In this document: positions 1 through 64,000 of the stretch, in pieces
Layout of the letters: each line of letters begins with the position of its first letter
How positions within the stretch are numbered: position 1 is the first letter of the stretch
Origin: Pseudovirgaria hyperparasitica
Taxonomy: Eukaryota
Reading direction: 5' to 3' (one strand)
Assembly: GCA_010093815.1 (NCBI GenBank)
Contig: ML996567.1
Length of the DNA: 64,000 nt
Translations under genes and position numbers: made by a program
Notes under the pieces: model-generated
Told to the model about the DNA's origin: nothing
The model's database searches: none
The model's input: only the letters and a program-made list of their open reading frames with translations

Positions 1-357
1 TGGGACAGTGCCGTTACCATTGCTATTTGTAGATCTTCTGGAGGAAGCAGAAGGACAAGGTCTATGACGTGAGCCATGCTTCGAAACATGAGAGTGCGTT
101 GAACTAATCGAATTATGTGCAGTGTGGCTCCGACGATTGCTTTGCCTTGGCAGAGGAGGCAAACGCGAGTTCCCAGAAAAGGTGCCCAGATCTCCCAGCT
201 CTGTTGAAGTTTTGAGCATACTCATCACTCCAGCACCACCGGGCACTGAATCCGTTTTTGGTCCATGGGACTTCGCAAAACCGCGGCTGTTCGTAGATGT
301 GGTTGACGTTCGACTTGTCCTCCCGCTGACGTTAGGATCCCTATCCGTGAGGGGCAT
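1..357 (-). CDS. 5' part of a conserved-looking fungal hypothetical protein, runs off the window start
   Basis: Read manually (not in the ORF track): ATG at 357 opens 119 stop-free codons to position 1, MPLTDRDPNVSGR...GVMSMLKTSTELGDLGTF..., Ser/Arg-rich. Confidence 0.65.
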   Translation of the reverse strand, partial: MPLTDRDPNVSGRTSRTSTTSTNSRGFAKSHGPKTDSVPGGAGVMSMLKTSTELGDLGTFSGNSRLPPLPRQSNRRSHTAHNSISSTHSHVSKHGSRHRPCPSASSRRSTNSNGNGTVP

Positions 358-1251
358 GGCCTATCGTGAGCGAAAGAAGCTCATGAGAATGCGAACGGGG
401 TGAGGAAGGCAATATTCGAGAGAAAAGCTGTAGAGTTGGGGTGACAGATAATGGGTAAAGTGAACGAGAGTCGACAGCAAGAGTAGAAGATGATGGATTT
501 CCAAAACAAAATGCTGGGGACGAGTCGAGCTCTGGACGAAAGAGTTGTTGTTGTAGGAAGGAAGACAAAGAGTGGAGAGAAGCTGAACTATTGTTGACAA
601 AGTGTACAAGCGCTCTTGCTCACCAAAGGCATAGGACGCTCATGTCTATAGCGCATGCATGACAAGAGCGACAGCGCGACGAATAGTAGACAGTACCTAC
701 TTCATCCATGAACTTCCTCCACCCAGGGCGACTTTCACAGTCCTTGGTAGCCTTGATAGATTCACACCCGGTGGCCATAGGTATGGAAAGTGTCAGCATG
801 AATACGCGCCTACCTTAACTTCGTCCAGGTCGTGAGTCTCACGAGCATTAAAATGATAGGAGTCTCAGACTTTGACTCATGATGCGGTGTCTGTTAGTGC
901 AAGCGTAAACCACTACTGTGGTGCCTGCCCATCCATATTCATGGCTACTACATATGAGAGATATCTGTACATACATCGACAATAGTGTGAGACATGTTGT
1001 GTAGACAAAAGATTGTTCTATACCTGTGATTACAGGGCGCAGTGATGTTCTGCTCGTCGGCATATTCTGACATTATGAAACTGAAGTAGTTTTGGTTACT
1101 GCGCTTCTACCAAGGCAGATCCGATTGCAAATGACCCCAAAGAACGCCAAGACTGGGTATTAGTATATATGAGATAGCGAGTGGGCGTCGTGATTCGTAA
1201 GAGGTCTTGACAGGCCGCGTTTCACGTGAACGCGGTCCGACGCATTGTCGT

Positions 1252-3219
1252 TCATCGCTTGAAAGGATTTCGAAACATACATCGCAGGCGTCCGTGAGAA
1301 GGCTTATTCTGATGACTCTTCTGACTTTGGCGACTCTGTCTTCCAGAAGGCGCGGCGCTATCGTGCCGTGGAAACGACGTCATGGGAAAGCATTCTGACG
1401 ATATCGTGTTCGGAGACTGCTCCATGAGCGTCCACAATGGAATGTGCTTTGATACACTCGCTGGGGCAGTACTTGGACGGGTGCTAGGGCCTGACACAGA
1501 CGTGACACCGCCTAACGATGCAGCCTTTGATTTTTTGTGTTTGACGAAGCGCGAAGACTCGTCATATTGACGTGCGACAAGTTCCTGGCTTGGTGATGGT
1601 TCCTCATAAGTTTGCGGTGGGGGGACGCTTCGAAAGAATGCAGCGAGCTCGGCAGTCGATTCTGCTCGCTGCTTATCACGAGGTTGGAGTTTGCCTAAGC
1701 CGGTGTTCTTGTAAGGTTTCGGACGGACTCTAGCATTGGCATTTGCATTTGAGGCGCCGCGCGCAGGAGTGCTATCGGCATTCATGACTTGCCGCAACGG
1801 CGTGGAAGGGGAGGAAACGGCGATTTCTGCTTTGCTGGGTAGAGCTGGAAGCGGTTTTTCCTTACGTCCCGACGAGGTACGCCCGGACGAGGACCGTGAG
1901 GTCGAGCTTCGCGACGACGACGTACGGCTTTGCTGCTTATGGCTTTGCTACGTCGCATTAGAACAGCGTGACATGCGTGCCAGGAGACGGTATCGTATTG
2001 TACCGTAGACAAGATTGAAGATGAGGCATATACTCGTGATTGCACGATAATGAAAGATTAGACATACCATCGTGCGTCTGGCTGCGGCAGCACAACGCTT
2101 CTCAAACTCATTCACGCACAGAGCACATCGCTGCAACATTTTTCCAAGCTTTCTAGCCTTCTCTTGAAGAATTTTCACGTTGTTTTCCCAAATGCCCGTG
2201 TTCTTACGCATAGCAACATAGATGTCCCATTGTTCTCTGCTGTCACGTGTCCATTCTGCGCCAATTCTTTCCAGATATGTGCTAAACACCAGATTTGCCT
2301 CTTGTAGCTTAGCAAGGTCTGCCGTGTAATCAGTCATCATTTGCGAGTATGCCTTGATGAGAGCGTCTATGCGGATATTGCCTTCCAGAGTTTGTGTCCT
2401 GTACTTCCGGTCGGTAAGAAGATTATCGAAAACGGCAACATGCTGTAAGGGTAGTGCCAGATTTCGATATAGGTCTGATACTTCCTTCAATGACTGATCA
2501 AAATCGCCGTTGACGCGCTCCAGAAAACTGTCTAATTCCTGGACGAAACCACTGAGGATGTTGGATACCTCAGGCACAGACTGTGCTATTGACTGACAGA
2601 GAAGGTGCACGCCAAATATGACCTGCGACATAATCTTCATTATGGGATGATGCTTGGACTCTGAGTCGGACGTCCACTGTGCATTGTATGAGACGTTTCC
2701 AGCACCGCCTTTCTGATTCAGTATCAAAGATCGACGAGATCTGCCCTTGAATTTATCTGGATTCGTCTCTCTGTAGTTTGAACAGTCCTCCTTCTTCCCA
2801 GCGTCCAGCATAGACTCTTCGAAGGGGCCTTGCAATTCGATCAGAGGATGGGTAGGGAAATGCGAAGGGACGCGCGATGTTTCGACGTATATTTTTTCGT
2901 CCGAGTAGTATGGTTTGTCGCGATTGGCATCCGAACCAGAGCTTGCTTTATTTGCGTTGGGAACGCTATGGAGAGCACCATTCTCGACATTTTGTATAGG
3001 ACACAACACAGGCGCAGTGGCTAAGTTAGATCGACTTCGAATTGCGAGTTCGTGTACTGGTATCTTGCCGGTTGGTTTAGACAGTTTCATTGACGGTAGT
3101 GGCCCGCCAACATGAGGAGTGAAATTCGAAGGATCAGAGCTATGTCTGTCGCTCAGAGTCAGGATTGACATTGGCATAGCCATGTCGACTCTGGCCCAAG
3201 GACACCCCGCAAGGCTCAC
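1252..3219 (-). CDS. Hypothetical protein, 2 exons, helical/coiled-coil core plus low-complexity C-terminus
   Basis: ORFs 1948..3219 and 1252..1797 are joined in frame by intron 1948..2067 (GTATGT...CTAAT...TAG). Core reads HPIMKIMSQVIFGVHLL...ELDSFLER, and KEKPLPALP follows the splice. The true start may be a downstream Met (~3183). Confidence 0.75.
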
Positions 3220-3760
3220 GACCTTCGACCCCGAGGCACCAACGCCTCAAGGCCGACGATGTTTGACAGATCTATGGGAAGGACGGTGTGTTGCAAATGC
3301 TGTGGCTATGCGACAGTACACTCCAAAGAGACAGCGTGTTGTGGTCTAGGTGAGGAGATGGTAGGGCTTTCGAAGGACAGCAAAAGCAGACGAAGGACAG
3401 GGATTGCGGCGCCAGCTTTCTGCATGGTGTTGTGTTGGTTTCTGTGGGGTGGATGATCGAGCGGCGCGAGAAGATGCGGAGATGACCAGGCGTTCCCGCC
3501 GCGACAGCAGGACTATGTAGTCGGAGCGAACGTAGCAGGACAGAAGGGAACGGTAAATGAAGAGGATGAAGAAGAAGAAGAAGTAGAAGGGCAGATCAAT
3601 GAGGAGGGAAAGTAACGAAGATTTGAGGCGCGCTGGGACAGAAGCACAAGCAAACGCTGAGAGGAGAAACAAGGCCAAAAGGTTTCTTCTCCGCCTACAG
3701 GAGGATGAGGAGGAGTAGGGAAGGGCAGGGAGCAGCAGTGATGAGGAGTGAGGAGGAGCG

Positions 3761-3825
3761 TGCTTGGGGTGCTTTTGGGGTGCTTTTGGGGTGCTTTTGG
3801 GGTGCTTTGGTGGCTTTGGTGCTTG
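3761..3825. repeat. Short tandem repeat (GGGGTGCTTTT)x~4 plus degenerate copies
   Basis: Directly visible upstream of the 1252..3219 gene. Confidence 0.8.
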
Positions 3826-6696
3826 TCTGCAAGGTTTTGGCTGCTTCGTGCTGATGGGATCAGCGGCCCAAGGAGCTTTTGCGCTTATTAGCGCCCGCCA
3901 TTGACCCCCGACGCCTGCAAAAATCTCCCCCTCGCTGTCCTCCTCCCCACCTGTAACCACCCTCCCCCCGTCACAACCAACCAGTCATTTACGCCGCACC
4001 CCTGGCTTCTTCTCCCGCGTCTTGAGCTTGTTTGTCGTTCTACTTCTGATTACGTATGATGACCTTACGAGACGTCCTCCATGATGCATGTCGTTGAGGT
4101 CGGCGTCGTCGCGTAGCTGAAAGACGACGTCGATGACGGTGACGACAACGATGACAAGAACAACACGCCTTTTCTATGGCAATGAGAACGTTGAGTACTG
4201 CTACCGTGCTTTACATTCTTCCCGATGCCTTAATCTCGGGGCTCGTCTCTGTCGAGATGAAGCCCAATCTCGCGAAGCTACTGCTCATCTGCTTCAGCTG
4301 TCAATTTCCTCGCAGAGAAGAATCGATCAATCTCCTATAGGTCCCTTGCCTTATGGCCATCTACCAGCTATCGATCCTGGAAACAATCAGCATGTATCAA
4401 GAAATGACTGGTCCTAGCGCTAGCATCATAGACATGGAGCGGACCGACGGATGACGGCTTTGCGGGCGATCAACAAGTTACAAGACCACGATCCTCTATG
4501 CCAGTGCCATCGATGCTGTGAAACAGACGAACTGATGTCTTCCATGACGCTACCGTCAGTGGCGAGGTGGTGTCGGTTGGGTACAATAACACGGCGAGAC
4601 ACACTCCGTTACACAGGACTTAATAACGCAGATGCTGACACTTCAGTCAGAGTTGTAGCATGCCCTTCCATCCAGCGCCAGACATGTGGCACTCACTCCC
4701 TGTTCATTGTGCTCGATGGCTTGCTCCAATCAACGCCTGTGATGTGCTCTGCCAGCGTACACCCTTGAAACACAAAGCATAAGTTACACTTCGTCAGAGT
4801 GATAGAAGACGAGCTACTTTGAGCACTGCGATAGCATCGCAGTTGAAACATGGGACGAATACGAGAGGCGATCTGTCGGCATCCATCTTCAATGTGTCGG
4901 TCGGCTCTCCAACACATACCTCAGAGGTCCTTTGATGTCAATCATACCTAGACTCGGCTCGATTGGGAAGCCTTGATGCGCAAGTCGCAGTCGGCAACTC
5001 AAACGTCCTAACACCAAGCTCTTAATACGCGTTCCAGAAGCAGGCCTCATAGCACCAACGCTCTCAACAGAACTCAATACACTCCTTTACGATCATCGTC
5101 CTGCCATACGAACCGAATGCAGACAGACCGCTTTCTAGGCGTCACGTAATCTACATCAGGTTTGTTTCTTGAGTATGGAATGTTGCGCACTAGCTGCCCC
5201 TCTCCAAGTCCAGTCCCTGATAGGACAGTTGCCTGAGTGTAGAATCACAGATGCACGTTCTCGCGGCACATCAAACAACCTCGTAAGTTTATCCAAATGG
5301 TCTGTTCTCAAGCCTGCGATTCATCGACATACCAATTCTTCGGCCCAATGCTCCTTGCTCTCGGCATTCGAGTAGTCTATATGATACGCAAGCTTAACAA
5401 CCAGCGAGACTCCAATTCACCCACACAGCCACACAGTGGAGTATATGGTTCTCGTTTTTCCCTTCCATTCTCTGAAAATCTGACTCTGAATCAGATAACA
5501 TGGTCCAGCATCTACGATACGCATCTACCCACCCCCAGCCAGATCCACATCAGGTCAAAGTCAAATCTGTTACTGCACGGTCCAACAACAAGGACAATTA
5601 CAGGGGTTCACTTGCCGAGTCTGCAGGTCATGGTGATTAAGCTCGCCGCACTACCGGCATTTGCACATCTTCGCGACAACCAGCAATAAGAGAAGACTCT
5701 AGTCCATTCATCTTGTTGCATAGTAAGCTCGTGTGGGCCTTCCACCATGAACCACGTTCCACAACTCCAGACTTCGCTGACAGTGCAGTTCATCGCACAG
5801 CAGCGGGGACGTTCCCCATCAAAGAAGTCTGCTCCTGATTTTCAGACCCCGAGCCACTACATTCTGGATATGAAAACAAGAACAAGAAGTCTCCCACTAT
5901 GATCGCATGTATCGTGAAACAATGGTAATAGGGCCCCATGAAACGCGCATTAAATACTGAACGTTGAAACAATAGTTGACGTGTGGCGCAGCTAGTGGGA
6001 CAGTGGTGGCGGCTCATGGCTTTTAGGCGAGATAGCCGCGAGCTCGGATGCTAGTGTGGTTCGTGTATGTGGCTCGTGTGAGAACTGGGTTAAAAGTATG
6101 CTCGGACTGTGTCTATTCGAAACAGTCACCACAGATTTAGCTTTCCTATACCTTCTAAACTACCCGAAGAAAATGAAGCTACAGAGATCAGTGTAGCTGA
6201 CCTTTTTTAAACCCTTCGAGCGGCTCACTTCCCACGAACTGTTTGCTTTGATAATGACGCACAGAATGCATCTGCTATAGGTATAATTATTGGATAGTCA
6301 CGTGAATACTTACGTAATGTCTTAATCATCCATGCTTGGCAGTGCACACTTCTTTAGGACAGATTATCATCACGGACAACTGCATTAGCACCAATTGAAG
6401 ACTCATTGAGAGTATTTCCATCTCCCCTGCTCTATGACAGATCCTCCGGTAGACGATATAACACCCTCTGAGTACTGCACTCGGCAGCATCGATCCTTCG
6501 CATTCCCGTTCTCATCAAAACCGGCTAACACGGAGGGCATATAGGACTGCGTGCGGAGGTTCGACCAAAAGTTTCAAGGAAATTATCAATAGGACTTTGT
6601 GGTCTTCGTAACAGGTCATTGCAACAGTAATACGAAGGCCAGACATCCAGCATAGCTTGATACGAGATAAGTCTTCGAAGGTAAGAGGAAAGTTTC

Positions 6697-8483
6697 TTAG
6701 ATTTCCAGAGCATACCGCTTGGACAGCTCAGCTTCATATGCCTTTTCGTTGAGTTTCCTTGATATTTCCCCTTTCGTCGTCCGTATCAGGTCTCTGCCCG
6801 GTTTCGTGAACAAAACCAGTCCTCGTGTGAGTCGCACGAGTTCCGAGCACGTGTCATTAGTCTTCTGGATAGTCGGCCAAAGGAGGCGTATCCGCTCCAT
6901 CTCGTCAGTGCCATCCTCCCCTCTCCACTGCACGAGTAGGAACGGCCTCATCCGATTGCTGCCTCCTACCAGCACTCCTGCCACATTCGGATGGCTTGCG
7001 ATTTGTGCTTCCAGGTCTGACGCAACGAGGCTTTTGCCATGTGCAAACACGATCAGATCATCTGTCCGTCCGGCACATTTCCATCTACCCGGTCTGTCTG
7101 GATGCGAAATGAACAGGTCCTTTGTGGGAAACTCCTGGAGTTCGGGGTACAGCTTGAAGACCTGTTGCCAGCGCTGTAGCTCTGGCCTTTGCACAAAGAC
7201 GGCCTCGTACAGGTTCCCGGAAACGGGACGGAACTCCATGCCCATGCCCGGGCGAAAACTGAACCATTCCCAATCTTCGTCATCGTCCACGCCGAGGAAG
7301 TAAGCGCCGGCTTCGGTAGAGCCCATGGCTGGCTTGACTTTCACGTGGTTCTGGAGCTTTCGACCAGTCTCCACATTCATGGGCGCGCCGGCAAAGTACA
7401 GGAAATCGAGGCTTCCGAGAGCTTTCAGACCAGTGGGCGTTGCAGCTATATCGGTGATGAGTGAAGGCGGCATCATTGCGCATTGGACGTGCCCGTGCCG
7501 CAAGATTTCGCTCACAAGCTCTGGAGAGGCTGGTCCAGGGGTCGTTGGTCCGACGACAAGAACACCATTCATGAAGAAGGTGAATTGGAGTGCTATGGTC
7601 ATGCCCACAAACTATGTCCTGTCAGACCAGATGCGAAAGATGAGTCAAAGTGAGGTTCGATGGACTGACATGTAATGCTGGCAGCGGCGTGTACCACCGT
7701 CTATCTCGGTAATGTTGATTCGACACTGCTGCGCCTTTCGCGTCGTCCATGAGCTCGGCGGCATCAAGTGAGGTCATCATCTCGTGCGTGTAGGTCACCA
7801 ACCGTGGCACTCCTGGTAGCGAGTCGTGTTAGCTTATACGCGACGCAAGCAGGTCCAAGAATTTACCTGTTGTGCCAGATGTATGGAAGATCATCCAGGG
7901 GTCATTCTTTGCTTGATCCCAAGATCTGTCCCAGAAAACTGGTGTAGCTGGCTCATCCTGGAGCCACGATTCCAGCTGAGGAACTTGGAGGATCACCGCA
8001 CCATTTCCAGAAAGTTCAACAGCTTCGCTGACGAGGCTATGGAATGTTGCATCGTGCAAGAAGATCTTGCAGTGCGACGATCGAACAAGATGGGAAAGGG
8101 CGCTCTTAGCAACGAATGGCGAAGGGAGCAACAGCTGGCAAAGTGGTCAGACCGTCTCGCATACCTTCTTTTCATAAGTCTGATTGTACCTTTGCTCGAA
8201 TATGCGCGACTGCCAATGCCAGAATTGGATACCGCAAATCTTTCGGCCCGGCGTACGCGAGCGTCTCGAAGACATCTTCGAGTTGAATATGAGCCTGAAG
8301 CCAGTGTGTCGCGTGACTGACAGCATTCAGCAGCGACTTGTACGTGACATCGCGAAAGCCTTTTGCAAGATCGTTGTCATCTATGGGCACAGATGCCCAC
8401 GCACGTGATGGGTCGTATTGTGCTATATCATGTAGGGTTGTGACGAGGAGACGCGACCCAGGATCACGGCTAATTACAGGCAT
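6697..8483 (-). CDS. Stand-alone adenylate-forming (ANL) enzyme, similar to the A domain of fungal NRPS-like carboxylic acid reductases; 4 exons
   Basis: Introns 8135..8189, 7813..7866 and 7612..7669 are all GT..AG with branch sites. Splicing restores HTSGTTGVPR (A3 P-loop), PLPALHFVG, AGAP, MGSTEAG, TKDLF, GRTDDLI and RTTKG (A10 Lys). The stop follows shortly after A10. Confidence 0.9.
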
Positions 8484-10882
8484 CGAGAAGGAATTCGGTG
8501 GCGTGACGGTGTGTAATGATATATGTTATATTGACGATATCTCTCGGCATTCTCTTTTGGTGTACCTGCAGGAAGGATTGAAGACATGTAGGGTTACTAT
8601 TTAGCTATTAATGAAATTTCCATCGCACAGACGCTGGTGCGAAAAACTTCATAGTGACATACCTATCCACGGCGGCAAACAAGCAATCTAAGCAACCATT
8701 CGTGTCAGTCAGCGGAATCAGTCAGCAATCGCGAGTTGCTCTTGCGAATGTAGCCTCGATGCGCTTGTTTGGATAGAAAGTGGTCGTGAATTGTCGGACC
8801 CGACGACTCGGTTGTTGGACAGATAGCATCCCGGCTTATGTACTATGGCCTATGCATCGAGGTGGAGTGCATCACGGATGATTCCGAATAGGTCACATGA
8901 TCGGATACGGCAAACATCATTTCTCCTGAGAGATTCTTCACTCGTTTGTGTATCTATACCTGTTCAGCGTCCTCCACACAACTTCAGCAGGTAGCAAGCA
9001 CGGATGATCTAGCATGTCTTAATCACTTGACGTGGCATTCACAGTGCGACTTCATCAAGGTATTCAATTACGAAGAATACGAAGTAACATCTCTGTTATT
9101 CGTGTACCATGTGCCATAACGTAGGTGATTGGAGGCTAGACTCGGCACTACTGATCCTGGCCTGAATGTACATCTCCACCGGGAGTCCACGTGCTAAAAA
9201 ACCCTGGGTAGAGCTCCGGCTCAACGGCTGCTCAATGCGATTGACCAGCATGTCAACCTCCAGCCAGCGATCCGCATTCATCACATCTTGACAAACATTG
9301 GTCGTTGCTTGTTTGTACTCTGGTTGGCCGAAGGTAAGACGTACCAATCTTTGGACTCGGACTCTTTTCGTGCCTGGCTGCCGGAATTTCCGGGCTCCTC
9401 TCCAGGCTCCTGATTCTGCTCAACAAAGTCAAGAAAGAAAATGTTGGTGCCTCCGAGGCTGGTTATACCACTTGTAGCTGTACAGTACCATAACACTCCA
9501 TATAATGTGTCGTCATCATTACCCGAGCCTGGTCATCTTCCGGGTGGAGTAGTGGAACAACTTCGTTGCCGACGATCATGTTCCGCACATGGGACTCGGA
9601 ACGTGGAACGTCTATGGAAGATCCGAAGAACCATGTGGCTGGACGTACAGAGCTTCTACCTCACTCAGTCCTCTGCACTCTGCGCGCTACGAAGGTACCG
9701 ACCGATGTTTCAGAGCCTGTGCCGAATCTACGAGCTGCCACGACGTTCAGGAGATCCGTGCACACCTAGGTTGCATTTTGAGGCCCATGCATGCATGCAT
9801 GTCGATTCTACATCCGTTCTTCTCCAATGCAGCAGACACCAATTTCGCAATTCTTTGCTGGAGATGCCATAAAGGGGGAATATCAACACTCAGCCTTTCG
9901 TCTCTTTGGCCAAGTAGTGCTCCAGCGATGCGCCAGGTCGCGCACAGGGACTCAACATTCTGGTATAGGAGAAATGCCAGTGCGTCGTGATAGACCCACC
10001 TCACCACAAAATCCTCCACGCTCGGGATCGTATCCAATACCGCTGAGGATCATGGCATACCATGTCGTCAAAGCAGGTTCTCGTAATTGGAAAATGTACT
10101 CACCCCTGGGCTCACGACTCGTGGGATGATTCCAAATCGAGATCCACCCCCACGCCGTGGAATGCGGTGGAGAAAACTTGAATATCCCAACTTTACGGAC
10201 TGGGCTCCGCACACAACGTTGAAGACGGATACGGATTGAGGTCCAGCCTTTTGCGGCTCTCATCATTTCCTCTCTCGCCCATGCTCAAGCCATAGCTTCG
10301 GCTCAATTCAACTAATTTGGGACAAGAACAAGATATTCACAACTACGACACTCGTAGGTCTTTGTGAACCGTGTTGTGTGAGATTGAGCTGAGCTTGTTT
10401 CAAGCTCACACGTTATGTCAGGTGAGGACAAAGCTGTTATTATGATTTCTGACCTTTATTTTACTCCTAATGCTCAAAGAAGATATCGGAAGGCTGTGCA
10501 CTGAAGACAGACTTGTCTTGATTAAGAGTTTCACGTTTCAGGTCTTGTTGCTTGTGCATGTCACCACTGCGTATGCTTAAAAGCTATATCCATGCCATAT
10601 GGCCCGTACCTTATCTGACAGCTCGAGTCAGATCACATGCGATCGAACAGCCTTTTTGACTCCACCGCATACCCAAAAGTCTGATTATCCCCGCTCTAAG
10701 GAATTTTTCCTTGGACTTTGCTGGATTCGTGGGTAACCCCATTGTACGTTTGTTGGAACCGCACACTTTTTCGTACAGGCTTGTCCCTTTCTACCGGTAC
10801 CGAAGCTGGTCGAGCATCACGAAAACCATAATAACAACAACCACGACAACGACATCGATCCAACTACAATACACAAACTACG

Positions 10883-12208
10883 ATGTCCAAAACCTACACG
10901 CCGGAGTTTCTGGCCCAAAATAGTGGCGAGGACCTGATCGCTTGCGCTACTATTTTCATCATACTCAACACCACCTTTGTGGGACTGCGGTTCTACGCGA
11001 GATTTACGAAGCAGACCTCACTAGGACTCGACGACTATGTGATTGCCTTTGCATGGGTTGCGAATATCGGATTATGCGTGCTCGCAATAAGTGAGTAGCC
11101 TCTATACTCGCACTCCCATTCCAATGCTTCATATCCTGATCTTCAGCACAGCCATGGTCCCGATAGCCGGCGTTGGTCGCCACGCAGCATACATCCACAA
11201 AGCGCACCCGGAGAAGATAATGTCATGGGCGAAATCGATATACGCCCTCGAATGGCTGTACCTGCCCGCCGTCGCCCTGCCAAAGGTCTCCATCCTGCTC
11301 ATGTACCTGCGCATCTTCCCGTACGGCTGGGTCAAAGTCTCGACCAAGATCCTCATCTTCGTCGTGCTTGCAAACTGGTTCGCCTACCTGATCGTCTCGT
11401 CGCTGCAGTGCATCCCCGTCGAGTTTCAGTGGGACAAGTCGATCGAGGGCGGCCGCTGCTTCGACCAGGTGACGTTCTATAAGACGGTCAATATCCCGAC
11501 GATTGTTACGGACGTGATCATGCTTCTGCTTCCTATCCAGCCGGTGCTGGGTCTGAATGCGTCCGTGACGCGGAAGGTGGCGCTTTGCTTTATTTTTCTT
11601 GCTGGCAGTGTGTAAGTCAACCTAATGACACCGACATCCCAAGCACTCGAAAAGTGCAAGTGCAACAATACTGACCGTCCACGCCAGAGGTTCCGTCGCC
11701 GCATGCATGCGCATGGCCGCCTTCTTCCACACAAACGCCTTCACAGATAACACCTGTAAGTTCCCCCTGCCTCCCCTTCCCTTTCCCCCCCCTCAATCCT
11801 CTTCAAACACGCCCCTAACTCCCACCCACAGGGGCCTCCGTCGAACTCGTCGGCTGGTCCGTCGCCGAACCAGGCATGTACCTCACCGCCGCCTGCCTCA
11901 TGTGCCTCCGCCCACTCCTCATCCGCCTCGGCCGCAAACTGCACCTCACCCGATTCATGTCCAAGCACAGCGTGTCGGCAAACTCGGCGACCAACCACAT
12001 GCGCACACCGCCGTCCGCGCGCTCCAAGACTACGACCACGGACGTGGACTTGGACATGGATATGGATGATGATGATGACGACGATACGTATGCGCTGCAT
12101 GAGCGGTTGGGGTCGGCGGATAGTAGGGCGGAGATTGGGGGTGGGGGTGTGGCGCCCGGGACGGCGAGGACGGTGGAGGGGAAGATGGTGGGCGAGGGTC
12201 GGTTTTGA
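10883..12208 (+). CDS. PTH11/SAT4-like integral membrane protein (fungal rhodopsin-like domain, no CFEM); 4 exons
   Basis: Introns 11091..11151, 11612..11687 and 11756..11831. Motifs LRFYAR...GLDDY, GVGRH, PKVSILLMYLRIF, QCIP...WD...C, TDVIMLLLP and WSVAE...AACL..LRPL. Confidence 0.9.
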
Positions 12209-12542
12209 TATCGGGTTTGTGTATGAGGTTTGCATGCTGTTATGGATGAGATGAGGATTGGGTTTGTTGGTCGGTCGGTCGCGAGCATTCATTAGAGCGC
12301 TTGGAATGCGCGATGTGTGGGTGGGTGGGTGTAATGTTATTGTCTGCGGGCAGGCAGATGGCACACTGCGTGCATGCGTATGTACGTACATACGCGGCAG
12401 CTCACGACGGCCAAGCAAGAAGAAAACCATGACGAATAAACAGTCTATGGATGTATCTTTAGACCCAATCTAATATAGATACCCCCCCAGATCGCCCAAA
12501 ACGCCCTTGCAGAAGAACCGCAACAGTCGCCGGCAAGAAAAA

Positions 12543-14776
12543 TCACAACTTCGAATTCCTGGCCCGCGACTTTGCATCCTCGTCGACCTCGCGCACACAA
12601 TCAACGACCACATCCCACACTGAGCCATCCACAATCCGCTCGAACACATCCCCTATCAATCCGCCCATCGTCGGCGCTCGGATAGAAGATTCCTCCCTAT
12701 CCTCCTCCTTCTCCTCGACACCAGCCCTCTCACCCCGCGCCACCACACCAGCCACGCCCTTATCAACCACAACCTCAGCAAGACTCTTATTCCGCAAAAA
12801 CGGCACCCCACACGTCCTCCGCACAAACCCATACAACCGCCGCGACCCCAGCCCCAAATACTCCACCGTATCCGGACTATCAAAATGCTCCTCCCGCACA
12901 CGGACAAATTCCGCAAGCGAGAACGCAGCGCAGGACGTCGTCCACTCCTGCAGTATCTGCGCGGATTGGACGTGGTGCGGACCAAGGGCGTCCAGCAAGA
13001 CGGGCAGCGTGGCTTGTGCTGCCCCGCGGAAGCGCTCGGGCGAGTCGAGGCTCATGCCGGCGACGAGACGGGCCTGGAACGCGGACCAGGCGGCCTGATG
13101 GATTTCCTCTGCCGCGGCGACGGTGATGTCGATGGGAGCGAAGACGAGGCGCTGGAGGTGAGATTTGAAGAGCGGTTCGAGGGCGGCGCGGAAGCGCAGG
13201 TCCATGGAGCGGATGTCGAGGGCTTGGCAGAGGGCGACGAGGGCGGCGGCGATCATTTGGGCGAGGACGGCGAGGGCGTCGAGGGTGTAGCGGCATGCGA
13301 TGAGGGCGAGGGAGTTGAGGGATTGGTTGCCCATTTCGGCGGTCTGGACGTGGGAGGCGACGGAGCTGGCGAGGAAGCCGAGTTCGGACTGGAGGGCGGC
13401 GACGAGGATGTCTGTGCCCTTCCAGATGAGGGATGTGCTGGGTTCGTCGATGACGAGGTTTGGCGGCAGGCCTCTGTTTGTGGAGGGGTTGATGAGCTCG
13501 GTGGTTTGGGTGAAGAGCATGCGGCCGATGGACTCGCAGGCCTGGCGGACTTTTTCCATGGCGCTGGTGACGCTTTTGGCCTGGAAGTTGCCGCCGTGGA
13601 GGACGCGGGCGGTGTCGGTGTCGAGGAGGGGGTTGTCGGTGATGGAGTTGAGTTCGATTGAGATTTGGGAGAAGGCGAGCTGGATGTCTTCCACGATGGG
13701 ACCGAGCCATTGGGGGGCGGTGCGGATGGAGTAGCGGTCTTGTCGGAGCGTGTTGTTGCTCGCGTGGCTGTTTGATAGGAGTTGCGAGCCCTGGAGACAG
13801 TGGCGGATCGTGTTTGCGACTGATATCTGGCCTGGGTGCGGGCGCACTCTCGCGATGAACGGGTCGAAGCTCTCGTCGGTGCCTGCGAGGGCTTCGACGC
13901 TCATGGCAGTCAACATCTGGGCTAGGTTGGATAGCAGGATTGCCTCGTGCATGGCCAGGGCTCCCACAGATGCAGACACAGCGGTGCCATTGACGATCGC
14001 TAGGCCTTCTTTTGGACCTAGCTGGATGGGCGAAATGTTGCTGCTCTTCAGCGCCGCCTTTGCGCTCTTCAGATACCTAGATTTGCCCTTCTTAACTCGG
14101 ACAATGGCATTGGATCGGCCCTGGAGAGCGGCGCCGATGTATGCGAGAGGACTGAGATCTCCAGAGGCGGATATGCTACCACGCATCGGTATGATGGGCG
14201 TGATGTCTTCATTGAGAAGCGACAGCAGAGTCTCGAGCGTAGTCACTCGGATACCGGAGGCTCCACTCGCCAGTGAGTTTGCTCGTACGAGCATGGTGGC
14301 CTTGACCCAAGTCTCTGGCATCGACACCGAAGGGCGCAACACGCTTGTGGAGGGTTCCTGAGCAGCGTTCGGTCGTCGCATCTGTAACTCCTCGGGGACG
14401 AGGCCAAACCGTAGAAACTCAATCAGATTGTCCTGTAGTTGATAGACGTGCTCCGTGCGAGTATCTGCGCTGCCACCGAACCCGGTGTTGACGCCATATA
14501 TGACTTCGCCATTGGCTAACAGTGTCTCTACCAGAGCCGAGCTCTTGTTGATAGCTGCAATTGAGGCTTGGTCCAGGTGTGCTTTCTGGCCATATCTGCT
14601 ATCGTGAGAACAATGCCCTTGCAACCAAGCAAAATCGAAACCTACCGAGAGACGGCGATGACGTCCGCGACAGTGATGTTTCTGCCTGACAACGCTATCG
14701 GGCCTTCTTTCAACGCACGCTTCAAATGAGCCCAATGCGCTACAGTCAGCGACGAGAATGAATTGAAGGTAGGCAT
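12543..14776 (-). CDS. PAL: Phenylalanine ammonia-lyase (MIO-dependent aromatic amino acid lyase); 2 exons
   Basis: YGVNTGFGGSADTR, GSISASGDLSPL (ASG forms MIO), KEGLAIVNGT, LRQDRYSIR, HGGNFQA, NQSLNSLAL. True N-terminus MPTFNSF...ITVADVIAVSR starts at ATG 14776, with intron 14596..14645. Confidence 0.95.
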
Positions 14777-16586
14777 GTCTTATTCATGCTCAAAGTAAAT
14801 CGGAGAAAAAGGGAAGGAAAAATACGGGGATGACCTTGCGAAGTAGTAGCGGTAGACGATTTATATCTGCAAAAAAAGAATATGCGAGATGAACCATGAA
14901 GCGTGACAATGTGAGACGCGTTTCGCGGCAAAAAGATACCTACACTCTGCAAAGCATTTAGACTCTGTCACATTCGTATGCCGCTCGATCTTTCTATCTT
15001 TGAATTGCAAATCCTGGTGGCGTTGTTTTCCCCATGCACGTCCCTTGAAGCAGTCTAGCAGTCTATTCCTGGTTTGCAGTGATCTGTCACACGGGGTCTC
15101 CCAGCACGAGGAGGATGTTGCATGAATAATCAACACAAAGCACAATATCTGCCGAGTGCGCCGTACTAAGCGATTCATGCACTTCGGCTGATACAAGCTA
15201 CATACTCACGTGTATAGATATATACATACACACAAGAGGGCTGGCGCACTTTTGTGTACCATCGGAATTCAACAAAAACAAAACAACAAACAATAAAAAC
15301 GACAACTGCTGACATCACGTTCACTCGAACGATATCACTCGGAAGTTGCGGTGAGCCCCTGAGGTGACAAATGCCCGTGCCTGAGAGGAAGGCGCTAGTC
15401 CAGATTCGACTCATAGGCTAGAATAGCTGCATAGAAGTCGTACACTTCTACTGCAGCCATCACCTCCAGGTCATCGATTCACAGTTGGCCAACAAAGCAG
15501 GGCTGCCACAGGTGTGAAGAGATAGCTATGCTGATAGGCTTTCCAAGCTTGCATCATATCATGGCATTACACTACACTCAGCCCTACAGTAGCGGCTATC
15601 TAACGTAGTCACCGAAAAGGCCGTATATCTAAGCCCCTTTCGGCGCTCGCTAATGCAAGTGAAACTCACTACCGCACAGGAGGCTGGTTGCTTGCTGTAA
15701 GGGGTTAAGCTGGAGCTTGCTCAACTCGCTATCATGTCGAAGAACGCGCGGAATATGCAACGAAACCTATCGAACTCGCATACAAGTCCTATCGGAGCCC
15801 TCCCGCTATCGATCAGGCTATCAGAAGCGACGATGGTTGTGGTGCAGCAATAGGATTCCATGCTGACAATTATGTGCCTATCACCAAATCAGTCTGCACA
15901 GCGGGTGTTCTTCGCAATCTGCCAGCAGTTGAGCAAAGGCATCCTTGCTAAGATACGCCCGAGCCAGCCCGGACTTGCAAATGACTTTCACCTGAATCCG
16001 AGGTTTATACGTCTTGGCAAGCGAAGGTCAACAATCGTTACCGGCGACACACCCAGCAGGAAACTGTATTTGTTGAGTCAAGCACTAGAACACAGCACGG
16101 CTGGGCCGTTCAGTATATTGATTAAAATGTTAGACACTATAGTGAAACAGGACGATTAGAGACCAACCATCTTTGCGACGGAATCACTACTACTAACTTG
16201 GAATATCCGTCACCCATGCCTCTGTCAAGTCCTCAAAGGTCCTCGGTGCATACACAGCAGAGATGCCTGCCGAAATGCTGAAAGTGAGCTGCTGCATGAT
16301 AGTCTTATCTCGATGGAGAAGTAGCTAGTGGGTTCAACTGTAGCTACATAGTTATAACATGGCTAACAGCGAGACTATATTGGTTCCTCGTGTGAGATGT
16401 GGCGTGTTCGCGGAGCAGACGGATAAACACTAGGTCGAGAGCTATGAATTATGTCGTGACGATCCATCTAGGATCTTATGGGAGGCCAGAGCCTTGCACC
16501 CAGTCCGGAAGACTTGGTCGTATATAAACCGATTTGTGGTCGTTCGAGCATGCATGGCCGCATGTATGTGGCAACCTTTCGACAAG

Positions 16587-16919
16587 CTAACCACAAGTGA
16601 AGAAACAGCCAATTTGCTTGAAACTACAATCATAGCAGAACCTGCGGAGGTTCCGGTGGACTCGTTGTGCCTCAGCAAACTCGGAAGAGTCCCGGACTCT
16701 GTAGCAGGCAGAACAGCATAATAGCCCGTACTTTTCCGCGACGTTGGACTGGTGGAACACGACGAGATCCTCTTCTCTTGTAAAGTTCCTCGGCCTAACC
16801 AGAGTAAAGAGATGGAAACACGTCAGTCGTAGCATCATCTGCTCCGCTGAGCAAAGATAACTTGCGATTTCGAGGTGCAGCTCACCCGGCAGATGCATGA
16901 AAGTAGAGCGTTCAGACAT
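16587..16919 (-). CDS. Small F-box-like protein with C-terminal CxxC...RFCxxC
   Basis: FMHLPGELHLEIASYL...LRLTC is an F-box signature, followed by LLCCSACYRVR...F...RRFCYDC. The 3' end may have another exon. Confidence 0.65.
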   Translation of the reverse strand: MSERSTFMHLPGELHLEIASYLCSAEQMMLRLTCFHLFTLVRPRNFTREEDLVVFHQSNVAEKYGLLCCSACYRVRDSSEFAEAQRVHRNLRRFCYDCSFKQIGCFFTCG

Positions 16920-17732
16920 GGGAGAAAAAGATCGAAATGTTTCTTGGGAAATGCTTAGAAGCTGTGTGATGCCTTCTGACGTGCGTTGTAGCAAGGGACT
17001 TAAAGCTTATTAAAACATTTTTCAACGACGAGCATGCTTGAGAAACTACGTAAGTACATATATTTCTAGAGGCTGATGGATGTAAGACACCAAGCCTCAG
17101 TCAGCATTAAACGTCGGAACCATGATGGACGGTATCCCCGATTAGGAAATTTTGGGTCCAATCTTCAGTTCCGAGACTAGACACTCAGCATTTGAGTGCT
17201 TACTAGGCCAGCCACAAGCAAGATCGTCAAAGTCATCGCGAGTACAAACCAGGGAATTGGCCCCAGGATCCGTGGGAACAGGACATGCTATTTGTCTGTT
17301 TCGTGGTCAGGACAGAGGCCATAGAATGTTGACCTACGGACGAAAGCATGGCATCATTAGCGCTGTAGAGTGCCGGGGACAACAATAGAGCTAGTGAATG
17401 AAGATGCTCAACGGGCTGAGCGAAGATATATGAGATATAGTTGTGATACCGATGGAATGATGAAGTGGATAACGGACAACGGAAGAGAGGGACATATATG
17501 ATTCTTGATTCGGGGTCCGTGCGCCCGTAGTGCAGAGTCGCGTAAACGTCATGTCAACCGCGCGCATACACTTGGAAGGTGAAGCACAACATCGGTGCCA
17601 GGATCCTTCATGATGAAACGTCCAGAGCAATGATGATATGCCTCCATAAACCTCGAGCTGGTATATGTGCTCTGGACCGGTAGGACTATGGGCCATTCTT
17701 GAACTGACTGACCCTTGACTTTGACTTGCAGT

Positions 17733-19725
17733 ATGGCGACTGAGCAGACCTCGGACGCCGCACAAGAGGCTCACAAGAGCATCACCTCAGAAGACCCTAA
17801 CTCACCTCTACCCACCGATGGCACTGATGATAATGATGCATTACAAAGCACCTCCGAACCTGTATTAGATGTCTCCAGAGAGAACACCCCGCCGCCACTG
17901 CCACCACGACCACGGCAGAGACCAGATGATATTCAACATGGTTCGAAAACGTTAGCCGTGCCTGTAAGGGGTGCGCGCCCACATCTGCAGTCGAAGGCTA
18001 CAACGGCGCTCTCTTTACAAGATGTACACACACAGAGTGAGAGTCGGAGGAACTCATACTCAGCGCACGTATCGCGGAAGCGCAGTATTATAAGCCTAAG
18101 GAAAGGCCGAAGCAGAAGTGGGAGCGAGGTGGACGATGTCGCAAGTATAAAAAGCTATGCGCCCACCCTAGGCGTTGGCGCAGATGTCGAAAGCATATTG
18201 GGAGAGGTCCTCAAAAATCAAGAGACGGGCCTCAGGAGCTTAAGTGAACACTTTGCTCTATCACAACAGCAGGACGTGCTGTTTCCTGCAGATCCAGAAT
18301 TCGAAGAGGCCTATCTACACGAGTTCGACTCGCTGACTGATGTGGAAAGCGACAACATGAATGAAGGTCAGCTCGAACTCGTAGACCATGGTCATGTTGT
18401 GCCATAGCTAATATCATTTGTATGTAGATGCCGTCCTCCAGCAATGGAAGCTAAAGTTGAAGCATTTCATGATCCTTTCCTCGGCCGGAAAGCCCATCTA
18501 CAGCCGTCATGGCGACGATCGCCTCATATCCCACTATATTGGTGTCATACAAACCATCATCTCCTTCTACCAGGATGCTGAAGACGGTCTCCGAGGCTTC
18601 ACAGCCAATGATACTCGCTTTGTGATTCTCTCCAAAGGCCCTCTGAACCTCGTTGCCATAAGCCGCTTGAGCGAGAGTGACTCGCAGCTGCGCTCCCAGC
18701 TCGAAGCTCTCTACATGCAAATCCTCTCCACGCTGACCCTTCCCAGCATGGAACGCATGTTCTCTAACCGCCCCTCGACTGACCTCCGCCGTCCACTCGA
18801 AGGTACCGAGACTCTAATATCCGCCCTTGCAGACGGCTTTACACGCGGCTCACCGTCCACGCTCCTATCTGCGCTCGAATGCCTCAAATTGCGGAAGTCA
18901 CACCGCCAAGTTATCAACAATACGCTCCTCAAGACACGCTCGCCAAATTTGCTCTACGGCCTCATTGTAGCCAGCGGCAAACTCGTTAGCGTTGTACGCC
19001 CCAAGAAGCACTCCTTGCACCCTGGCGATCTCCACCTGATCTTCAACATGCTCTTCGAAGCTGGCTCCGTCAGAGCTGGCGGTGGCGAAACCTGGGTTCC
19101 GCTGTGTCTGCCTGGCTTCAACAACACCGGCTATCTCTACATGTACGTCAGCTTCTTGCGCGCCGAAGACGACAAGCTCGAGGAAATTTCGGAGCGTCCC
19201 GATATATCATCTGAGCAGGACGAAGTAGCCATAATTCTCATTAGCGCAAACAAAGAAAGCTTCTTCGAGCTAAAACAAATGCGCGACGACCTCGTCTCAC
19301 AGCTAGCGAAAAACCGAAGCTTGTCGCATATCAACAGTGCTATCAAGTCTGGACGCCCGAGCTGCACAGATATCGTTCCCGGCACACCGCTCCGCCATTT
19401 CCTATACAAATCGCGTGGAAACGTGCAGTTCACCATGCCGTCATTCGCCCCGCATATCTCGTCCGACCTTGACCGGCGCCGCCTGATATCCTTATACCAC
19501 GACCTCTCCGCCAGTATCCACGCGAAGCCAACGACTCTGAAGGTGCATCACAATGTAGGCGTGCACTGCATCAGTCTTGCATGGGCGACTTCGTTTTTCG
19601 AGCTCTACTGCGTAGCACCGGGGACAACGAGTCGGATAGCGTTGACGCAGGCAGCGAATAAGATTGTGGAGTGGGTGCGGAGAGAGGAGGAAAGGGTGTT
19701 TATCATTGGCGGTGCGGTGTTTTAG
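17733..19725 (+). CDS. MON1: Vacuolar fusion protein Mon1 (Ypt7/Rab7 GEF subunit); 2 coding exons
   Basis: [45 protein letters not shown], and the C-terminus VFIIGGAVF. Intron 18367..18427. A branch/acceptor (CTGAC..TTGCAG) just before the ATG suggests a 5' UTR intron. Confidence 0.95.
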
Positions 19726-19957
19726 ACGTTAATATCGGCCCTGCGCGGGCCTGGACTATGGAATACGATGTCTCCCCAAAGATGGAGTTTGGCATCGACT
19801 GGCTCCGAGGCATGGCGCACCTACACGTTCTCGAATATAATACGCCGGTCGTCACCAACGCCGCTCAAACCACTGAAGGTCCTGATACGCAATTTATCTC
19901 ATATTCGTACCTCAACTCAAGCTCTATAAAGTATGCTGCCAAAAGTCCTAAACACCC

Positions 19958-21530
19958 CTACCATCCGCGGCCCCGAACCCAGACATCCACAACCTCCTCG
20001 CCGCCATCCACAACAAGATACCACCCAAACGCAGCTCCCGCCACACACGCATGATTCGGCCACACCATCACCTTCTCACCAACACCCATCCGCCGCATCT
20101 TAATCCGCGCCTCATCTCCATCCCGTTCCACCGCACCCTCTTCCGCATGTTCCCCGCGCCAGCCCAGAATGCTGTGCTCCTGCGAGATCTTGTCCACAAC
20201 CCAGCCCGTCGGCGCCGCCTCGCTGTACGTCACGGGCACGACACGCTTGACACTAGCATCATCTGCTTTGATCGCACACGCAGCGGCGTACGTCGCAGAG
20301 CCGACGTCAAGCCACGGCGTCACGACGCCCCAGGCGCTGTAGCTCTTGCATGGCTCACGGCCCAGCGCGAGTGTACCGGCGGCGACGAGCACTTGTGGCG
20401 TGGGCCGGTCGGTGTACACGCTCGCGACCTCTACCATGACGCGCAGGGCGATGTGGGACGTGTCGAGCGCGGCGACGGTGTTCTCGGCGGCCGACGGGCG
20501 AGCGTGCGTGGCGAGCTGTTGGAGGTCGAGCACCGGGTAGACGCCGGCGTGGGCCTCGAGGTCGTGGTCGCGGCGCAGGGCGTCGATGAGGCTGCGCAGC
20601 GAGGCCGTTTCGGGGCTGGGTGCGCTGAGGATGTTTTGGATTGCGGTGGCGGTGGGTGTTGCGCCGAAGGATAGGCAGAGACGAGTTTTTGGGAGGCCGG
20701 GGTAGGTAGCGATGAGGGCAGCGGCAGCGCGTAGGCCTTCGAGCTCGCTTTGGAGATAGGAGAGGGCGTCGGAGGGGGTGTTACCGGAGTAGGAGTCGCC
20801 GCGGTGCGAGTAGAAGCCGGCGAAGCGGATGGCCTTGGATGAGGACGTGAGGGCGGAAATCTCGGATAGGGTGGATTCCATGACGGGGCTGTCGACGGGG
20901 ATGCCGGAGCGGTGGTAGCCAGTGTCGACTTTGATCATGATGTCGAATTGCGCGTTGGCGGTGCTGGTGTACTGAGCGATGCCTTGCACGCCGGCTAGAC
21001 TATCGACGAGGAGGATGAGGCCGTTCGAGGATGGACTTGCGAGGGTGCTGGAGATTTCTGCGAGACGGCGGAGTGTTGATGGGGGAGTGGGCATGCCGTA
21101 GATCATCTTCCCTCAAATCAGTCCCATCATCGTCCCTGGACTACAATACACTTACATTAACCTTCCGTCCTTTCTCCTTACATTCCAGCATGTACGGGAG
21201 CAAGAGTTCCATCTCCGCAACCGTGCTCGCGACCAGTCTCACCGGTCCCGTCTCGCCAACTTGCAAACGAGTGAGTTCGACGGTCTGGTCTGATCAGATG
21301 GCGCTTTCCTTCACATAAATAGTTAGTAGACTTACTTTGTGCGTCTTGACGTGTGCGCGAAACAGCACACCTATGGCAGCAGCAGACTGGAGCATTGCAT
21401 CGCAGTTCTTGCGGATCAGGGCAAGGTCGAGAATCGCGGCTGGAGGATCAATCTGCGACAGCGTCTTGCCGATGAAGCGCTCCTTCAGGGGCTGCGCATC
21501 AATGAGCGGGGGGCAGTGGTTGAGCGACAT
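19958..21530 (-). CDS. DSD1: PLP-dependent D-serine dehydratase (alanine-racemase fold, Dsd1-like); 3 exons
   Basis: FRAHVKTHK (PLP lysine), IKVDTGYHRSG, FYSHRGDSY, EAHAGVY, ISQEH and PNHAC. Introns 21285..21335 and 21107..21155. Confidence 0.88.
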
Positions 21531-22280
21531 TGTGAGGTGAAGATGAATCTACTGTATTGGTTTGAGAATGGAGGAAGAGGAAGGGTGATGGTGAATGAAA
21601 AGACTGGCAGATTTTCGAGGGTTAAATAAGACTGGTGTTATCTACTCGGTCGTGCTTCGTAGAAAGCTGGGGGCAATAGATTTCTGATCTTGGGCCAAGG
21701 TTAGAAAGCTGGGGGTAATAGAAACGTGATAAGGCGAGTCATAGGGTGAAGGACGTCAGAAGAGTTGTTGCATCGTGTGGAGCCGCCGGTAAATAGTGCT
21801 GACTACGGACAACGGCGCGGAGCGATAGTACGGTTCACATATACGATGCCTCTGGAGTGGTGATGCAGGCTCGAGACGATGTTTTGATTTATACTACAGT
21901 ATATCAGATATTGGCGACAGAGTTGTCGCATCGTCTTCCAGCATGGCATTCTCGGTTCTCGATTCTCACTCAGCCTTGTCGGGACTAGTTGCCTCTTTCG
22001 GCACTAGCGTCGCGCGTCGGGACAATCGACATGGCGCATTTTCTTGGAACAAAGAAAGCTAAACACTGATTGATGCTCCCCTCACTCACTACGCCTCTTC
22101 CCCACCGACCATCACTCCTACTCCCGAGGAGGGCAATACACTTGATTGTTTGCTGATCATGGCCACCTCTACAGTACACTCTCGTTAACCTAAAGGCCTC
22201 CGATTGTCTCATCACTACCTTCTAATCCATCGATCCTGCTACCTCCTTTCTACGGCGAACAATCCCCCCAAATCGCAACA

Positions 22281-24467
22281 ATGTCCAACGACAACGAAAG
22301 CTTCCCCCGTCTCCGCTGGTCCCGCAACACTCAGCAGCCGGAACGTCCGCATCACCGTCGTAGTCTGAGCGATGCCCTCCGCTTGATGCGCACACGCGAG
22401 GAGCAGGACAACCTGCTTGGTGACGATGAGCGAGTGGACACGGAAGAGGGGCATGTGCAAGGGCCGGAGCAGATCTTCTGTCCAAATCCCCATGCTGAGT
22501 TACCGGTCTACACGACGCTGCATAGGATACGGAGGCTGGTCATGGCGAGCATAGACGACCCGTACTCCTTTGAGCAGCTGAAGGAGCCACGAATGAACGT
22601 GCTGATTGTGAGACCGTTGGTGGATCGGTTGTATGACCCCGAGGACGTGTCCGTCGGTGAGTAGTCGTGGAGCATTGGTGCGGTGGACCAGGACTGATTG
22701 GTTGCAGTATACTGTTTGTTAGTAAATAAAGTCCAGTTTCTGCGTGAGCAGACGTCCCAGACACATCATGAAACGGTCAGCATCACACGAGCCACACTAT
22801 GCGAGATCGTGGCATCGAAGATTCTGAGACGGATTGACGAAGAGCATTCCGGCCGGCCCGGACTTTTACTTCTTGCCAACGTTCTTGTGGCCAGCTTCGA
22901 GCCGTTCCAGCAAGCACCAGATGAGGTCCTGAGCGAGAGTGGACATCACAGCAGACGGACGAAACGAAATCGAAGAGGAGGATATGAGGGAACGTTGACT
23001 GCGCTGGAAGTCGCAATCATATCAAAGAGCAAGTTCTTCTTGAGCGGTTCGGCGTGCAGGAAGGTTGTTGATGCGGTCTACCGCGGTAGAGTAGTCTACA
23101 CACCGACGTCCTTTATGGACATACTGCCGGACTACTACAAGCACAAGCCAGTATCGCTATATGATCCCCGCAAGGCCCCTATCTTCAACCAGTACCGCCT
23201 GATCGTGCCACGCACCCGAAACCTGATTGAGATCTTTCAGTTCCTGATTCTCTTCATCCTCTACGGCATTGCAATGCACTACCGCGACCACACCCAATGG
23301 ACGGCACCCGAAGTCCTTTTCATAGTCTACGCTGCAGGCTGGGTGCTTGATGAGCTTCTTTCCATCCTCGAGCATGGCTGGGACGTCCACACGCAGAATC
23401 TGTGGTCCTTTCTCGACATATCCTTCTGCGTCATCTACATCACCTACTTGACGGTCCGCATACACGGCTGGGCGGTTGGCAACATGGAACAATGCCGGCA
23501 AGCCCTTGACCTGCTGTCGATAGCCTCTATACTTCTCTTTCCACGCATCGCATTCAATGTTGTACCGGACAACATGCTGTTCCTCTCGCTGCGCGCCATG
23601 ATGGCTGACTTTACCGTGCTCACCCTGCTCGCCGTATGGTGCTTCGCCGGGTTCCTGCTCGCAATGCGCTGGCTTGCTGCCGGCCGTGCCTTTGATGTCT
23701 CGGACGATGACACGAACCCCATCACAATCTCGAAATGGATGCTCTTCATATGGTTCGGCCTCGACGGCACGGGCATCCAACAGGCGCCCACGTTTCATTT
23801 GATTCTGGGTCCCGCACTCATGGTGCTCTTCGCGTTTCTCGGAAACACGCTCTTTCTCACCGTGCTAGTGGCCATTCTCACGAATACATTCAGCAAAATC
23901 GCTGCCGACGCGAGTGCTGAGATCCAGTTTCGACGCGCCGTGCAGACGTTTGAGGGTGTCAAATCTGACAGTTTGTTCCTATATCGACCCCCATTCAACA
24001 TTTTGGCCCTCGTCATCCTCCTCCCATTGAAGTTCATCCTCTCGCCACGATGGTTCCACAAAATCAACGTATTCTCCGTCAAAGCGCTGAACTTTCCCAT
24101 TCTGCTGTTCATCGCACTACACGAACGCCGCAGCCTCTGGACACGCAAGAAAGCCACCGTTTCAGGCGGTCCGAACAAGAAGAAGCGGCTGTCGCTGAGC
24201 AATCTGACCCAGGGCTTCGACGTGCACGGCGACCTCAAGGCTGTCTTCGAGGCGGACCCGCCGACGAGCGTGCTGGATGCGATTGAGGAAGAAGACGACT
24301 TGGACGAGGCTATTCTGGAGAACAGCTTTGCGCATGGGCCTAGGCATGGGGATAGTCTGAGTACGCGCGGCGTGAGCGTGAGTCCGGGGGCGTATAGTGG
24401 CAGTCCGGGGAGTGGCGGCAGGAGGCGGAGGTTTAGTAGTGTTGTTACGGCGGCGCAGGTTACTTGA
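22281..24467 (+). CDS. YVC1-like TRP-family non-selective cation channel; 2 exons
   Basis: Intron 22657..22707. Motifs YCLLVN..QF, CEIVASKIL, ALEVAI, multiple hydrophobic helices, pore region WFGLDGTG, FLGNTLFLTVLVAILTNTFS and PPFNILAL. Confidence 0.85.
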
Positions 24468-25177
24468 GGGGGTTTGTGTGGGCGTGTTGAGTGGATGGAT
24501 AGATAGTTTTGATACCCTAGGAGACCCTTATTGTTAATCTGATTGGGCTGTATCCGTCTGTCGTCCTGGATGAATGAGATGTGAGGCGAACTTGAATTCT
24601 TTCGTAGTATTTATCATACTATGCCGCCCGCGCACACTGCGAGAATACAATCCGCAGCCGGTAGTGCTATGCTGACATGCCTCTCCAGCAACCACGATGG
24701 AAACTATGACATGGCGCAAGACCTCCTAATCTCATTCGCATATCACACTCCACCGCAACACTCATCAAATTATCATATATACCCCCAACATGACGAGTCC
24801 CACGTCAGTGTCATGCCAAGGTAATAAACACTAGACAGAGGCTTGGTACTAAGGCTGAGAATGAACTTCGGAAAACAGAATTGGAAATGGGAGGTTGGTG
24901 TGGAGGGCTTTATGGTGTTCATCAATTTGTGTGGGACGCTAGGGGTTGTAGACCTTCTATCATATTGGCGCGGGCGTGGTGTGACGTTGGGTGTGTGTTC
25001 ATGGGTGCGTTTGTGCCTTGGTGTACCATATATGTTGTATCATGTCGTGGATTGTAGGTGAGGCTGCGGATACGTTTCGATTTCACCTGAGGATGAGACA
25101 GGTGGGTGTAACGAGGGAATAGATTTGGTCTTCCAGTCCGTATCCTTGAGGTCCGCGGTGGTAAGTGATGATTCTTA

Positions 25178-25229
<52 letters not shown>
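25178..25229. repeat. (TGTC)13 microsatellite
   Basis: Perfect tetranucleotide repeat, 17 nt downstream of a GTAAGT at 25161 (possible 5' UTR intron). Confidence 0.95.
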
Positions 25230-25514
25230 ATAGAATATGATGTTGGGCGTGTGAGATGCCGCCACGTCCCGTATCTGCGCCCGATTCTCAATAGTCGTTT
25301 TGAGGCATTTGACGACGCGCTGATCTGTTTTGAGACTCGGGCATCGTCAACGATTTCGACGCGTCTGCGATGGATGGTGTGGTATATCAAGTAGACGTGC
25401 CCACCCTGCTTCCTGCCTTGCATCGTCGCGTTGGACTCGCATCACTCACTACACAACACAACACAACGCCATCGCAAGTTGCGATATCCGGAAAAAGAAA
25501 CAAAAAAGAAAATC

Positions 25515-26333
25515 ATGCTTCTCATCACACTCCTCTCCTCCAGCGCGCTCGCTCACGCCGCTGCCCTCGCATACCCAGCCGACCCACCACCACCACCATC
25601 CTCCACACCCACATCCACACCCTCCTCAATCTCATCCTCTCCCTCATCCTCACCCTCCTCCAAACCATCCTCCTCCTCCTCCTCCAAATCCACCCCCACC
25701 CCAAACCCCCAAAAACTCACGCACCCAACCCCCTACACCCCCTACGACACAAACACCTCCCCCCTCGACCCCCTCTGCACAAACCCAGACTCAAACACCA
25801 CAACCACCGCCTCCCCCCTCTGCCACACCCCCATCTGCGCCCTCTCCCCACTCAGCACACCCCGCCACGCCCCAACACACACCCACTGCGCCCTCGCCCT
25901 CGCCGGCATAGTACGCATCCCCGACGCCGTGAACGGCGAAGACGCATTCGCACGGCTAGACTACCTCAGCTGGGACACCGGAAACGGAAACGGAAACGGG
26001 GCAAACAGGACCTGCACGCCACAACTCGAAGCATATGGCGCGGACGCACGCAGCCGTGTGCCGTGGTGGCGGTTCAGTGCGTGTGGGGCGGGGGTGGATG
26101 TTGAGGGGGGTGCGGAGAGGGTGTATGTGCGTGGGGTGCGAGGGGGGCGTGTGGGGGGAGGGGTGACGGGGGATGTGAGGGTTGTGGTTGAGGAGGCGAG
26201 GGTGCGGAATTGCTGTTTGAATTTTGAGAGGGCTGTGGATGTGCCTGGGTGGCCGTTTTGTGGGTATGTGGATTATGCGTTTGAGGCGTGCTTGGATGAG
26301 GGGGAGGTGAGGGAGGGGATGAGGGTTGGGTGA
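25515..26333 (+). CDS. Putative secreted protein (272 aa) with Ser/Pro/Thr linker and 10 Cys; effector-like
   Basis: Signal-peptide-like MLLITLLSSSALAHAAALAYPA after an AAAATCATG start context. Ser/Pro-rich stalk, then a Cys-containing domain (RNCCLNF...PFCGY). Confidence 0.7.
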   Translation: MLLITLLSSSALAHAAALAYPADPPPPPSSTPTSTPSSISSSPSSSPSSKPSSSSSSKSTPTPNPQKLTHPTPYTPYDTNTSPLDPLCTNPDSNTTTTASPLCHTPICALSPLSTPRHAPTHTHCALALAGIVRIPDAVNGEDAFARLDYLSWDTGNGNGNGANRTCTPQLEAYGADARSRVPWWRFSACGAGVDVEGGAERVYVRGVRGGRVGGGVTGDVRVVVEEARVRNCCLNFERAVDVPGWPFCGYVDYAFEACLDEGEVREGMRVG

Positions 26334-26501
26334 ATCTTGGTTTTTTTTTTTTCTTCTTCTTCTAGGAAAAGGAGGGAGGGGAAGAGAGAGTCAGGGTGAA
26401 CGTTATTCACACTAAAGGGAGAATACCTCTAATTCTTTCAAAAAAAATTATATTCTCTTTAATGAATGTAGTATTAAGACTCTAGAAGATATTAGAGAAT
26501 C

Positions 26502-26639
26502 TATTAAGGATAGAGATGTCAAGTCTTAGTCAAGTATTAAATTAATTACTAGCTACTTCATAGAATCTACGGCTATCTATATCGGACCTTTAGTCCGTAG
26601 TTCTTACCGTTATTCGTCTCCTTATTACTTTCCGTAATA
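26502..26639 (-). repeat. 3' LTR of element A
   Basis: Near-identical to 47248..47385. Termini read TA..TA, the RIP product of TG..CA. Confidence 0.95.
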
Positions 26640-26999
26640 GCTACCTCTAATTAAATCGAAATAATAAATTAACTCGAAACGATAATATCTTCTATAACGA
26701 TACTAAAGTCCGTTACTCTAGTAGGCTTACTTTAATTAGATGCTTACGTAGATACTACGCGAGGTTACTTCCTAAGTATCGGTAGAAGTATTAATAGTAT
26801 TATTATAATATAGCTCTACGTTTCTCCGGTTCTTACGCGAAGATAGCTTCTATTACCTTTAGATTTATAGTAACTATCTAAAGCCTATTATAAACCTTAA
26901 GGAAAGCTTCGAATTAGTTATTAGGGTATTTAAATATATGATTTAGTACTATTCTTATTACTCTTATTTCTTTTATATTTATTTAATCCATTCGTAGTA

Positions 27000-29900
27000 T
27001 CGGTATAGCTATAGGGATCTAAGACCATTCGTACGTATTATCGTCTTTTCTTAGCTAATTTAAGTAAGTAGATTTAGCGGGAGTAGGAACTATAGGTATC
27101 GGAGTAATAACGGTTTCTATATTTATAGCCGCGGCGGCGCTTACGACGACGGTAGCGGCCGTAGTACTAGTAATAATGTTAATCTCTACGTTAGCTACGG
27201 CACTTATAATAACGTTAATATCTATATTAGTTACGGCATTAGTTTCTACTAGTAGCATAGTTTTAGTAGCGGCTTCTTCTATTTAGGAGTCTTCTATATT
27301 ATGGAATTCGTTTACTAACTCCGAGTTATTAGTATTCGCGAGCTTCGCGAATTACTACCTTTATTTCTTAAACTTATCCGAGACTACTTCTTTGTATATA
27401 ACTTCTATTAGATTATTATTTATATTAGTATCTAATTCTCTAACTTTAAGTAGCTTAATATCTAAGCTCGATCCCTTATCGTCTAAGAGCTTCTAGGCGT
27501 TTCGTTCTAGGAGTTCCTTAAACTAATACTCTAGCGTAGGAATTCTAGAAACTAGTATCTCTATCTAAATATTATCGAGTTTAGAATAGTAAATTATAAG
27601 TACTAGCGGCCGCTACTTTGTCGAAGAGCGTTTCGAAGGGTATTCTATTTCTATTAGAAGCTTTACGTAGTTTATCTTCTTTTATAGCGAGTAGGTACTC
27701 GAAGCTATCTTAAATATATTACTAGTACCTCCTAATGATTTCTTCGATATCTTATACGCCTACTTCTATAGTACGCTCTATGGTTTTCGTCACGCTATTA
27801 GGATATTATAGGTTTATAATTATCTCTATGAATCTTCGTATCTAGCCGGTAATTCTTAGTGTTTACCTAATTAATTCTTTCCTAGATAAAGTATCTACCG
27901 CGGGTGTAGTAGTTACCGCGGGCGTAGCTATTACTACGGGCGTAGCTATTTCTACTATTATAGCTATCTTCTATATAGCGATCTTTTATACTTCTACTAT
28001 AAACCTTTTTAGAGCCTCCCTTATAATATCTTTTATCTAAGCTTCTATCTCTTTCTCGTGGGCTAAGATAAGCGTGTTTATTTCCGCCTCTTATTAACTA
28101 ATAGCGTTTACGGTTAACGCGGCGGGAATTATAGTAGGTTAGATCGCGGGAATTAAGGTAGATCGTAGCTCCGTTAGCTCTATTAGGGTAGACGGAAGTT
28201 CTAACGACGTAGAAGCTACCTTAGATGCTATTATTTTAGTGGTAATCGACTTTACCTTCTTTACTATTTTAGCTTTCTTTACGGCGGTAGCTAGTATAGA
28301 TTTTATAATAGGGAGTAGAACCTTAATTACCTCTATTACCTTCGTGACTAGAGCCTGTATTTCTTCCGGTATCCTTAATTTAATAACGCCTTCGATTAGG
28401 TTTATCGGGACGTTTAAGGTAGATACTCCGGCCTTTGGTCCCTTAGCGATCTCTCTTACTAAAATGATTAGCCATACCTTATTAGTATTCGTGAATCCTT
28501 CGATTACGAAAAAGTTATCTATTTTATTAAAACTAGGTAGCGAGCTTATAGTAATAGTTTATATAGAGATAGTTTACGTAGAGGTTTTAGGCAGGGTTAA
28601 AGTATATCTACTAAGTAGGTGTCGTGGTAGGAGTTTATTAATTTTCCTACCCTATGTAATTCGATCTTCGCGGGAACCGTCTTAAATAATTATCGGTATA
28701 GTTACCTAGTCGTTCATAGTACCGTAATTTAAAGGATCTATAAACTATAGTATCTTTTTATAGGCTATGGCGAATTTCCGTGCGAGGTCTTTAAGAGAGA
28801 CTACTAAGATTAGCTATATACGCGCTATGTCTTCTATATATAGCGCGTGGACTTCTTTAAGTAGCTTTTCTTCTACTCCTTAACGCTAGTCTACTATTAC
28901 GCTCTCTATTAGGCCCTATTTTTAAACTAAGTCTTAGAGTATAACCTTATTTAATGGTATCTATAAGTGCACTTCACGGACGTTTTTTATAATTCTAGCC
29001 TTATCTTCTAGGGAACTTAGACGGTGGATTAACTAGAACTAGTATCCGGACGATTATAGTACTATTATATGGTTACCGTTAAGTCCTTTAAGGCGCTATA
29101 CGACGTGCTAGAATCTTATATATCTATAGAGAATGTATCGTTAGTATTCGTGTGCCACGAGCGTCGCTTCTTAATTATATTATAATTACTATATAATTAA
29201 GTCTAGAGGTCCTATTACCCATTCCTAGGCGATATCTCTTTACTACTAAGCTACGACGGTAACCTAAACTAATCCGTCCCTTCTTCGCCATGCGGCGTAG
29301 TACTAAATATTCTCGCTATTCAAACCTTATAGCTAAGATACTAGTATATTCCACGCGTGACTATAGTGGCTCCGGATTTCCTCTATGGTATCCATTACGA
29401 AGTATCATGCTAGAATCTACACATATTCTACTTAAGCTATTTCCTTTATAGAGTATCTATTACCTAGTTTTAAGAGCTACGCGATAATACTACTCTTAGA
29501 CGATTACTCTACCTCGAATCTCGTGCCTTTTAGGAGTATAACGGTGAAGTTCCATTCCTCGTCCACGGATATTATACTCTCCTCGAGTTCTTCGTTAGAA
29601 ACCGTAGCTAGAATCTTTATAAAGAATTCTTTTTACTTTAGAATGTATCTAATTTCGTCCATAGATACTAGAGCGAGTAAACCTAGGCGGAGGCGGTATG
29701 GATTTACTCCTAGGTCCGAAAATTCTAACTAATATTACCATATAACGACTGGTTCCTCCTCTTCTATTATGGGCGGCTTATATTTATAGTTAGAGTTAGA
29801 GATTATACTACCGTCGAGAATATTATAACGCATGGTACCGTGCCTCGTACTATACTTATCATGCGCCTTTTATTCGCCCTTCCTTATAATCTTAAGCTTA

Positions 29901-30895
29901 TTTTTTATCTTAATTATAATATAATATGGCACGGCGACATTTAGTAGTATGGTTAGACCTTTTAGATCCTACGTAACTCCCTTATCTTCCTTATATAGAA
30001 GGTTAATCCATCGAAGCTTATATAATACCATTTACGATATCTCTATGTTCGAACGATAAACCCCGTACTTTAGGAGAGAAGGGTCCTACTAGGTAGGATT
30101 CTTAATATTAGTATTAGTAAGAATCGGTCGCTCCTTATAGAGCACGTACTAACCGATAGTAAGATAGTAGAACTTTCTATTAACTATAACCGGCTTTCCT
30201 TTATTATCGTAGTATAAGTATCTATCTTTATAGGGAGGGTCTAGCTTTCGCGGTAGAATATAGAAATTATTACCTTCCTTTATTATAAAAGGCGATACTT
30301 TCTTTAAAGACTAAGTCTTCGATACTTAAAATAACGCTATAAATCTATTTATAATATCCTTCTAGTAAAAGATGTTATCGAGTTTCCTATAGAATATCAA
30401 TACCACGTAAATCTCGAGTTTATACTTATTAGAAAGGTAGATACCGTAAGTTAGCATCGTAAATCGGAGGCTCTTAACTATAATTCCTAAGGTAGAATAA
30501 TCATAGACTAGTTTTCGTTCGTTATATCTTCTATTAAAGCTTCCTTTTTATTCTACGTCGATTCTAATATACGCTTTATAGAATAGAAAGGTTTCTAATT
30601 ATATAGTTCCGATAATACCGCTTATTATTCCTTTTACGCGAGGGTGCTTTCTATATACCACTCGAGTTATAATAGGAACTATATTATATTTTAAGGCGGT
30701 AGGCTTCTTAATTAGTAACTTCTTACTCTTTATAGCCTTTCCTTTATTAATTTCGCTCGCTAAATAACCTCCGTTACCTTTATTTCCTTTTAGCTTTCAC
30801 TTATAACCTCTCTTAGTAACTGTTTTTAGCGGGGTTAAGGCGTTTTCCTTATCCGAGGTAACTTTAGCTTTATTATCTTTACTCTATACTATCTT
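27000..30895 (-). pseudogene. RIP-damaged extra long coding region (ORF3) of element A, function unknown
   Basis: The segments translated by hand across ~30895-27870 all fall in one frame with mostly TAA/TAG stops (RIP of CAA/CAG/TGG). A frame switch near 27800 continues into the 27055..27258 ORF. An in-frame 18-bp repeat lies at 27896..27949 (ATPVV/ATPAV/TTPAV). Confidence 0.65.
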
Positions 30896-31859
30896 TATAT
30901 ACTATAGATATAAGAGTAAGGAGGAATTAATAACTGTTTAAGATTATAGATAAAACTTATTAAGCTAGAGTCTCTGCGAGGTTAAGGTAGAGGATAGAAA
31001 GATAAGTTACGCGTTAAGTTAAGGATGAGTAAGTAGAAGGTAAATCGAGCTTAGCGGTAAGAGTATTCGCAAGCGTGACGTTACTATTACTACCTTCCTT
31101 TAATAGTAGGGTAAATTCTCCTTTTACTAAGATTATATCTACTAGTACTAGATTTACGTCGTTAAGAGGACTAATAGTAGTAAGTATAGCGATAATATTC
31201 TTAACTACTAAATAGTATTATATTCATTATCGTCGTCGTATATAGTAATATATTCCTACTAACGGATACTAAACGGTAGTCTATAGCATATACTTAATAG
31301 CCGATCGAGATATACATAGTAAGTAGGGCATTCTCGGATCCTAGTATTAATCTATATAGATATAGTACTATAAGATTACTCCTTCATCGTCCTTACGGAA
31401 TTCGTATTATAATATATTAAGAATTCGTTTAAGCTCGTGGGTATATGGTAATAATTAATGTTACTATGTTTTTATTCACGGATTCTATTCCTCTTAGACC
31501 GTTATACTATTTCGCTTACTATTACTATGAATGTTTAGGGAACATAATTATAGGAATAGTTATATACATAGGCGTAGTTTCGGTGAAGTGTGTTTTTTAG
31601 GTTAGGGACGTATCTAATATTAGATATAATACTTTAATGCTATTATACGTTTAACATTAGATACAATTCTTTTATTAATATAATTCTTTTATTACACGGT
31701 AGTACTTCTAAAGGGTAAACGCGAAAAGGAACGTATATATATAATTAATAATAATTCGGAATTATATCCATCTTAGGTAGGAACCTTTCGGTTTCTAACC
31801 TAAGCTAGAATTTCAACGCTATGCAAGAAACGCCTCTTAGTACTCAAGGCTATAAATTC

Positions 31860-34800
31860 CTTTTATCTAGGTCCTCTTTTATAGTTTCTTATCTCCGTTT
31901 TTAAGGTTAGATATATTATATTAAATTCCTCTCGAAGTTTGCGGGTATCTCTAAGGTCTTCTTTATTATACTATTAGTTATAAATTAGACCCTAGCCCTT
32001 CCATTTAACTAGGTACTATTTCTTCTTTATATTCTAATTCTAGTATCGGTCGAGAAACCTTTTAATTTCATAAGACGGATATTTATCTAGATCGTCTTCG
32101 GCGAAAACGCTAGGTAGTTCGTTAGTACCCTAGTTACGTCCGAATGGATCCGTGCCGGGCGGGTATAGTACTAGCTAGCTAACTAATACTACTAGGTGGA
32201 TTTTCACGCTCTCCGGAAGGTCGAGTTCGTACGTATTATTCCTAATATATTATAAAATTTTAAACGGACCGGTTCTCTAAATATCGAACTTTCTATTTAC
32301 GTGCCCGTGTACGCGGTAACCGTAGTATAATCGTAGATATACTTCGGCTCCGGGTTTTAGACGAAGAGGCTTATGCTTCTTATTATATCGGTACTTTATT
32401 ATAACCGCTACAAAGCTAGTAGCTTCGGCGGCTATTTCTCTATTCTTTAAACGGAGCGATTCATAATCTTTAGAAGGTAATTCATGTAGTACGTCCGCGC
32501 TATCTTTAACTTTAAAACCGTATAATTACTCGTTTAGAGATATACTAGTGGTTTCATTCGTAGCGTTATTCATGAAGCCTTATAGAAATGGTAAGTAGGT
32601 ATCCTAATCTTCGTCGGGATTCTTGGTAACTACGAAACGAATTCTAATCTCTACGGATTAGTTTATTCTCTCTACCTAGCCGTCTATTTATAGACGATAT
32701 ACGGCGGACATTAGAAATTTAACTCCTAGCATGCTAAAGACCTTTTACTAGAAGGCTGAAAGCCATCTTATATCCCTATCTAAAATGATTTTAGCCGGAA
32801 TTCCCTAATCGTGTTTAACGAGGTTTGGTAGAATTAGACTAGCCTATTCTTTAGCGCCCTAGTTAGTATATCCTAGAACGAGTAGTACTCGTTTAGTAGC
32901 TTTATAGGTAATAGGCGCTAGAGCGTCGTAACCGGTTACTATTTTAGGTAGGGCGGTAATAAGATCGAGGTATATGGTTCTAAATAGTACGTGCTAAGTT
33001 ACGATGGGAGTAAAACTCCTATATAGCTATTACCAAGAGGTCCTCGCCTTATTACATTACTTATAATATTTAATATAGGCCTTGACTTCTTTCGAAAGAT
33101 ATCGTACGTAGAAAGATATAGACACTCTCTTATAGAGTCTATTCTCGCCTTAATAGAAACTATGATCGTGAAGTACGTTAAAGATCTCGCTAAGAAGGGC
33201 ATGGGGAATACATAGCCTCTTACGATCGTTGCCACGATCGATATTATAAATCATACCGTCTTTTATAAAGAATTTTAGTCTATTTAGGGGTTATAATTTC
33301 CCTTTTAGTAGTAATTTCCCTTTAGAGAAGTTAACGTATATTAGTACGTTCTCGTCTCTATGTCGTAGAGTATCTTCCTTAATTAGTACTTCGCGTACTT
33401 TATTCCATGCCTTATCGTCTTTATAGACTTTTCGTAGACGATCCTTAAATTCATCTACCATTTTAATTAAGACTACGTGATAGACGTAGGTAAGTTTAGT
33501 AATTATCCCTTTATCGCTACCGATCGTAAAAGTCTATATAATCTTATCTAGTATATTACCTTCTACGGCTGGCGCCGTACTTATAAGCCTACTAAGAGCG
33601 TCTAGCATAATATAGTTCCTACTAGGGCAGTATCGGATATCGAGCTTATATTATAAGAGATATTAAGCTACTCGGATAAGACGGATATTCTTATAGTCGG
33701 CGGCTATGCTAGAGAGCTTCGTCTAATATATAATAGCCGTTATTATAGCATGGTCCGTGAATATAATAAACTATACTAATGATTTAACGAAGTGTTAAAG
33801 TTTAGTTACTAACTAAACTAGACCAGCCATTTTAAGTTCTATGGGCTAATAGTTTCGTTTAGTTACCGTGATAGCTTTACTAAGAAATAATATTAGTTAT
33901 ATTACTTCCTTTAGAAATAATTCTACCTAACGTAGCCATAACATTCTTAGGGGGTCGAGTAGATTGAGATTAGTCTCGTCGGGATCGATAGGATCGTTAA
34001 CCGGAACTAATAATATTACTAGATCTAGGTCCCCGTAAACGTGGTACATAAAGACTCTAAAGCCATACTCTTTTAAAGCGTCGACGTCTAGAAACGTACG
34101 TCTTGCCGGCTTATAGTAATAATAGAAGATCGGGTCATCCTATAGTCCTTATATAGCTTAAAATGATTTAATAAGTGCTTTAGTCTATAGAACTAGCCTT
34201 TTCGAGGCCTATACTTTTTACTAAGTCTTTTTACGAGAGGCATAGCGGAAGAGCTTAGTACTAGCTTTTAGTAACGGTAAGACTAACTATATATAGTATA
34301 GTAACTATCCTCATAGATATCCCGCCATTCCTAGATATCGTTTAAGCGCTATAGTATCTTTTAGGAACTATATTTCTTTTAGAGCTATAATTCTTTCTAC
34401 CTTTAAAGACAGTCCGAAGGCGTTAACTCTTTTTCCAAGGATTATAGTACTTAGATACCCGATAAACGTCTTGGTTACAGCGAGAGATATATTAAAGTTT
34501 AATAGTATACTCTATAGTTACCGTAAATAATGAATATACTCTTCGAATATCTTAGAGAAAACTACTATATCGTCTATATAGGCTTTTACCCATAGGAACT
34601 CTCGTAGAAGATTATCGAGTTCCCGCTACACGTGCTAGACTAAATTAACGTAGCCCATGGTAAGAACTTTCAGGTATTCTTAACCCCTATAGGTGTTTAC
34701 CGTAAATTACTCACGATTTTCTTCTCGTACTAACCATTAGTAGAATATACTTATAGCATCTATTATTATAATATAGTAGTAATCTCGGCTAGCCTAGAGC

Positions 34801-36548
34801 ATGTTATGTATTCTTATTAACGGGTAGGAATCTTTAACGGTAATTATATTAAGGCCTCTAATATTAATCACTACGCGTGGTTTCTATATCAGCCCATTTA
34901 TCTTTAGATTATAGACCTCTCTCTAGACGATAAAAACTAGGGAGCCGAATTAGATAGGCTTTTTACTCTAATCCATTTTGTCGTTATCGTAAAGCCCGTT
35001 AAAGGTTTTATTAATTACTTTACGGTCCCGAGGGCCGACGTTATATACTCTAGTATATAACTTCTTAAGTTCGCGCTAGTCCTCTATAAGGATAAGCTTT
35101 ACTTCCCTAGAGTTTACGATGGATTTTTTATCTTGCTATAACTCTATAAACTCTTTAATAAGTTCTTTATATTTTATAGCCTTCTCTTCCCTACTATAGA
35201 GTATTATTCCGTTTAGGAGACGAGTCTTAAGCTTAGAGTTAATATTCGCGGCTTCTAAGGGAGGAAGGGTAGCGAGGTCTACGTTAGTATCGGAGATTTA
35301 GTAGTATTCTATAATGTCTAGTTCGCGGATTTTACCGAGTACTATATTCCTTAGAATTATGAGTGTCTCGTTTCCGTCGTTCTTAATTATGATTCCTCTA
35401 CTACTAGAGTCGATAACTACCGTATACATTACGGCTTATCGCTTCCTAGTAGCGGAGAGGTACTCTTTCGTAGGTTTAAAAAGCATATCGCGATTATTTA
35501 GGAGGTTACGTATGTCTATAAGAACCACGCCTCTTAAATTAGGCTTAATAGATACTAAGTACTATGCTCTTACTATAACATTTAACTACTTCTTATATCT
35601 TAGGCGGACGCTTATAGGAGCTACCGTATTTTAGCCGTACGGAAAGGTAATCGTACGGTTTTAAACTTTAATGTCCATTTCTTCTAGACTAATGGTATCT
35701 ATACCTATTAGTAGTTTTAGTACTAGGTTTTTAATAATACGTGCTTCGCATTTAATAGTAACCGCGATATTAGTTCCTTCTACGGTAGTAGGTACCGTAA
35801 GTATTATTTTAACGGACTCGTTACTATTATAAACCTTATTACCAATACCCATAACTACTATTAGATGCATGAGTTTCGTGATATGCTTTTTATAATCTAG
35901 TAGGACTATGGCTAGCTAGTTTCTATCTACGAGACTTAGCTTTACTCCGGTATCTACGATTATTTATTTAGACTCTATGGTCCCGTTTAATATTACGTTT
36001 ATTATAATATAGTTCTAATAACGAAAGCGGTGGCCTTTCGTTCCTATCCTTTTTACGGTACTCTTAATAACTCGTGGTACTAGTAGAGGCGACGGAAACT
36101 CGTCTACCATGTATATATAATCCACTAGCTTCTTCGGATGCTTTTCCGTAATATACTAATATAGCTTATTATTAGAAGGATACTTTTATCCATAGACGCG
36201 ATAGTTCCTTGCTATAGTCCTTTTACTCTTCTACGGTTTCTTAAGCGATAGTACCGGTAGAGTCTTAACTTCCTTAGTTCTTACGAAGAAAACTCTAGCT
36301 AACTTCTTATAAGGTTCCTCGTCCGACTAGCTTTCTTTAGCTTACTCTTAAGCTTATCTACCCTAATCTTCGTCCGGCGAGTCTTCTTTATTTTATAATC
36401 CTTCTTAATTAAGAAACTCTACTAGAATGGTATTATAATAGGCGCGTTACGGCTTTATATAAGGTTGCCTCTCGACTTATATAGAAGTCGTCGTGGTCTT
36501 TTTAAAACTCTTTAGCTAATACTTACTATTCCCTTTATATAGGCGACG
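31860..36548 (-). pseudogene. Element A gag C-terminus and pol (protease, RT, RNase H, integrase, chromodomain)
   Basis: IVDTGVKLSLVD (~35950), KAYIDDIVVFS (~34575), FLDVDALKEYGF (~34080), DG*VERIN* (~32670), GPFKI...YELDLP...IH (~32240) and YLVKWKG (~32010). Confidence 0.92.
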
Positions 36549-36829
36549 GTCTCTATTAGGACGGGAACTATAATAGACCTATATAGACCATTCTAATCCA
36601 TGCAGCCACGTAGTGGCCAGAGCTAGGTTAAGTTAGCTAAGTTAAGCGAGGTTACTATATAAGTAGACCGTATAAACCAATTCCTACTCATTAGGAATCA
36701 ACCTTATATAAGAGTAAGATTACTCTATAAATACATTCCTATATCTCTCTATAAACTATTAGACTACTATCCCACGTCTTTACTCTTTATATTTTAATTC
36801 CTCTCTATATAGTACGACGGTAGCTTATA

Positions 36830-39800
36830 GAGATAGCTTCTACTACACGCTATAATACCCGTGGCACTACCTTACACGAGAGACTCTCTCTAAATCTAAA
36901 CGAAGAGAATAGTCTCCCTATAACCACCTCTACTAATAAGTATACTCTATAGGCTATCATACTAATAACTAGTATGGCATTCCGTATAACTATAGAAGAT
37001 TACCTAGATAATAAGGAAGGAGTCTATTATACTCCATCGCGGTCTAGTTTATACTATACTAGATCTATCCTTACTATAAGACTAGACTCTATTAACGTTA
37101 ATGAATTAATTTATTAGAACCGACTAACGTTAACCACGCCTTATAATAATATATATACTAAGCTACACGCGGAGAGGTAGTATTAGGCTTAGCTTAAGTA
37201 GTAACTTTGCGAACTCGACGAAGCGTAAGGACGAACCGCTAGACTCGAAGCCGTACTACGCGCTTTAGTACTAGTAGTAACTAATCTATACTAATATAGA
37301 CTAACTTAAGCTAAAATATTCTAACTAAGTCTATTACTATCCTAGTTACCTCGGCCTAAGAAACTATCTTACTTTAACGGTAAAACCAGGAGGAGCTTTT
37401 ACGAATAGGCTTACTAGTATAGCCGATTCTTCTACCTATTTATGAATAATAGTAATAAGATTAGATTCGTATAGAACTACCTAGACCTAACGCTATCTAA
37501 ACGTTAGATAGTATATCGAATTAAATACCCTAAGGATGCGTATAACTAGGACACGTTCACCGAATTCCTTCTTTAATACTTCGGCAATAGAGCCGAGCGA
37601 CGCGAATAGGCTTAGAGCTATATCTTTAAGACTTAATAGCGAGAGAGATAATCCCCGTTATAACTCCTTAAATACCTCCGACCTCTTTAGAGAGAAGCTA
37701 AGGAAGATCGCATGGTTCGATAATGCGACGACTTTAAAAGGTCCCTTAATCTAAGCGTAAAGGAACGTATCGACCTTATAACGTCTATCTCTACTAACCT
37801 TTAGATACTCGCGAATCTCGTAGAATAATATTAGCGTATAATAAATAACTAACGTCGTATAGGCGTATAACTATCCCTATTAATCTAATCTAATATAAAA
37901 TCATCTAAAGAGGACCGGTTTAGTAATAGATCGCGCGGAATACCTTATGGGCGCTACTACTCTACGAACTCGAGAAGATAAGGCCCGTACCACGGATCTT
38001 TCTACTAGTTAATATATTAAGACGCGAGAAACGACTTATATAAACGATCTAAAGTCACCTACTATATCTATAGTAGGATAGGCCATATAGTACCCGAGTG
38101 CCGCTTAGGGAAACCACCGAATACTAATATAGATACTAAGTTAGTTATATACTATAAGTGCTAGTAGCTAGGACACATCGCGCCTAACTACCCGGTATAC
38201 GATATAAAAAACTAACTATCTATAAGGAACCCTCGCGACTTATAGACATAACTAAAATAGAGGAATAACTAGCTAACTAGTATATCGAACTATAGGCTAG
38301 GCCTATTAAGGTCCCTCGTGGATAATATTAGACCGTAATACTTAATAGCGGTTTAGCTACTAACGTTATATCGACTTAACGAGTACGAGAACTTAACGTC
38401 AACATTTAAGTACTAATAGATACTACCTTCTATGGTATCGACGGTTCTATTAAATCGTAGGGTATCTATACTATTAAATACGGTATCTAGGATAGCGGGG
38501 GGAAGTAGAAACTCTACTACTTAACCTTTATTATAGTAGATAGTCCCTTCGACATAATCCTCGGTATACCGTAGCTTAAAAAATATAACCCGAAACTAGA
38601 CTTCATCTAGAAAACAGCTGGCTAGCGTATATACCTACTATAATAGAACCTAGTATAGCTAGTTAACGATAAATAATTCTAGAAGGACTACGAAAAGGTA
38701 ATCTCCGCTATCTATATCCTCTTACTTACTTAAAATAGAGAGCTTAGTATTAAAGTAGACGAAAACCTACTATATTAGTATAAAATATACTAATATATCG
38801 CGTTAGCGATTAACTCGTCCGAATTACCTTAATACTAATCTACTAACCTTACTATTAACCTTAAAGACGGTTAATAACCCCTATACGGACCCATCTACCC
38901 TCTATTAGAACCCGAGCTATAGGTCCTCCGAGAATACATTAAAAAGAACCTTATATAAGGATAGATTAGGCCTAGTATATCCCTAGCCGGAGCTCTAATC
39001 CTCTTTATAAAGAAGAAGGATAGGAGTCTCCGTCTATATATTAACTACTATAGCCTAAATAATATTATACGAAAGAATCGTTACCTACTACCTCTTATCT
39101 CTAAGTCTATTAATAGACTAGGGCGCGTGAAGATCTTTACTAAGCTCGATCTATATAACGCCTACTACCGCCTACGTATTAAGAAGGGCGATAAGTAGAA
39201 AACGGCGTTTAGGACCCGTTATAGACACTTCGAGTATATAGTAGTCCCTTTTAGACTAACTAACGCGCTAGGAACCTTCTAAGCGTATATTAATAACGTG
39301 CTAGTAGGTCTACTCGACATGACGTGTATTATATACCTTAATAATATTCTTATCTTCTCTAATAATAAAGAAGAACACATCTAGCACGTATACGTAGTCC
39401 TAGATAGGCTAGAAAAACATAAGCTATATATCAAGCTATCTAAATACGAGTTCCACTAGAACTATATTAACTTTCTTAGCTTCATTATTACTAATTAAGG
39501 TATAACCATAGAAAGGGATAGGGTTACTACTATTATGGACTAGCCTAAACTAAAATCGGTTTAAGATATACGTGTCTTTATCGGATTCGCTAATTACTAC
39601 CGAAAATTCGTTAAGTATTTCTCCCGGCTAGTAGCACCGCTTAACGCGCGTACTACTACTATAGATTCGTCTATTACGGTCCGCGGTAGATAGAAATAGC
39701 GTAATATTAAATCATAGCCTATAGAATTATTAGAAGGCGAAAGGGCCTCCTTCGAGAAAATCAAAGAGGCATTTATAACTACTCTATTACTAGTATACTT

Positions 39801-41950
39801 TAACCCGACTAAACCTATCTATATTAAAACCAACGCGTTAGGATTTATAATCTTAGATATTCTCTTCTAGCCTAGACTAACTAAGTCTAAAAAGGTCTAA
39901 TAGTATCTAGTTACGTTCTTCTCACGTAAAATAGTCGATATTAAGACTAGATATACTATCTATAACTAAGAGCTACTAGTAATAGTAGAGTCGTTTAAAT
40001 AGTAGCGATATTATCTTAAAGGTACTATATATAACGTTAAGTTACTAACTAATTACTATAACTTAAAGGGGTTTATAAGTATAACGGTTTTAAACCGTTA
40101 ATAGGTCTAATAGGCTAAGTAGCTTACGAACTTTTACTTTATAATCTACTATTAATCTAGAAGTATAAACCTAGCTAATAGAATATTAAGAAGACCTAAC
40201 TATAAAGAAGGCGCCTAGGATTATAGTAGCTATAGGGTCCTAGAGTAGCTATAGGCCTAACTCTTAAGGACGAGGTTGGATTTTAAGTTATTAGGCGATT
40301 AGTAAGATACTAATATTAATACTAGTAATCGAATCTCTAAGACCGAAGCTAGTAACTAAAGACGCGATACCGAAGTCCCTAGTAGGCCGTTTATTAGCGC
40401 TATCGGGAAGGGCGATAATACCTAGCGTAAATATCTAATTAACCTTACCTAGTTAATCGTGGATCTATAGAAGATAGACCCGATAGTTTTAAAGTTACGT
40501 AAAATATAGTAAGATAGGTTATTACGGACTAAAGTAGACTATAAGTAGACCTTTATAGACGGCTTACTTTACTATAATAGAAAGTACTATATACTAATAG
40601 GTAATACGCGATTTAATATAGTTAGCCGATACTATAACGCTAACCTAGTAGGACACTTTAGGTATATACGTACCCTAAGCTTAATTTATTAGTACTATTT
40701 TTAGGAAGATATACCTAAGTACGTTAAAGAATAGATAGCTACTTATCTAATTTATTAAAGAACGAAGGCCCCTAGGCATAAGCTATATAGGAATTTATAG
40801 CCTCTTTTAGCCCCCCTCTTTATATAGAAAGACGTTACTATAGACTTTATAGTTAACTTACCTCTAAGCGAGATACTTAGGATAAGTTATAATTCTATTC
40901 TTATTATTATAGATAGACTTATAAAGATATCTAGGTATATCCTAGTATAGAAGACGATTACATCTAAAGAACTAGCGTAGGTATTCTAGAACGAGATTAT
41001 TAAGGTCTATAGTATACTAAAAAGGATCGTTACGGACCGAGGAAGTACCTTTATATCTAAATTCTAGATATTATTCTACGAAATAGTAAGTATAAATAGG
41101 AATATATCTATAGTATTTTATCCTTAGACGGATAGCTAGATAGAGCGATAGAACTAGACGCTCGAGGCCTACCTACGTGTATTCTATAATTTTAAGTAGG
41201 ATAACTAGGCCTCCCTACTAAGTATAGTAGAGTTCGTATATAATAATAGTTATTATAGTATAATAGATATTATACCTTTCTAGGCGAACCTCGGATATAG
41301 TCTAAGGATAGGTTTTAAGCCTTAGACGGTCTAATTTAATCGAATAATAGACGTGAACGTCCACGCTTAGGAATTAGCGATTAAAATCTTTAAAACCGTA
41401 CGTAACTATCGCGCTATAATCTAATAAGTAAACGACTCGTATATAAAGTACTATAATAGGTTAGCTAAGAATTAGATGTACGAGGAGGGCGATAAGATTC
41501 TTCTTAATATCTATAATATATAAACGTTATAAGTAAATAAGAAGCTCGATTATAAAATGGCTGGTCCCTTCCGAATCAAACGTTATATTAGTATAAGAGC
41601 CTACGAGCTCGACTTAGGAAGCGATATAAGAATCTATAATATATTCTACGTCTTACTACTCGAAAGATTTCGATCTAACGTGTATGGCCGTACGAACGTG
41701 TAGTTATACTCTATTATACCCTAAGATAGACTAGACGTGTTCGAAGTGGACTATATTATTAAATATAGAATTAATAAAGATAGTATTTAGAAATATAGAA
41801 TCCGTTAGAAGGACTATACTAAGGACGAGGATACCTAGGAACCAGTGGTATATATCTTAAGTTCTATAATAACTACGTATAAGTAAAAGATATAGAATAG
41901 CGTATTATTAATATAAGTATAGCGATGTCGCGGTCATCGTAAAAAGAAAA
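36830..41950 (+). pseudogene. Element B gag-pol, RIP-inactivated
   Basis: FDIILGIP*L (protease), SLAGALILFIKKKDRSLRLYINY, KTAFRTRY, YLNN at 39334 (YLDN in copy 2, consensus YLDD), TNALGF (RNase H), TD RGS and TDS*IER*N*TLE (integrase), AGPFRI, and chromodomain YRIR*K...DT*EP. Confidence 0.93.
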
Positions 41951-42499
41951 AGGATACCATAAAGAATAAAGTACTAAACTAGGAAATCTAGACGCGCACT
42001 AGGAAAACTCTATATAGTAGCCCTATAATTCAAGTATTATATGGTTACTAGACGCGAAGAAAGCGTAAATAACCATTTTAGAAACGCGACGCGATATACT
42101 ATAATAGAATAATATAGAAGAGTCTAGAATGGACTAATATAGACTATTATATATAAGAAAAACATAGGACTAAGAACCTAAAAAAAGGTACCCTACCATA
42201 GAATTAAACTCTTAATATAAAATATAAAAGGTTAGAGTATCTAAACCGATAACTACTAGACTACTAGTTCGGGTACTCTAATAGAATTTATAGAGATAAA
42301 CTAATTTATATATGGTGCCTATACTTAGATAACTTAAGGAAAATTAGAATATAGAAACCGATAGTTATAAGCTAAGCGAGCGCATATATAATATTATTAA
42401 GTTAAGAATTAAATTACTAGAAACTAGCCGACGGGTATCTAAACGGTCTAAAAAGGACTAAAACGGATAAAAGCTAGGTAAATAGAGCCGGCGCGCACT

Positions 42500-43880
42500 A
42501 TCTATAGTAGATCTAGAATATATAGAGCTAGGCATAGAGCTAATATATAGAGCTAGAACTATAGAGCTACTTCTCTATCTTATTATCTATTCTAACCTCT
42601 AGTATAGTCCTCTCTAACCGTACGATATAGTAGTAGAGGATAACGACCTTAGCCTCTAGAGTAATAACCTAATCTATTAGAGTCTAGAGGGAAGAGCCTT
42701 AAGCGCCGGAGTGTAGCGACTAGGTCTAAAGTTAGCTAATATAATCTAGAATAATCTAGAAGGGAATATATACCCTCTTATAAGGCGACTTAGAGGGAGA
42801 AATAGTAGACCTCTTATAAGATCTATTAGTAGCGCGAGACGGACGAGGGGGGATAGAGTAAATCCTCTCTACGGCCTCTATAGCTAGGATAGACTCTCTA
42901 GAATAGGTAGCCTAGGCGCTAGGGATCTCGCGGCGGCTAGAAAAATTAACGGGTATTAAAAATAATTAACGTACTTATAACTTATACTTTAATAACCTCT
43001 AGAAAGAGCTTATAGCGCTCCCTAAACTCCCTCTATATAGTAGATAGACGGCTATAAGGACCCCTAAGGGTCTCGCGGACGCGAAGGTCGTTATATATAT
43101 CTTATATATATATAGGAACCTAAGAATGTATTAGCGCGGACCACTTTAGATTATACTAGATTAAGATAGCCTATTATACTTACCTATAGATAAGTCTTAC
43201 TAGTTATAGTATAGCGGCGGTAGCGGGTAGATAGAGTAAAGATAGGGCGTATAGGCCCGTCGCGGTTAGTAGAGTAGTAGCTAATACTAGAGTTAGAGCG
43301 AAAGAGATATTTAGAGCCGGCCGTATAGCCCTTAATATACTTATAGTATATTAAACCGTAGTTTACCGTTTTCCTATGGCGTAAACCGCGACTATATTTA
43401 GTATCCTTAGTGACCTAGGCCTTATTATTAGTAGGCTAGGGTTTAGAGTAAATATTAAGGTTCTAAAAGAATCTAGAGCGACTAAATCGGTCTATATTAG
43501 ACCGGAAGGAAGAGCGGCGAGGCGGCGGCGTGGGTAAGCGCGAGGGCTCGCGATTATTATCTATAACGAGATCTTCTTTATCCTCTAGAGGAGGTAGAGT
43601 AGATAGCGTACGCTTTAGAGTAAGAGGAGAACCTACGACTACTTTATCTATAAGTTTAATACTAGAATTACCTAGATTAGAGCGACTAGTAGCTATATTA
43701 GTAGTAGAGGTAGTAGTAGTAGTAGCTCTAGCTACTCTCTTCTCCGACTTAGAGCGCGCCTTTATACTACCGCGATAGGTAGGCTTCTTAGCCGGCGTGG
43801 CCGGGGAGGAGGCGATATCTTTAGAGCGAGTCTTATGAGAGAAGGAGGTAGGCTTAGAGATAGAACTAGTATTAGATATC
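42500..43880 (-). pseudogene. Antisense intron-containing cargo gene of element B (copy 1)
   Basis: Reverse complement of 57151..~58500. Intron 43120..43183 reads GTAAGT...GCTAAT...TAG. Confidence 0.65.
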
Positions 43881-44603
43881 TATATATATATATATTAGCT
43901 AGAGATCTAAGGAAGGAATATTTATCTACCCTTAACGGCGATTAATAAAGCTAAATTAGTAACCGTAATAACGCGAATAGGTTATATAGGACCGGTTCTA
44001 ATAAGAATAGACTACTATAGACCCTTCTAAACCTAAACTAGGGAAGATAGTATATGAATTAATAACTTACCTTAAGAGCGAGGTGGATATACTAGAGAAT
44101 AAAATTAAAGGCGAGCGAAGCTAAATATATGCTTAACTAAAGTAGCGATCACGTGTTCTAGGTAGTAGCTATAAAGTAAGGGATAAGCGCGTATATAAAC
44201 TAATAAAAGTAAACTAGAATCTCGAGTTTATCTATATTAAGGATAGTTATAACGTTATAGGAACTTAGTTACGGATATATAGATACACGATAGATTATAG
44301 AGACTTAGAATTATATATACTTAAGTACTTTAGGGCGAAGCATAGAAAGAAGAAGAATATTATTAGGACGGGAACTATAACGGACCTATATAGACTATTC
44401 TAATCTATATAGCCACGTAGTAGCTAGAGCTAGGTTAAGTTAGCTAAGTTAAGCGAGGTTACTATATAAGTGGACCGCATAAACCGATTCCTACTTATTA
44501 GGAATTAACCTTATATAAGAGTAAGATTACTCTATAAATACATTCCTATGTCTCTCTATAAACTGTTAGACTACTATCCCACGTCTTTACTCTTTATAGT
44601 CTC

Positions 44604-46200
44604 TACCTTAATACTAGTTTTAACCGCGGTCTTTACTAGACCTTTACTCGTTTATCTAAGAAGATACGACTTAGATTACTTTCTCGCTTTCTTTTATTAT
44701 CTGAAACTTGTTAGGGCGGTCCTCTCGTCCGCCGCTACTACTATATCGCGTCCCGCGGTTCCCTCGAAAGTAGTCGTTTCCGACTTCTTTTTCTTTACGA
44801 GGATAGCGGTTCGACGGATACTAGCCTTATAACGCTTTACTAGAATAGGAATAGTCGAACTTACTCTACTTATAGAGTTCACGCTAGGTCTATAACTTCT
44901 ATTCGAGCTATTTATAAAAGGTATCTAGATTAGTATTAGATCCGGGTTCCTCTATGCTCACCCTAAATCTTAGATCGAGCTTATTCTAGGCCTATACCAT
45001 AATAAGTGCTTTAGATTTTAAATTTACCTCTTTATAAGCCCTAAGTACTTTCATAATATAGTTAGTTATACTCTAGCCTCCATGTAAGTTCTCGGGGCCA
45101 TATAATATACCTTAGAGTCTCTTTAAGGCGGCACTTAGAGGTATAGAGAATCTCTTTTTAAGTTTCTTAACCTAGCGCTTAAGTCTATCTCCGCTAGTAA
45201 GACTTAACTTTATAGCGTTACTTAATTAAGAGCTATACCAAATTTACACCGTGCCTCTAAGATACTTATAGAGATTGTAACGAATGATTTTCGTAGGGTA
45301 TATCTACTAATAGTTCCTTATTACGTTAATAAACGGCTGAACGGATCTATAATAGACCTTTCTATTCTTATTATAAACATCTTCCGTTCTCGAAGGATCT
45401 ATACTCGGATCGAAGAATCTAATATCCTCCGTCCTAAACTTCGTGTCTCTTAGATTTAAGCTATTATTATCTTTATAGTCTCTAGTTTCCGTAGTTCGCC
45501 GGCGACGATACGGGGGCATATATAATCTATAACGGTAACCCTAAGCTCTATCGTCGTCTCCCTATAGATTATTATCCGAGCCTTCGCTTAGATTATTATC
45601 GTTCCTTAAAACTCTTACTATAGACTAAGCTTACCTATAGTAGTCATTTCTAGACGGACGGTCTCTAGAAAGTTCTTCTTTATTTCTTCCCTAAGGCCTT
45701 TCCTAAGAGGGCGCGACTTAGCTAGCTCTACTTTATTCTACTAGCGGATTTACCCTCTTACGATTATTAAGTACCGCTGAAACTATTATCGTAATTTACG
45801 CGATCATTTCTACGCTTAGTATATTAGGCTAGGCTTACTAAGCCATAATAGAAACTAGAATTAGAGCCGGGATTAGAGGCTCGAGGCTTTAAGGCGTTCC
45901 GACTTACTCTCCGCTTCTCTCTATGCCTTAGCTCGAGCTTCCTCTCTAATAAGGATTCTCTAGTACTATAATCGCCTTATAAGGATTAGAGATTATCGTC
46001 TCGTAAGAATTAGAGTTCTCTAGTCTTACGGGTTTATCGTAAAACTCGAAGTCTTATAGTCTTACGGGCCTTTTCTTTAGCGTAGTAGGAACTTTAATTA
46101 ATAATAGAGGGGACGAGGAAGGTAAATTTACTTCTCTTAGCTATACGAAGTTTCTAAAGTTACTAAAATATTTAGATTAACGGAAATTTACCGCTAGCCT
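44604..46200 (-). pseudogene. Element A gag N-terminal portion
   Basis: Minus-strand coding remnants including KFRTEDIRFFDP (IGFFDP-type motif seen in fungal Gypsy gag). Rejoins 36548 once element B and one TSD copy are removed. The upstream boundary is uncertain. Confidence 0.7.
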
Positions 46201-47247
46201 TTTAACCTTTATAGCTTCGGTAGTCGCTAGACGTATTCCGTAATCCTTATTTATAAGATAGTTCTAGTTAGAAGGATATCTATCTTCCTAAGGCTATTTA
46301 CCCCTAGACCGTAAACGATTTCGATTTCTTAAGACTTCTAGGTATACGTAGGTAATACCTCGAAGTAAGATAAGGGTATAGGGGTTTAATTTATGTAGTA
46401 GGCTATCTTTAAAGTAATAAATAAGTTAATAAGCTATTTTAATAACTTACTCTAATAGCTTAGGAATCGGTTCCTTCTATAATACTAGTAATAGAGCTAG
46501 TATATCTTATATATTCCTAAGTATACCGAGAATATCAGCCGCGAGAGGCGCGGACGTAAGCTTCTCTAGTATACTTAGATAATTAGGAATGTTTAGTAGG
46601 AACCTACTCTAACCTTAGTAGCTCGCGGAAACTAAGGCTTCGCGTACTAATCGTCTTGTCTAATTAGTACTAACCTATTCCTATAAAGTAGAGTTCGACT
46701 AGCACTAAGTATAACCGGTCGTAGTATAGTATTATATTCCTTACTTAACGGGAACTAGGGAATCGTAGGGAGCTCGATCCTTTTAATGCACGACTCGTTT
46801 AGGAATACTAGTACTTATACTACGTTCCTATAATACTCTGGAATAAGTCTTACGGAAATTAGTGTGGTTAGAATAAGGTAAGGCCTTTAAAGCGGATACT
46901 TATTCCTATTTTCCTCTAGTGGCAAATCCTTTATTTACCGTTCCCGTGGCTCCTTCCTTAGGACTCCTTTTATAATTTAATACTCTTATAAGTCTTAATA
47001 ATAGTAACGGTGACGAACGTTACCTAGTGCCTAGTATTCTCTTATCCTTACCGATTATCTTACCGTTTTTATGAACTTCTTTTACTAAATTTTACGGAAG
47101 CGTCTTTTATTTACTAAGTCGGGATATTAACGTCTTTTGATTCGGCTTTGGAGAACTAGTACGTTAGGGCGTTAGTGTCTTATATTCGACTAGTACTATC
47201 TTTCTTTCGAAAATGATTAGCTAGTAGTATGCTTTTAGCTACTAAGA

Positions 47248-47385
47248 TATTAAGGATAGAGATGTTAAGTCTTAGTCAAGTATTAAATTAATTGCTAGCT
47301 ACTTTATAGAATCTACGGCTATCTATATCGGACCTTTAGTCCGTAGTTCTTACCGTTATTCGTCTCCTTGTTACTTTCCGTAATA
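47248..47385 (-). repeat. 5' LTR of element A
   Basis: 138-bp copy of 26502..26639, followed by TSD GAATC. Confidence 0.95.
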
Positions 47386-47759
47386 GAATCTTATATAATT
47401 TTATTTATATCTTACTATAAGAATATTTATTAAGTTTTTCTAAAAGACTAAAGAATCTTAAAGAGATAGATAATAGAGAAAATCTCTATTTTCTCTTCTT
47501 CTCTTCTGAATATACCTTAGTACCTTAGTAGTTACCTTTTTTATATATGCTACAGAGCTTTTCTTAGAATTACTAATTAATCTTTTCTTTTCTTTTTCTT
47601 AATTTTATCACATAGAAAGTAAGAGACTATATAGAAGTATATTTAGATATAATTAGAAAACTTTCTAGAGTCCTAGTTCTAGAGTTATTAGAGAAAATAT
47701 AAGTTTTTAAGAATTAAGAGAAAATGTATATGTTGCCATTCCTGACATGTCCCTCCCTA

Positions 47760-50502
47760 CTATCCAACCAACTCACAACTCCCCAACAACCGCAACTCTC
47801 CCAACGCCTGCGGATTATCCGCACAGCAGCGCCCCTTCGTCAGCTGCTGCTTCCCCGCCATACCCACAAGGCCCGGCGCAGTACCCTTCTGCTCCAGTTT
47901 GCCCCCAACACCCGTCCGGCATGTCGTGTCGACAGCCGCGCAGCTCAATTGTTTGCCCTTCTCGAGCCGGCAGGCTTTGCCACAGAATTCGATGTTTCTG
48001 CTAACGGGCGGGGACCCAGGCGACCCGGCGCACTGCACGGTGCGCACTTGGCAGCCGGTGCTGCAGCCGCCGGCACAGGAGAAGAGGGATTTGACATCGC
48101 GCAACCGATCCCCAGCGAAAATGTCGCTGATGTTCCAGCCGTCATCATTCCAGTCCATCTGGTGGTCTGAAAGCTGGATCATCGGGCCAAGTGGTGCGGG
48201 CGATGACGGAGGCGGCAGCGCTGTATCGTTATCCGAGGAGTCGGGAGGAGGCTCTGCGTATCCGGCCGAGCCAGAGACGCAGAGAGAGGTGTCAAACCAA
48301 GTAGCTGCAGCAGCATCGCGCCACAGCTGGCTCATGTTCCATGCGTTTTGCAGCGTGTAGTATATGCGGCAATTTGCAGCCGAGTACTTGAACTGCAGCG
48401 GCAACGTTTCGTTGCTTCGGACTTGATTGCGGAGAGTGATTCCGGCGAAGGTCGTGAAGATGCCGGTCTCGTGTGGACGTGGTAGCAGCGATGCAGCGGT
48501 TGCGTTGCCATTACTGTTGACCCATGCAAAGTCGTTGTCGATGTCCTCGGCCGTGTATGCGGCGGCGCCTCGGGAGCCGCTGGCGTATTGCATTGGAGCT
48601 GGACCGGAAGGGTGGCCGCCGGCGACGACTGTGCGGATGCCTTTCCGGGTCATCATCTCCACGAATAGAACACATGCTGAAGCGCAGGTGCTGTCGGTGA
48701 GGAGCACAATGTCTTCTGGGCTCCATGGTGGGGGCTCGGGTGGGCCGTCGGGGGGAAGATGGAGGTCGCCGAATGCGGAGCCGGTGAACTCTTCATTGGT
48801 CCAGTTGTATTGCTCCTGTTGTGGTCAGTATGAATAGGATTACGAGAACAATCGTGGGGAAGGACGCACTGTTCTCGAAAACTTCCAGGTGGAGTTGTGG
48901 ATGATCGGACCATTGTACTCTTGCCATGAGGTGAAATTCCTCCCGGTATCAGGATTAATCCTGTTCGTAATGACCCATTCATTTCCTGCAAAGTCATATT
49001 TGTCACCATCTTCCAACGGCAAACTATCCCAGTAATTGGTATATTCGTTCCCAAGAACATTAGCGATATCTTCTACTCGGCGGTTGGAACCGGCAAATGG
49101 AGGCGGACCCGGAAAGAAGTATCGATATAGTTGACGTGTAAGCAAAGGAGTCCCCCCCTCATTACTCTGTAGGTCTATGAGAAACTTTGACATGCCAGCC
49201 TCTTTGGCCAGGGCCGTGAAGCTGTGGACAGCTTCGTCAAACTCAATCACCTGGTCTCCGGTCTGATAAAAGCTGGGTATGCTTAGAACAGCTGTCGAGA
49301 TGTCCCGGAGGAGATATCCAGTGACCACGCCACCGTTTCCGACAGCAAGATTCGCCTGGACAATATCGGGATTACTGGGATACGCGTGTTGCGAGACTTC
49401 ATACCAGCTAGTAAGGGCAGGTTCTGCGCTGCCTTGTTGGTCTTGTCGAGGAGACTGTCGTTTCATCCCCTCTGCATTCTCAACACCGGGCGGTGGTGGG
49501 TTCGCAGGACATGTACCATCATCGGAGCAGGATGATGGGAGAAGACCTAGGACGAAATAGTTGTAGAAGTCTCCAGGAGTAGCCAGAGGGCCTGTTGCGT
49601 TGGGTACGTCATTGTAGAACGCGACCCAGACTGTTTCGAAGGAGGTTCCGTTTTCGCATGTGAATGTGAGATTGTCGCCCGGGTACAATATTGCGCTGCC
49701 AGCAAAAGCGCTGTACACATCTACTGGCTTGTCCGAAGGGACGGTCATGAGCTGGTTCCAGTCGGCATGAGGCTCCACGTTGCCTTGTGAGTTCTCACTT
49801 GCAAAGCGGGTGAGGAAGGGTATCGCCTCTTCTCCATTTATTTTCGTGATGGGACTGATCTCAAAGCCTTGCTGACGCTGAACCAAATCATCTGCTTCTT
49901 ATGAGTAATTAAATTGATTGCAAAGCAAGAACGTACTGACCTGTGAAGTAGATTTGCGGAGCTTCCAAGCCGTCCCTGGATACAGAGGAAATCTCATAGG
50001 GACTCGCAAACGAGAAGGCAGCCAAAATACCTTGGTTCAACTCCACATGAGAGTCGTGAATTGCGTTGACAATCTTGATGGTTGCGGCTTCAAAGTCGTA
50101 CTGATTTTGAAAGACACCAGACGTAGTTGCCTGCTTCAGCCGGTCTAATTCCGCAAGCAAATCAACAGCCGGTTGTTGATAGCCCTGAGGAGGATTCGCG
50201 AGATATGGCAGCGTTCCTTGAAACTGGAGAGTCTCATTGTAGTATTGGATGAACCGCAGTGCAACCTCTGGATGGAAAGGAACATATATCAGGCATTCGT
50301 ATGCTAGAGAGGCTGGAAAAACATAGTACTCGGCGTCGACATAGGATAGGATTTCTCCACAAGCTGTCGATAGAGGATCAGCGGCCCGATTGATCAACGG
50401 CGGGTTCCGCAGGTACACATCTGGTAACGGTACTGAGTCCGCGCTACCAAAGTGAGGTGAGAGGTACGCAAAGACAAGCGCTGTCAACTTGAAAGAATAC
50501 AT
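47760..50502 (-). CDS. Secreted peptidase family S41 (CPAF-like) with Cys-rich C-terminal tail; 3 exons
   Basis: Signal peptide MYSFKLTALVFAYL; LAYECL..VPF; YLANPP; DSH; VLSIPSF; IDLQSNEGG; LTDSTCASAC (catalytic Ser). Introns 49892..49940 and 48816..48869. Confidence 0.9.
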
Positions 50503-51024
50503 CTTATTCAGTAACATACGGCAAAGCATACGCTTGCGGCAAACGTGTGTAGGCACATCGTCTCAACAGCTGGAGCTTGGGCGATTCAAGAGGCCTCTAA
50601 ATATCAGCGACCCTTGTCAAAAGAGGCAAAGTTCGAGTCACTCGATTCAAAATTCAATCAAATCGCTGGTCAATCGGAAAGGCCTTTTGGCTGCCTGGCC
50701 TTGAGCGATCAACTTCCAAGTGTGTTTTGTCTCGGGAATGCCTGCCTCCATGTCACTGACTCTTGCCGAGACTCGTCCCGCACCTATCATGTAGGCCTCT
50801 GGCAGTTGAGTGTGACGAAAATGCATTGATATGCATCGTTTCACACATGAGGAAGACTGCGCACGTAAGCTGAACAACCTTATCGGGACTGTTCTGCGCA
50901 CATCCACATCAGCTGAACAACCTTTTCGGGACTGGTGCTCAGCCTCGTCGAAGGACGTTCACTTACTTTTGTAAACTATTTACGATCTCGAGAATCATGT
51001 AGAGCAATACATAGTTGTTCCATC

Positions 51025-52383
51025 ATGGACGAGGCGCTAGAGCTCTGTTTCGCTGAGGACCACGACATCTTACCAGACATCTACGTGGATTTGTTTAGTA
51101 ACTTTTTGGACTCCGACCTGTTCGAACAATGGCAAGAGATAGGATGGCATTTCCACTGTACTGGTGGACCAGGATGTGGAAAGGTACAGATAATCACCAA
51201 GCTGGTACAAGACTACATATTAACCTTCATGGAGACAACCTTGGCGGCAATCGTCAGTAGCAAGCTGAGAACGAAGTCACAAAACGTCGTAGCATCCATC
51301 TTTATCACCAAGCGAGTCGCGGGTTACCCAGTATCTCTCCTGCGTATATACTTTCTGGACATGCTTCACTCCCAGCTCCTCGAATTGTCCACTAGTGCTG
51401 TAGACAAAGGAACGGACCGCAAGGAGCGTATCCAGCAATATCGGCACAGTATATATGAGTTCCTTGATACGAGGAAACACGTTTTCTTGGTGATAGACAG
51501 CATTGACTACTGCGATACGATCTCTTCTGTGGTGCTTGAGGAGGAACTGACTATGCTTCATGATCATGGGCTCCGAATCTTCACCACTTCACGAATCCCG
51601 AGCTTGTTCAAAAAGGAAGAGATGGAAGATGAAAAGTGCAGAGTTCCAGAATGCATAGACGGCCTGAACCGATTCTGGTGGCGGAGTAGGGCGTCTAACG
51701 GGTCAGAAGTCTACAGTGTCTGCGCGTCCTGTAAGAGCACCGACAAGTCGTATGACGACCTAGAAGTATTCCCTTCACAAGTGGAATACCGCATGGATGA
51801 ATGCGTTACCGATGCCAAGCTTCGGGAGTATGTAGCTTGGGATCTGAATAGAGAGCACGGATACCTTGGCCTAGGCTTACCGAACGAACATCTACCACAG
51901 TACCAGGGGTCAAGACTCGGACAGCAGATGCAGCAGACTGAAGAGTATACAACTCAACTGGTCGATCACGTAGTAGAGTCTGGCGCTTTCAATGTTGCAA
52001 TTGTGAAGATGAGGCTCGACAACTTACTCCATGCAACTTCATTAGAACAAGCAATGTCATTGCCGGATAGGTTACCAAGAAACCTTCAGACGTTCTGCGA
52101 TGCAATCTTGAAGCCGATCACGACGATGTCGGATGAAGAAACAAAGAACAAGATCTGCGGCCTGTTGGTGCTGGAAGACATCGTCGACGAGGATGATGAT
52201 ATCGATCCTGGCGAGGAGTTACTTGCGTTGATTCGTAAAGCTAATGGCCTTCTTGCTGTGTTTCCGGATGGAACACAATGTTGCAATCCCGTCCTTACAA
52301 GATACATTAACGACGACTATGATGAGGATTTGTATACGATAAAGTGCAACGTGAGAAATCAGGGAGCGGGTGTCACGGTCTAA
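51025..52383 (+). CDS. NACHT/NPHP3-N-like P-loop NTPase domain protein without effector or repeat domains
   Basis: Removing the probable in-frame intron 51184..51234 gives Walker A CTGGPGCGKTTLA. Walker B VFLVIDSID, then LRIFTTSR, a Cys-containing insert, and a helical region (AIVKMRLD...LPRNL). Confidence 0.7.
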   Translation: MDEALELCFAEDHDILPDIYVDLFSNFLDSDLFEQWQEIGWHFHCTGGPGCGKVQIITKLVQDYILTFMETTLAAIVSSKLRTKSQNVVASIFITKRVAGYPVSLLRIYFLDMLHSQLLELSTSAVDKGTDRKERIQQYRHSIYEFLDTRKHVFLVIDSIDYCDTISSVVLEEELTMLHDHGLRIFTTSRIPSLFKKEEMEDEKCRVPECIDGLNRFWWRSRASNGSEVYSVCASCKSTDKSYDDLEVFPSQVEYRMDECVTDAKLREYVAWDLNREHGYLGLGLPNEHLPQYQGSRLGQQMQQTEEYTTQLVDHVVESGAFNVAIVKMRLDNLLHATSLEQAMSLPDRLPRNLQTFCDAILKPITTMSDEETKNKICGLLVLEDIVDEDDDIDPGEELLALIRKANGLLAVFPDGTQCCNPVLTRYINDDYDEDLYTIKCNVRNQGAGVTV

Positions 52384-52453
52384 TCAGAATAGAAAGCTGC
52401 GCATAGGCCCCCGGACTGGCTAGCAGAGGGTAACACACTCACCTGAACTTGGT

Positions 52454-54684
52454 TCATCTGATCAGTATGTCCCAGCCAGTGTCTTTCCCTCGAGTCCCAG
52501 GTAGATGTTCGTGGTCTCCATCGCAGATATTTCGCAAAGAGGTCCAAGACCGCTGGTCCAGACCTGTAAATCGAAAAGAGCCTGATCTTGTAAATTGTCG
52601 AGGGATTTCGCTCACTGGAGTAAGTAGCAGACCGATGCCAGTATATCGCCAATCTGACTCCCCACGAGGCGAGAAATCTCGGCTCTCACCTTCATTTTTG
52701 GTGTATGCCAGAATGCAGAAGCTTGAATTGGTGTCTCGTGGAATCGTGTCTGGAAAGACATCAATCACACCTTCACTCAGCTTCAGATCGAAAGTCCAGC
52801 TTTCACCACGCTCTTGAATCTCCACGCTCCCCACGTGACAAGTTATCTCTATGGCTCGTTCGTCCCATGTCAGTAGATCATGGGTTGCTGCAGAGTCGGA
52901 CTCTGCTGGCAACTCAGATGGCATGTGTATAATACCTTGCTCTGCCTTGTGCAAAGATACAGCCCGGACTGGGTTACCACTATGATCTTTCGCTTCTTCA
53001 GTCCTGTTCTTATTGATTCTGGTGGGAAGGTCGATCATGCCTCTGATAGACGCCCAGGACCAAGTAGGAAACCTATGAATGTCGTTCTCCTTTGGATCAG
53101 GAGCAGGGCGTTGAGATGGCGTGGCGACCCTCCACGCAAGTTGTTCCACAAGGTGTATGAGCCAAAGCCCTCCGTGATACTTGTCGCCAGTGGCCTCCTC
53201 AACCAGCACCGCAACACCCTCGAGTGCCTTCAGCTTATCCTTCCATTTGGTCAAGTTGCACCGAGTGTAATTTCCGACAGCAAGCTGCCAGAAATTCTCA
53301 ATCGAATCGTCACCTCTTCCCCAGGTCTGGTGAGCTTCAAAGAGTTTCCGCTCATGCAGTCTCATTCGCCAATGTCGGTCGCTCGCCGCCCGTCCGTCCA
53401 GTGCGTATGGTAGACCCTGAGGAAACACTTCACTCGCAGTGAGTTCTGCACAGTCCCAGAATACCTGATTCCGGCCATAATGCACGATTCTGGCTGCCAG
53501 CATACGTTCTGACGCTTATTAATCTATAGCGAGAGGCCTGTTTGAACGATGTAGACTGACCTTGAAAAACCCACGCTCTGCTGTAGAGGTACAATCTAAG
53601 AAGCTCTGACTCCCACCAGTCCTTTCGAAATACAGACCAGTTTCGGTTAGTGTAGACTTTTGTCCGTGCAGGAGTACGAAAGTGCGCTGGTAGGAATGAG
53701 CTTCGCTGGCGATCTCGGAAAAGGCCCATTGTTGCGTTGCAGCTATCGGCAGCAGCGATATTGCATAAAGCGCTCCGGTACACCTGGTGCATCAGGGGAG
53801 CTTGGAACGTCCAGTCTGTCCCACCGTCGCCTTGCTGGATGATACAAAGAGAATCTATCCAGAGCCATGACAGACCAAGATGCTTTGCAACTAGTATTGC
53901 TTCTTGAAACGTCTTTGGTAGCCGAGACCATTCGATACCAGAGGCTTCGAAGAGCTTTTGGTTGTCTTTAGTAAGCGTGTCAAACTTATGAATCTTATGA
54001 TTACCCCAAGCGTGGCTAAGTGTCGCATATAGGAGTCCTGTCACTGTCGATTGAAATTCTTTATCACTTTCCACTATCCTAATGTTGGCTCCTAGAGGAA
54101 CGTCGATCTTCAGCAGACGTCTGGGGATGAATGGAGCATGAGGATTGGTGAGAAGTTTTTTGCATCTTGTATGTTCTTCTCGACAGGTTTCCATCCATGC
54201 CGTAATTTGATTGAACGATTGTTCGAGCTTTGTACTTCGCCCGAAATGTCTTTCTGGGGGAACTAGACTGTTGTAAGTCACACGGGAGGCTTACACAGTG
54301 ACGTATCTCACCATCAATATCTGGTATGAGCGAAAAGATTCGGTCTTCCAACAAAGCCGCATTTAGATGGCCTAATGGGCGAAACGTGAGAACAATCTCG
54401 CCACCAGTTGTCTCCCTCGTAGACCCTGGTCTGCGGAGCGACCATCTGTAGAGAGGAAGGTTGACATCAGCTCTTATGTGACCGTCTTGGAGGAATTGGT
54501 GGTAAAGGTCTTGACAGATCATACAAGAAGTATTGAGGGACCTCTTCAGGGAATCGACATCGTTGTGATGGGTTCCGACCAGCTCGTCGCCCTTGAATTG
54601 CTGATGCAAGCAAAAATCGCAAAGCTTATTGCCAACGCCACGTGATATTGGTGGCTCATTGCGGATCGTTAGTTGTTCAATCAT
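52454..54684 (-). CDS. HET (heterokaryon incompatibility) domain protein; 3 exons
   Basis: WMETCREEH..C, PRRLL, YATLSHAWG, LPKTFQEAI, WLWIDSLCIIQ, MHQVY..A.CNIAA, SRAWVFQERMLA.R, YT.C.LT...D and FPTWSWAS. Introns 54263..54311 and 53509..53560. Confidence 0.93.
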
Positions 54685-55032
54685 GCTGAGTCTCGTCTGA
54701 GTCTTGTCCCACAGTGAAGAGGATCTGTCGCCTAGGAAACGTTTGTTTCCAAATGAAGGGGCGGTCGCCGGGCTGCGTTTTGGGTGTTGCCTGCTCGTTT
54801 CGAATTGCCTAAATTGGCCTCAGCCGCATTCGAACAGCGATATCCAGACATGGGTTTCTGCAAGGCAAGCAATAGCAAGAGTACAATTGTCTTGAATTAC
54901 CAAGATAAGCGACCTAGTTAGGCTTCGGCTTATAATTAAACTAATAAAATTACCTTGGATTAGGAAGAATTACCGATTACGTTATAGTATATATATTAAA
55001 CGAAAAGTAGGGCTAAATATAATCGATAGCAC

Positions 55033-55118
55033 CACGTGCTTAAATCTCGTGCTCTATCACGTGATTATCACGTGACGGCTACACATTATCCTCTTGGGTT
55101 ACGTGATTATCACGTAAC
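55033..55118. promoter_or_regulatory. Cluster of CACGTG E-box/palindromic motifs
   Basis: CACGTG at 55033, 55058 and 55069, RIP-like variants TACGTG/CACGTA at 55100/55111, and a further copy at 55303. Function unproven. Confidence 0.4.
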
Positions 55119-55653
55119 TTAGCTAACTATCTAGATTACCTAGTTAGGGGGCCCGCTTACGATTAGTAAGCGGCTAAAACTCCTTATTAGCTATATATAA
55201 AAGATCTATTACCCTTTCTTTTTTAAGTCTACTTCGTATAACGAAACAATAATATAATCCCCTTCTTCCCATCGCTTGTCTTATCTTACATTTATTCTAC
55301 ATCACGTGCCTTTCTTATGATTCTTGATTTTGCGGTATATCTACAGCTTTCATTTTTATGTTGTTATCCTTGTTTTTAATCACATGTATATATATACACA
55401 TGTCCTAGCGATGCAATCCTTGTATTAGGTGCAAGTAAATTATAGCTGTATCGTGTATCATATAAAAAGGGCCGTAAGGATCTCGGATGTTCGAGTTAAG
55501 AGGAAGGTAGACGACGCGACGTGCGAACCTGTTTTTTGTTTTGTCTTGAATTGTACTTCTTTCTAACGTCTAGTTCCTAACATCCCCTTTCTAACGACGA
55601 CCCCTTATTAAGATTCTCTTTCTAACATCCCCCAATCCAATTGGCAATAATAC

Positions 55654-55930
55654 CTATCTAATATCCCCTATCTAGCATCCCTAATCTAATAACACCTATC
55701 TAATATCCCTCATCTAATATCCCCTACCAACGTCCCCTATCCAATATCCCCTATCTAATATTCTCTATCTAATATCCCCTATCCAACGTTCCCTATCTAA
55801 CGTCCCCTATCTAACGTCCCCTATCTAATATTCTCTATCTAACGTCCCCTATCTAACGTCCTCTATCTAACGTCCCCTATCTAACGTCCCCCATCTAGTA
55901 TTCTATCCTTATCTAACAACCCCTATCTAC
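55654..55930. repeat. 14-bp minisatellite, consensus CTATCTAACGTCCC, roughly 18-20 copies
   Basis: Direct inspection. Variants CCAAC/CTAAC and CG/TA are RIP-like. Degenerate units extend left to ~55560. Confidence 0.9.
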
Positions 55931-56433
55931 CCTTCCCCTAAATAGACGCGTAAGCAAGAGAGTAAGAGAAAGAAAACCATGTTAGTTAGAATTTACACCC
56001 CTATAACCAGCTACGTAGACCCCGCGCGCCCCTAACCGCGGTACTCCGAACGACTCTAGCAAGTAACAGGCCAAATAAGAAACTCTCACCGATCAGGATG
56101 ATTAGAATGATTAGTTGTAGTAAAACGGCCCCCGTTACACCTAGACGTGAGCATATACAATCCGAATCTATGTAATCTCAATCTAGGCCAAAATTTTAAT
56201 AGAGAATACAAGCTTAATCTACGACTTAAAATGATTGCTAAGACAGTATAATCTTAATCTAATTAGCTAGATTAATTATATTAGATTAAATATATAGGTC
56301 CTAGATAGCGGATATTTAATAAGCTAACGGATATATAACATAAGGCTCTATATATAGCTAAACTAGTTAATTTTAGTAGGGTTCTAGTAGTAAGTTTCTT
56401 AATATACCTAACTCTATACTATAAGGGAGTTTA

Positions 56434-59400
56434 TATAAAGAGTAAAGACGTGGGATAGTAGTCTAACAGTTCATAGAGAGACATAGAAATGTATTTATAG
56501 AGTAATCTTACTCTTATACGAGGTTGATTCCTAACGAGTAGGAATCGGTTTATACGGTCTACTTATATAGTGACCTCGCTTAACTTAGCTAACTTAACCT
56601 AGCTCTAGCCACTACGTGGCTATATAGATTAGAATAGTCTATATAGATCCGTTATAGTTCCCATCCTAATAATATTCTTCTTCTTTTTATGCTTCGCCCT
56701 AAAGCACTTAAGTATATATAATTCTAAGTCTCTATAATCTATCGTGTACCTATATATCCGTAACTAAGTTCCTATAATATTATAACTATCCTTAATATAG
56801 GTGAACTCGAGATTCTAGTTTACTTTTATTAGTTTATATACGCGCTTATCCCTTACTTCGTGGCTACTACCTAGAATATATAATTACTACTTTAGTCGAG
56901 TATATATTTAGCTTCGCTCGCCTTTAATTTTATTCTCTAGTATATCCACCTCGCTCTTAAGGTAAGTCGTTAATTTATATACTATCTTCTCTAGTTTAGG
57001 TTTAGAAGGGTCTATAGTAGTCCATTCTTATTAGAACCGGTTCTATATAACCTATTCGCGTTATTACGGTTACTAATTTAGCTTCGTTAATCGCCGTTAA
57101 GGGTAGATAAATATTCCTTCCTTAGATCTCTAGCTAATGTATATATATAGATGTCTAATACTAGTCCTATCTCTAAGCCTATCTCTTTCTCTTATAAGAC
57201 TCGCTCTAAAGATATCGCCTCCTCCCCGGCCACGCCGGCTAAGAAGCCTACCTATTACGGTAGTATAAAGGCGCGCTCTAAGTCGGAGAAGAGAGTAGCT
57301 AGGGCTGCTACTACTACTACCTCTACTACTAATATAGCTACTAGTCGCTCTAATCTAGGTAATTCTAGTACTAAACTTATAGATAAAGTAGTCGTAGATT
57401 CTCCTCTCGCTCTAAAGCGTACGCTATCTACTCTACCTCCTCTAGAGGATAAAGAAGATCTTATTATAGACGATAATCGCGAGCCCTCGCGCTTACCTAC
57501 GCCGCCGCCTTACCGCTCTTCCTTCCGGTCTAATATAGACCGATTTAGTTACTCTAGGTTCTTTTAGGACTTTAATATTCGCTCTAAACCCTAGTCTACT
57601 AATAATAAGGCCTAGGTCGCTAAGGATACTAAACGTAGTTACGGTTTACGCTATAGGAAAACAGCGAACTACGGTTCGATATACTATAAGTATATTAAGG
57701 GCTATACGGCCGGCTCTAAATATCTCTTTCGCTCTAACTCTAGTATTAGCTACTACTCTACTAACCACGACGGGCCTATATACTCTATCTTTACTCTACC
57801 TACCCGCTACTACCGCTATACTATAACTAGTAAGACTTATCTATAGGTGAGTATAATAGGCTATCTTAATCTAGTATAATCTAAAGTGGTCCACGCTAAT
57901 ATATTCTTAGGTTCCTATATATATATAAGATATATATAACGACCTTCGCGTCCGCGAGACCCTTAGGGGTCCTTATAGCCGCCTATCTACTATATAGAGG
58001 GAGTTTAGGGAGCGCTATAAGCTCTTCCTAGAGGTTATTAAAGTATAAGTTATAAGTATATTAATTATTTTTAATACCTATTAATTTTTCTAGCCGCCGC
58101 GAGATCCCTAGCGCCTAGACTATCTATTCTAGAGAGTCTATTCTAGCTATAGAGGCCGTAGAGAGGATTTACTCTATCCCCCTCTATCTATCTCGCGCTA
58201 CTAACGGATCTTATAAGAGGTCTACTATTTCTCCCTCTAAGTCGCCTTATAAGAGGGTATATATTCCCTTCTAGATTATTCTAGATCGTATTAGCTAACT
58301 TTAGACCTAGTCGCTACGCTCCGGCGCTTAAGGCTCTTCTCTCTAGGCTCTAACGGATTAGGTTATTACTCTAGAGGCTAAGGTTATCGTCCTCCGCCGC
58401 TATATCGTATAGTTAGAGAGAACTATACTAGAGATTAGGATAGATAATAAGATAGAGGAGTAGCTCTATGGTTCTGGCTCTATATATTAGCTCTATGCCT
58501 AGCTCTATATATTCTAGATCTACTATAGGTAGTGCGCGCCGGCTCTATTTACCTAGCTTTTATCCGTTTTAGTCCTTTTTAGACCGTTTAGATATCTATC
58601 GGCTAGTTTCTAGTAATTTAATTCTTAACTTAATGATATTATATATGCGCTTACTTAGCTTATAACTATCGGTTTCTATATTCTAATTTTCCTTAAGTTA
58701 CCTAAGTGTAGGCACCGTATATAAATTAGTTTATCTCTATGAATTCTATTAGAGTACCCGAACTAGTAGCCTAGTAGTTATTAGTTCGGGTACTCTAACC
58801 TTTTATATTTCGTGTTAAGAGTTTAATTCTATAGTAGGGTACCTTTTTTTAGGTTCTTAGTCCTATGTTTTTCTCGTGTATAATAGTCTATATTAGTCTA
58901 TTCTAGACTCTTCTATATTATTCTATTATGGTATATCGCGTCGCGTTCCTAAAATGGTTATTTATACTTTCTTTACGTCTAGTAACTATACGACGCTTAA
59001 ATTATAGGGCTACTATATAGAGTTTTTCTAGTACGCGTCTAGATTTCCTAGTTTAGTACTTCGTTCTCTACGGTATCCTTCTTCTTTTTATAACGACCGC
59101 GACGTCGCTATACTTATATTAATAATACGCTATTCTATATCTTTTGCTTATACGCAGCCATTATAGAACTTAAGATATATACTACTAGTTTCTAGGTATC
59201 CTCGTCCTTAGTATAGTCCTTCTAACGGATTCTATATTTCTAAATACCGTCTTTATCGATCCTATATTCGATAATATAGTCTACTTCGAACACGTCTAGT
59301 CTATCTTAGGGTATAATAGAGTGTAACTATACGTTCGTGCGGCTATACATGTTAGATCGAAATCTTTCGAGTAGTAAGACGTGGAATACGTTATAAATTC

Positions 59401-62400
59401 TTATATCGCTTCCTAAGTCGAGCTTATAGACTCTTATACCGATACGACGTTTAATTCGGAAGGGACTAGCCATTTTATAATCGAGCTTCTTATTTACTCG
59501 CGACGTTCGTATATTACGGATATTAAGAAGGATCTTATCGCCCTCCTTATACGTCTAATTCTTAGCTAACCTATTATAGTACTTCGTATACGAGTCGTTT
59601 ACTTATTAGATTATAGCGCGATAGTTATATACGGTTTCGAAGATTTTAATCGCTAATTCCTAAGCGTGGACGTTTACGTCTATTATTCAATTAAATTAGA
59701 CTATCTAAGGCTTAAAACCTATCCTTAGACTACGTCCGAGGTTCGCCTAGAAAGGTATAATACCTATTATACTATAACGACTATTATTATATACGAACTC
59801 TACTATACTTAGTAGGGAGGCCTAGTTATCCTACTCGAAATTATAGAATGCGCGTAGGTAGGCCTCGAGCGTCTAGTTCTATCACTCTATCTAGCTATCC
59901 GTCTAAGGATGAAATACTATAGATATATTTCTATTTATACTTACTATTTCATAGAATAACGTCTAGAATTTAGACGTAAAGATACTTCCTCGGTCCGTAA
60001 TAATCCTTTTTAGTATACTATGGACCTTAATAATCTTATTCTAGAACACCTACGCTAGTTCTTTAGATGTAATCATCTTCTATACCGGGATATATCTAGA
60101 TATCTTTATAAGTCTATCTACGATAATAAGAATAGAATTATAACTTATTCTAAGTATCTCGCTTAGAGGCAAGTTAACTATAAAGTCTATAGTAACATCT
60201 TCCTATATAAAGAGGGGGGCTAAAAGAGGCTATAAATTCCTATATAGCTTATATCTAGGGGCCTTCGTTCTTTAATAAATTAGATAAGTAGCTATCTATT
60301 CTTTAACGTACTTAGGTATATCTTCCTAAAAATAGTACTAACGAATTAAGCTTAGAGTACGTATATACCTAAAGTATTCTACTAGGTTAGCGTTATAGTA
60401 TCGGCTAACTATATTAAATCGCGTGTTATCCGTCGGTATATAGTACTTTCTATTATAGTAAAGTAAGCCGTCCACGAAGGTCTACTTATAGTCTACTTTA
60501 GTCCGTAATAACCTATCTTACTATATTTTACGTAACTTTAAAACTATCGGGTCTATCTTCTATAGATCCATAATTAACTAGGTAAGGTTAATTAGATATT
60601 TACGCCGGGTATTATCGCCCTTCCCGATAGCGCTAATAAACGGCCTACTAGGGACTTCGGTACCGCGTCTTTAGTTACCGGCTTCGGTCTTAGAGATTTA
60701 ATTACTAGTATCGATGTTAGCATCTCGCTAATCGCCTAATAACTTAAAATCTAACCTCGTCCTTAAGAGTTAGGCCTATAGCTACTCTAGGACTCTATGG
60801 CTACTATAATCCTAGGCGCCTTCTTTATAGTTAGGTCTTCTTAATATTCTATTAGCTAGGTTTATACTTCTAGGTTAATAGTAGATTATAAAGTGAAAGT
60901 TTATAAGCTACTTAGCCTATTAGACCTATCGACGGTTTAAAACTATCATACTTATAAACCTCTTTAAGTTATAGTAATTAGTTAGTAACTCGACGTTATA
61001 TATAGTACCTTTAAGATAATATCGCTACTATTTAAACGACTCTACTATTACTAGTAGCTCTTGGTTATAGATAGTATATCTAGTCTTAATATCGACTATT
61101 TTATATGAGAAGAACGTAACTAGATACTATTAGACCTTTTTAGACTTAGTTAGTCTAGGCTAGGAGAGAATGCCTAAGATTATAAATTCTAACGCGTCGG
61201 TTTTAACGCGGATAGGTTTAGTTAGGTCGAAGTATACTAGTAATAGGGTAGTTATAAATGCCTCTTTGATTTTCTTAAAGGAGGCCCTTTCGCCTTCCGA
61301 TAATTCTATAGACTATAATTTAATATTATACTATTTCTATCTACCGCGGACCGTAATAGACGAATCTATAGTAGTAGTGCGCGCGTTAAGCGGTACTACT
61401 AGCCGGGAGAAATGCTTAACGAATTTTCGGTAGTAATTAGCGAATCCGATAAAGACACGTATATCTTAAACCGATTTTAGTTTAGGCTAGTCCACGATAG
61501 TAGTAACCCTATCTCTTTCTATGGTTATACCTTAATTAGTAATAACGAAGCTAAGGAAGTTAACGTGGTCCTAGTAGAACTTATATTTAGATAGCTTAAT
61601 ATATAGCTTATATTTTTCTAGCCTATCTAGGACTACGCGTACGTGCTAGATGTATTCTTCTTCGTTATTAGAGAAGATAAGGATGTTATCGAGGTATACG
61701 ATACACGTCGTGTCGAGTAGGCCTACTAGCGCGTTATTAATATACGCTTAGAAGGTTCCTAGCGCGTTAGTTAGTCTAAAAGAGACTACTATATACTCGA
61801 AGTGTCTATAACGGGTCCTAAACGCCGTTTTCTACTTATCGCCCTTCTTAATACGTAGGCGGTAGTAGACGTCGTATAGATCGAGCTTAGTAAAGATCTT
61901 CACGCGCCCTAGTCTATTAATAGACTCGGAGATAAGAGATAGTAGATAACGATTCTTTTACGTGATGTTATTTAGGCTATAGTAGTTAATATATAGATAG
62001 AGACTTCTATCCTTCTTCTTTATAAAGAGGATTAGAGCTCCGGCTAGAGATATACTAGGCCTAATCTATCCTCGCGTAAGGTTCTTTTCGATATATTCTT
62101 AGAGGACCTATAGCTCGGGTTCTAATAGAGGGTAGATGGGTCCGTATAGGGGTTATTAACCATCTTTAAGGTTAATAGTAAGGTTAGTAGGTTGGTATTA
62201 AAGTAATTTAGACGAGTTAATCGCTAACGCGATATATTAGTATATTTTATACTAATATAGTAGGTTTTCGTCTACTTTAATACTAAGCTCTCTATTTTAA
62301 GTAAGTAAGAGGACGTAGATAGCGGAGATTACCTTTTTATAGTCCTTCTAGAATTATTCATCGTCGACTAGCTATACTAGGTTCTATTATAGTAGGTATA

Positions 62401-64000
62401 TACGCCAGCCAGCTGTTTTCTAGATAAAGTCTAGTTTCGGGTTATATTTTTCGAGCCACGGTATACTAAGAATTATGTTAAAGGGACTATCTACCACGAT
62501 AAAGGTTAAGTAGTAGGGTTTCTACTTCCCCCCGCTGTCCTAGATACCGTATTTAATAGTATAGGTACCCTATAATTTAATAGGACCGTCGATACTATAG
62601 AAGGTAGCACCTATTAGTACTTAAATATCGATATTAAGTTCTCGTGCTCGTTAAGTCGATATAACGTTAGTAGCTAAACCGCTATCGAGCATTACGGTCT
62701 AATATTATCCATAAGGGACCTCGATAGGCCTAGCCTATAGTTTAATATACTAGTTAGCTAGTTATCCCTCTATTTTAGTTACGTCTATAAGTCGCGAGGG
62801 TTCCTTATAGATAGTTAGTTTTTTATATCGTATACCGGGTAGTTAGGCGCGATGTATCCTAGCTACTAGCACTTATAGTATATAACTAACTTAGTATCTA
62901 TATTAGTATTCGGTGGTTTCCCTAAGCGGTACTCGGGTACTATATAGCCTATCCTACCATAGGTATAGTAGATAACTTTAGGTCGTTTATACGAGTCGTT
63001 TCTCGCGTCTTAATATATCGACTAGTAGAAAGATCCGCGGTACGGGCCTCGTCTTCTCGAGTTCATAGAGTAGTAGCGCCCACGAGGTATTCCGCGTAAT
63101 CTATTACTAAACCGGTCCTCTTTAGACGATTTTATATTAGATTAGATTAATGGGGATAGTCGTACGCCTATACGATATTAGTTATTTATTATATACTAAT
63201 GTCGTTCTACGAGATTCGCGAGTACCTAAAGGTTAGTAGAGATAGACGTTATAAGGTTAATACGTTCCTTTACGCTCGGGTTAAGGGACCTTTTAAAGTT
63301 ATTATATTATTAAACCATATAATCTTCCTCGGCTTCTCTCTAAAGAGGTCGGAGGTATTTAAGAAGTTATAACGGGGATTATCTCTCTCGCTATTAAGTC
63401 TTAAAGATATGGCTCTAAGCCTATTCACGTCGCTCGGCTCTATTACTAAAGTATTAAAGAAGGAATTCGGTGAACGTGTCCTAGTTATACGTATCCTTAG
63501 GGTATTTAATTTAATATACTATCTAACGTTTAGATAGCGTTAGGTCTAGGTAGTTCTATACGAACCTAATCTTATTACTATCGTTTATAAATAGGTAGAA
63601 GAATCGGCTATACTAGTAAGCCTATTCGTGAAAGCTTCTTCTGGTTTTACCGTCGAAGTAAGGTAGTTTCTTAGGCTAAGGTAACTAGAATAGTAATAGA
63701 CTTAGTTAGACTATTTCGGCTTAAGTTAATCTATATTAGTATAGATTAGTTACTACTAGTACTAAAGCGCGTAGTACGGCTTCGAGTCTAGTAGTTCGTT
63801 CTTACGCTTTATTAAGTTCGTGAAGTTACTACTCGAGCTAAGTCTAATACTACCTCTCCGCGTGTAGCTTAGTATATATATTATCGTGAGGCGTGGTTAA
63901 TATTAGTCGGTTCTAACGAATTAATTCGTTAATATTAATAGGGTCTAGTCTTATAGTAAGGATAGGTCTAGTATAGTATAAACTAGACCGCGATAGAGTA
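56434..64000 (-). mobile_element. Element B copy 2 (inverted relative to copy 1), truncated by the window end
   Basis: 3' LTR at 56434..56671. Collinear reverse complement of 37030..44598 (positions sum to ~101030). RT motif YLDN at 61685..61696. Confidence 0.96.
57151..58500 (+). pseudogene. Antisense intron-containing cargo gene of element B (copy 2)
   Basis: The frame from ATG 57151 runs 232 codons, interrupted only by TAG stops, exactly to a phase-0 donor GTGAGT (57847), with branch GCTAAT (57895) and acceptor TAG (57910). The 3' end is approximate. Confidence 0.7.

Follow-up and report, generated by a model that had tools for sequence, protein, structure and literature searches.

The 5.2-kb region that separates pol from the 3′ LTR of element A, a RIP-degraded Ty3/Gypsy chromovirus in the 64-kb stretch of DNA analysed here (the window), codes on the element's own sense strand and is present in other copies of the family. 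It is probably an integral part of this multi-copy chromovirus family, made up of a spacer, a long sense-strand open reading frame (ORF3) of the accessory, 'additional ORF' type, and a tail (Table 1).

Table 1. Features of element A and of the element nested in it (positions in the window).
Feature	Position	Strand	Remarks
TSD GAATC, left copy	26497-26501		flank comparison
Element A	26502-47385	minus	138-nt LTRs and TSD GAATC; RIP-degraded Ty3/Gypsy chromovirus
3′ LTR of element A	26502-26639	minus	138 nt; repeat match extends one base, to 26640
Non-coding tail of element A	26640-26799	minus	no coding signal; purine-rich PPT-like run adjoins LTR
ORF3b	26800-27519	minus	final ~240 codons of the extra ORF; one-base shift in this copy
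ORF3a	27521-30937	minus	first ~1139 codons, single frame, 69 RIP-type stops
Copy-specific extra base causing frame switch	27591	minus	left out in some contigs
18-nt tandem repeat, in frame (6-aa unit)	27896-27955	minus	differs between copies
pol-ORF3 spacer	30940-31840	minus	coding signal absent
pol of element A	31882-36551	minus	one frame: RT, RNase H, integrase, SH3-like, chromodomain
Element B, different Gypsy family, nested in A	36554-44598	plus	238-nt LTRs 94% identical; TSD GTCTC
5′ internal region and gag of element A	44599-47247	minus	codon model, minus phase 1 positive 44500-46300
5′ LTR of element A	47248-47385	minus	LTR pair and flanks
TSD GAATC, right copy	47386-47390		flank comparison

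The carrier is a Ty3/Gypsy chromovirus, identified by its paired LTRs and TSD, its RT-RNase H-integrase order and its C-terminal chromodomain. The LTR pair is 97% identical across 139 nt, and pol retains, in one frame and in this order, Pfam matches to RVT_1 (residues 557-698; E = 3.7e-05), RT_RNaseH (885-968; 8.2e-08), Integrase_H2C2 (1115-1171; 5.6e-07) and SH3_Tf2-1 (1404-1461; 1.5e-07); although RIPed, it scored best E-values of 1e-204 and 8.7e-204. At the chromodomain end, 25 of 26 BLAST rows align residues 1-95 of the frame with the C-termini of relatives (best E 1.5e-05), and PF00385 is present in the majority of these relatives according to precomputed Pfam assignments; Pfam gave no match on the RIPed chromodomain sequence itself and none in the gag region. 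As originally noted, the extra region lies inside matched LTRs and TSD (138 nt; GAATC on both sides), and the element amounts to ~12.8 kb once nested element B is subtracted. The claim that both Gypsy families carry cargo at this position is not supported for element B, in which ~2.4 kb separates pol from the 3′ LTR and a codon model trained on B's own pol detected no consistent coding frame. Self-comparison of the window returned no match apart from the LTR pair. The host locus is an AT-rich isochore holding a dead repeat, ordinary for the host genome, and its isochore structure would suggest Leptosphaeria-type repeats.

The coding character of ORF3 was assessed with two codon log-odds models, one trained on A's pol (180-nt bins) and the other on B's pol (300-nt bins), both of which also recover genes outside their training, namely A's gag or the pol of the other element. 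From 30939 to 26800, the ORF3 sense frame ranked top in 19 of 23 bins under the A-pol model, the remainder being won by a plus frame (one bin) or by no frame (three), and the B-pol model placed the same frame first in 13 of 14 bins. With the former model, all four ORF3b bins scored between +4.9 and +11.2, and the codon signal is weak and stops are many in ORF3a around 29500-29140. The initial outline of a 5.2-kb region with a remnant of ~1300 codons thus holds for ~30940-26800, where coding totals about 1,380 codons (30937-26800, including a 1-nt frame switch), but not for 31840-30940; in this spacer of ~0.9 kb no frame rises above +3.8 under the A-pol model, and its stop count was equalled by 176 of 200 shuffles. 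No start codon can be named for ORF3. The peptides quoted at the outset, KPPIIEEEEPVVIW, TVSNEELEESIISVDEEWNFTV and YSHAWNILVS, all fall in one minus-strand frame, and coding does continue beyond a frame switch, at ~27591, with ORF3b running on to 26800.

In-frame stops occupy 69 of 1139 codons in ORF3a (6.1%) and 13 of 240 in ORF3b (5.4%), frequencies that stand beside 84 of 1556 (5.4%) in pol and 7.8% per codon in gag; TAA and TAG together make up 80 of the 82 stops in ORF3, and Gln accounts for ~0.1% of residues in ORF3, pol and gag alike. Before RIP, ORF3 would have been open, and RIP would then have made stops of its Gln and Trp codons, with a single extra base in this copy dividing it further into two frames. 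That the region might hold no gene at all, being a long non-coding 3′ sequence with a chance frame bias, is in keeping with the lack of any homologue or confident fold, yet we consider this extremely improbable, since none of 200 dinucleotide shuffles of ORF3a reached a stop count as low as that of the lowest real frame, the frame is held across 4.1 kb, and a 1-nt indel elsewhere in the family restores one frame.

Counting stops is not enough to settle the strand, because the plus-strand partner frame contains fewer stops than the sense frame (59 vs 69 in ORF3a, 10 vs 13 in ORF3b). This, together with a 180-aa open stretch on the plus strand (28143-28685), would suit a gene running antisense to element A, comparable to brtn, the antisense gene between pol and the 3′ LTR of Boty of Botrytis cinerea (cited in the accessible text of PMC7264820). 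Such a gene is nevertheless very unlikely, given that plus frames scored negative in nearly all bins under both codon models, that no plus frame had a Pfam match above cut-off, and that the product of the ORF3a partner frame would have the composition of pol's antisense partner (DEKR 12.9% and ST 20.7%, vs 13.7% and 21.9%). On the sense strand, the corresponding values are 24.0% and 11.4% for ORF3a and 25.6% and 9.7% for pol; the six-frame composition of ORF3 copies pol's pattern.

Carriage of the region by other copies of the family is evident from contigs of two sequencing runs (X1 and X2) made from the same sample as the window. In all, 1891 X1 contigs and 1200 X2 contigs map to the stretch; many share only 80-95% identity, and they differ almost entirely by transitions. 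They span every bin of the extra region, as they do for pol, but their depth does not measure copy number and, being short contigs rather than full-length copies, they cannot prove the whole region for each copy. Diverged contigs throughout, and no listed contig joint skipping the whole region, answer in the affirmative the question of whether other copies keep it. Base 27591 is absent in three X1 contigs and one X2 contig, which joins the two ORF3 frames (phase 1 below becomes phase 2), and the non-coding tail occurs as a G-rich variant in one X2 contig. Loose contig ends at 26502, four from X1 and four from X2, point to other insertion sites. The RIP index of the extra region is 1.0-1.66 in all 11 of its 500-nt bins (pol, 1.08-1.65) and drops below zero within 500 nt outside element A. 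Runs X3 and X4, which bear the same species label and derive from another sample, cover only the GC-rich flank, to ~26333, and the part they leave uncovered is uninformative.

A rival reading is that a foreign transposon of undefined type inserted in sense orientation into a progenitor copy, lost its termini and was amplified along with A. The region is indeed a large block set off from pol by a non-coding spacer, it lacks similarity to the family's own gag-pol (hhalign probability 0.1% for ORF3), and nesting does occur at the locus, as element B illustrates. We nonetheless regard this origin as unlikely, because the block has neither termini nor a TSD: the search for termini of its own, a check on a nested transposon, turned up neither an LTR nor a TIR pair, and its strongest inverted repeat has no TSD and was equalled in 4 of 40 shuffles. 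Of the 222 loose-end rows, the 23 listed place boundaries at 26502 and 36554/36556, with none inside the region but a 9-letter one at 31218. Furthermore, no transposase, RT or helicase match emerged from Pfam or the 1.84 billion representatives, though the equally RIPed pol matched, the block's codon usage and six-frame pattern resemble those of pol, and distant relatives also carry an ORF at the same position.

Homologue searches were uniformly empty. Pfam returned nothing above cut-off in any of the six frames of the extra region, the best E-value against PDB sequences was 0.72, the 1.84 billion representatives gave no match at E <= 0.001, a word-indexed search restricted to proteins of 780-2484 aa found no ORF3 homologue, and no cellular paralogue was found in the proteomes searched or elsewhere in the window. 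A host gene acquired via read-through or template switching (transduction) would account for the sense orientation and the position beside the 3′ LTR, both of which are features of transduced genes (PMC7264820, accessible text), but it would be expected to have a relative in some proteome searched, where none appeared, and a non-RIPed parent copy, of which the window holds none; moreover, the region occurs in many diverged copies, whereas transduced genes occur in one or few according to the same text. Transduction is thus decidedly improbable. Since ORF3 has no homologue outside the element in the 1.84 billion representatives and the region is multi-copy, we prefer 'accessory' to 'captured'; of the 'undescribed accessory or captured protein' first put forward, the accessory part and the lack of a homologue stand, capture fits less well, and the kind has already been described.

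Several features of the protein remain legible. Its N-terminus is Lys-rich, as had been noticed (K+R 24 vs D+E 4 among the first 100 residues), and the 6-aa tandem repeat is confirmed as an 18-nt unit in 3.1 copies with 86% matches at 27896-27950; it varies between contigs, which show indels here and skip 52 nt at 27899-27952. The proposed coiled-coil-like stretch fared less well, as a helical stretch is seen, but in a low-confidence structure model only; AlphaFold2 models of two ORF3 pieces (X at stops) have mean pLDDT values of 30.3 and 43.6, too poor for a fold search. With regard to an env role, the early impression that domain, signal peptide and env signature are lacking agrees with the empty searches of Pfam, PDB sequences and the 1.84 billion representatives, which revealed no similarity to a known env family, and with the presence of only two hydrophobic 19-mers, both marginal (Kyte-Doolittle 1.88 and 1.98) and both containing charged residues; no convincing signal peptide or transmembrane anchor was found, in a test that is weak because RIP distorts composition.

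With no homologue, domain or usable structure to draw on, the function of ORF3 can only be inferred. It would be a family-specific accessory protein of the type encoded by an additional ORF between pol and the 3′ LTR, and is probably not a membrane envelope protein. The ~0.9-kb spacer suggests a separate product, unfused to Pol, which may be made from spliced or internally started RNA. The protein may serve the element's own cycle from within the cell, with the element's RNA, its particle or a host factor as possible binding partners; in this genome it is presumably dead.

The kind of gene that ORF3 represents is already known, namely the extra genes of unknown function in other retrotransposons. 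Plant elements are known to carry additional ORFs in the interval from pol to the 3′ LTR, and the plant aORF-3S/env-like genes (Athila, Bagy2) match ORF3 in position, orientation, occurrence in many family copies and lack of similarity to cellular genes, as far as described in the accessible text of PMC7264820; ORF3 departs from them in its fungal chromovirus host element, its length of ~1,380 codons and the absence of a convincing transmembrane segment or signal peptide. Among fungi, an 'add. ORF' of unknown function is drawn for some Gypsy LTR retrotransposons of up to >13 kb (PMC2864245, accessible part), which by description resemble element A in being Gypsy elements of ~13 kb with an extra ORF. 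Boty (PMC7264820, accessible text) is likewise a fungal Gypsy element whose pol and 3′ LTR flank an extra gene, but its brtn is antisense whereas ORF3 lies on the sense strand.

Two distant metagenome relatives, L001 and L002, share the collinear order gag-pol-spacer-ORF3, although both LTRs are lacking in each, so that the placement of their ORF3 inside the element rests on collinearity. Relatives were sought in viral_contigs, which contained none, and in genome_contigs, which contained only one at 28% and one 50-residue match. The ORF3 of L001 and L002 resembles that of element A in this order, in its sense-strand orientation, in lacking a Pfam domain and in its low-complexity charged stretches, and differs from it in being shorter (770-850 codons) and without detectable sequence similarity (hhalign probability 0.2%, best tblastx E 0.26). 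The ORF3 of L001 has no homologue among proteins of 468-1491 aa, nor any Pfam or PDB match. Between the two relatives, identity is 67% in pol and 30-43% in ORF3. A tentative, somewhat doubtful extension is that the gene after pol is an old accessory gene shared by an entire clade of fungal chromoviruses whose gag-pol is unusually long (2,000-2,500 aa), its homology having faded within that clade through fast evolution, as the gap between 30-43% and 67% would suggest.

The extra genes that LTR retrotransposons carry are still little understood, and the fungal ones are barely catalogued; to this short fungal list element A adds a very long extra gene of about 1,380 codons. The coding nature of even a RIP-wrecked copy can still be recognised by comparison with the element's own pol. 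The presence of a different ORF at the same place in two distant relatives hints at an accessory gene kept by the lineage and, should the gene prove clade-wide, it would parallel, in fungi, the accessory genes of retroviruses and might be caught up in a conflict with host silencing.

Element A is bounded by a 139-nt direct repeat at 97% identity (26502-26640 and 47248-47386) and measures ~12.8 kb without the nested element B. Its pol domains, RVT_1, RT_RNaseH, Integrase_H2C2 and SH3_Tf2-1, follow one another in that order in a single minus-strand frame at 31800-36551 (Pfam E-values 3.7e-05 to 8.2e-08). The RIPed pol translation, with X at stops, matches 61 proteins (best E = 8.7e-204, 36% identity), and for the stretch directly after the pol domains, 25 of its 26 BLAST rows, at a best E of 1.5e-05, align it with chromodomain-bearing C-termini of these relatives. 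The LTRs and TSD, the domain order and the chromodomain-end matches make A a Ty3/Gypsy chromovirus whose sense strand is the minus strand. At ~2,400 codons, the gag-pol of A is similar in length to those of relatives (2,000-2,500 aa), whose polyproteins terminate 40-180 residues past the chromodomain; ORF3, the coding remnant between pol and the 3' LTR, is therefore not an extension of Pol. The two AT-rich flanks of A carry a 58-nt inverted repeat (26430-26487 and 47663-47716, 78% identity, E 4e-06) with ~400 bp between its outer ends once A is removed, and the landing site may be a small TIR-bounded (MITE-like) sequence.

GC-rich blocks (~47-65% GC) alternate with AT-rich blocks across the window, and the latter bear a strong RIP signature, with TpA/ApT at 1.6-1.9 versus 0.64 in GC blocks and (CpA+TpG)/(ApC+GpT) at 0.15-0.28 versus 1.2; the window is fungal genome DNA. 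At 55000-64000 lies a second RIPed block (GC 0.36, RIP index 1.49). At the protein level it does not resemble A's pol, and its repeats must belong to other families. Directly adjoining the RIPed block that contains A, very GC-rich, low-complexity DNA at 25334-26333 holds two overlapping open frames (256 and 312 codons) with abundant Pro, Ser, Thr and His.

Coordinates of the elements, blocks and coding remnants
Feature	Position	Strand	Remarks
LTRs of A	26502-26639 and 47248-47385	minus	limits set from flanks
TSD of A			GAATC, 5-bp, on both sides
ORF3a	30937-27521	minus	first segment of ORF3
ORF3b	27519-26800	minus	second segment of ORF3
Element B	36554-44598	plus	nested in A; 238-nt LTRs at 94%; TSD GTCTC
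AT-rich blocks	26.4-47.7 kb and 55-64 kb		31-41% GC
ORF3 of relatives	L001 7672-10227; L002 6782-9109		metagenome contigs

The coding remnant that the original prediction placed in the ~5.2-kb extra region between A's chromodomain and 3' LTR is confirmed, with coordinates adjusted to 30937-26800, and the three peptides quoted for it do share one minus-strand frame. Under a codon log-odds model trained on A's pol (sense frame versus the other five frames, scored in 180-nt bins), the pol signal stops near 31840, no frame stands out in the spacer at 31840-30940, and the top frame is minus phase 2 over 30939-27520 and minus phase 1 over 27519-26800; these minus frames rank first in 19 of 23 bins, a plus frame in one and no frame in three. 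The same model recovered A's gag and B's pol, both untrained controls, in the right strand and frame, and a second model with B's pol as its sole training set returned the same frame for the extra region in 13 of 14 300-nt bins. Stops number 69 in 1139 codons (6.1%) in ORF3a and 13 in 240 (5.4%) in ORF3b, compared with 84 in 1556 (5.4%) in pol and 44 in 566 (7.8%) in gag; in all four, Gln is nearly absent and the stops are almost all TAA or TAG, which is the mark of a formerly open frame after RIP of CAA, CAG and TGG. Dinucleotide shuffling of ORF3a never gets down to the lowest stop count of its real frames (0 of 200 shuffles), and the spacer's count is matched by 176 of 200. Against the minus reading, the plus frame sharing third codon positions is more open (59 versus 69 stops). 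Composition nevertheless decides in favour of the minus strand: at 24.0% charged residues and 11.4% Ser+Thr, its frame resembles pol read in sense (25.6% and 9.7%), and the plus partner, at 12.9% and 20.7%, resembles the antisense partner of pol (13.7% and 21.9%).

The frame switch noticed earlier is present, but it is due to an indel private to this copy. Base 27591 is absent from three contigs of X1 and one of X2, two sequencing runs of one sample, and one base fewer at this site shifts the phase 1 below to phase 2, so that ORF3a and ORF3b form one ~1,380-codon frame in those copies. Among the 12 indels listed of 31, 11 fall within 27590-27970, around an 18-nt in-frame tandem repeat (3.1 copies, varying among copies), and one lies in pol; this stretch of ORF3 seems indel-prone. 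At 26642-26713, one X2 contig has 36 G/C-rich letters replacing 70 nt adjoining the 3' LTR, and the G-run beside the LTR on the element's sense strand may represent the polypurine tract of a copy with fewer mutations.

The extra region shares the mutational history of the element, with a RIP index of 1.0-1.66 in 11 of 11 500-nt bins, compared with 1.08-1.65 in pol; outside A the index is negative within 500 nt. RIP requires duplicated DNA, and the block's centre lies 2.6 kb from both pol and LTR, so the 5-kb block is itself repeated. X1 and X2 contigs placed at at least 80% likeness number 1891 and 1200, respectively, on 25500-36600, and more than half are less than 99% alike; they span every bin of the extra region, as in pol, their summed depth not being a copy number. 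Transitions make up nearly all of their differences (A>G, C>T, G>A and T>C each fall at 232-345 places in X1, each type of transversion at no more than 20), and diverged copies of the extra region are present in the sample. Among the 23 loose contig ends listed of 222 are ends at 26502, which is the LTR end joined to different flanking DNA, and at B's LTR (36554/36556), and none lies inside the extra region except a 9-letter one at 31218; none of the nine contig joints listed (skips of 52-700 nt) omits the region whole. Within the region, no direct-repeat pair of LTR size was found, and the strongest inverted repeat (27372-27403 paired with 31558-31589; 32 nt, 81%) lacks a flanking duplication and is equalled in 4 of 40 shuffles.

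Pfam returned no family at E <= 1 for the three sense frames of the extra region and nothing but a sub-threshold DUF3087 (E 0.048) for its plus frames. PDB sequences gave no ORF3 relative (best E 0.72), phmmer with 1200 ORF3 residues gave 0 matches at E <= 0.001 against 1.84 billion representatives, a word-indexed search gave no match, and ORF3 is similar neither to the family's gag-pol nor to the rest of the window. The pol control still matches its relatives, so RIP at this level leaves a conserved family detectable; the searches would very probably have picked up a LINE, DNA transposase, helicase or conserved host gene. Two AlphaFold2 models of ORF3 (single sequence, X at stops) were unusable at pLDDT 30.3 and 43.6, the second being mostly helical. 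The first 100 residues are basic (K+R 24, D+E 4), and two marginal hydrophobic 19-mers each contain charged residues. RIP turns Glu to Lys, Ala to Val or Thr, and Thr to Ile, which makes 'Lys-rich' and 'hydrophobic' unsafe readings. Nothing in ORF3 points reliably to a signal peptide or a membrane anchor. Of the two options first proposed, an accessory or a captured protein, the former is the best reading and capture is unlikely. ORF3 would encode a separate accessory product of A, working inside the cell, and any mechanism past this would be a matter of inference.

The earlier remark that B, too, carries cargo at the same position is only half borne out. Its pol and 3' LTR are ~2.4 kb apart (41900-44360), but no consistent frame emerges there under a codon model whose training set was B's own pol. 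The opposite strand has an open stretch of 138 aa at 43463-43879. A and B are unrelated families, their single shared match being a 40-residue stretch.

Two metagenome contigs with distant relatives of A, L001 and L002 (related to hit P0014), are collinear across gag, pol and ~2.5 kb after pol. They are 66.7% identical over 889 residues of the RT-integrase block and alignable at just 30-43% after pol, where the sense strand holds one ~770-850-codon frame with 10-20 TAA/TAG stops. By collinearity this frame would lie inside the element, neither contig containing the complete LTR pair. It has short, strongly conserved motifs (e.g., KAFPP, NHQTPS and KYQAVRT stretches) and a Cys/His pattern, separated by low-complexity runs, acidic and Lys/Arg-rich. 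No Pfam domain, PDB relative or homologue was found for it, nor any similarity to A's ORF3; given the fast divergence between L001 and L002 and the 31-36% identity of A's pol to their group, this mismatch decides nothing on common descent.

Many plant Gypsy families have additional ORFs, sense or antisense, between pol and the 3' LTR, the position of ORF3 in A; those present in most copies are distinguished from genes transduced in one or few, and their functions are regarded as largely unknown (PMC7264820). The fungal element Boty, cited there, has an antisense additional ORF, whereas A's ORF3 is sense, and a fungal Gypsy survey gives lengths to > 13 kb and includes in its drawing an 'add. 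ORF' whose function is unknown (PMC2864245). Additional ORFs of this kind are already known, and A's ORF3 is a new member: it is sense and very long, its carrier is a fungal chromovirus, and it shows no env signature.

Follow-up and report, generated by a model that had tools for sequence, protein, structure and literature searches.

A RIP-degraded antisense open reading frame between pol and the 3' LTR of a Ty3/gypsy element in Pseudovirgaria hyperparasitica

Positions 57151-57846 of the analysed window, a stretch of 64,000 nucleotides from contig ML996567.1 of Pseudovirgaria hyperparasitica, are a former protein-coding region and not a chance open frame. The region is internal to a Ty3/gypsy LTR element, hereafter element B, and is common to both copies of this element. 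In our view the best explanation, to which we assign a probability somewhat better than even (about 0.55), is that the ORF is the RIP-destroyed remnant of an antisense accessory gene that formed an integral part of a Ty3/gypsy chromovirus, in the arrangement named aORF-3R. A preliminary description of the same DNA had proposed a former coding segment antisense to gag-pol, internal to the element and shared by its copies, and our analysis bore this out; all of the sequence items that it listed were located where it had placed them, including the 232-codon frame opposite gag-pol that begins at ATG 57151 and contains TAG as its only stop.

Element B is present twice in the window (36554-44598 and 56433-64000; Table 1). 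Self-BLAST showed that the two copies are 92.7% identical over 7569 bp, and all 167 substitutions in their aligned 3' part are transitions. Copy 2 runs past the end of the window, and the LTR pair and the TSD are readable in copy 1, which is flanked by the 5-bp TSD GTCTC. The pol gene of copy 2 is RIPed and spread over at least two frames; it matched RVT_1 (E 1.4e-18), RT_RNaseH_2 and RT_RNaseH, with SH3_Tf2-1 located further 3' on the same strand, and the pol domain order in element B was found to be RT, RNase H, integrase. Its homologs are chromovirus polyproteins (32-46% identity) that contain rve, Integrase_H2C2 and SH3. The chromodomain (PF00385, Chromo), which is present in most of the pol relatives listed, scored 16.6 and 18.0 bits in the RIP-degraded copies (E 0.0077 and 0.0027; cut-off 25.1 bits). 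Both copies in the window are dead by RIP and, like RIPed copies generally, are probably silent. As the preliminary description had noted, approximately 2.4 kb separate the end of pol, near 59051, from the 3' LTR at 56433-56671, and the ORF (57151-57846) is internal to the element, with the end of pol on one side and, on the other, the PPT (56673-56690) that precedes the LTR (from 56671). Short DNA contigs with the same organism label span the whole 3-kb stretch in two sets (10,491 in X1 and 3,731 in X2) and cover 30 of its 30 bins, contig depth not being a copy count; their differences are almost all transitions, and one deletion variant, from 57508 to 57826, was found among them. Two further runs with the same species label, X3 and X4, gave no match to the stretch.

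Table 1. Coordinates of element B and of the features in and around its antisense ORF (positions in the window).
Feature	Position	Strand	Basis or remarks
Element B copy 1, complete	36554-44598	+	Self-BLAST, LTR alignment
LTRs of copy 1, 238 bp, direct orientation	36554-36791 and 44361-44598		Self-BLAST, three-way LTR alignment
Candidate spliceosomal intron, copy 1	43120-43183	-	Donor GTAAGT; same candidate as in copy 2
Antisense ORF, copy 1	43184-43879	-	Start codon mutated to ATA; same four TAGs
3' LTR of copy 2, 238-239 bp	56433-56671	-	Matches both copy 1 LTRs
LTR-to-ATG segment, ~480 bp, presumed promoter and 5' UTR	56672-57150	+	Inferred
PPT adjoining 3' LTR, copy 2	56673-56690	-	A/G-rich run before LTR start, both copies
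Possible leader intron, 189 nt	56962-57150	+	Motifs AAG/GTAAGT, GCTAAT, TAG
Antisense ORF (exon 1), copy 2, ATG + 231 codons, last TAG	57151-57846	+	RIP-inactivated
Candidate spliceosomal intron, copy 2, 64 nt	57847-57910	+	GTGAGT; GCTAAT at 57895-57900; TAG at 57908-57910
Possible terminal exon, short and conditional on the intron: five codons and a phase-0 TAA	57911-57928	+	Inferred from sequence
Remaining pol-3' LTR spacer, no detectable coding signal	57929-59050	.	Background stop density
25-bp tandem duplication	58461-58513		Spacer repeat
Hairpin, 20-nt arms	58749-58798		Spacer repeat
pol of copy 2: RT, RNase H, integrase, SH3, degraded chromodomain	59051-63424	-	Pfam matches

The occurrence of only TAG stops in the frame is weak evidence when taken alone, because RIPed DNA has almost no TGA, and reading through TAA and TAG opens all six frames. 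The number and placement of the stops were more informative. The ORF frame contains four stops (codons 139, 148, 155 and 232, three internal and one terminal), each of them a TAG that RIP could make from CAG or TGG; the other five frames have 12, 39, 9, 19 and 49. Four is the minimum among 14,610 sliding 232-codon windows of the RIPed block (mean 22.4), and the 138-codon open run of the ORF ranks first in length among the 1,512 runs there; in 3000 first-order Markov simulations with matched composition, stop counts as low as four and open runs as long as 138 codons never arose. The TA dinucleotides in the ORF are also distributed unevenly over the codon phases (24/20/74). In sliding windows, the TA-phase chi-square rises to 48 here, compared with at most 18 anywhere in pol. 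The phase does not change between 57148 and 57840 and is lost after 57841, and the ATG lies at the exact start of this periodic stretch, with an in-frame stop just upstream of it. The two copies of the ORF align without gaps or indels and are identical at 650 of 696 nt, all differences being transitions.

An alternative that would remove the gene altogether is that the segment never encoded a protein and that its periodicity goes back to a trinucleotide-type repeat, now decayed, or to a peculiarity in the composition of the spacer. Features that fit such an origin are a (CTA)12 microsatellite-like run at 57308-57343, the recurrence of short CGCTCTAA-type motifs (repeat family D2) and a low-complexity translation with neither homologs nor a predicted fold; however, a tandem-repeat finder reported only the 36-nt run, while the periodicity extends over approximately 700 nt in a single phase, opens with an ATG and ends sharply at the terminal TAG, and no such frame arose in the composition-matched simulations. 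We consider this explanation very improbable. It is also quite improbable, if somewhat less so, that the coding frame was the codon-aligned one on the - strand, in the sense of gag-pol, which would then be a third ORF after pol (env-like or ORF3) with the + frame as its shadow. TA periodicity cannot separate the two strands: TA at a codon junction is symmetric, so that both codon-aligned frames are stop-poor, the - frame having nine stops in 232 codons (seven TAG and two TAA). Moreover, sense ORFs downstream of pol are known in plant elements, and of the 21 metagenomic chromoviruses whose LTR pair was resolved, 5 contain sense ATG-ORFs. Against this, the - frame has twice the stops of the + frame, with TAA among them, and a protein read from it would contain 19% Arg, G occupying 35% of the second codon positions; it is on the + strand that the ATG, the stop preceding it and the motifs for donor, branch and acceptor are all found. 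A codon-usage log-likelihood ratio built from RIP-simulated host genes likewise pointed to the + strand (+13.4 for copy 2 and +16.0 for copy 1), as did a ratio from pol codon usage (+6.0); among 20 control chunks of known sense, the ratio averaged 7.4 and was above 0 in 85% and below 0 in 15%. By start codon, stop count and codon-usage ratio, the coding strand is with good probability the one opposite gag-pol, which is a statistical call.

The place of the ORF in the life of the element is a separate matter, since a host gene fragment could have been captured in antisense by an ancestor of the family and carried as a passenger with no role in the life cycle. The product has no retroelement-like domain and no relative in element A or in 80 metagenomic chromovirus loci (best E 3.1), and a retained intron would fit a gene captured from genomic DNA. 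In addition, a PPT-like 18-nt repeat lies on either side of the extra 2.4 kb, once at 56673 and once, nearly identical (17 of 18 positions), at the pol end (59074-59091), and could be a recombination footprint; this bracket may be a coincidence, because a third PPT-like 18-mer lies inside RT, where it encodes a conserved KKKD motif. Apart from this 18-mer, the segment has neither flanking terminal repeats nor a TSD of its own, and we rejected a nested foreign insertion. Capture of a passenger is further opposed by the lack of any host paralog detectable in the protein libraries, by the completeness of the ORF, which has its own ATG and is not truncated, and by the very many copies that the family probably reached with the segment in place; we regard it as fairly unlikely.

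The preliminary description had also reported a 64-nt intron directly after the frame, and its motifs are present and kept in both copies. The GTRAGT...CTRAY...YAG pattern begins at the first base after the last codon of the frame, and it has a GT donor, a branch site, an AG acceptor and a length typical of fungi, with CTAAT 11 nt before the acceptor TAG in both copies. The two donors, GTGAGT (copy 2) and GTAAGT (copy 1), differ by a G/A transition of the RIP type, and each is still valid. A scan of 57.2 kb of RIPed strand gave only five such patterns, of which two are the copies described here. An intron near the 3' end of the ORF is plausible from these motifs; the terminal TAG may instead be a true stop and the donor motif a coincidence. 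The further exons that had been suggested after 57846 were not supported, as sliding windows past this position revealed neither TA periodicity nor stop depletion; a six-frame codon-score scan, which was too weak to recover pol itself cleanly, adds to this as a minor point only. The short terminal exon that the intron would imply is identical in both copies. No TA periodicity was detected in the segment between the LTR and the ATG (56672-57150), and the TA-phase chi-square in the remaining spacer (57929-59050) was 0.2-3.9.

From the translated frame, the product would be a low-complexity protein of approximately 231-237 residues, with Ser/Thr/Pro-rich N-terminal two thirds and an Arg-rich C-terminus, where many of the present Tyr codons would derive from CGY. 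At the ten Tyr sites of the frame that differ between the copies, the less-mutated codon is CGY (Arg) in eight, CAT (His) in two and TGY in none. This distribution, together with the absence of Cys codons from the ORF frame in both copies, spoke against the Cys/Zn-cluster motif that the preliminary description had proposed. A Zn2Cys6 or other Cys-rich zinc-binding domain is not supported, as the frame has no pattern of Cys (or Cys/His) ligands and matched no Pfam zinc-finger family. The net charge of the product is uncertain because Lys and Asn codons after T, which account for 16 of the 21 Lys and 11 of the 12 Asn codons, may be RIPed Glu or Asp.

RIP lowers the sensitivity of homology searches. 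The ORF translation matched no Pfam family. Scoring of 423 candidates from a 5.8 G word-indexed protein library left none at E <= 0.01; a phmmer search of 1.84 G representatives was empty at E <= 0.001; the ESM Atlas yielded no homolog, its best score being 0.75 (recognition 1181); and a metagenome scan with the ORF gave 588 pattern matches, none of which was confirmed. The best tblastn match of the ORF among the 80 metagenomic chromovirus loci was that with the E-value of 3.1 given above, and a BLASTP comparison with the spacer frames of element A, in the same window, detected no relative. A single-sequence AF2 model had a mean pLDDT of 46.6, with no confident fold.

The statement in the preliminary description that canonical fungal chromoviruses encode only gag-pol is overstated in view of the antisense gene brtn of Boty, which is cited in several papers (PMC7264820, PMC8365987, PMC4227169). 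According to these and one further source (PMC5987419), Boty, from Botrytis and Sclerotinia, carries brtn between pol and the 3' LTR. Element B resembles Boty, a chromodomain-bearing element, in being a fungal gypsy element, itself with a candidate chromodomain, and in having an extra ORF between pol and the 3' LTR that is antisense and lacks a known protein domain; the two differ in host class (Dothideomycetes for element B and Leotiomycetes for Boty), and the copies of element B are RIP-dead and its ORF has a candidate intron. No BRTN-like match was obtained at E <= 0.01 in the 5.8 G library or at E <= 0.001 in the 1.84 G set, in both of which BRTN is assumed to be present. We therefore file the ORF under an architectural kind and not in the brtn family, because no homology to BRTN was found.

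Antisense ORFs in the same position are described in plants, for which one review of the subject lists Grande gene23 (maize), RIRE2 (rice), Wallabi, Gran3, Retand (Silene) and PvRetro13, and names the arrangement aORF-3R (PMC7264820). In that account, a promoter of its own was shown upstream of the antisense ORF of Grande, and a nuclear or regulatory role is proposed for plant aORF-3R products (PMC7264820). The plant genes resemble the ORF of element B in position, orientation and lack of database similarity; in contrast, they belong mostly to non-chromovirus lineages with much longer spacers, some of their products have recognisable domains (SMC, transposase 28), and expression has been shown for several (PMC7264820), whereas the ORF of element B is known from sequence. 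The same source describes complex retroviruses of the HTLV-1 HBZ type, in which an antisense transcript arising in or near the 3' LTR is sometimes spliced and encodes a regulatory nuclear protein (PMC7264820); they are vertebrate retroviruses whose promoter is embedded in the LTR and whose domains are of the bZIP type, and the likeness to element B is architectural only. The ORF of element B is a new example, and not a new kind, of the antisense-ORF arrangement known from plants and Boty. A literature search for antisense ORFs in fungal Gypsy retrotransposons returned no paper, and none of the titles retrieved by species name concerned transposons of P. hyperparasitica.

The metagenomic loci, which are 29-46% identical to the RIPed pol of element B, were also surveyed for architecture. 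An LTR pair was resolved in 21 of the 80, and the spacer was at least 1.2 kb in 7 of these 21. Antisense ATG-ORFs of at least 100 codons were found in 6 of the 21; several look spurious, there is no chance control, and they resemble neither one another nor the ORF of element B. The survey says little about element B.

If the ORF is the remnant of an antisense accessory gene, transcription might have started from a promoter of its own in the ~480 bp beside the 3' LTR, or within the LTR, and by analogy with the systems above the product may have had a nuclear or nucleic-acid-directed role in the life cycle of the element. One 64-nt intron near the 3' end is possible, and the antisense orientation would guard it against loss by retrotransposition. 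A bolder proposal, which we consider unlikely, is that this was a spliced accessory gene, specific to its lineage, for a Rev/Tat-like and Arg-rich regulator that bound RNA. The gene would have belonged to the replication strategy of a Dothideomycete chromovirus and helped the family to rank among the most abundant repeats of the genome until RIP killed it.

The accessory genes of LTR retrotransposons are poorly catalogued, and for fungi the searchable papers cite one case, brtn. A second, unrelated fungal example from another class, possibly intron-bearing, would support the repeated acquisition of antisense regulators, as in complex retroviruses. The practical weight of the finding is limited because the copies are dead and no function is assignable. 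As to method, dead coding regions in RIP-saturated DNA that escape both stop counts and homology searches are recovered by their TA-phase periodicity. The spacer of element A contains a second, unrelated coding-like stretch; were both this stretch and the Rev/Tat-like regulator to prove real, accessory genes of fungal gypsy elements would be common and repeatedly invented, not a Botrytis oddity.

The GC-rich parts of the window, which comes from a filamentous ascomycete, carry ordinary genes for phenylalanine ammonia-lyase, MON1, YVC1, D-serine dehydratase, and HET and NACHT proteins; the phenylalanine ammonia-lyase was 100% identical to a Pseudovirgaria hyperparasitica protein (next best match, 50%). 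A short GC-rich island with a NACHT and a HET-domain gene separates two AT-rich blocks (GC near 0.35) bearing a RIP signature; TA makes up 17-18% of the dinucleotides in RIPed DNA, and CA and TG at most 1% each. Self-comparison revealed two copies of element B, a Ty3/gypsy chromovirus, with 92.7% identity across 7569 bp. Copy 1, with LTRs of 238 bp, is flanked by a 5-bp target-site duplication (GTCTC), and a polypurine tract (PPT) adjoins the 3' LTR in both copies. Pfam domains RVT_1, RT_RNaseH_2, RT_RNaseH and SH3_Tf2-1 were found on the minus strand of copy 2 and a sub-threshold chromodomain match in both copies; relatives were chromovirus polyproteins. About 2.4 kb separates the PPT from the end of the pol frame near 59051. 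The element anatomy given in the preliminary description thus holds, and the extra segment with its ORF lies inside element B. All 167 of the 167 substitutions between 56433-59000 and 42000-44598 were transitions and CG/TA differences were many; RIP in this genome often converts CpG to TpA as a double transition.

Coordinates of features in the window and in metagenomic comparison loci
Feature	Position	Strand	Remark
AT-rich block 1	~26.3-48 kb
AT-rich block 2	~55.3-64 kb
NACHT (NPHP3_N) and HET-domain genes	50917-54290
Element A	26502-47386
Element A, LTR-like repeats	26502-26640, 47248-47386
Element A, pol	31476-36956	-
Element A, periodic spacer stretch	~27650-28700
Element A, open run	28143-28682	+	180 codons
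Element A, stop-poor frame	29405-30796	sense	18 X in 463 codons
Element B, copy 1	36554-44598	+
Element B, copy 2	56433-64000	reverse	continues past window edge
B ORF, copy 2	57151-57846	+
B ORF counterpart, copy 1	43184-43879	-
Candidate intron	57847-57910	+	64 nt
Polypurine motif, copy 2	56673-56690, 59074-59091, 62008-62025		3' PPT, pol end, inside RT
Polypurine motif, copy 1	44342, 41939, 39005		3' PPT, pol end, inside RT
Tandem duplication	58461-58513		25 bp
Hairpin	58749-58798		20-nt arms
Antisense ATG-ORFs, metagenome	L013:6063-7210, L029:6063-7000, L048:13713-14265	antisense

The frame of 232 codons previously noted from ATG 57151 on the strand opposite gag-pol (the B ORF) is real, with clear stop depletion and periodicity. 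Its stops (codons 139, 148, 155 and 232) are indeed all TAG, as had been stated, but in RIPed DNA this is weak evidence, since hardly any TGA remains there and reading through TAA and TAG would open every one of the six frames. The frame contains 4 stops versus 12, 39, 9, 19 and 49 in the other five. None of 14,610 sliding 232-codon windows in the block had fewer than 4 stops (mean, 22.4; first percentile, 8), and the initial open run of 138 codons was the longest of 1,512; in block 1, nothing but a stretch of element A equalled its copy-1 counterpart. Not one of 3000 first-order Markov simulations of matched composition produced as few as 4 stops or a run of 138 open codons. TA dinucleotides were distributed 24/20/74 over the codon phases, and the TA-phase chi-square in 600-nt windows reached up to 48 at the B ORF and 46.6 in copy 1, against at most 18 throughout pol. 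This phase is unchanged over 57148-57840 and lost past 57841. Saturating RIP leaves TA at codon junctions where a codon ending in C is followed by one starting with A or G, and it is this pattern that let the frame survive with so few stops. We conclude that the B ORF is a former coding region; a non-coding periodic repeat is a less likely source of the periodicity.

Because TA at codon junctions is symmetric, the codon-aligned minus frame, in the sense of gag-pol, is also stop-poor (7 TAG and 2 TAA, 9 in all), and the coding region might instead be a sense-strand ORF3. The plus frame, however, has only its four TAG stops, and its ATG lies exactly where the periodic stretch begins, with a stop just upstream. 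A codon-usage log-likelihood ratio derived by simulating RIP on eight Pfam-confirmed host ORFs was +13.4 in copy 2 and +16.0 in copy 1 for the plus strand (20 known-sense control chunks: mean, 7.4; above 0 in 85%), and a ratio trained on the element's own RIPed pol was +6.0. The splice-like motifs also read on the plus strand. These observations make the sense-strand ORF3 less likely; provided that the stretch is coding, we give the antisense reading a probability of about 80-85%.

The 64-nt intron proposed directly after the B ORF has its donor (GTGAGT; GTAAGT in copy 1, immediately after the terminal TAG), branch (CTAAT, 11 nt ahead of the acceptor) and acceptor TAG in both copies, but lacks a downstream coding signal: we detected neither periodicity nor stop depletion there, in a test whose power is low because pol has 7.7% stops against a background of ~9.5%. 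In 57.2 kb of RIPed strand, GTRAGT occurred 24 times and the full pattern 5 times, 2 of them being the copies here, which makes a chance occurrence at exactly this spot unlikely. RIP may have made the terminal TAG from CAG, yielding the consensus CAG|GTGAGT, and the simplest spliced product gains five codons only, followed by TAA. The odds that the candidate intron is real are roughly even. At 58043-58092, where a second intron had been suggested, the present sequence lacks a canonical donor.

Our comparison of the copies did not support the Cys/Zn-cluster motif that had been proposed. They differ at 36 codons (8 synonymous, 28 not), by transitions only, and at 10 of these codons one copy has Tyr. 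There the less-mutated copy has CGC or CGT (Arg) at 8 (codons 36, 121, 134, 144, 162, 164, 211 and 221), CAT (His) at 2 (codons 15 and 168) and TGY at 0/10; contig majority letters, where listed, agreed (TAC to CGC at codon 221). The frame contains no Cys codon, and a Pfam search returned no zinc-finger match. Given the CpG-to-TpA double steps, the C-terminal third, now rich in Tyr, was probably once rich in Arg and not in Cys. The translation is otherwise Ser/Thr/Pro-rich and of low complexity. Its net charge is not assignable, because 16 of the 21 Lys and 11 of the 12 Asn codons come after a T and could have been Glu or Asp codons before RIP; one such Lys (57621-57622) is GAG in most contigs.

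Antisense ORFs between pol and the 3' LTR form the aORF-3R class, whose examples include Grande gene23 (a nuclear protein with its own promoter), RIRE2, Retand, PvRetro13 and, in fungi, brtn of the Boty-like elements of Botrytis and Sclerotinia (PMC7264820). As the class is outlined there, the B ORF is like it in position, orientation and absence of similarity (PMC7264820). Since this architecture is already known, fungi included, the earlier premise that gag-pol is all that fungal chromoviruses encode goes too far; new here are the unrelated sequence, another fungal class and possibly the intron. Brtn was the only fungal gypsy antisense ORF that our literature searches yielded.

The best explanation of the B ORF is a RIP-inactivated accessory antisense gene of the aORF-3R kind. 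By analogy, its promoter may lie in the ~480 bp beside the 3' LTR, and its product may have had a nuclear or nucleic-acid-binding role. In the main rival explanation, the B ORF is a host-gene fragment carried as a passenger. No search route yielded a homolog of the product, and a single-sequence structure model gave no confident fold. Many short DNA contigs cover the whole stretch and differ almost exclusively by transitions, which shows that the segment spread together with the element B family.

Element A, a second, larger gypsy element (~12.8 kb once copy 1 of element B, nested in it, is subtracted), has ~5 kb from pol to its presumed 3' LTR. One stretch of this spacer is strongly periodic and stop-poor (TA-phase chi-square up to 36; 14 stops in 467 codons) and includes a long open run; a sense frame is also stop-poor. 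None of these stretches resembles the B ORF. In some un-RIPed chromoviruses from metagenomes, the interval from pol to the 3' LTR measures 1.4-4.1 kb and contains antisense ATG-ORFs 160-231 codons long. Both L013 and L029 have two such ORFs overlapping in different frames, which could reflect an intron; those of L029 and L048 look protein-like and contain Cys pairs. The ORFs of the three loci resemble neither one another nor the B ORF.

Each copy of element B contains an 18-nt polypurine motif three times (6 matches within the window versus 0.23 expected); the pol-end occurrence is 17/18 identical and that in RT encodes KKKD. They may represent internal PPTs, mark how the 2.4-kb spacer was acquired, or be a coding coincidence. 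The spacer also holds a tandem duplication and a near-perfect hairpin (arms 95% complementary, loop of 10 nt). In a deletion variant of the element, represented by a single contig per run in two DNA runs, 57508 is joined to 57826 with 9 other letters between, removing the C-terminal part of the ORF.
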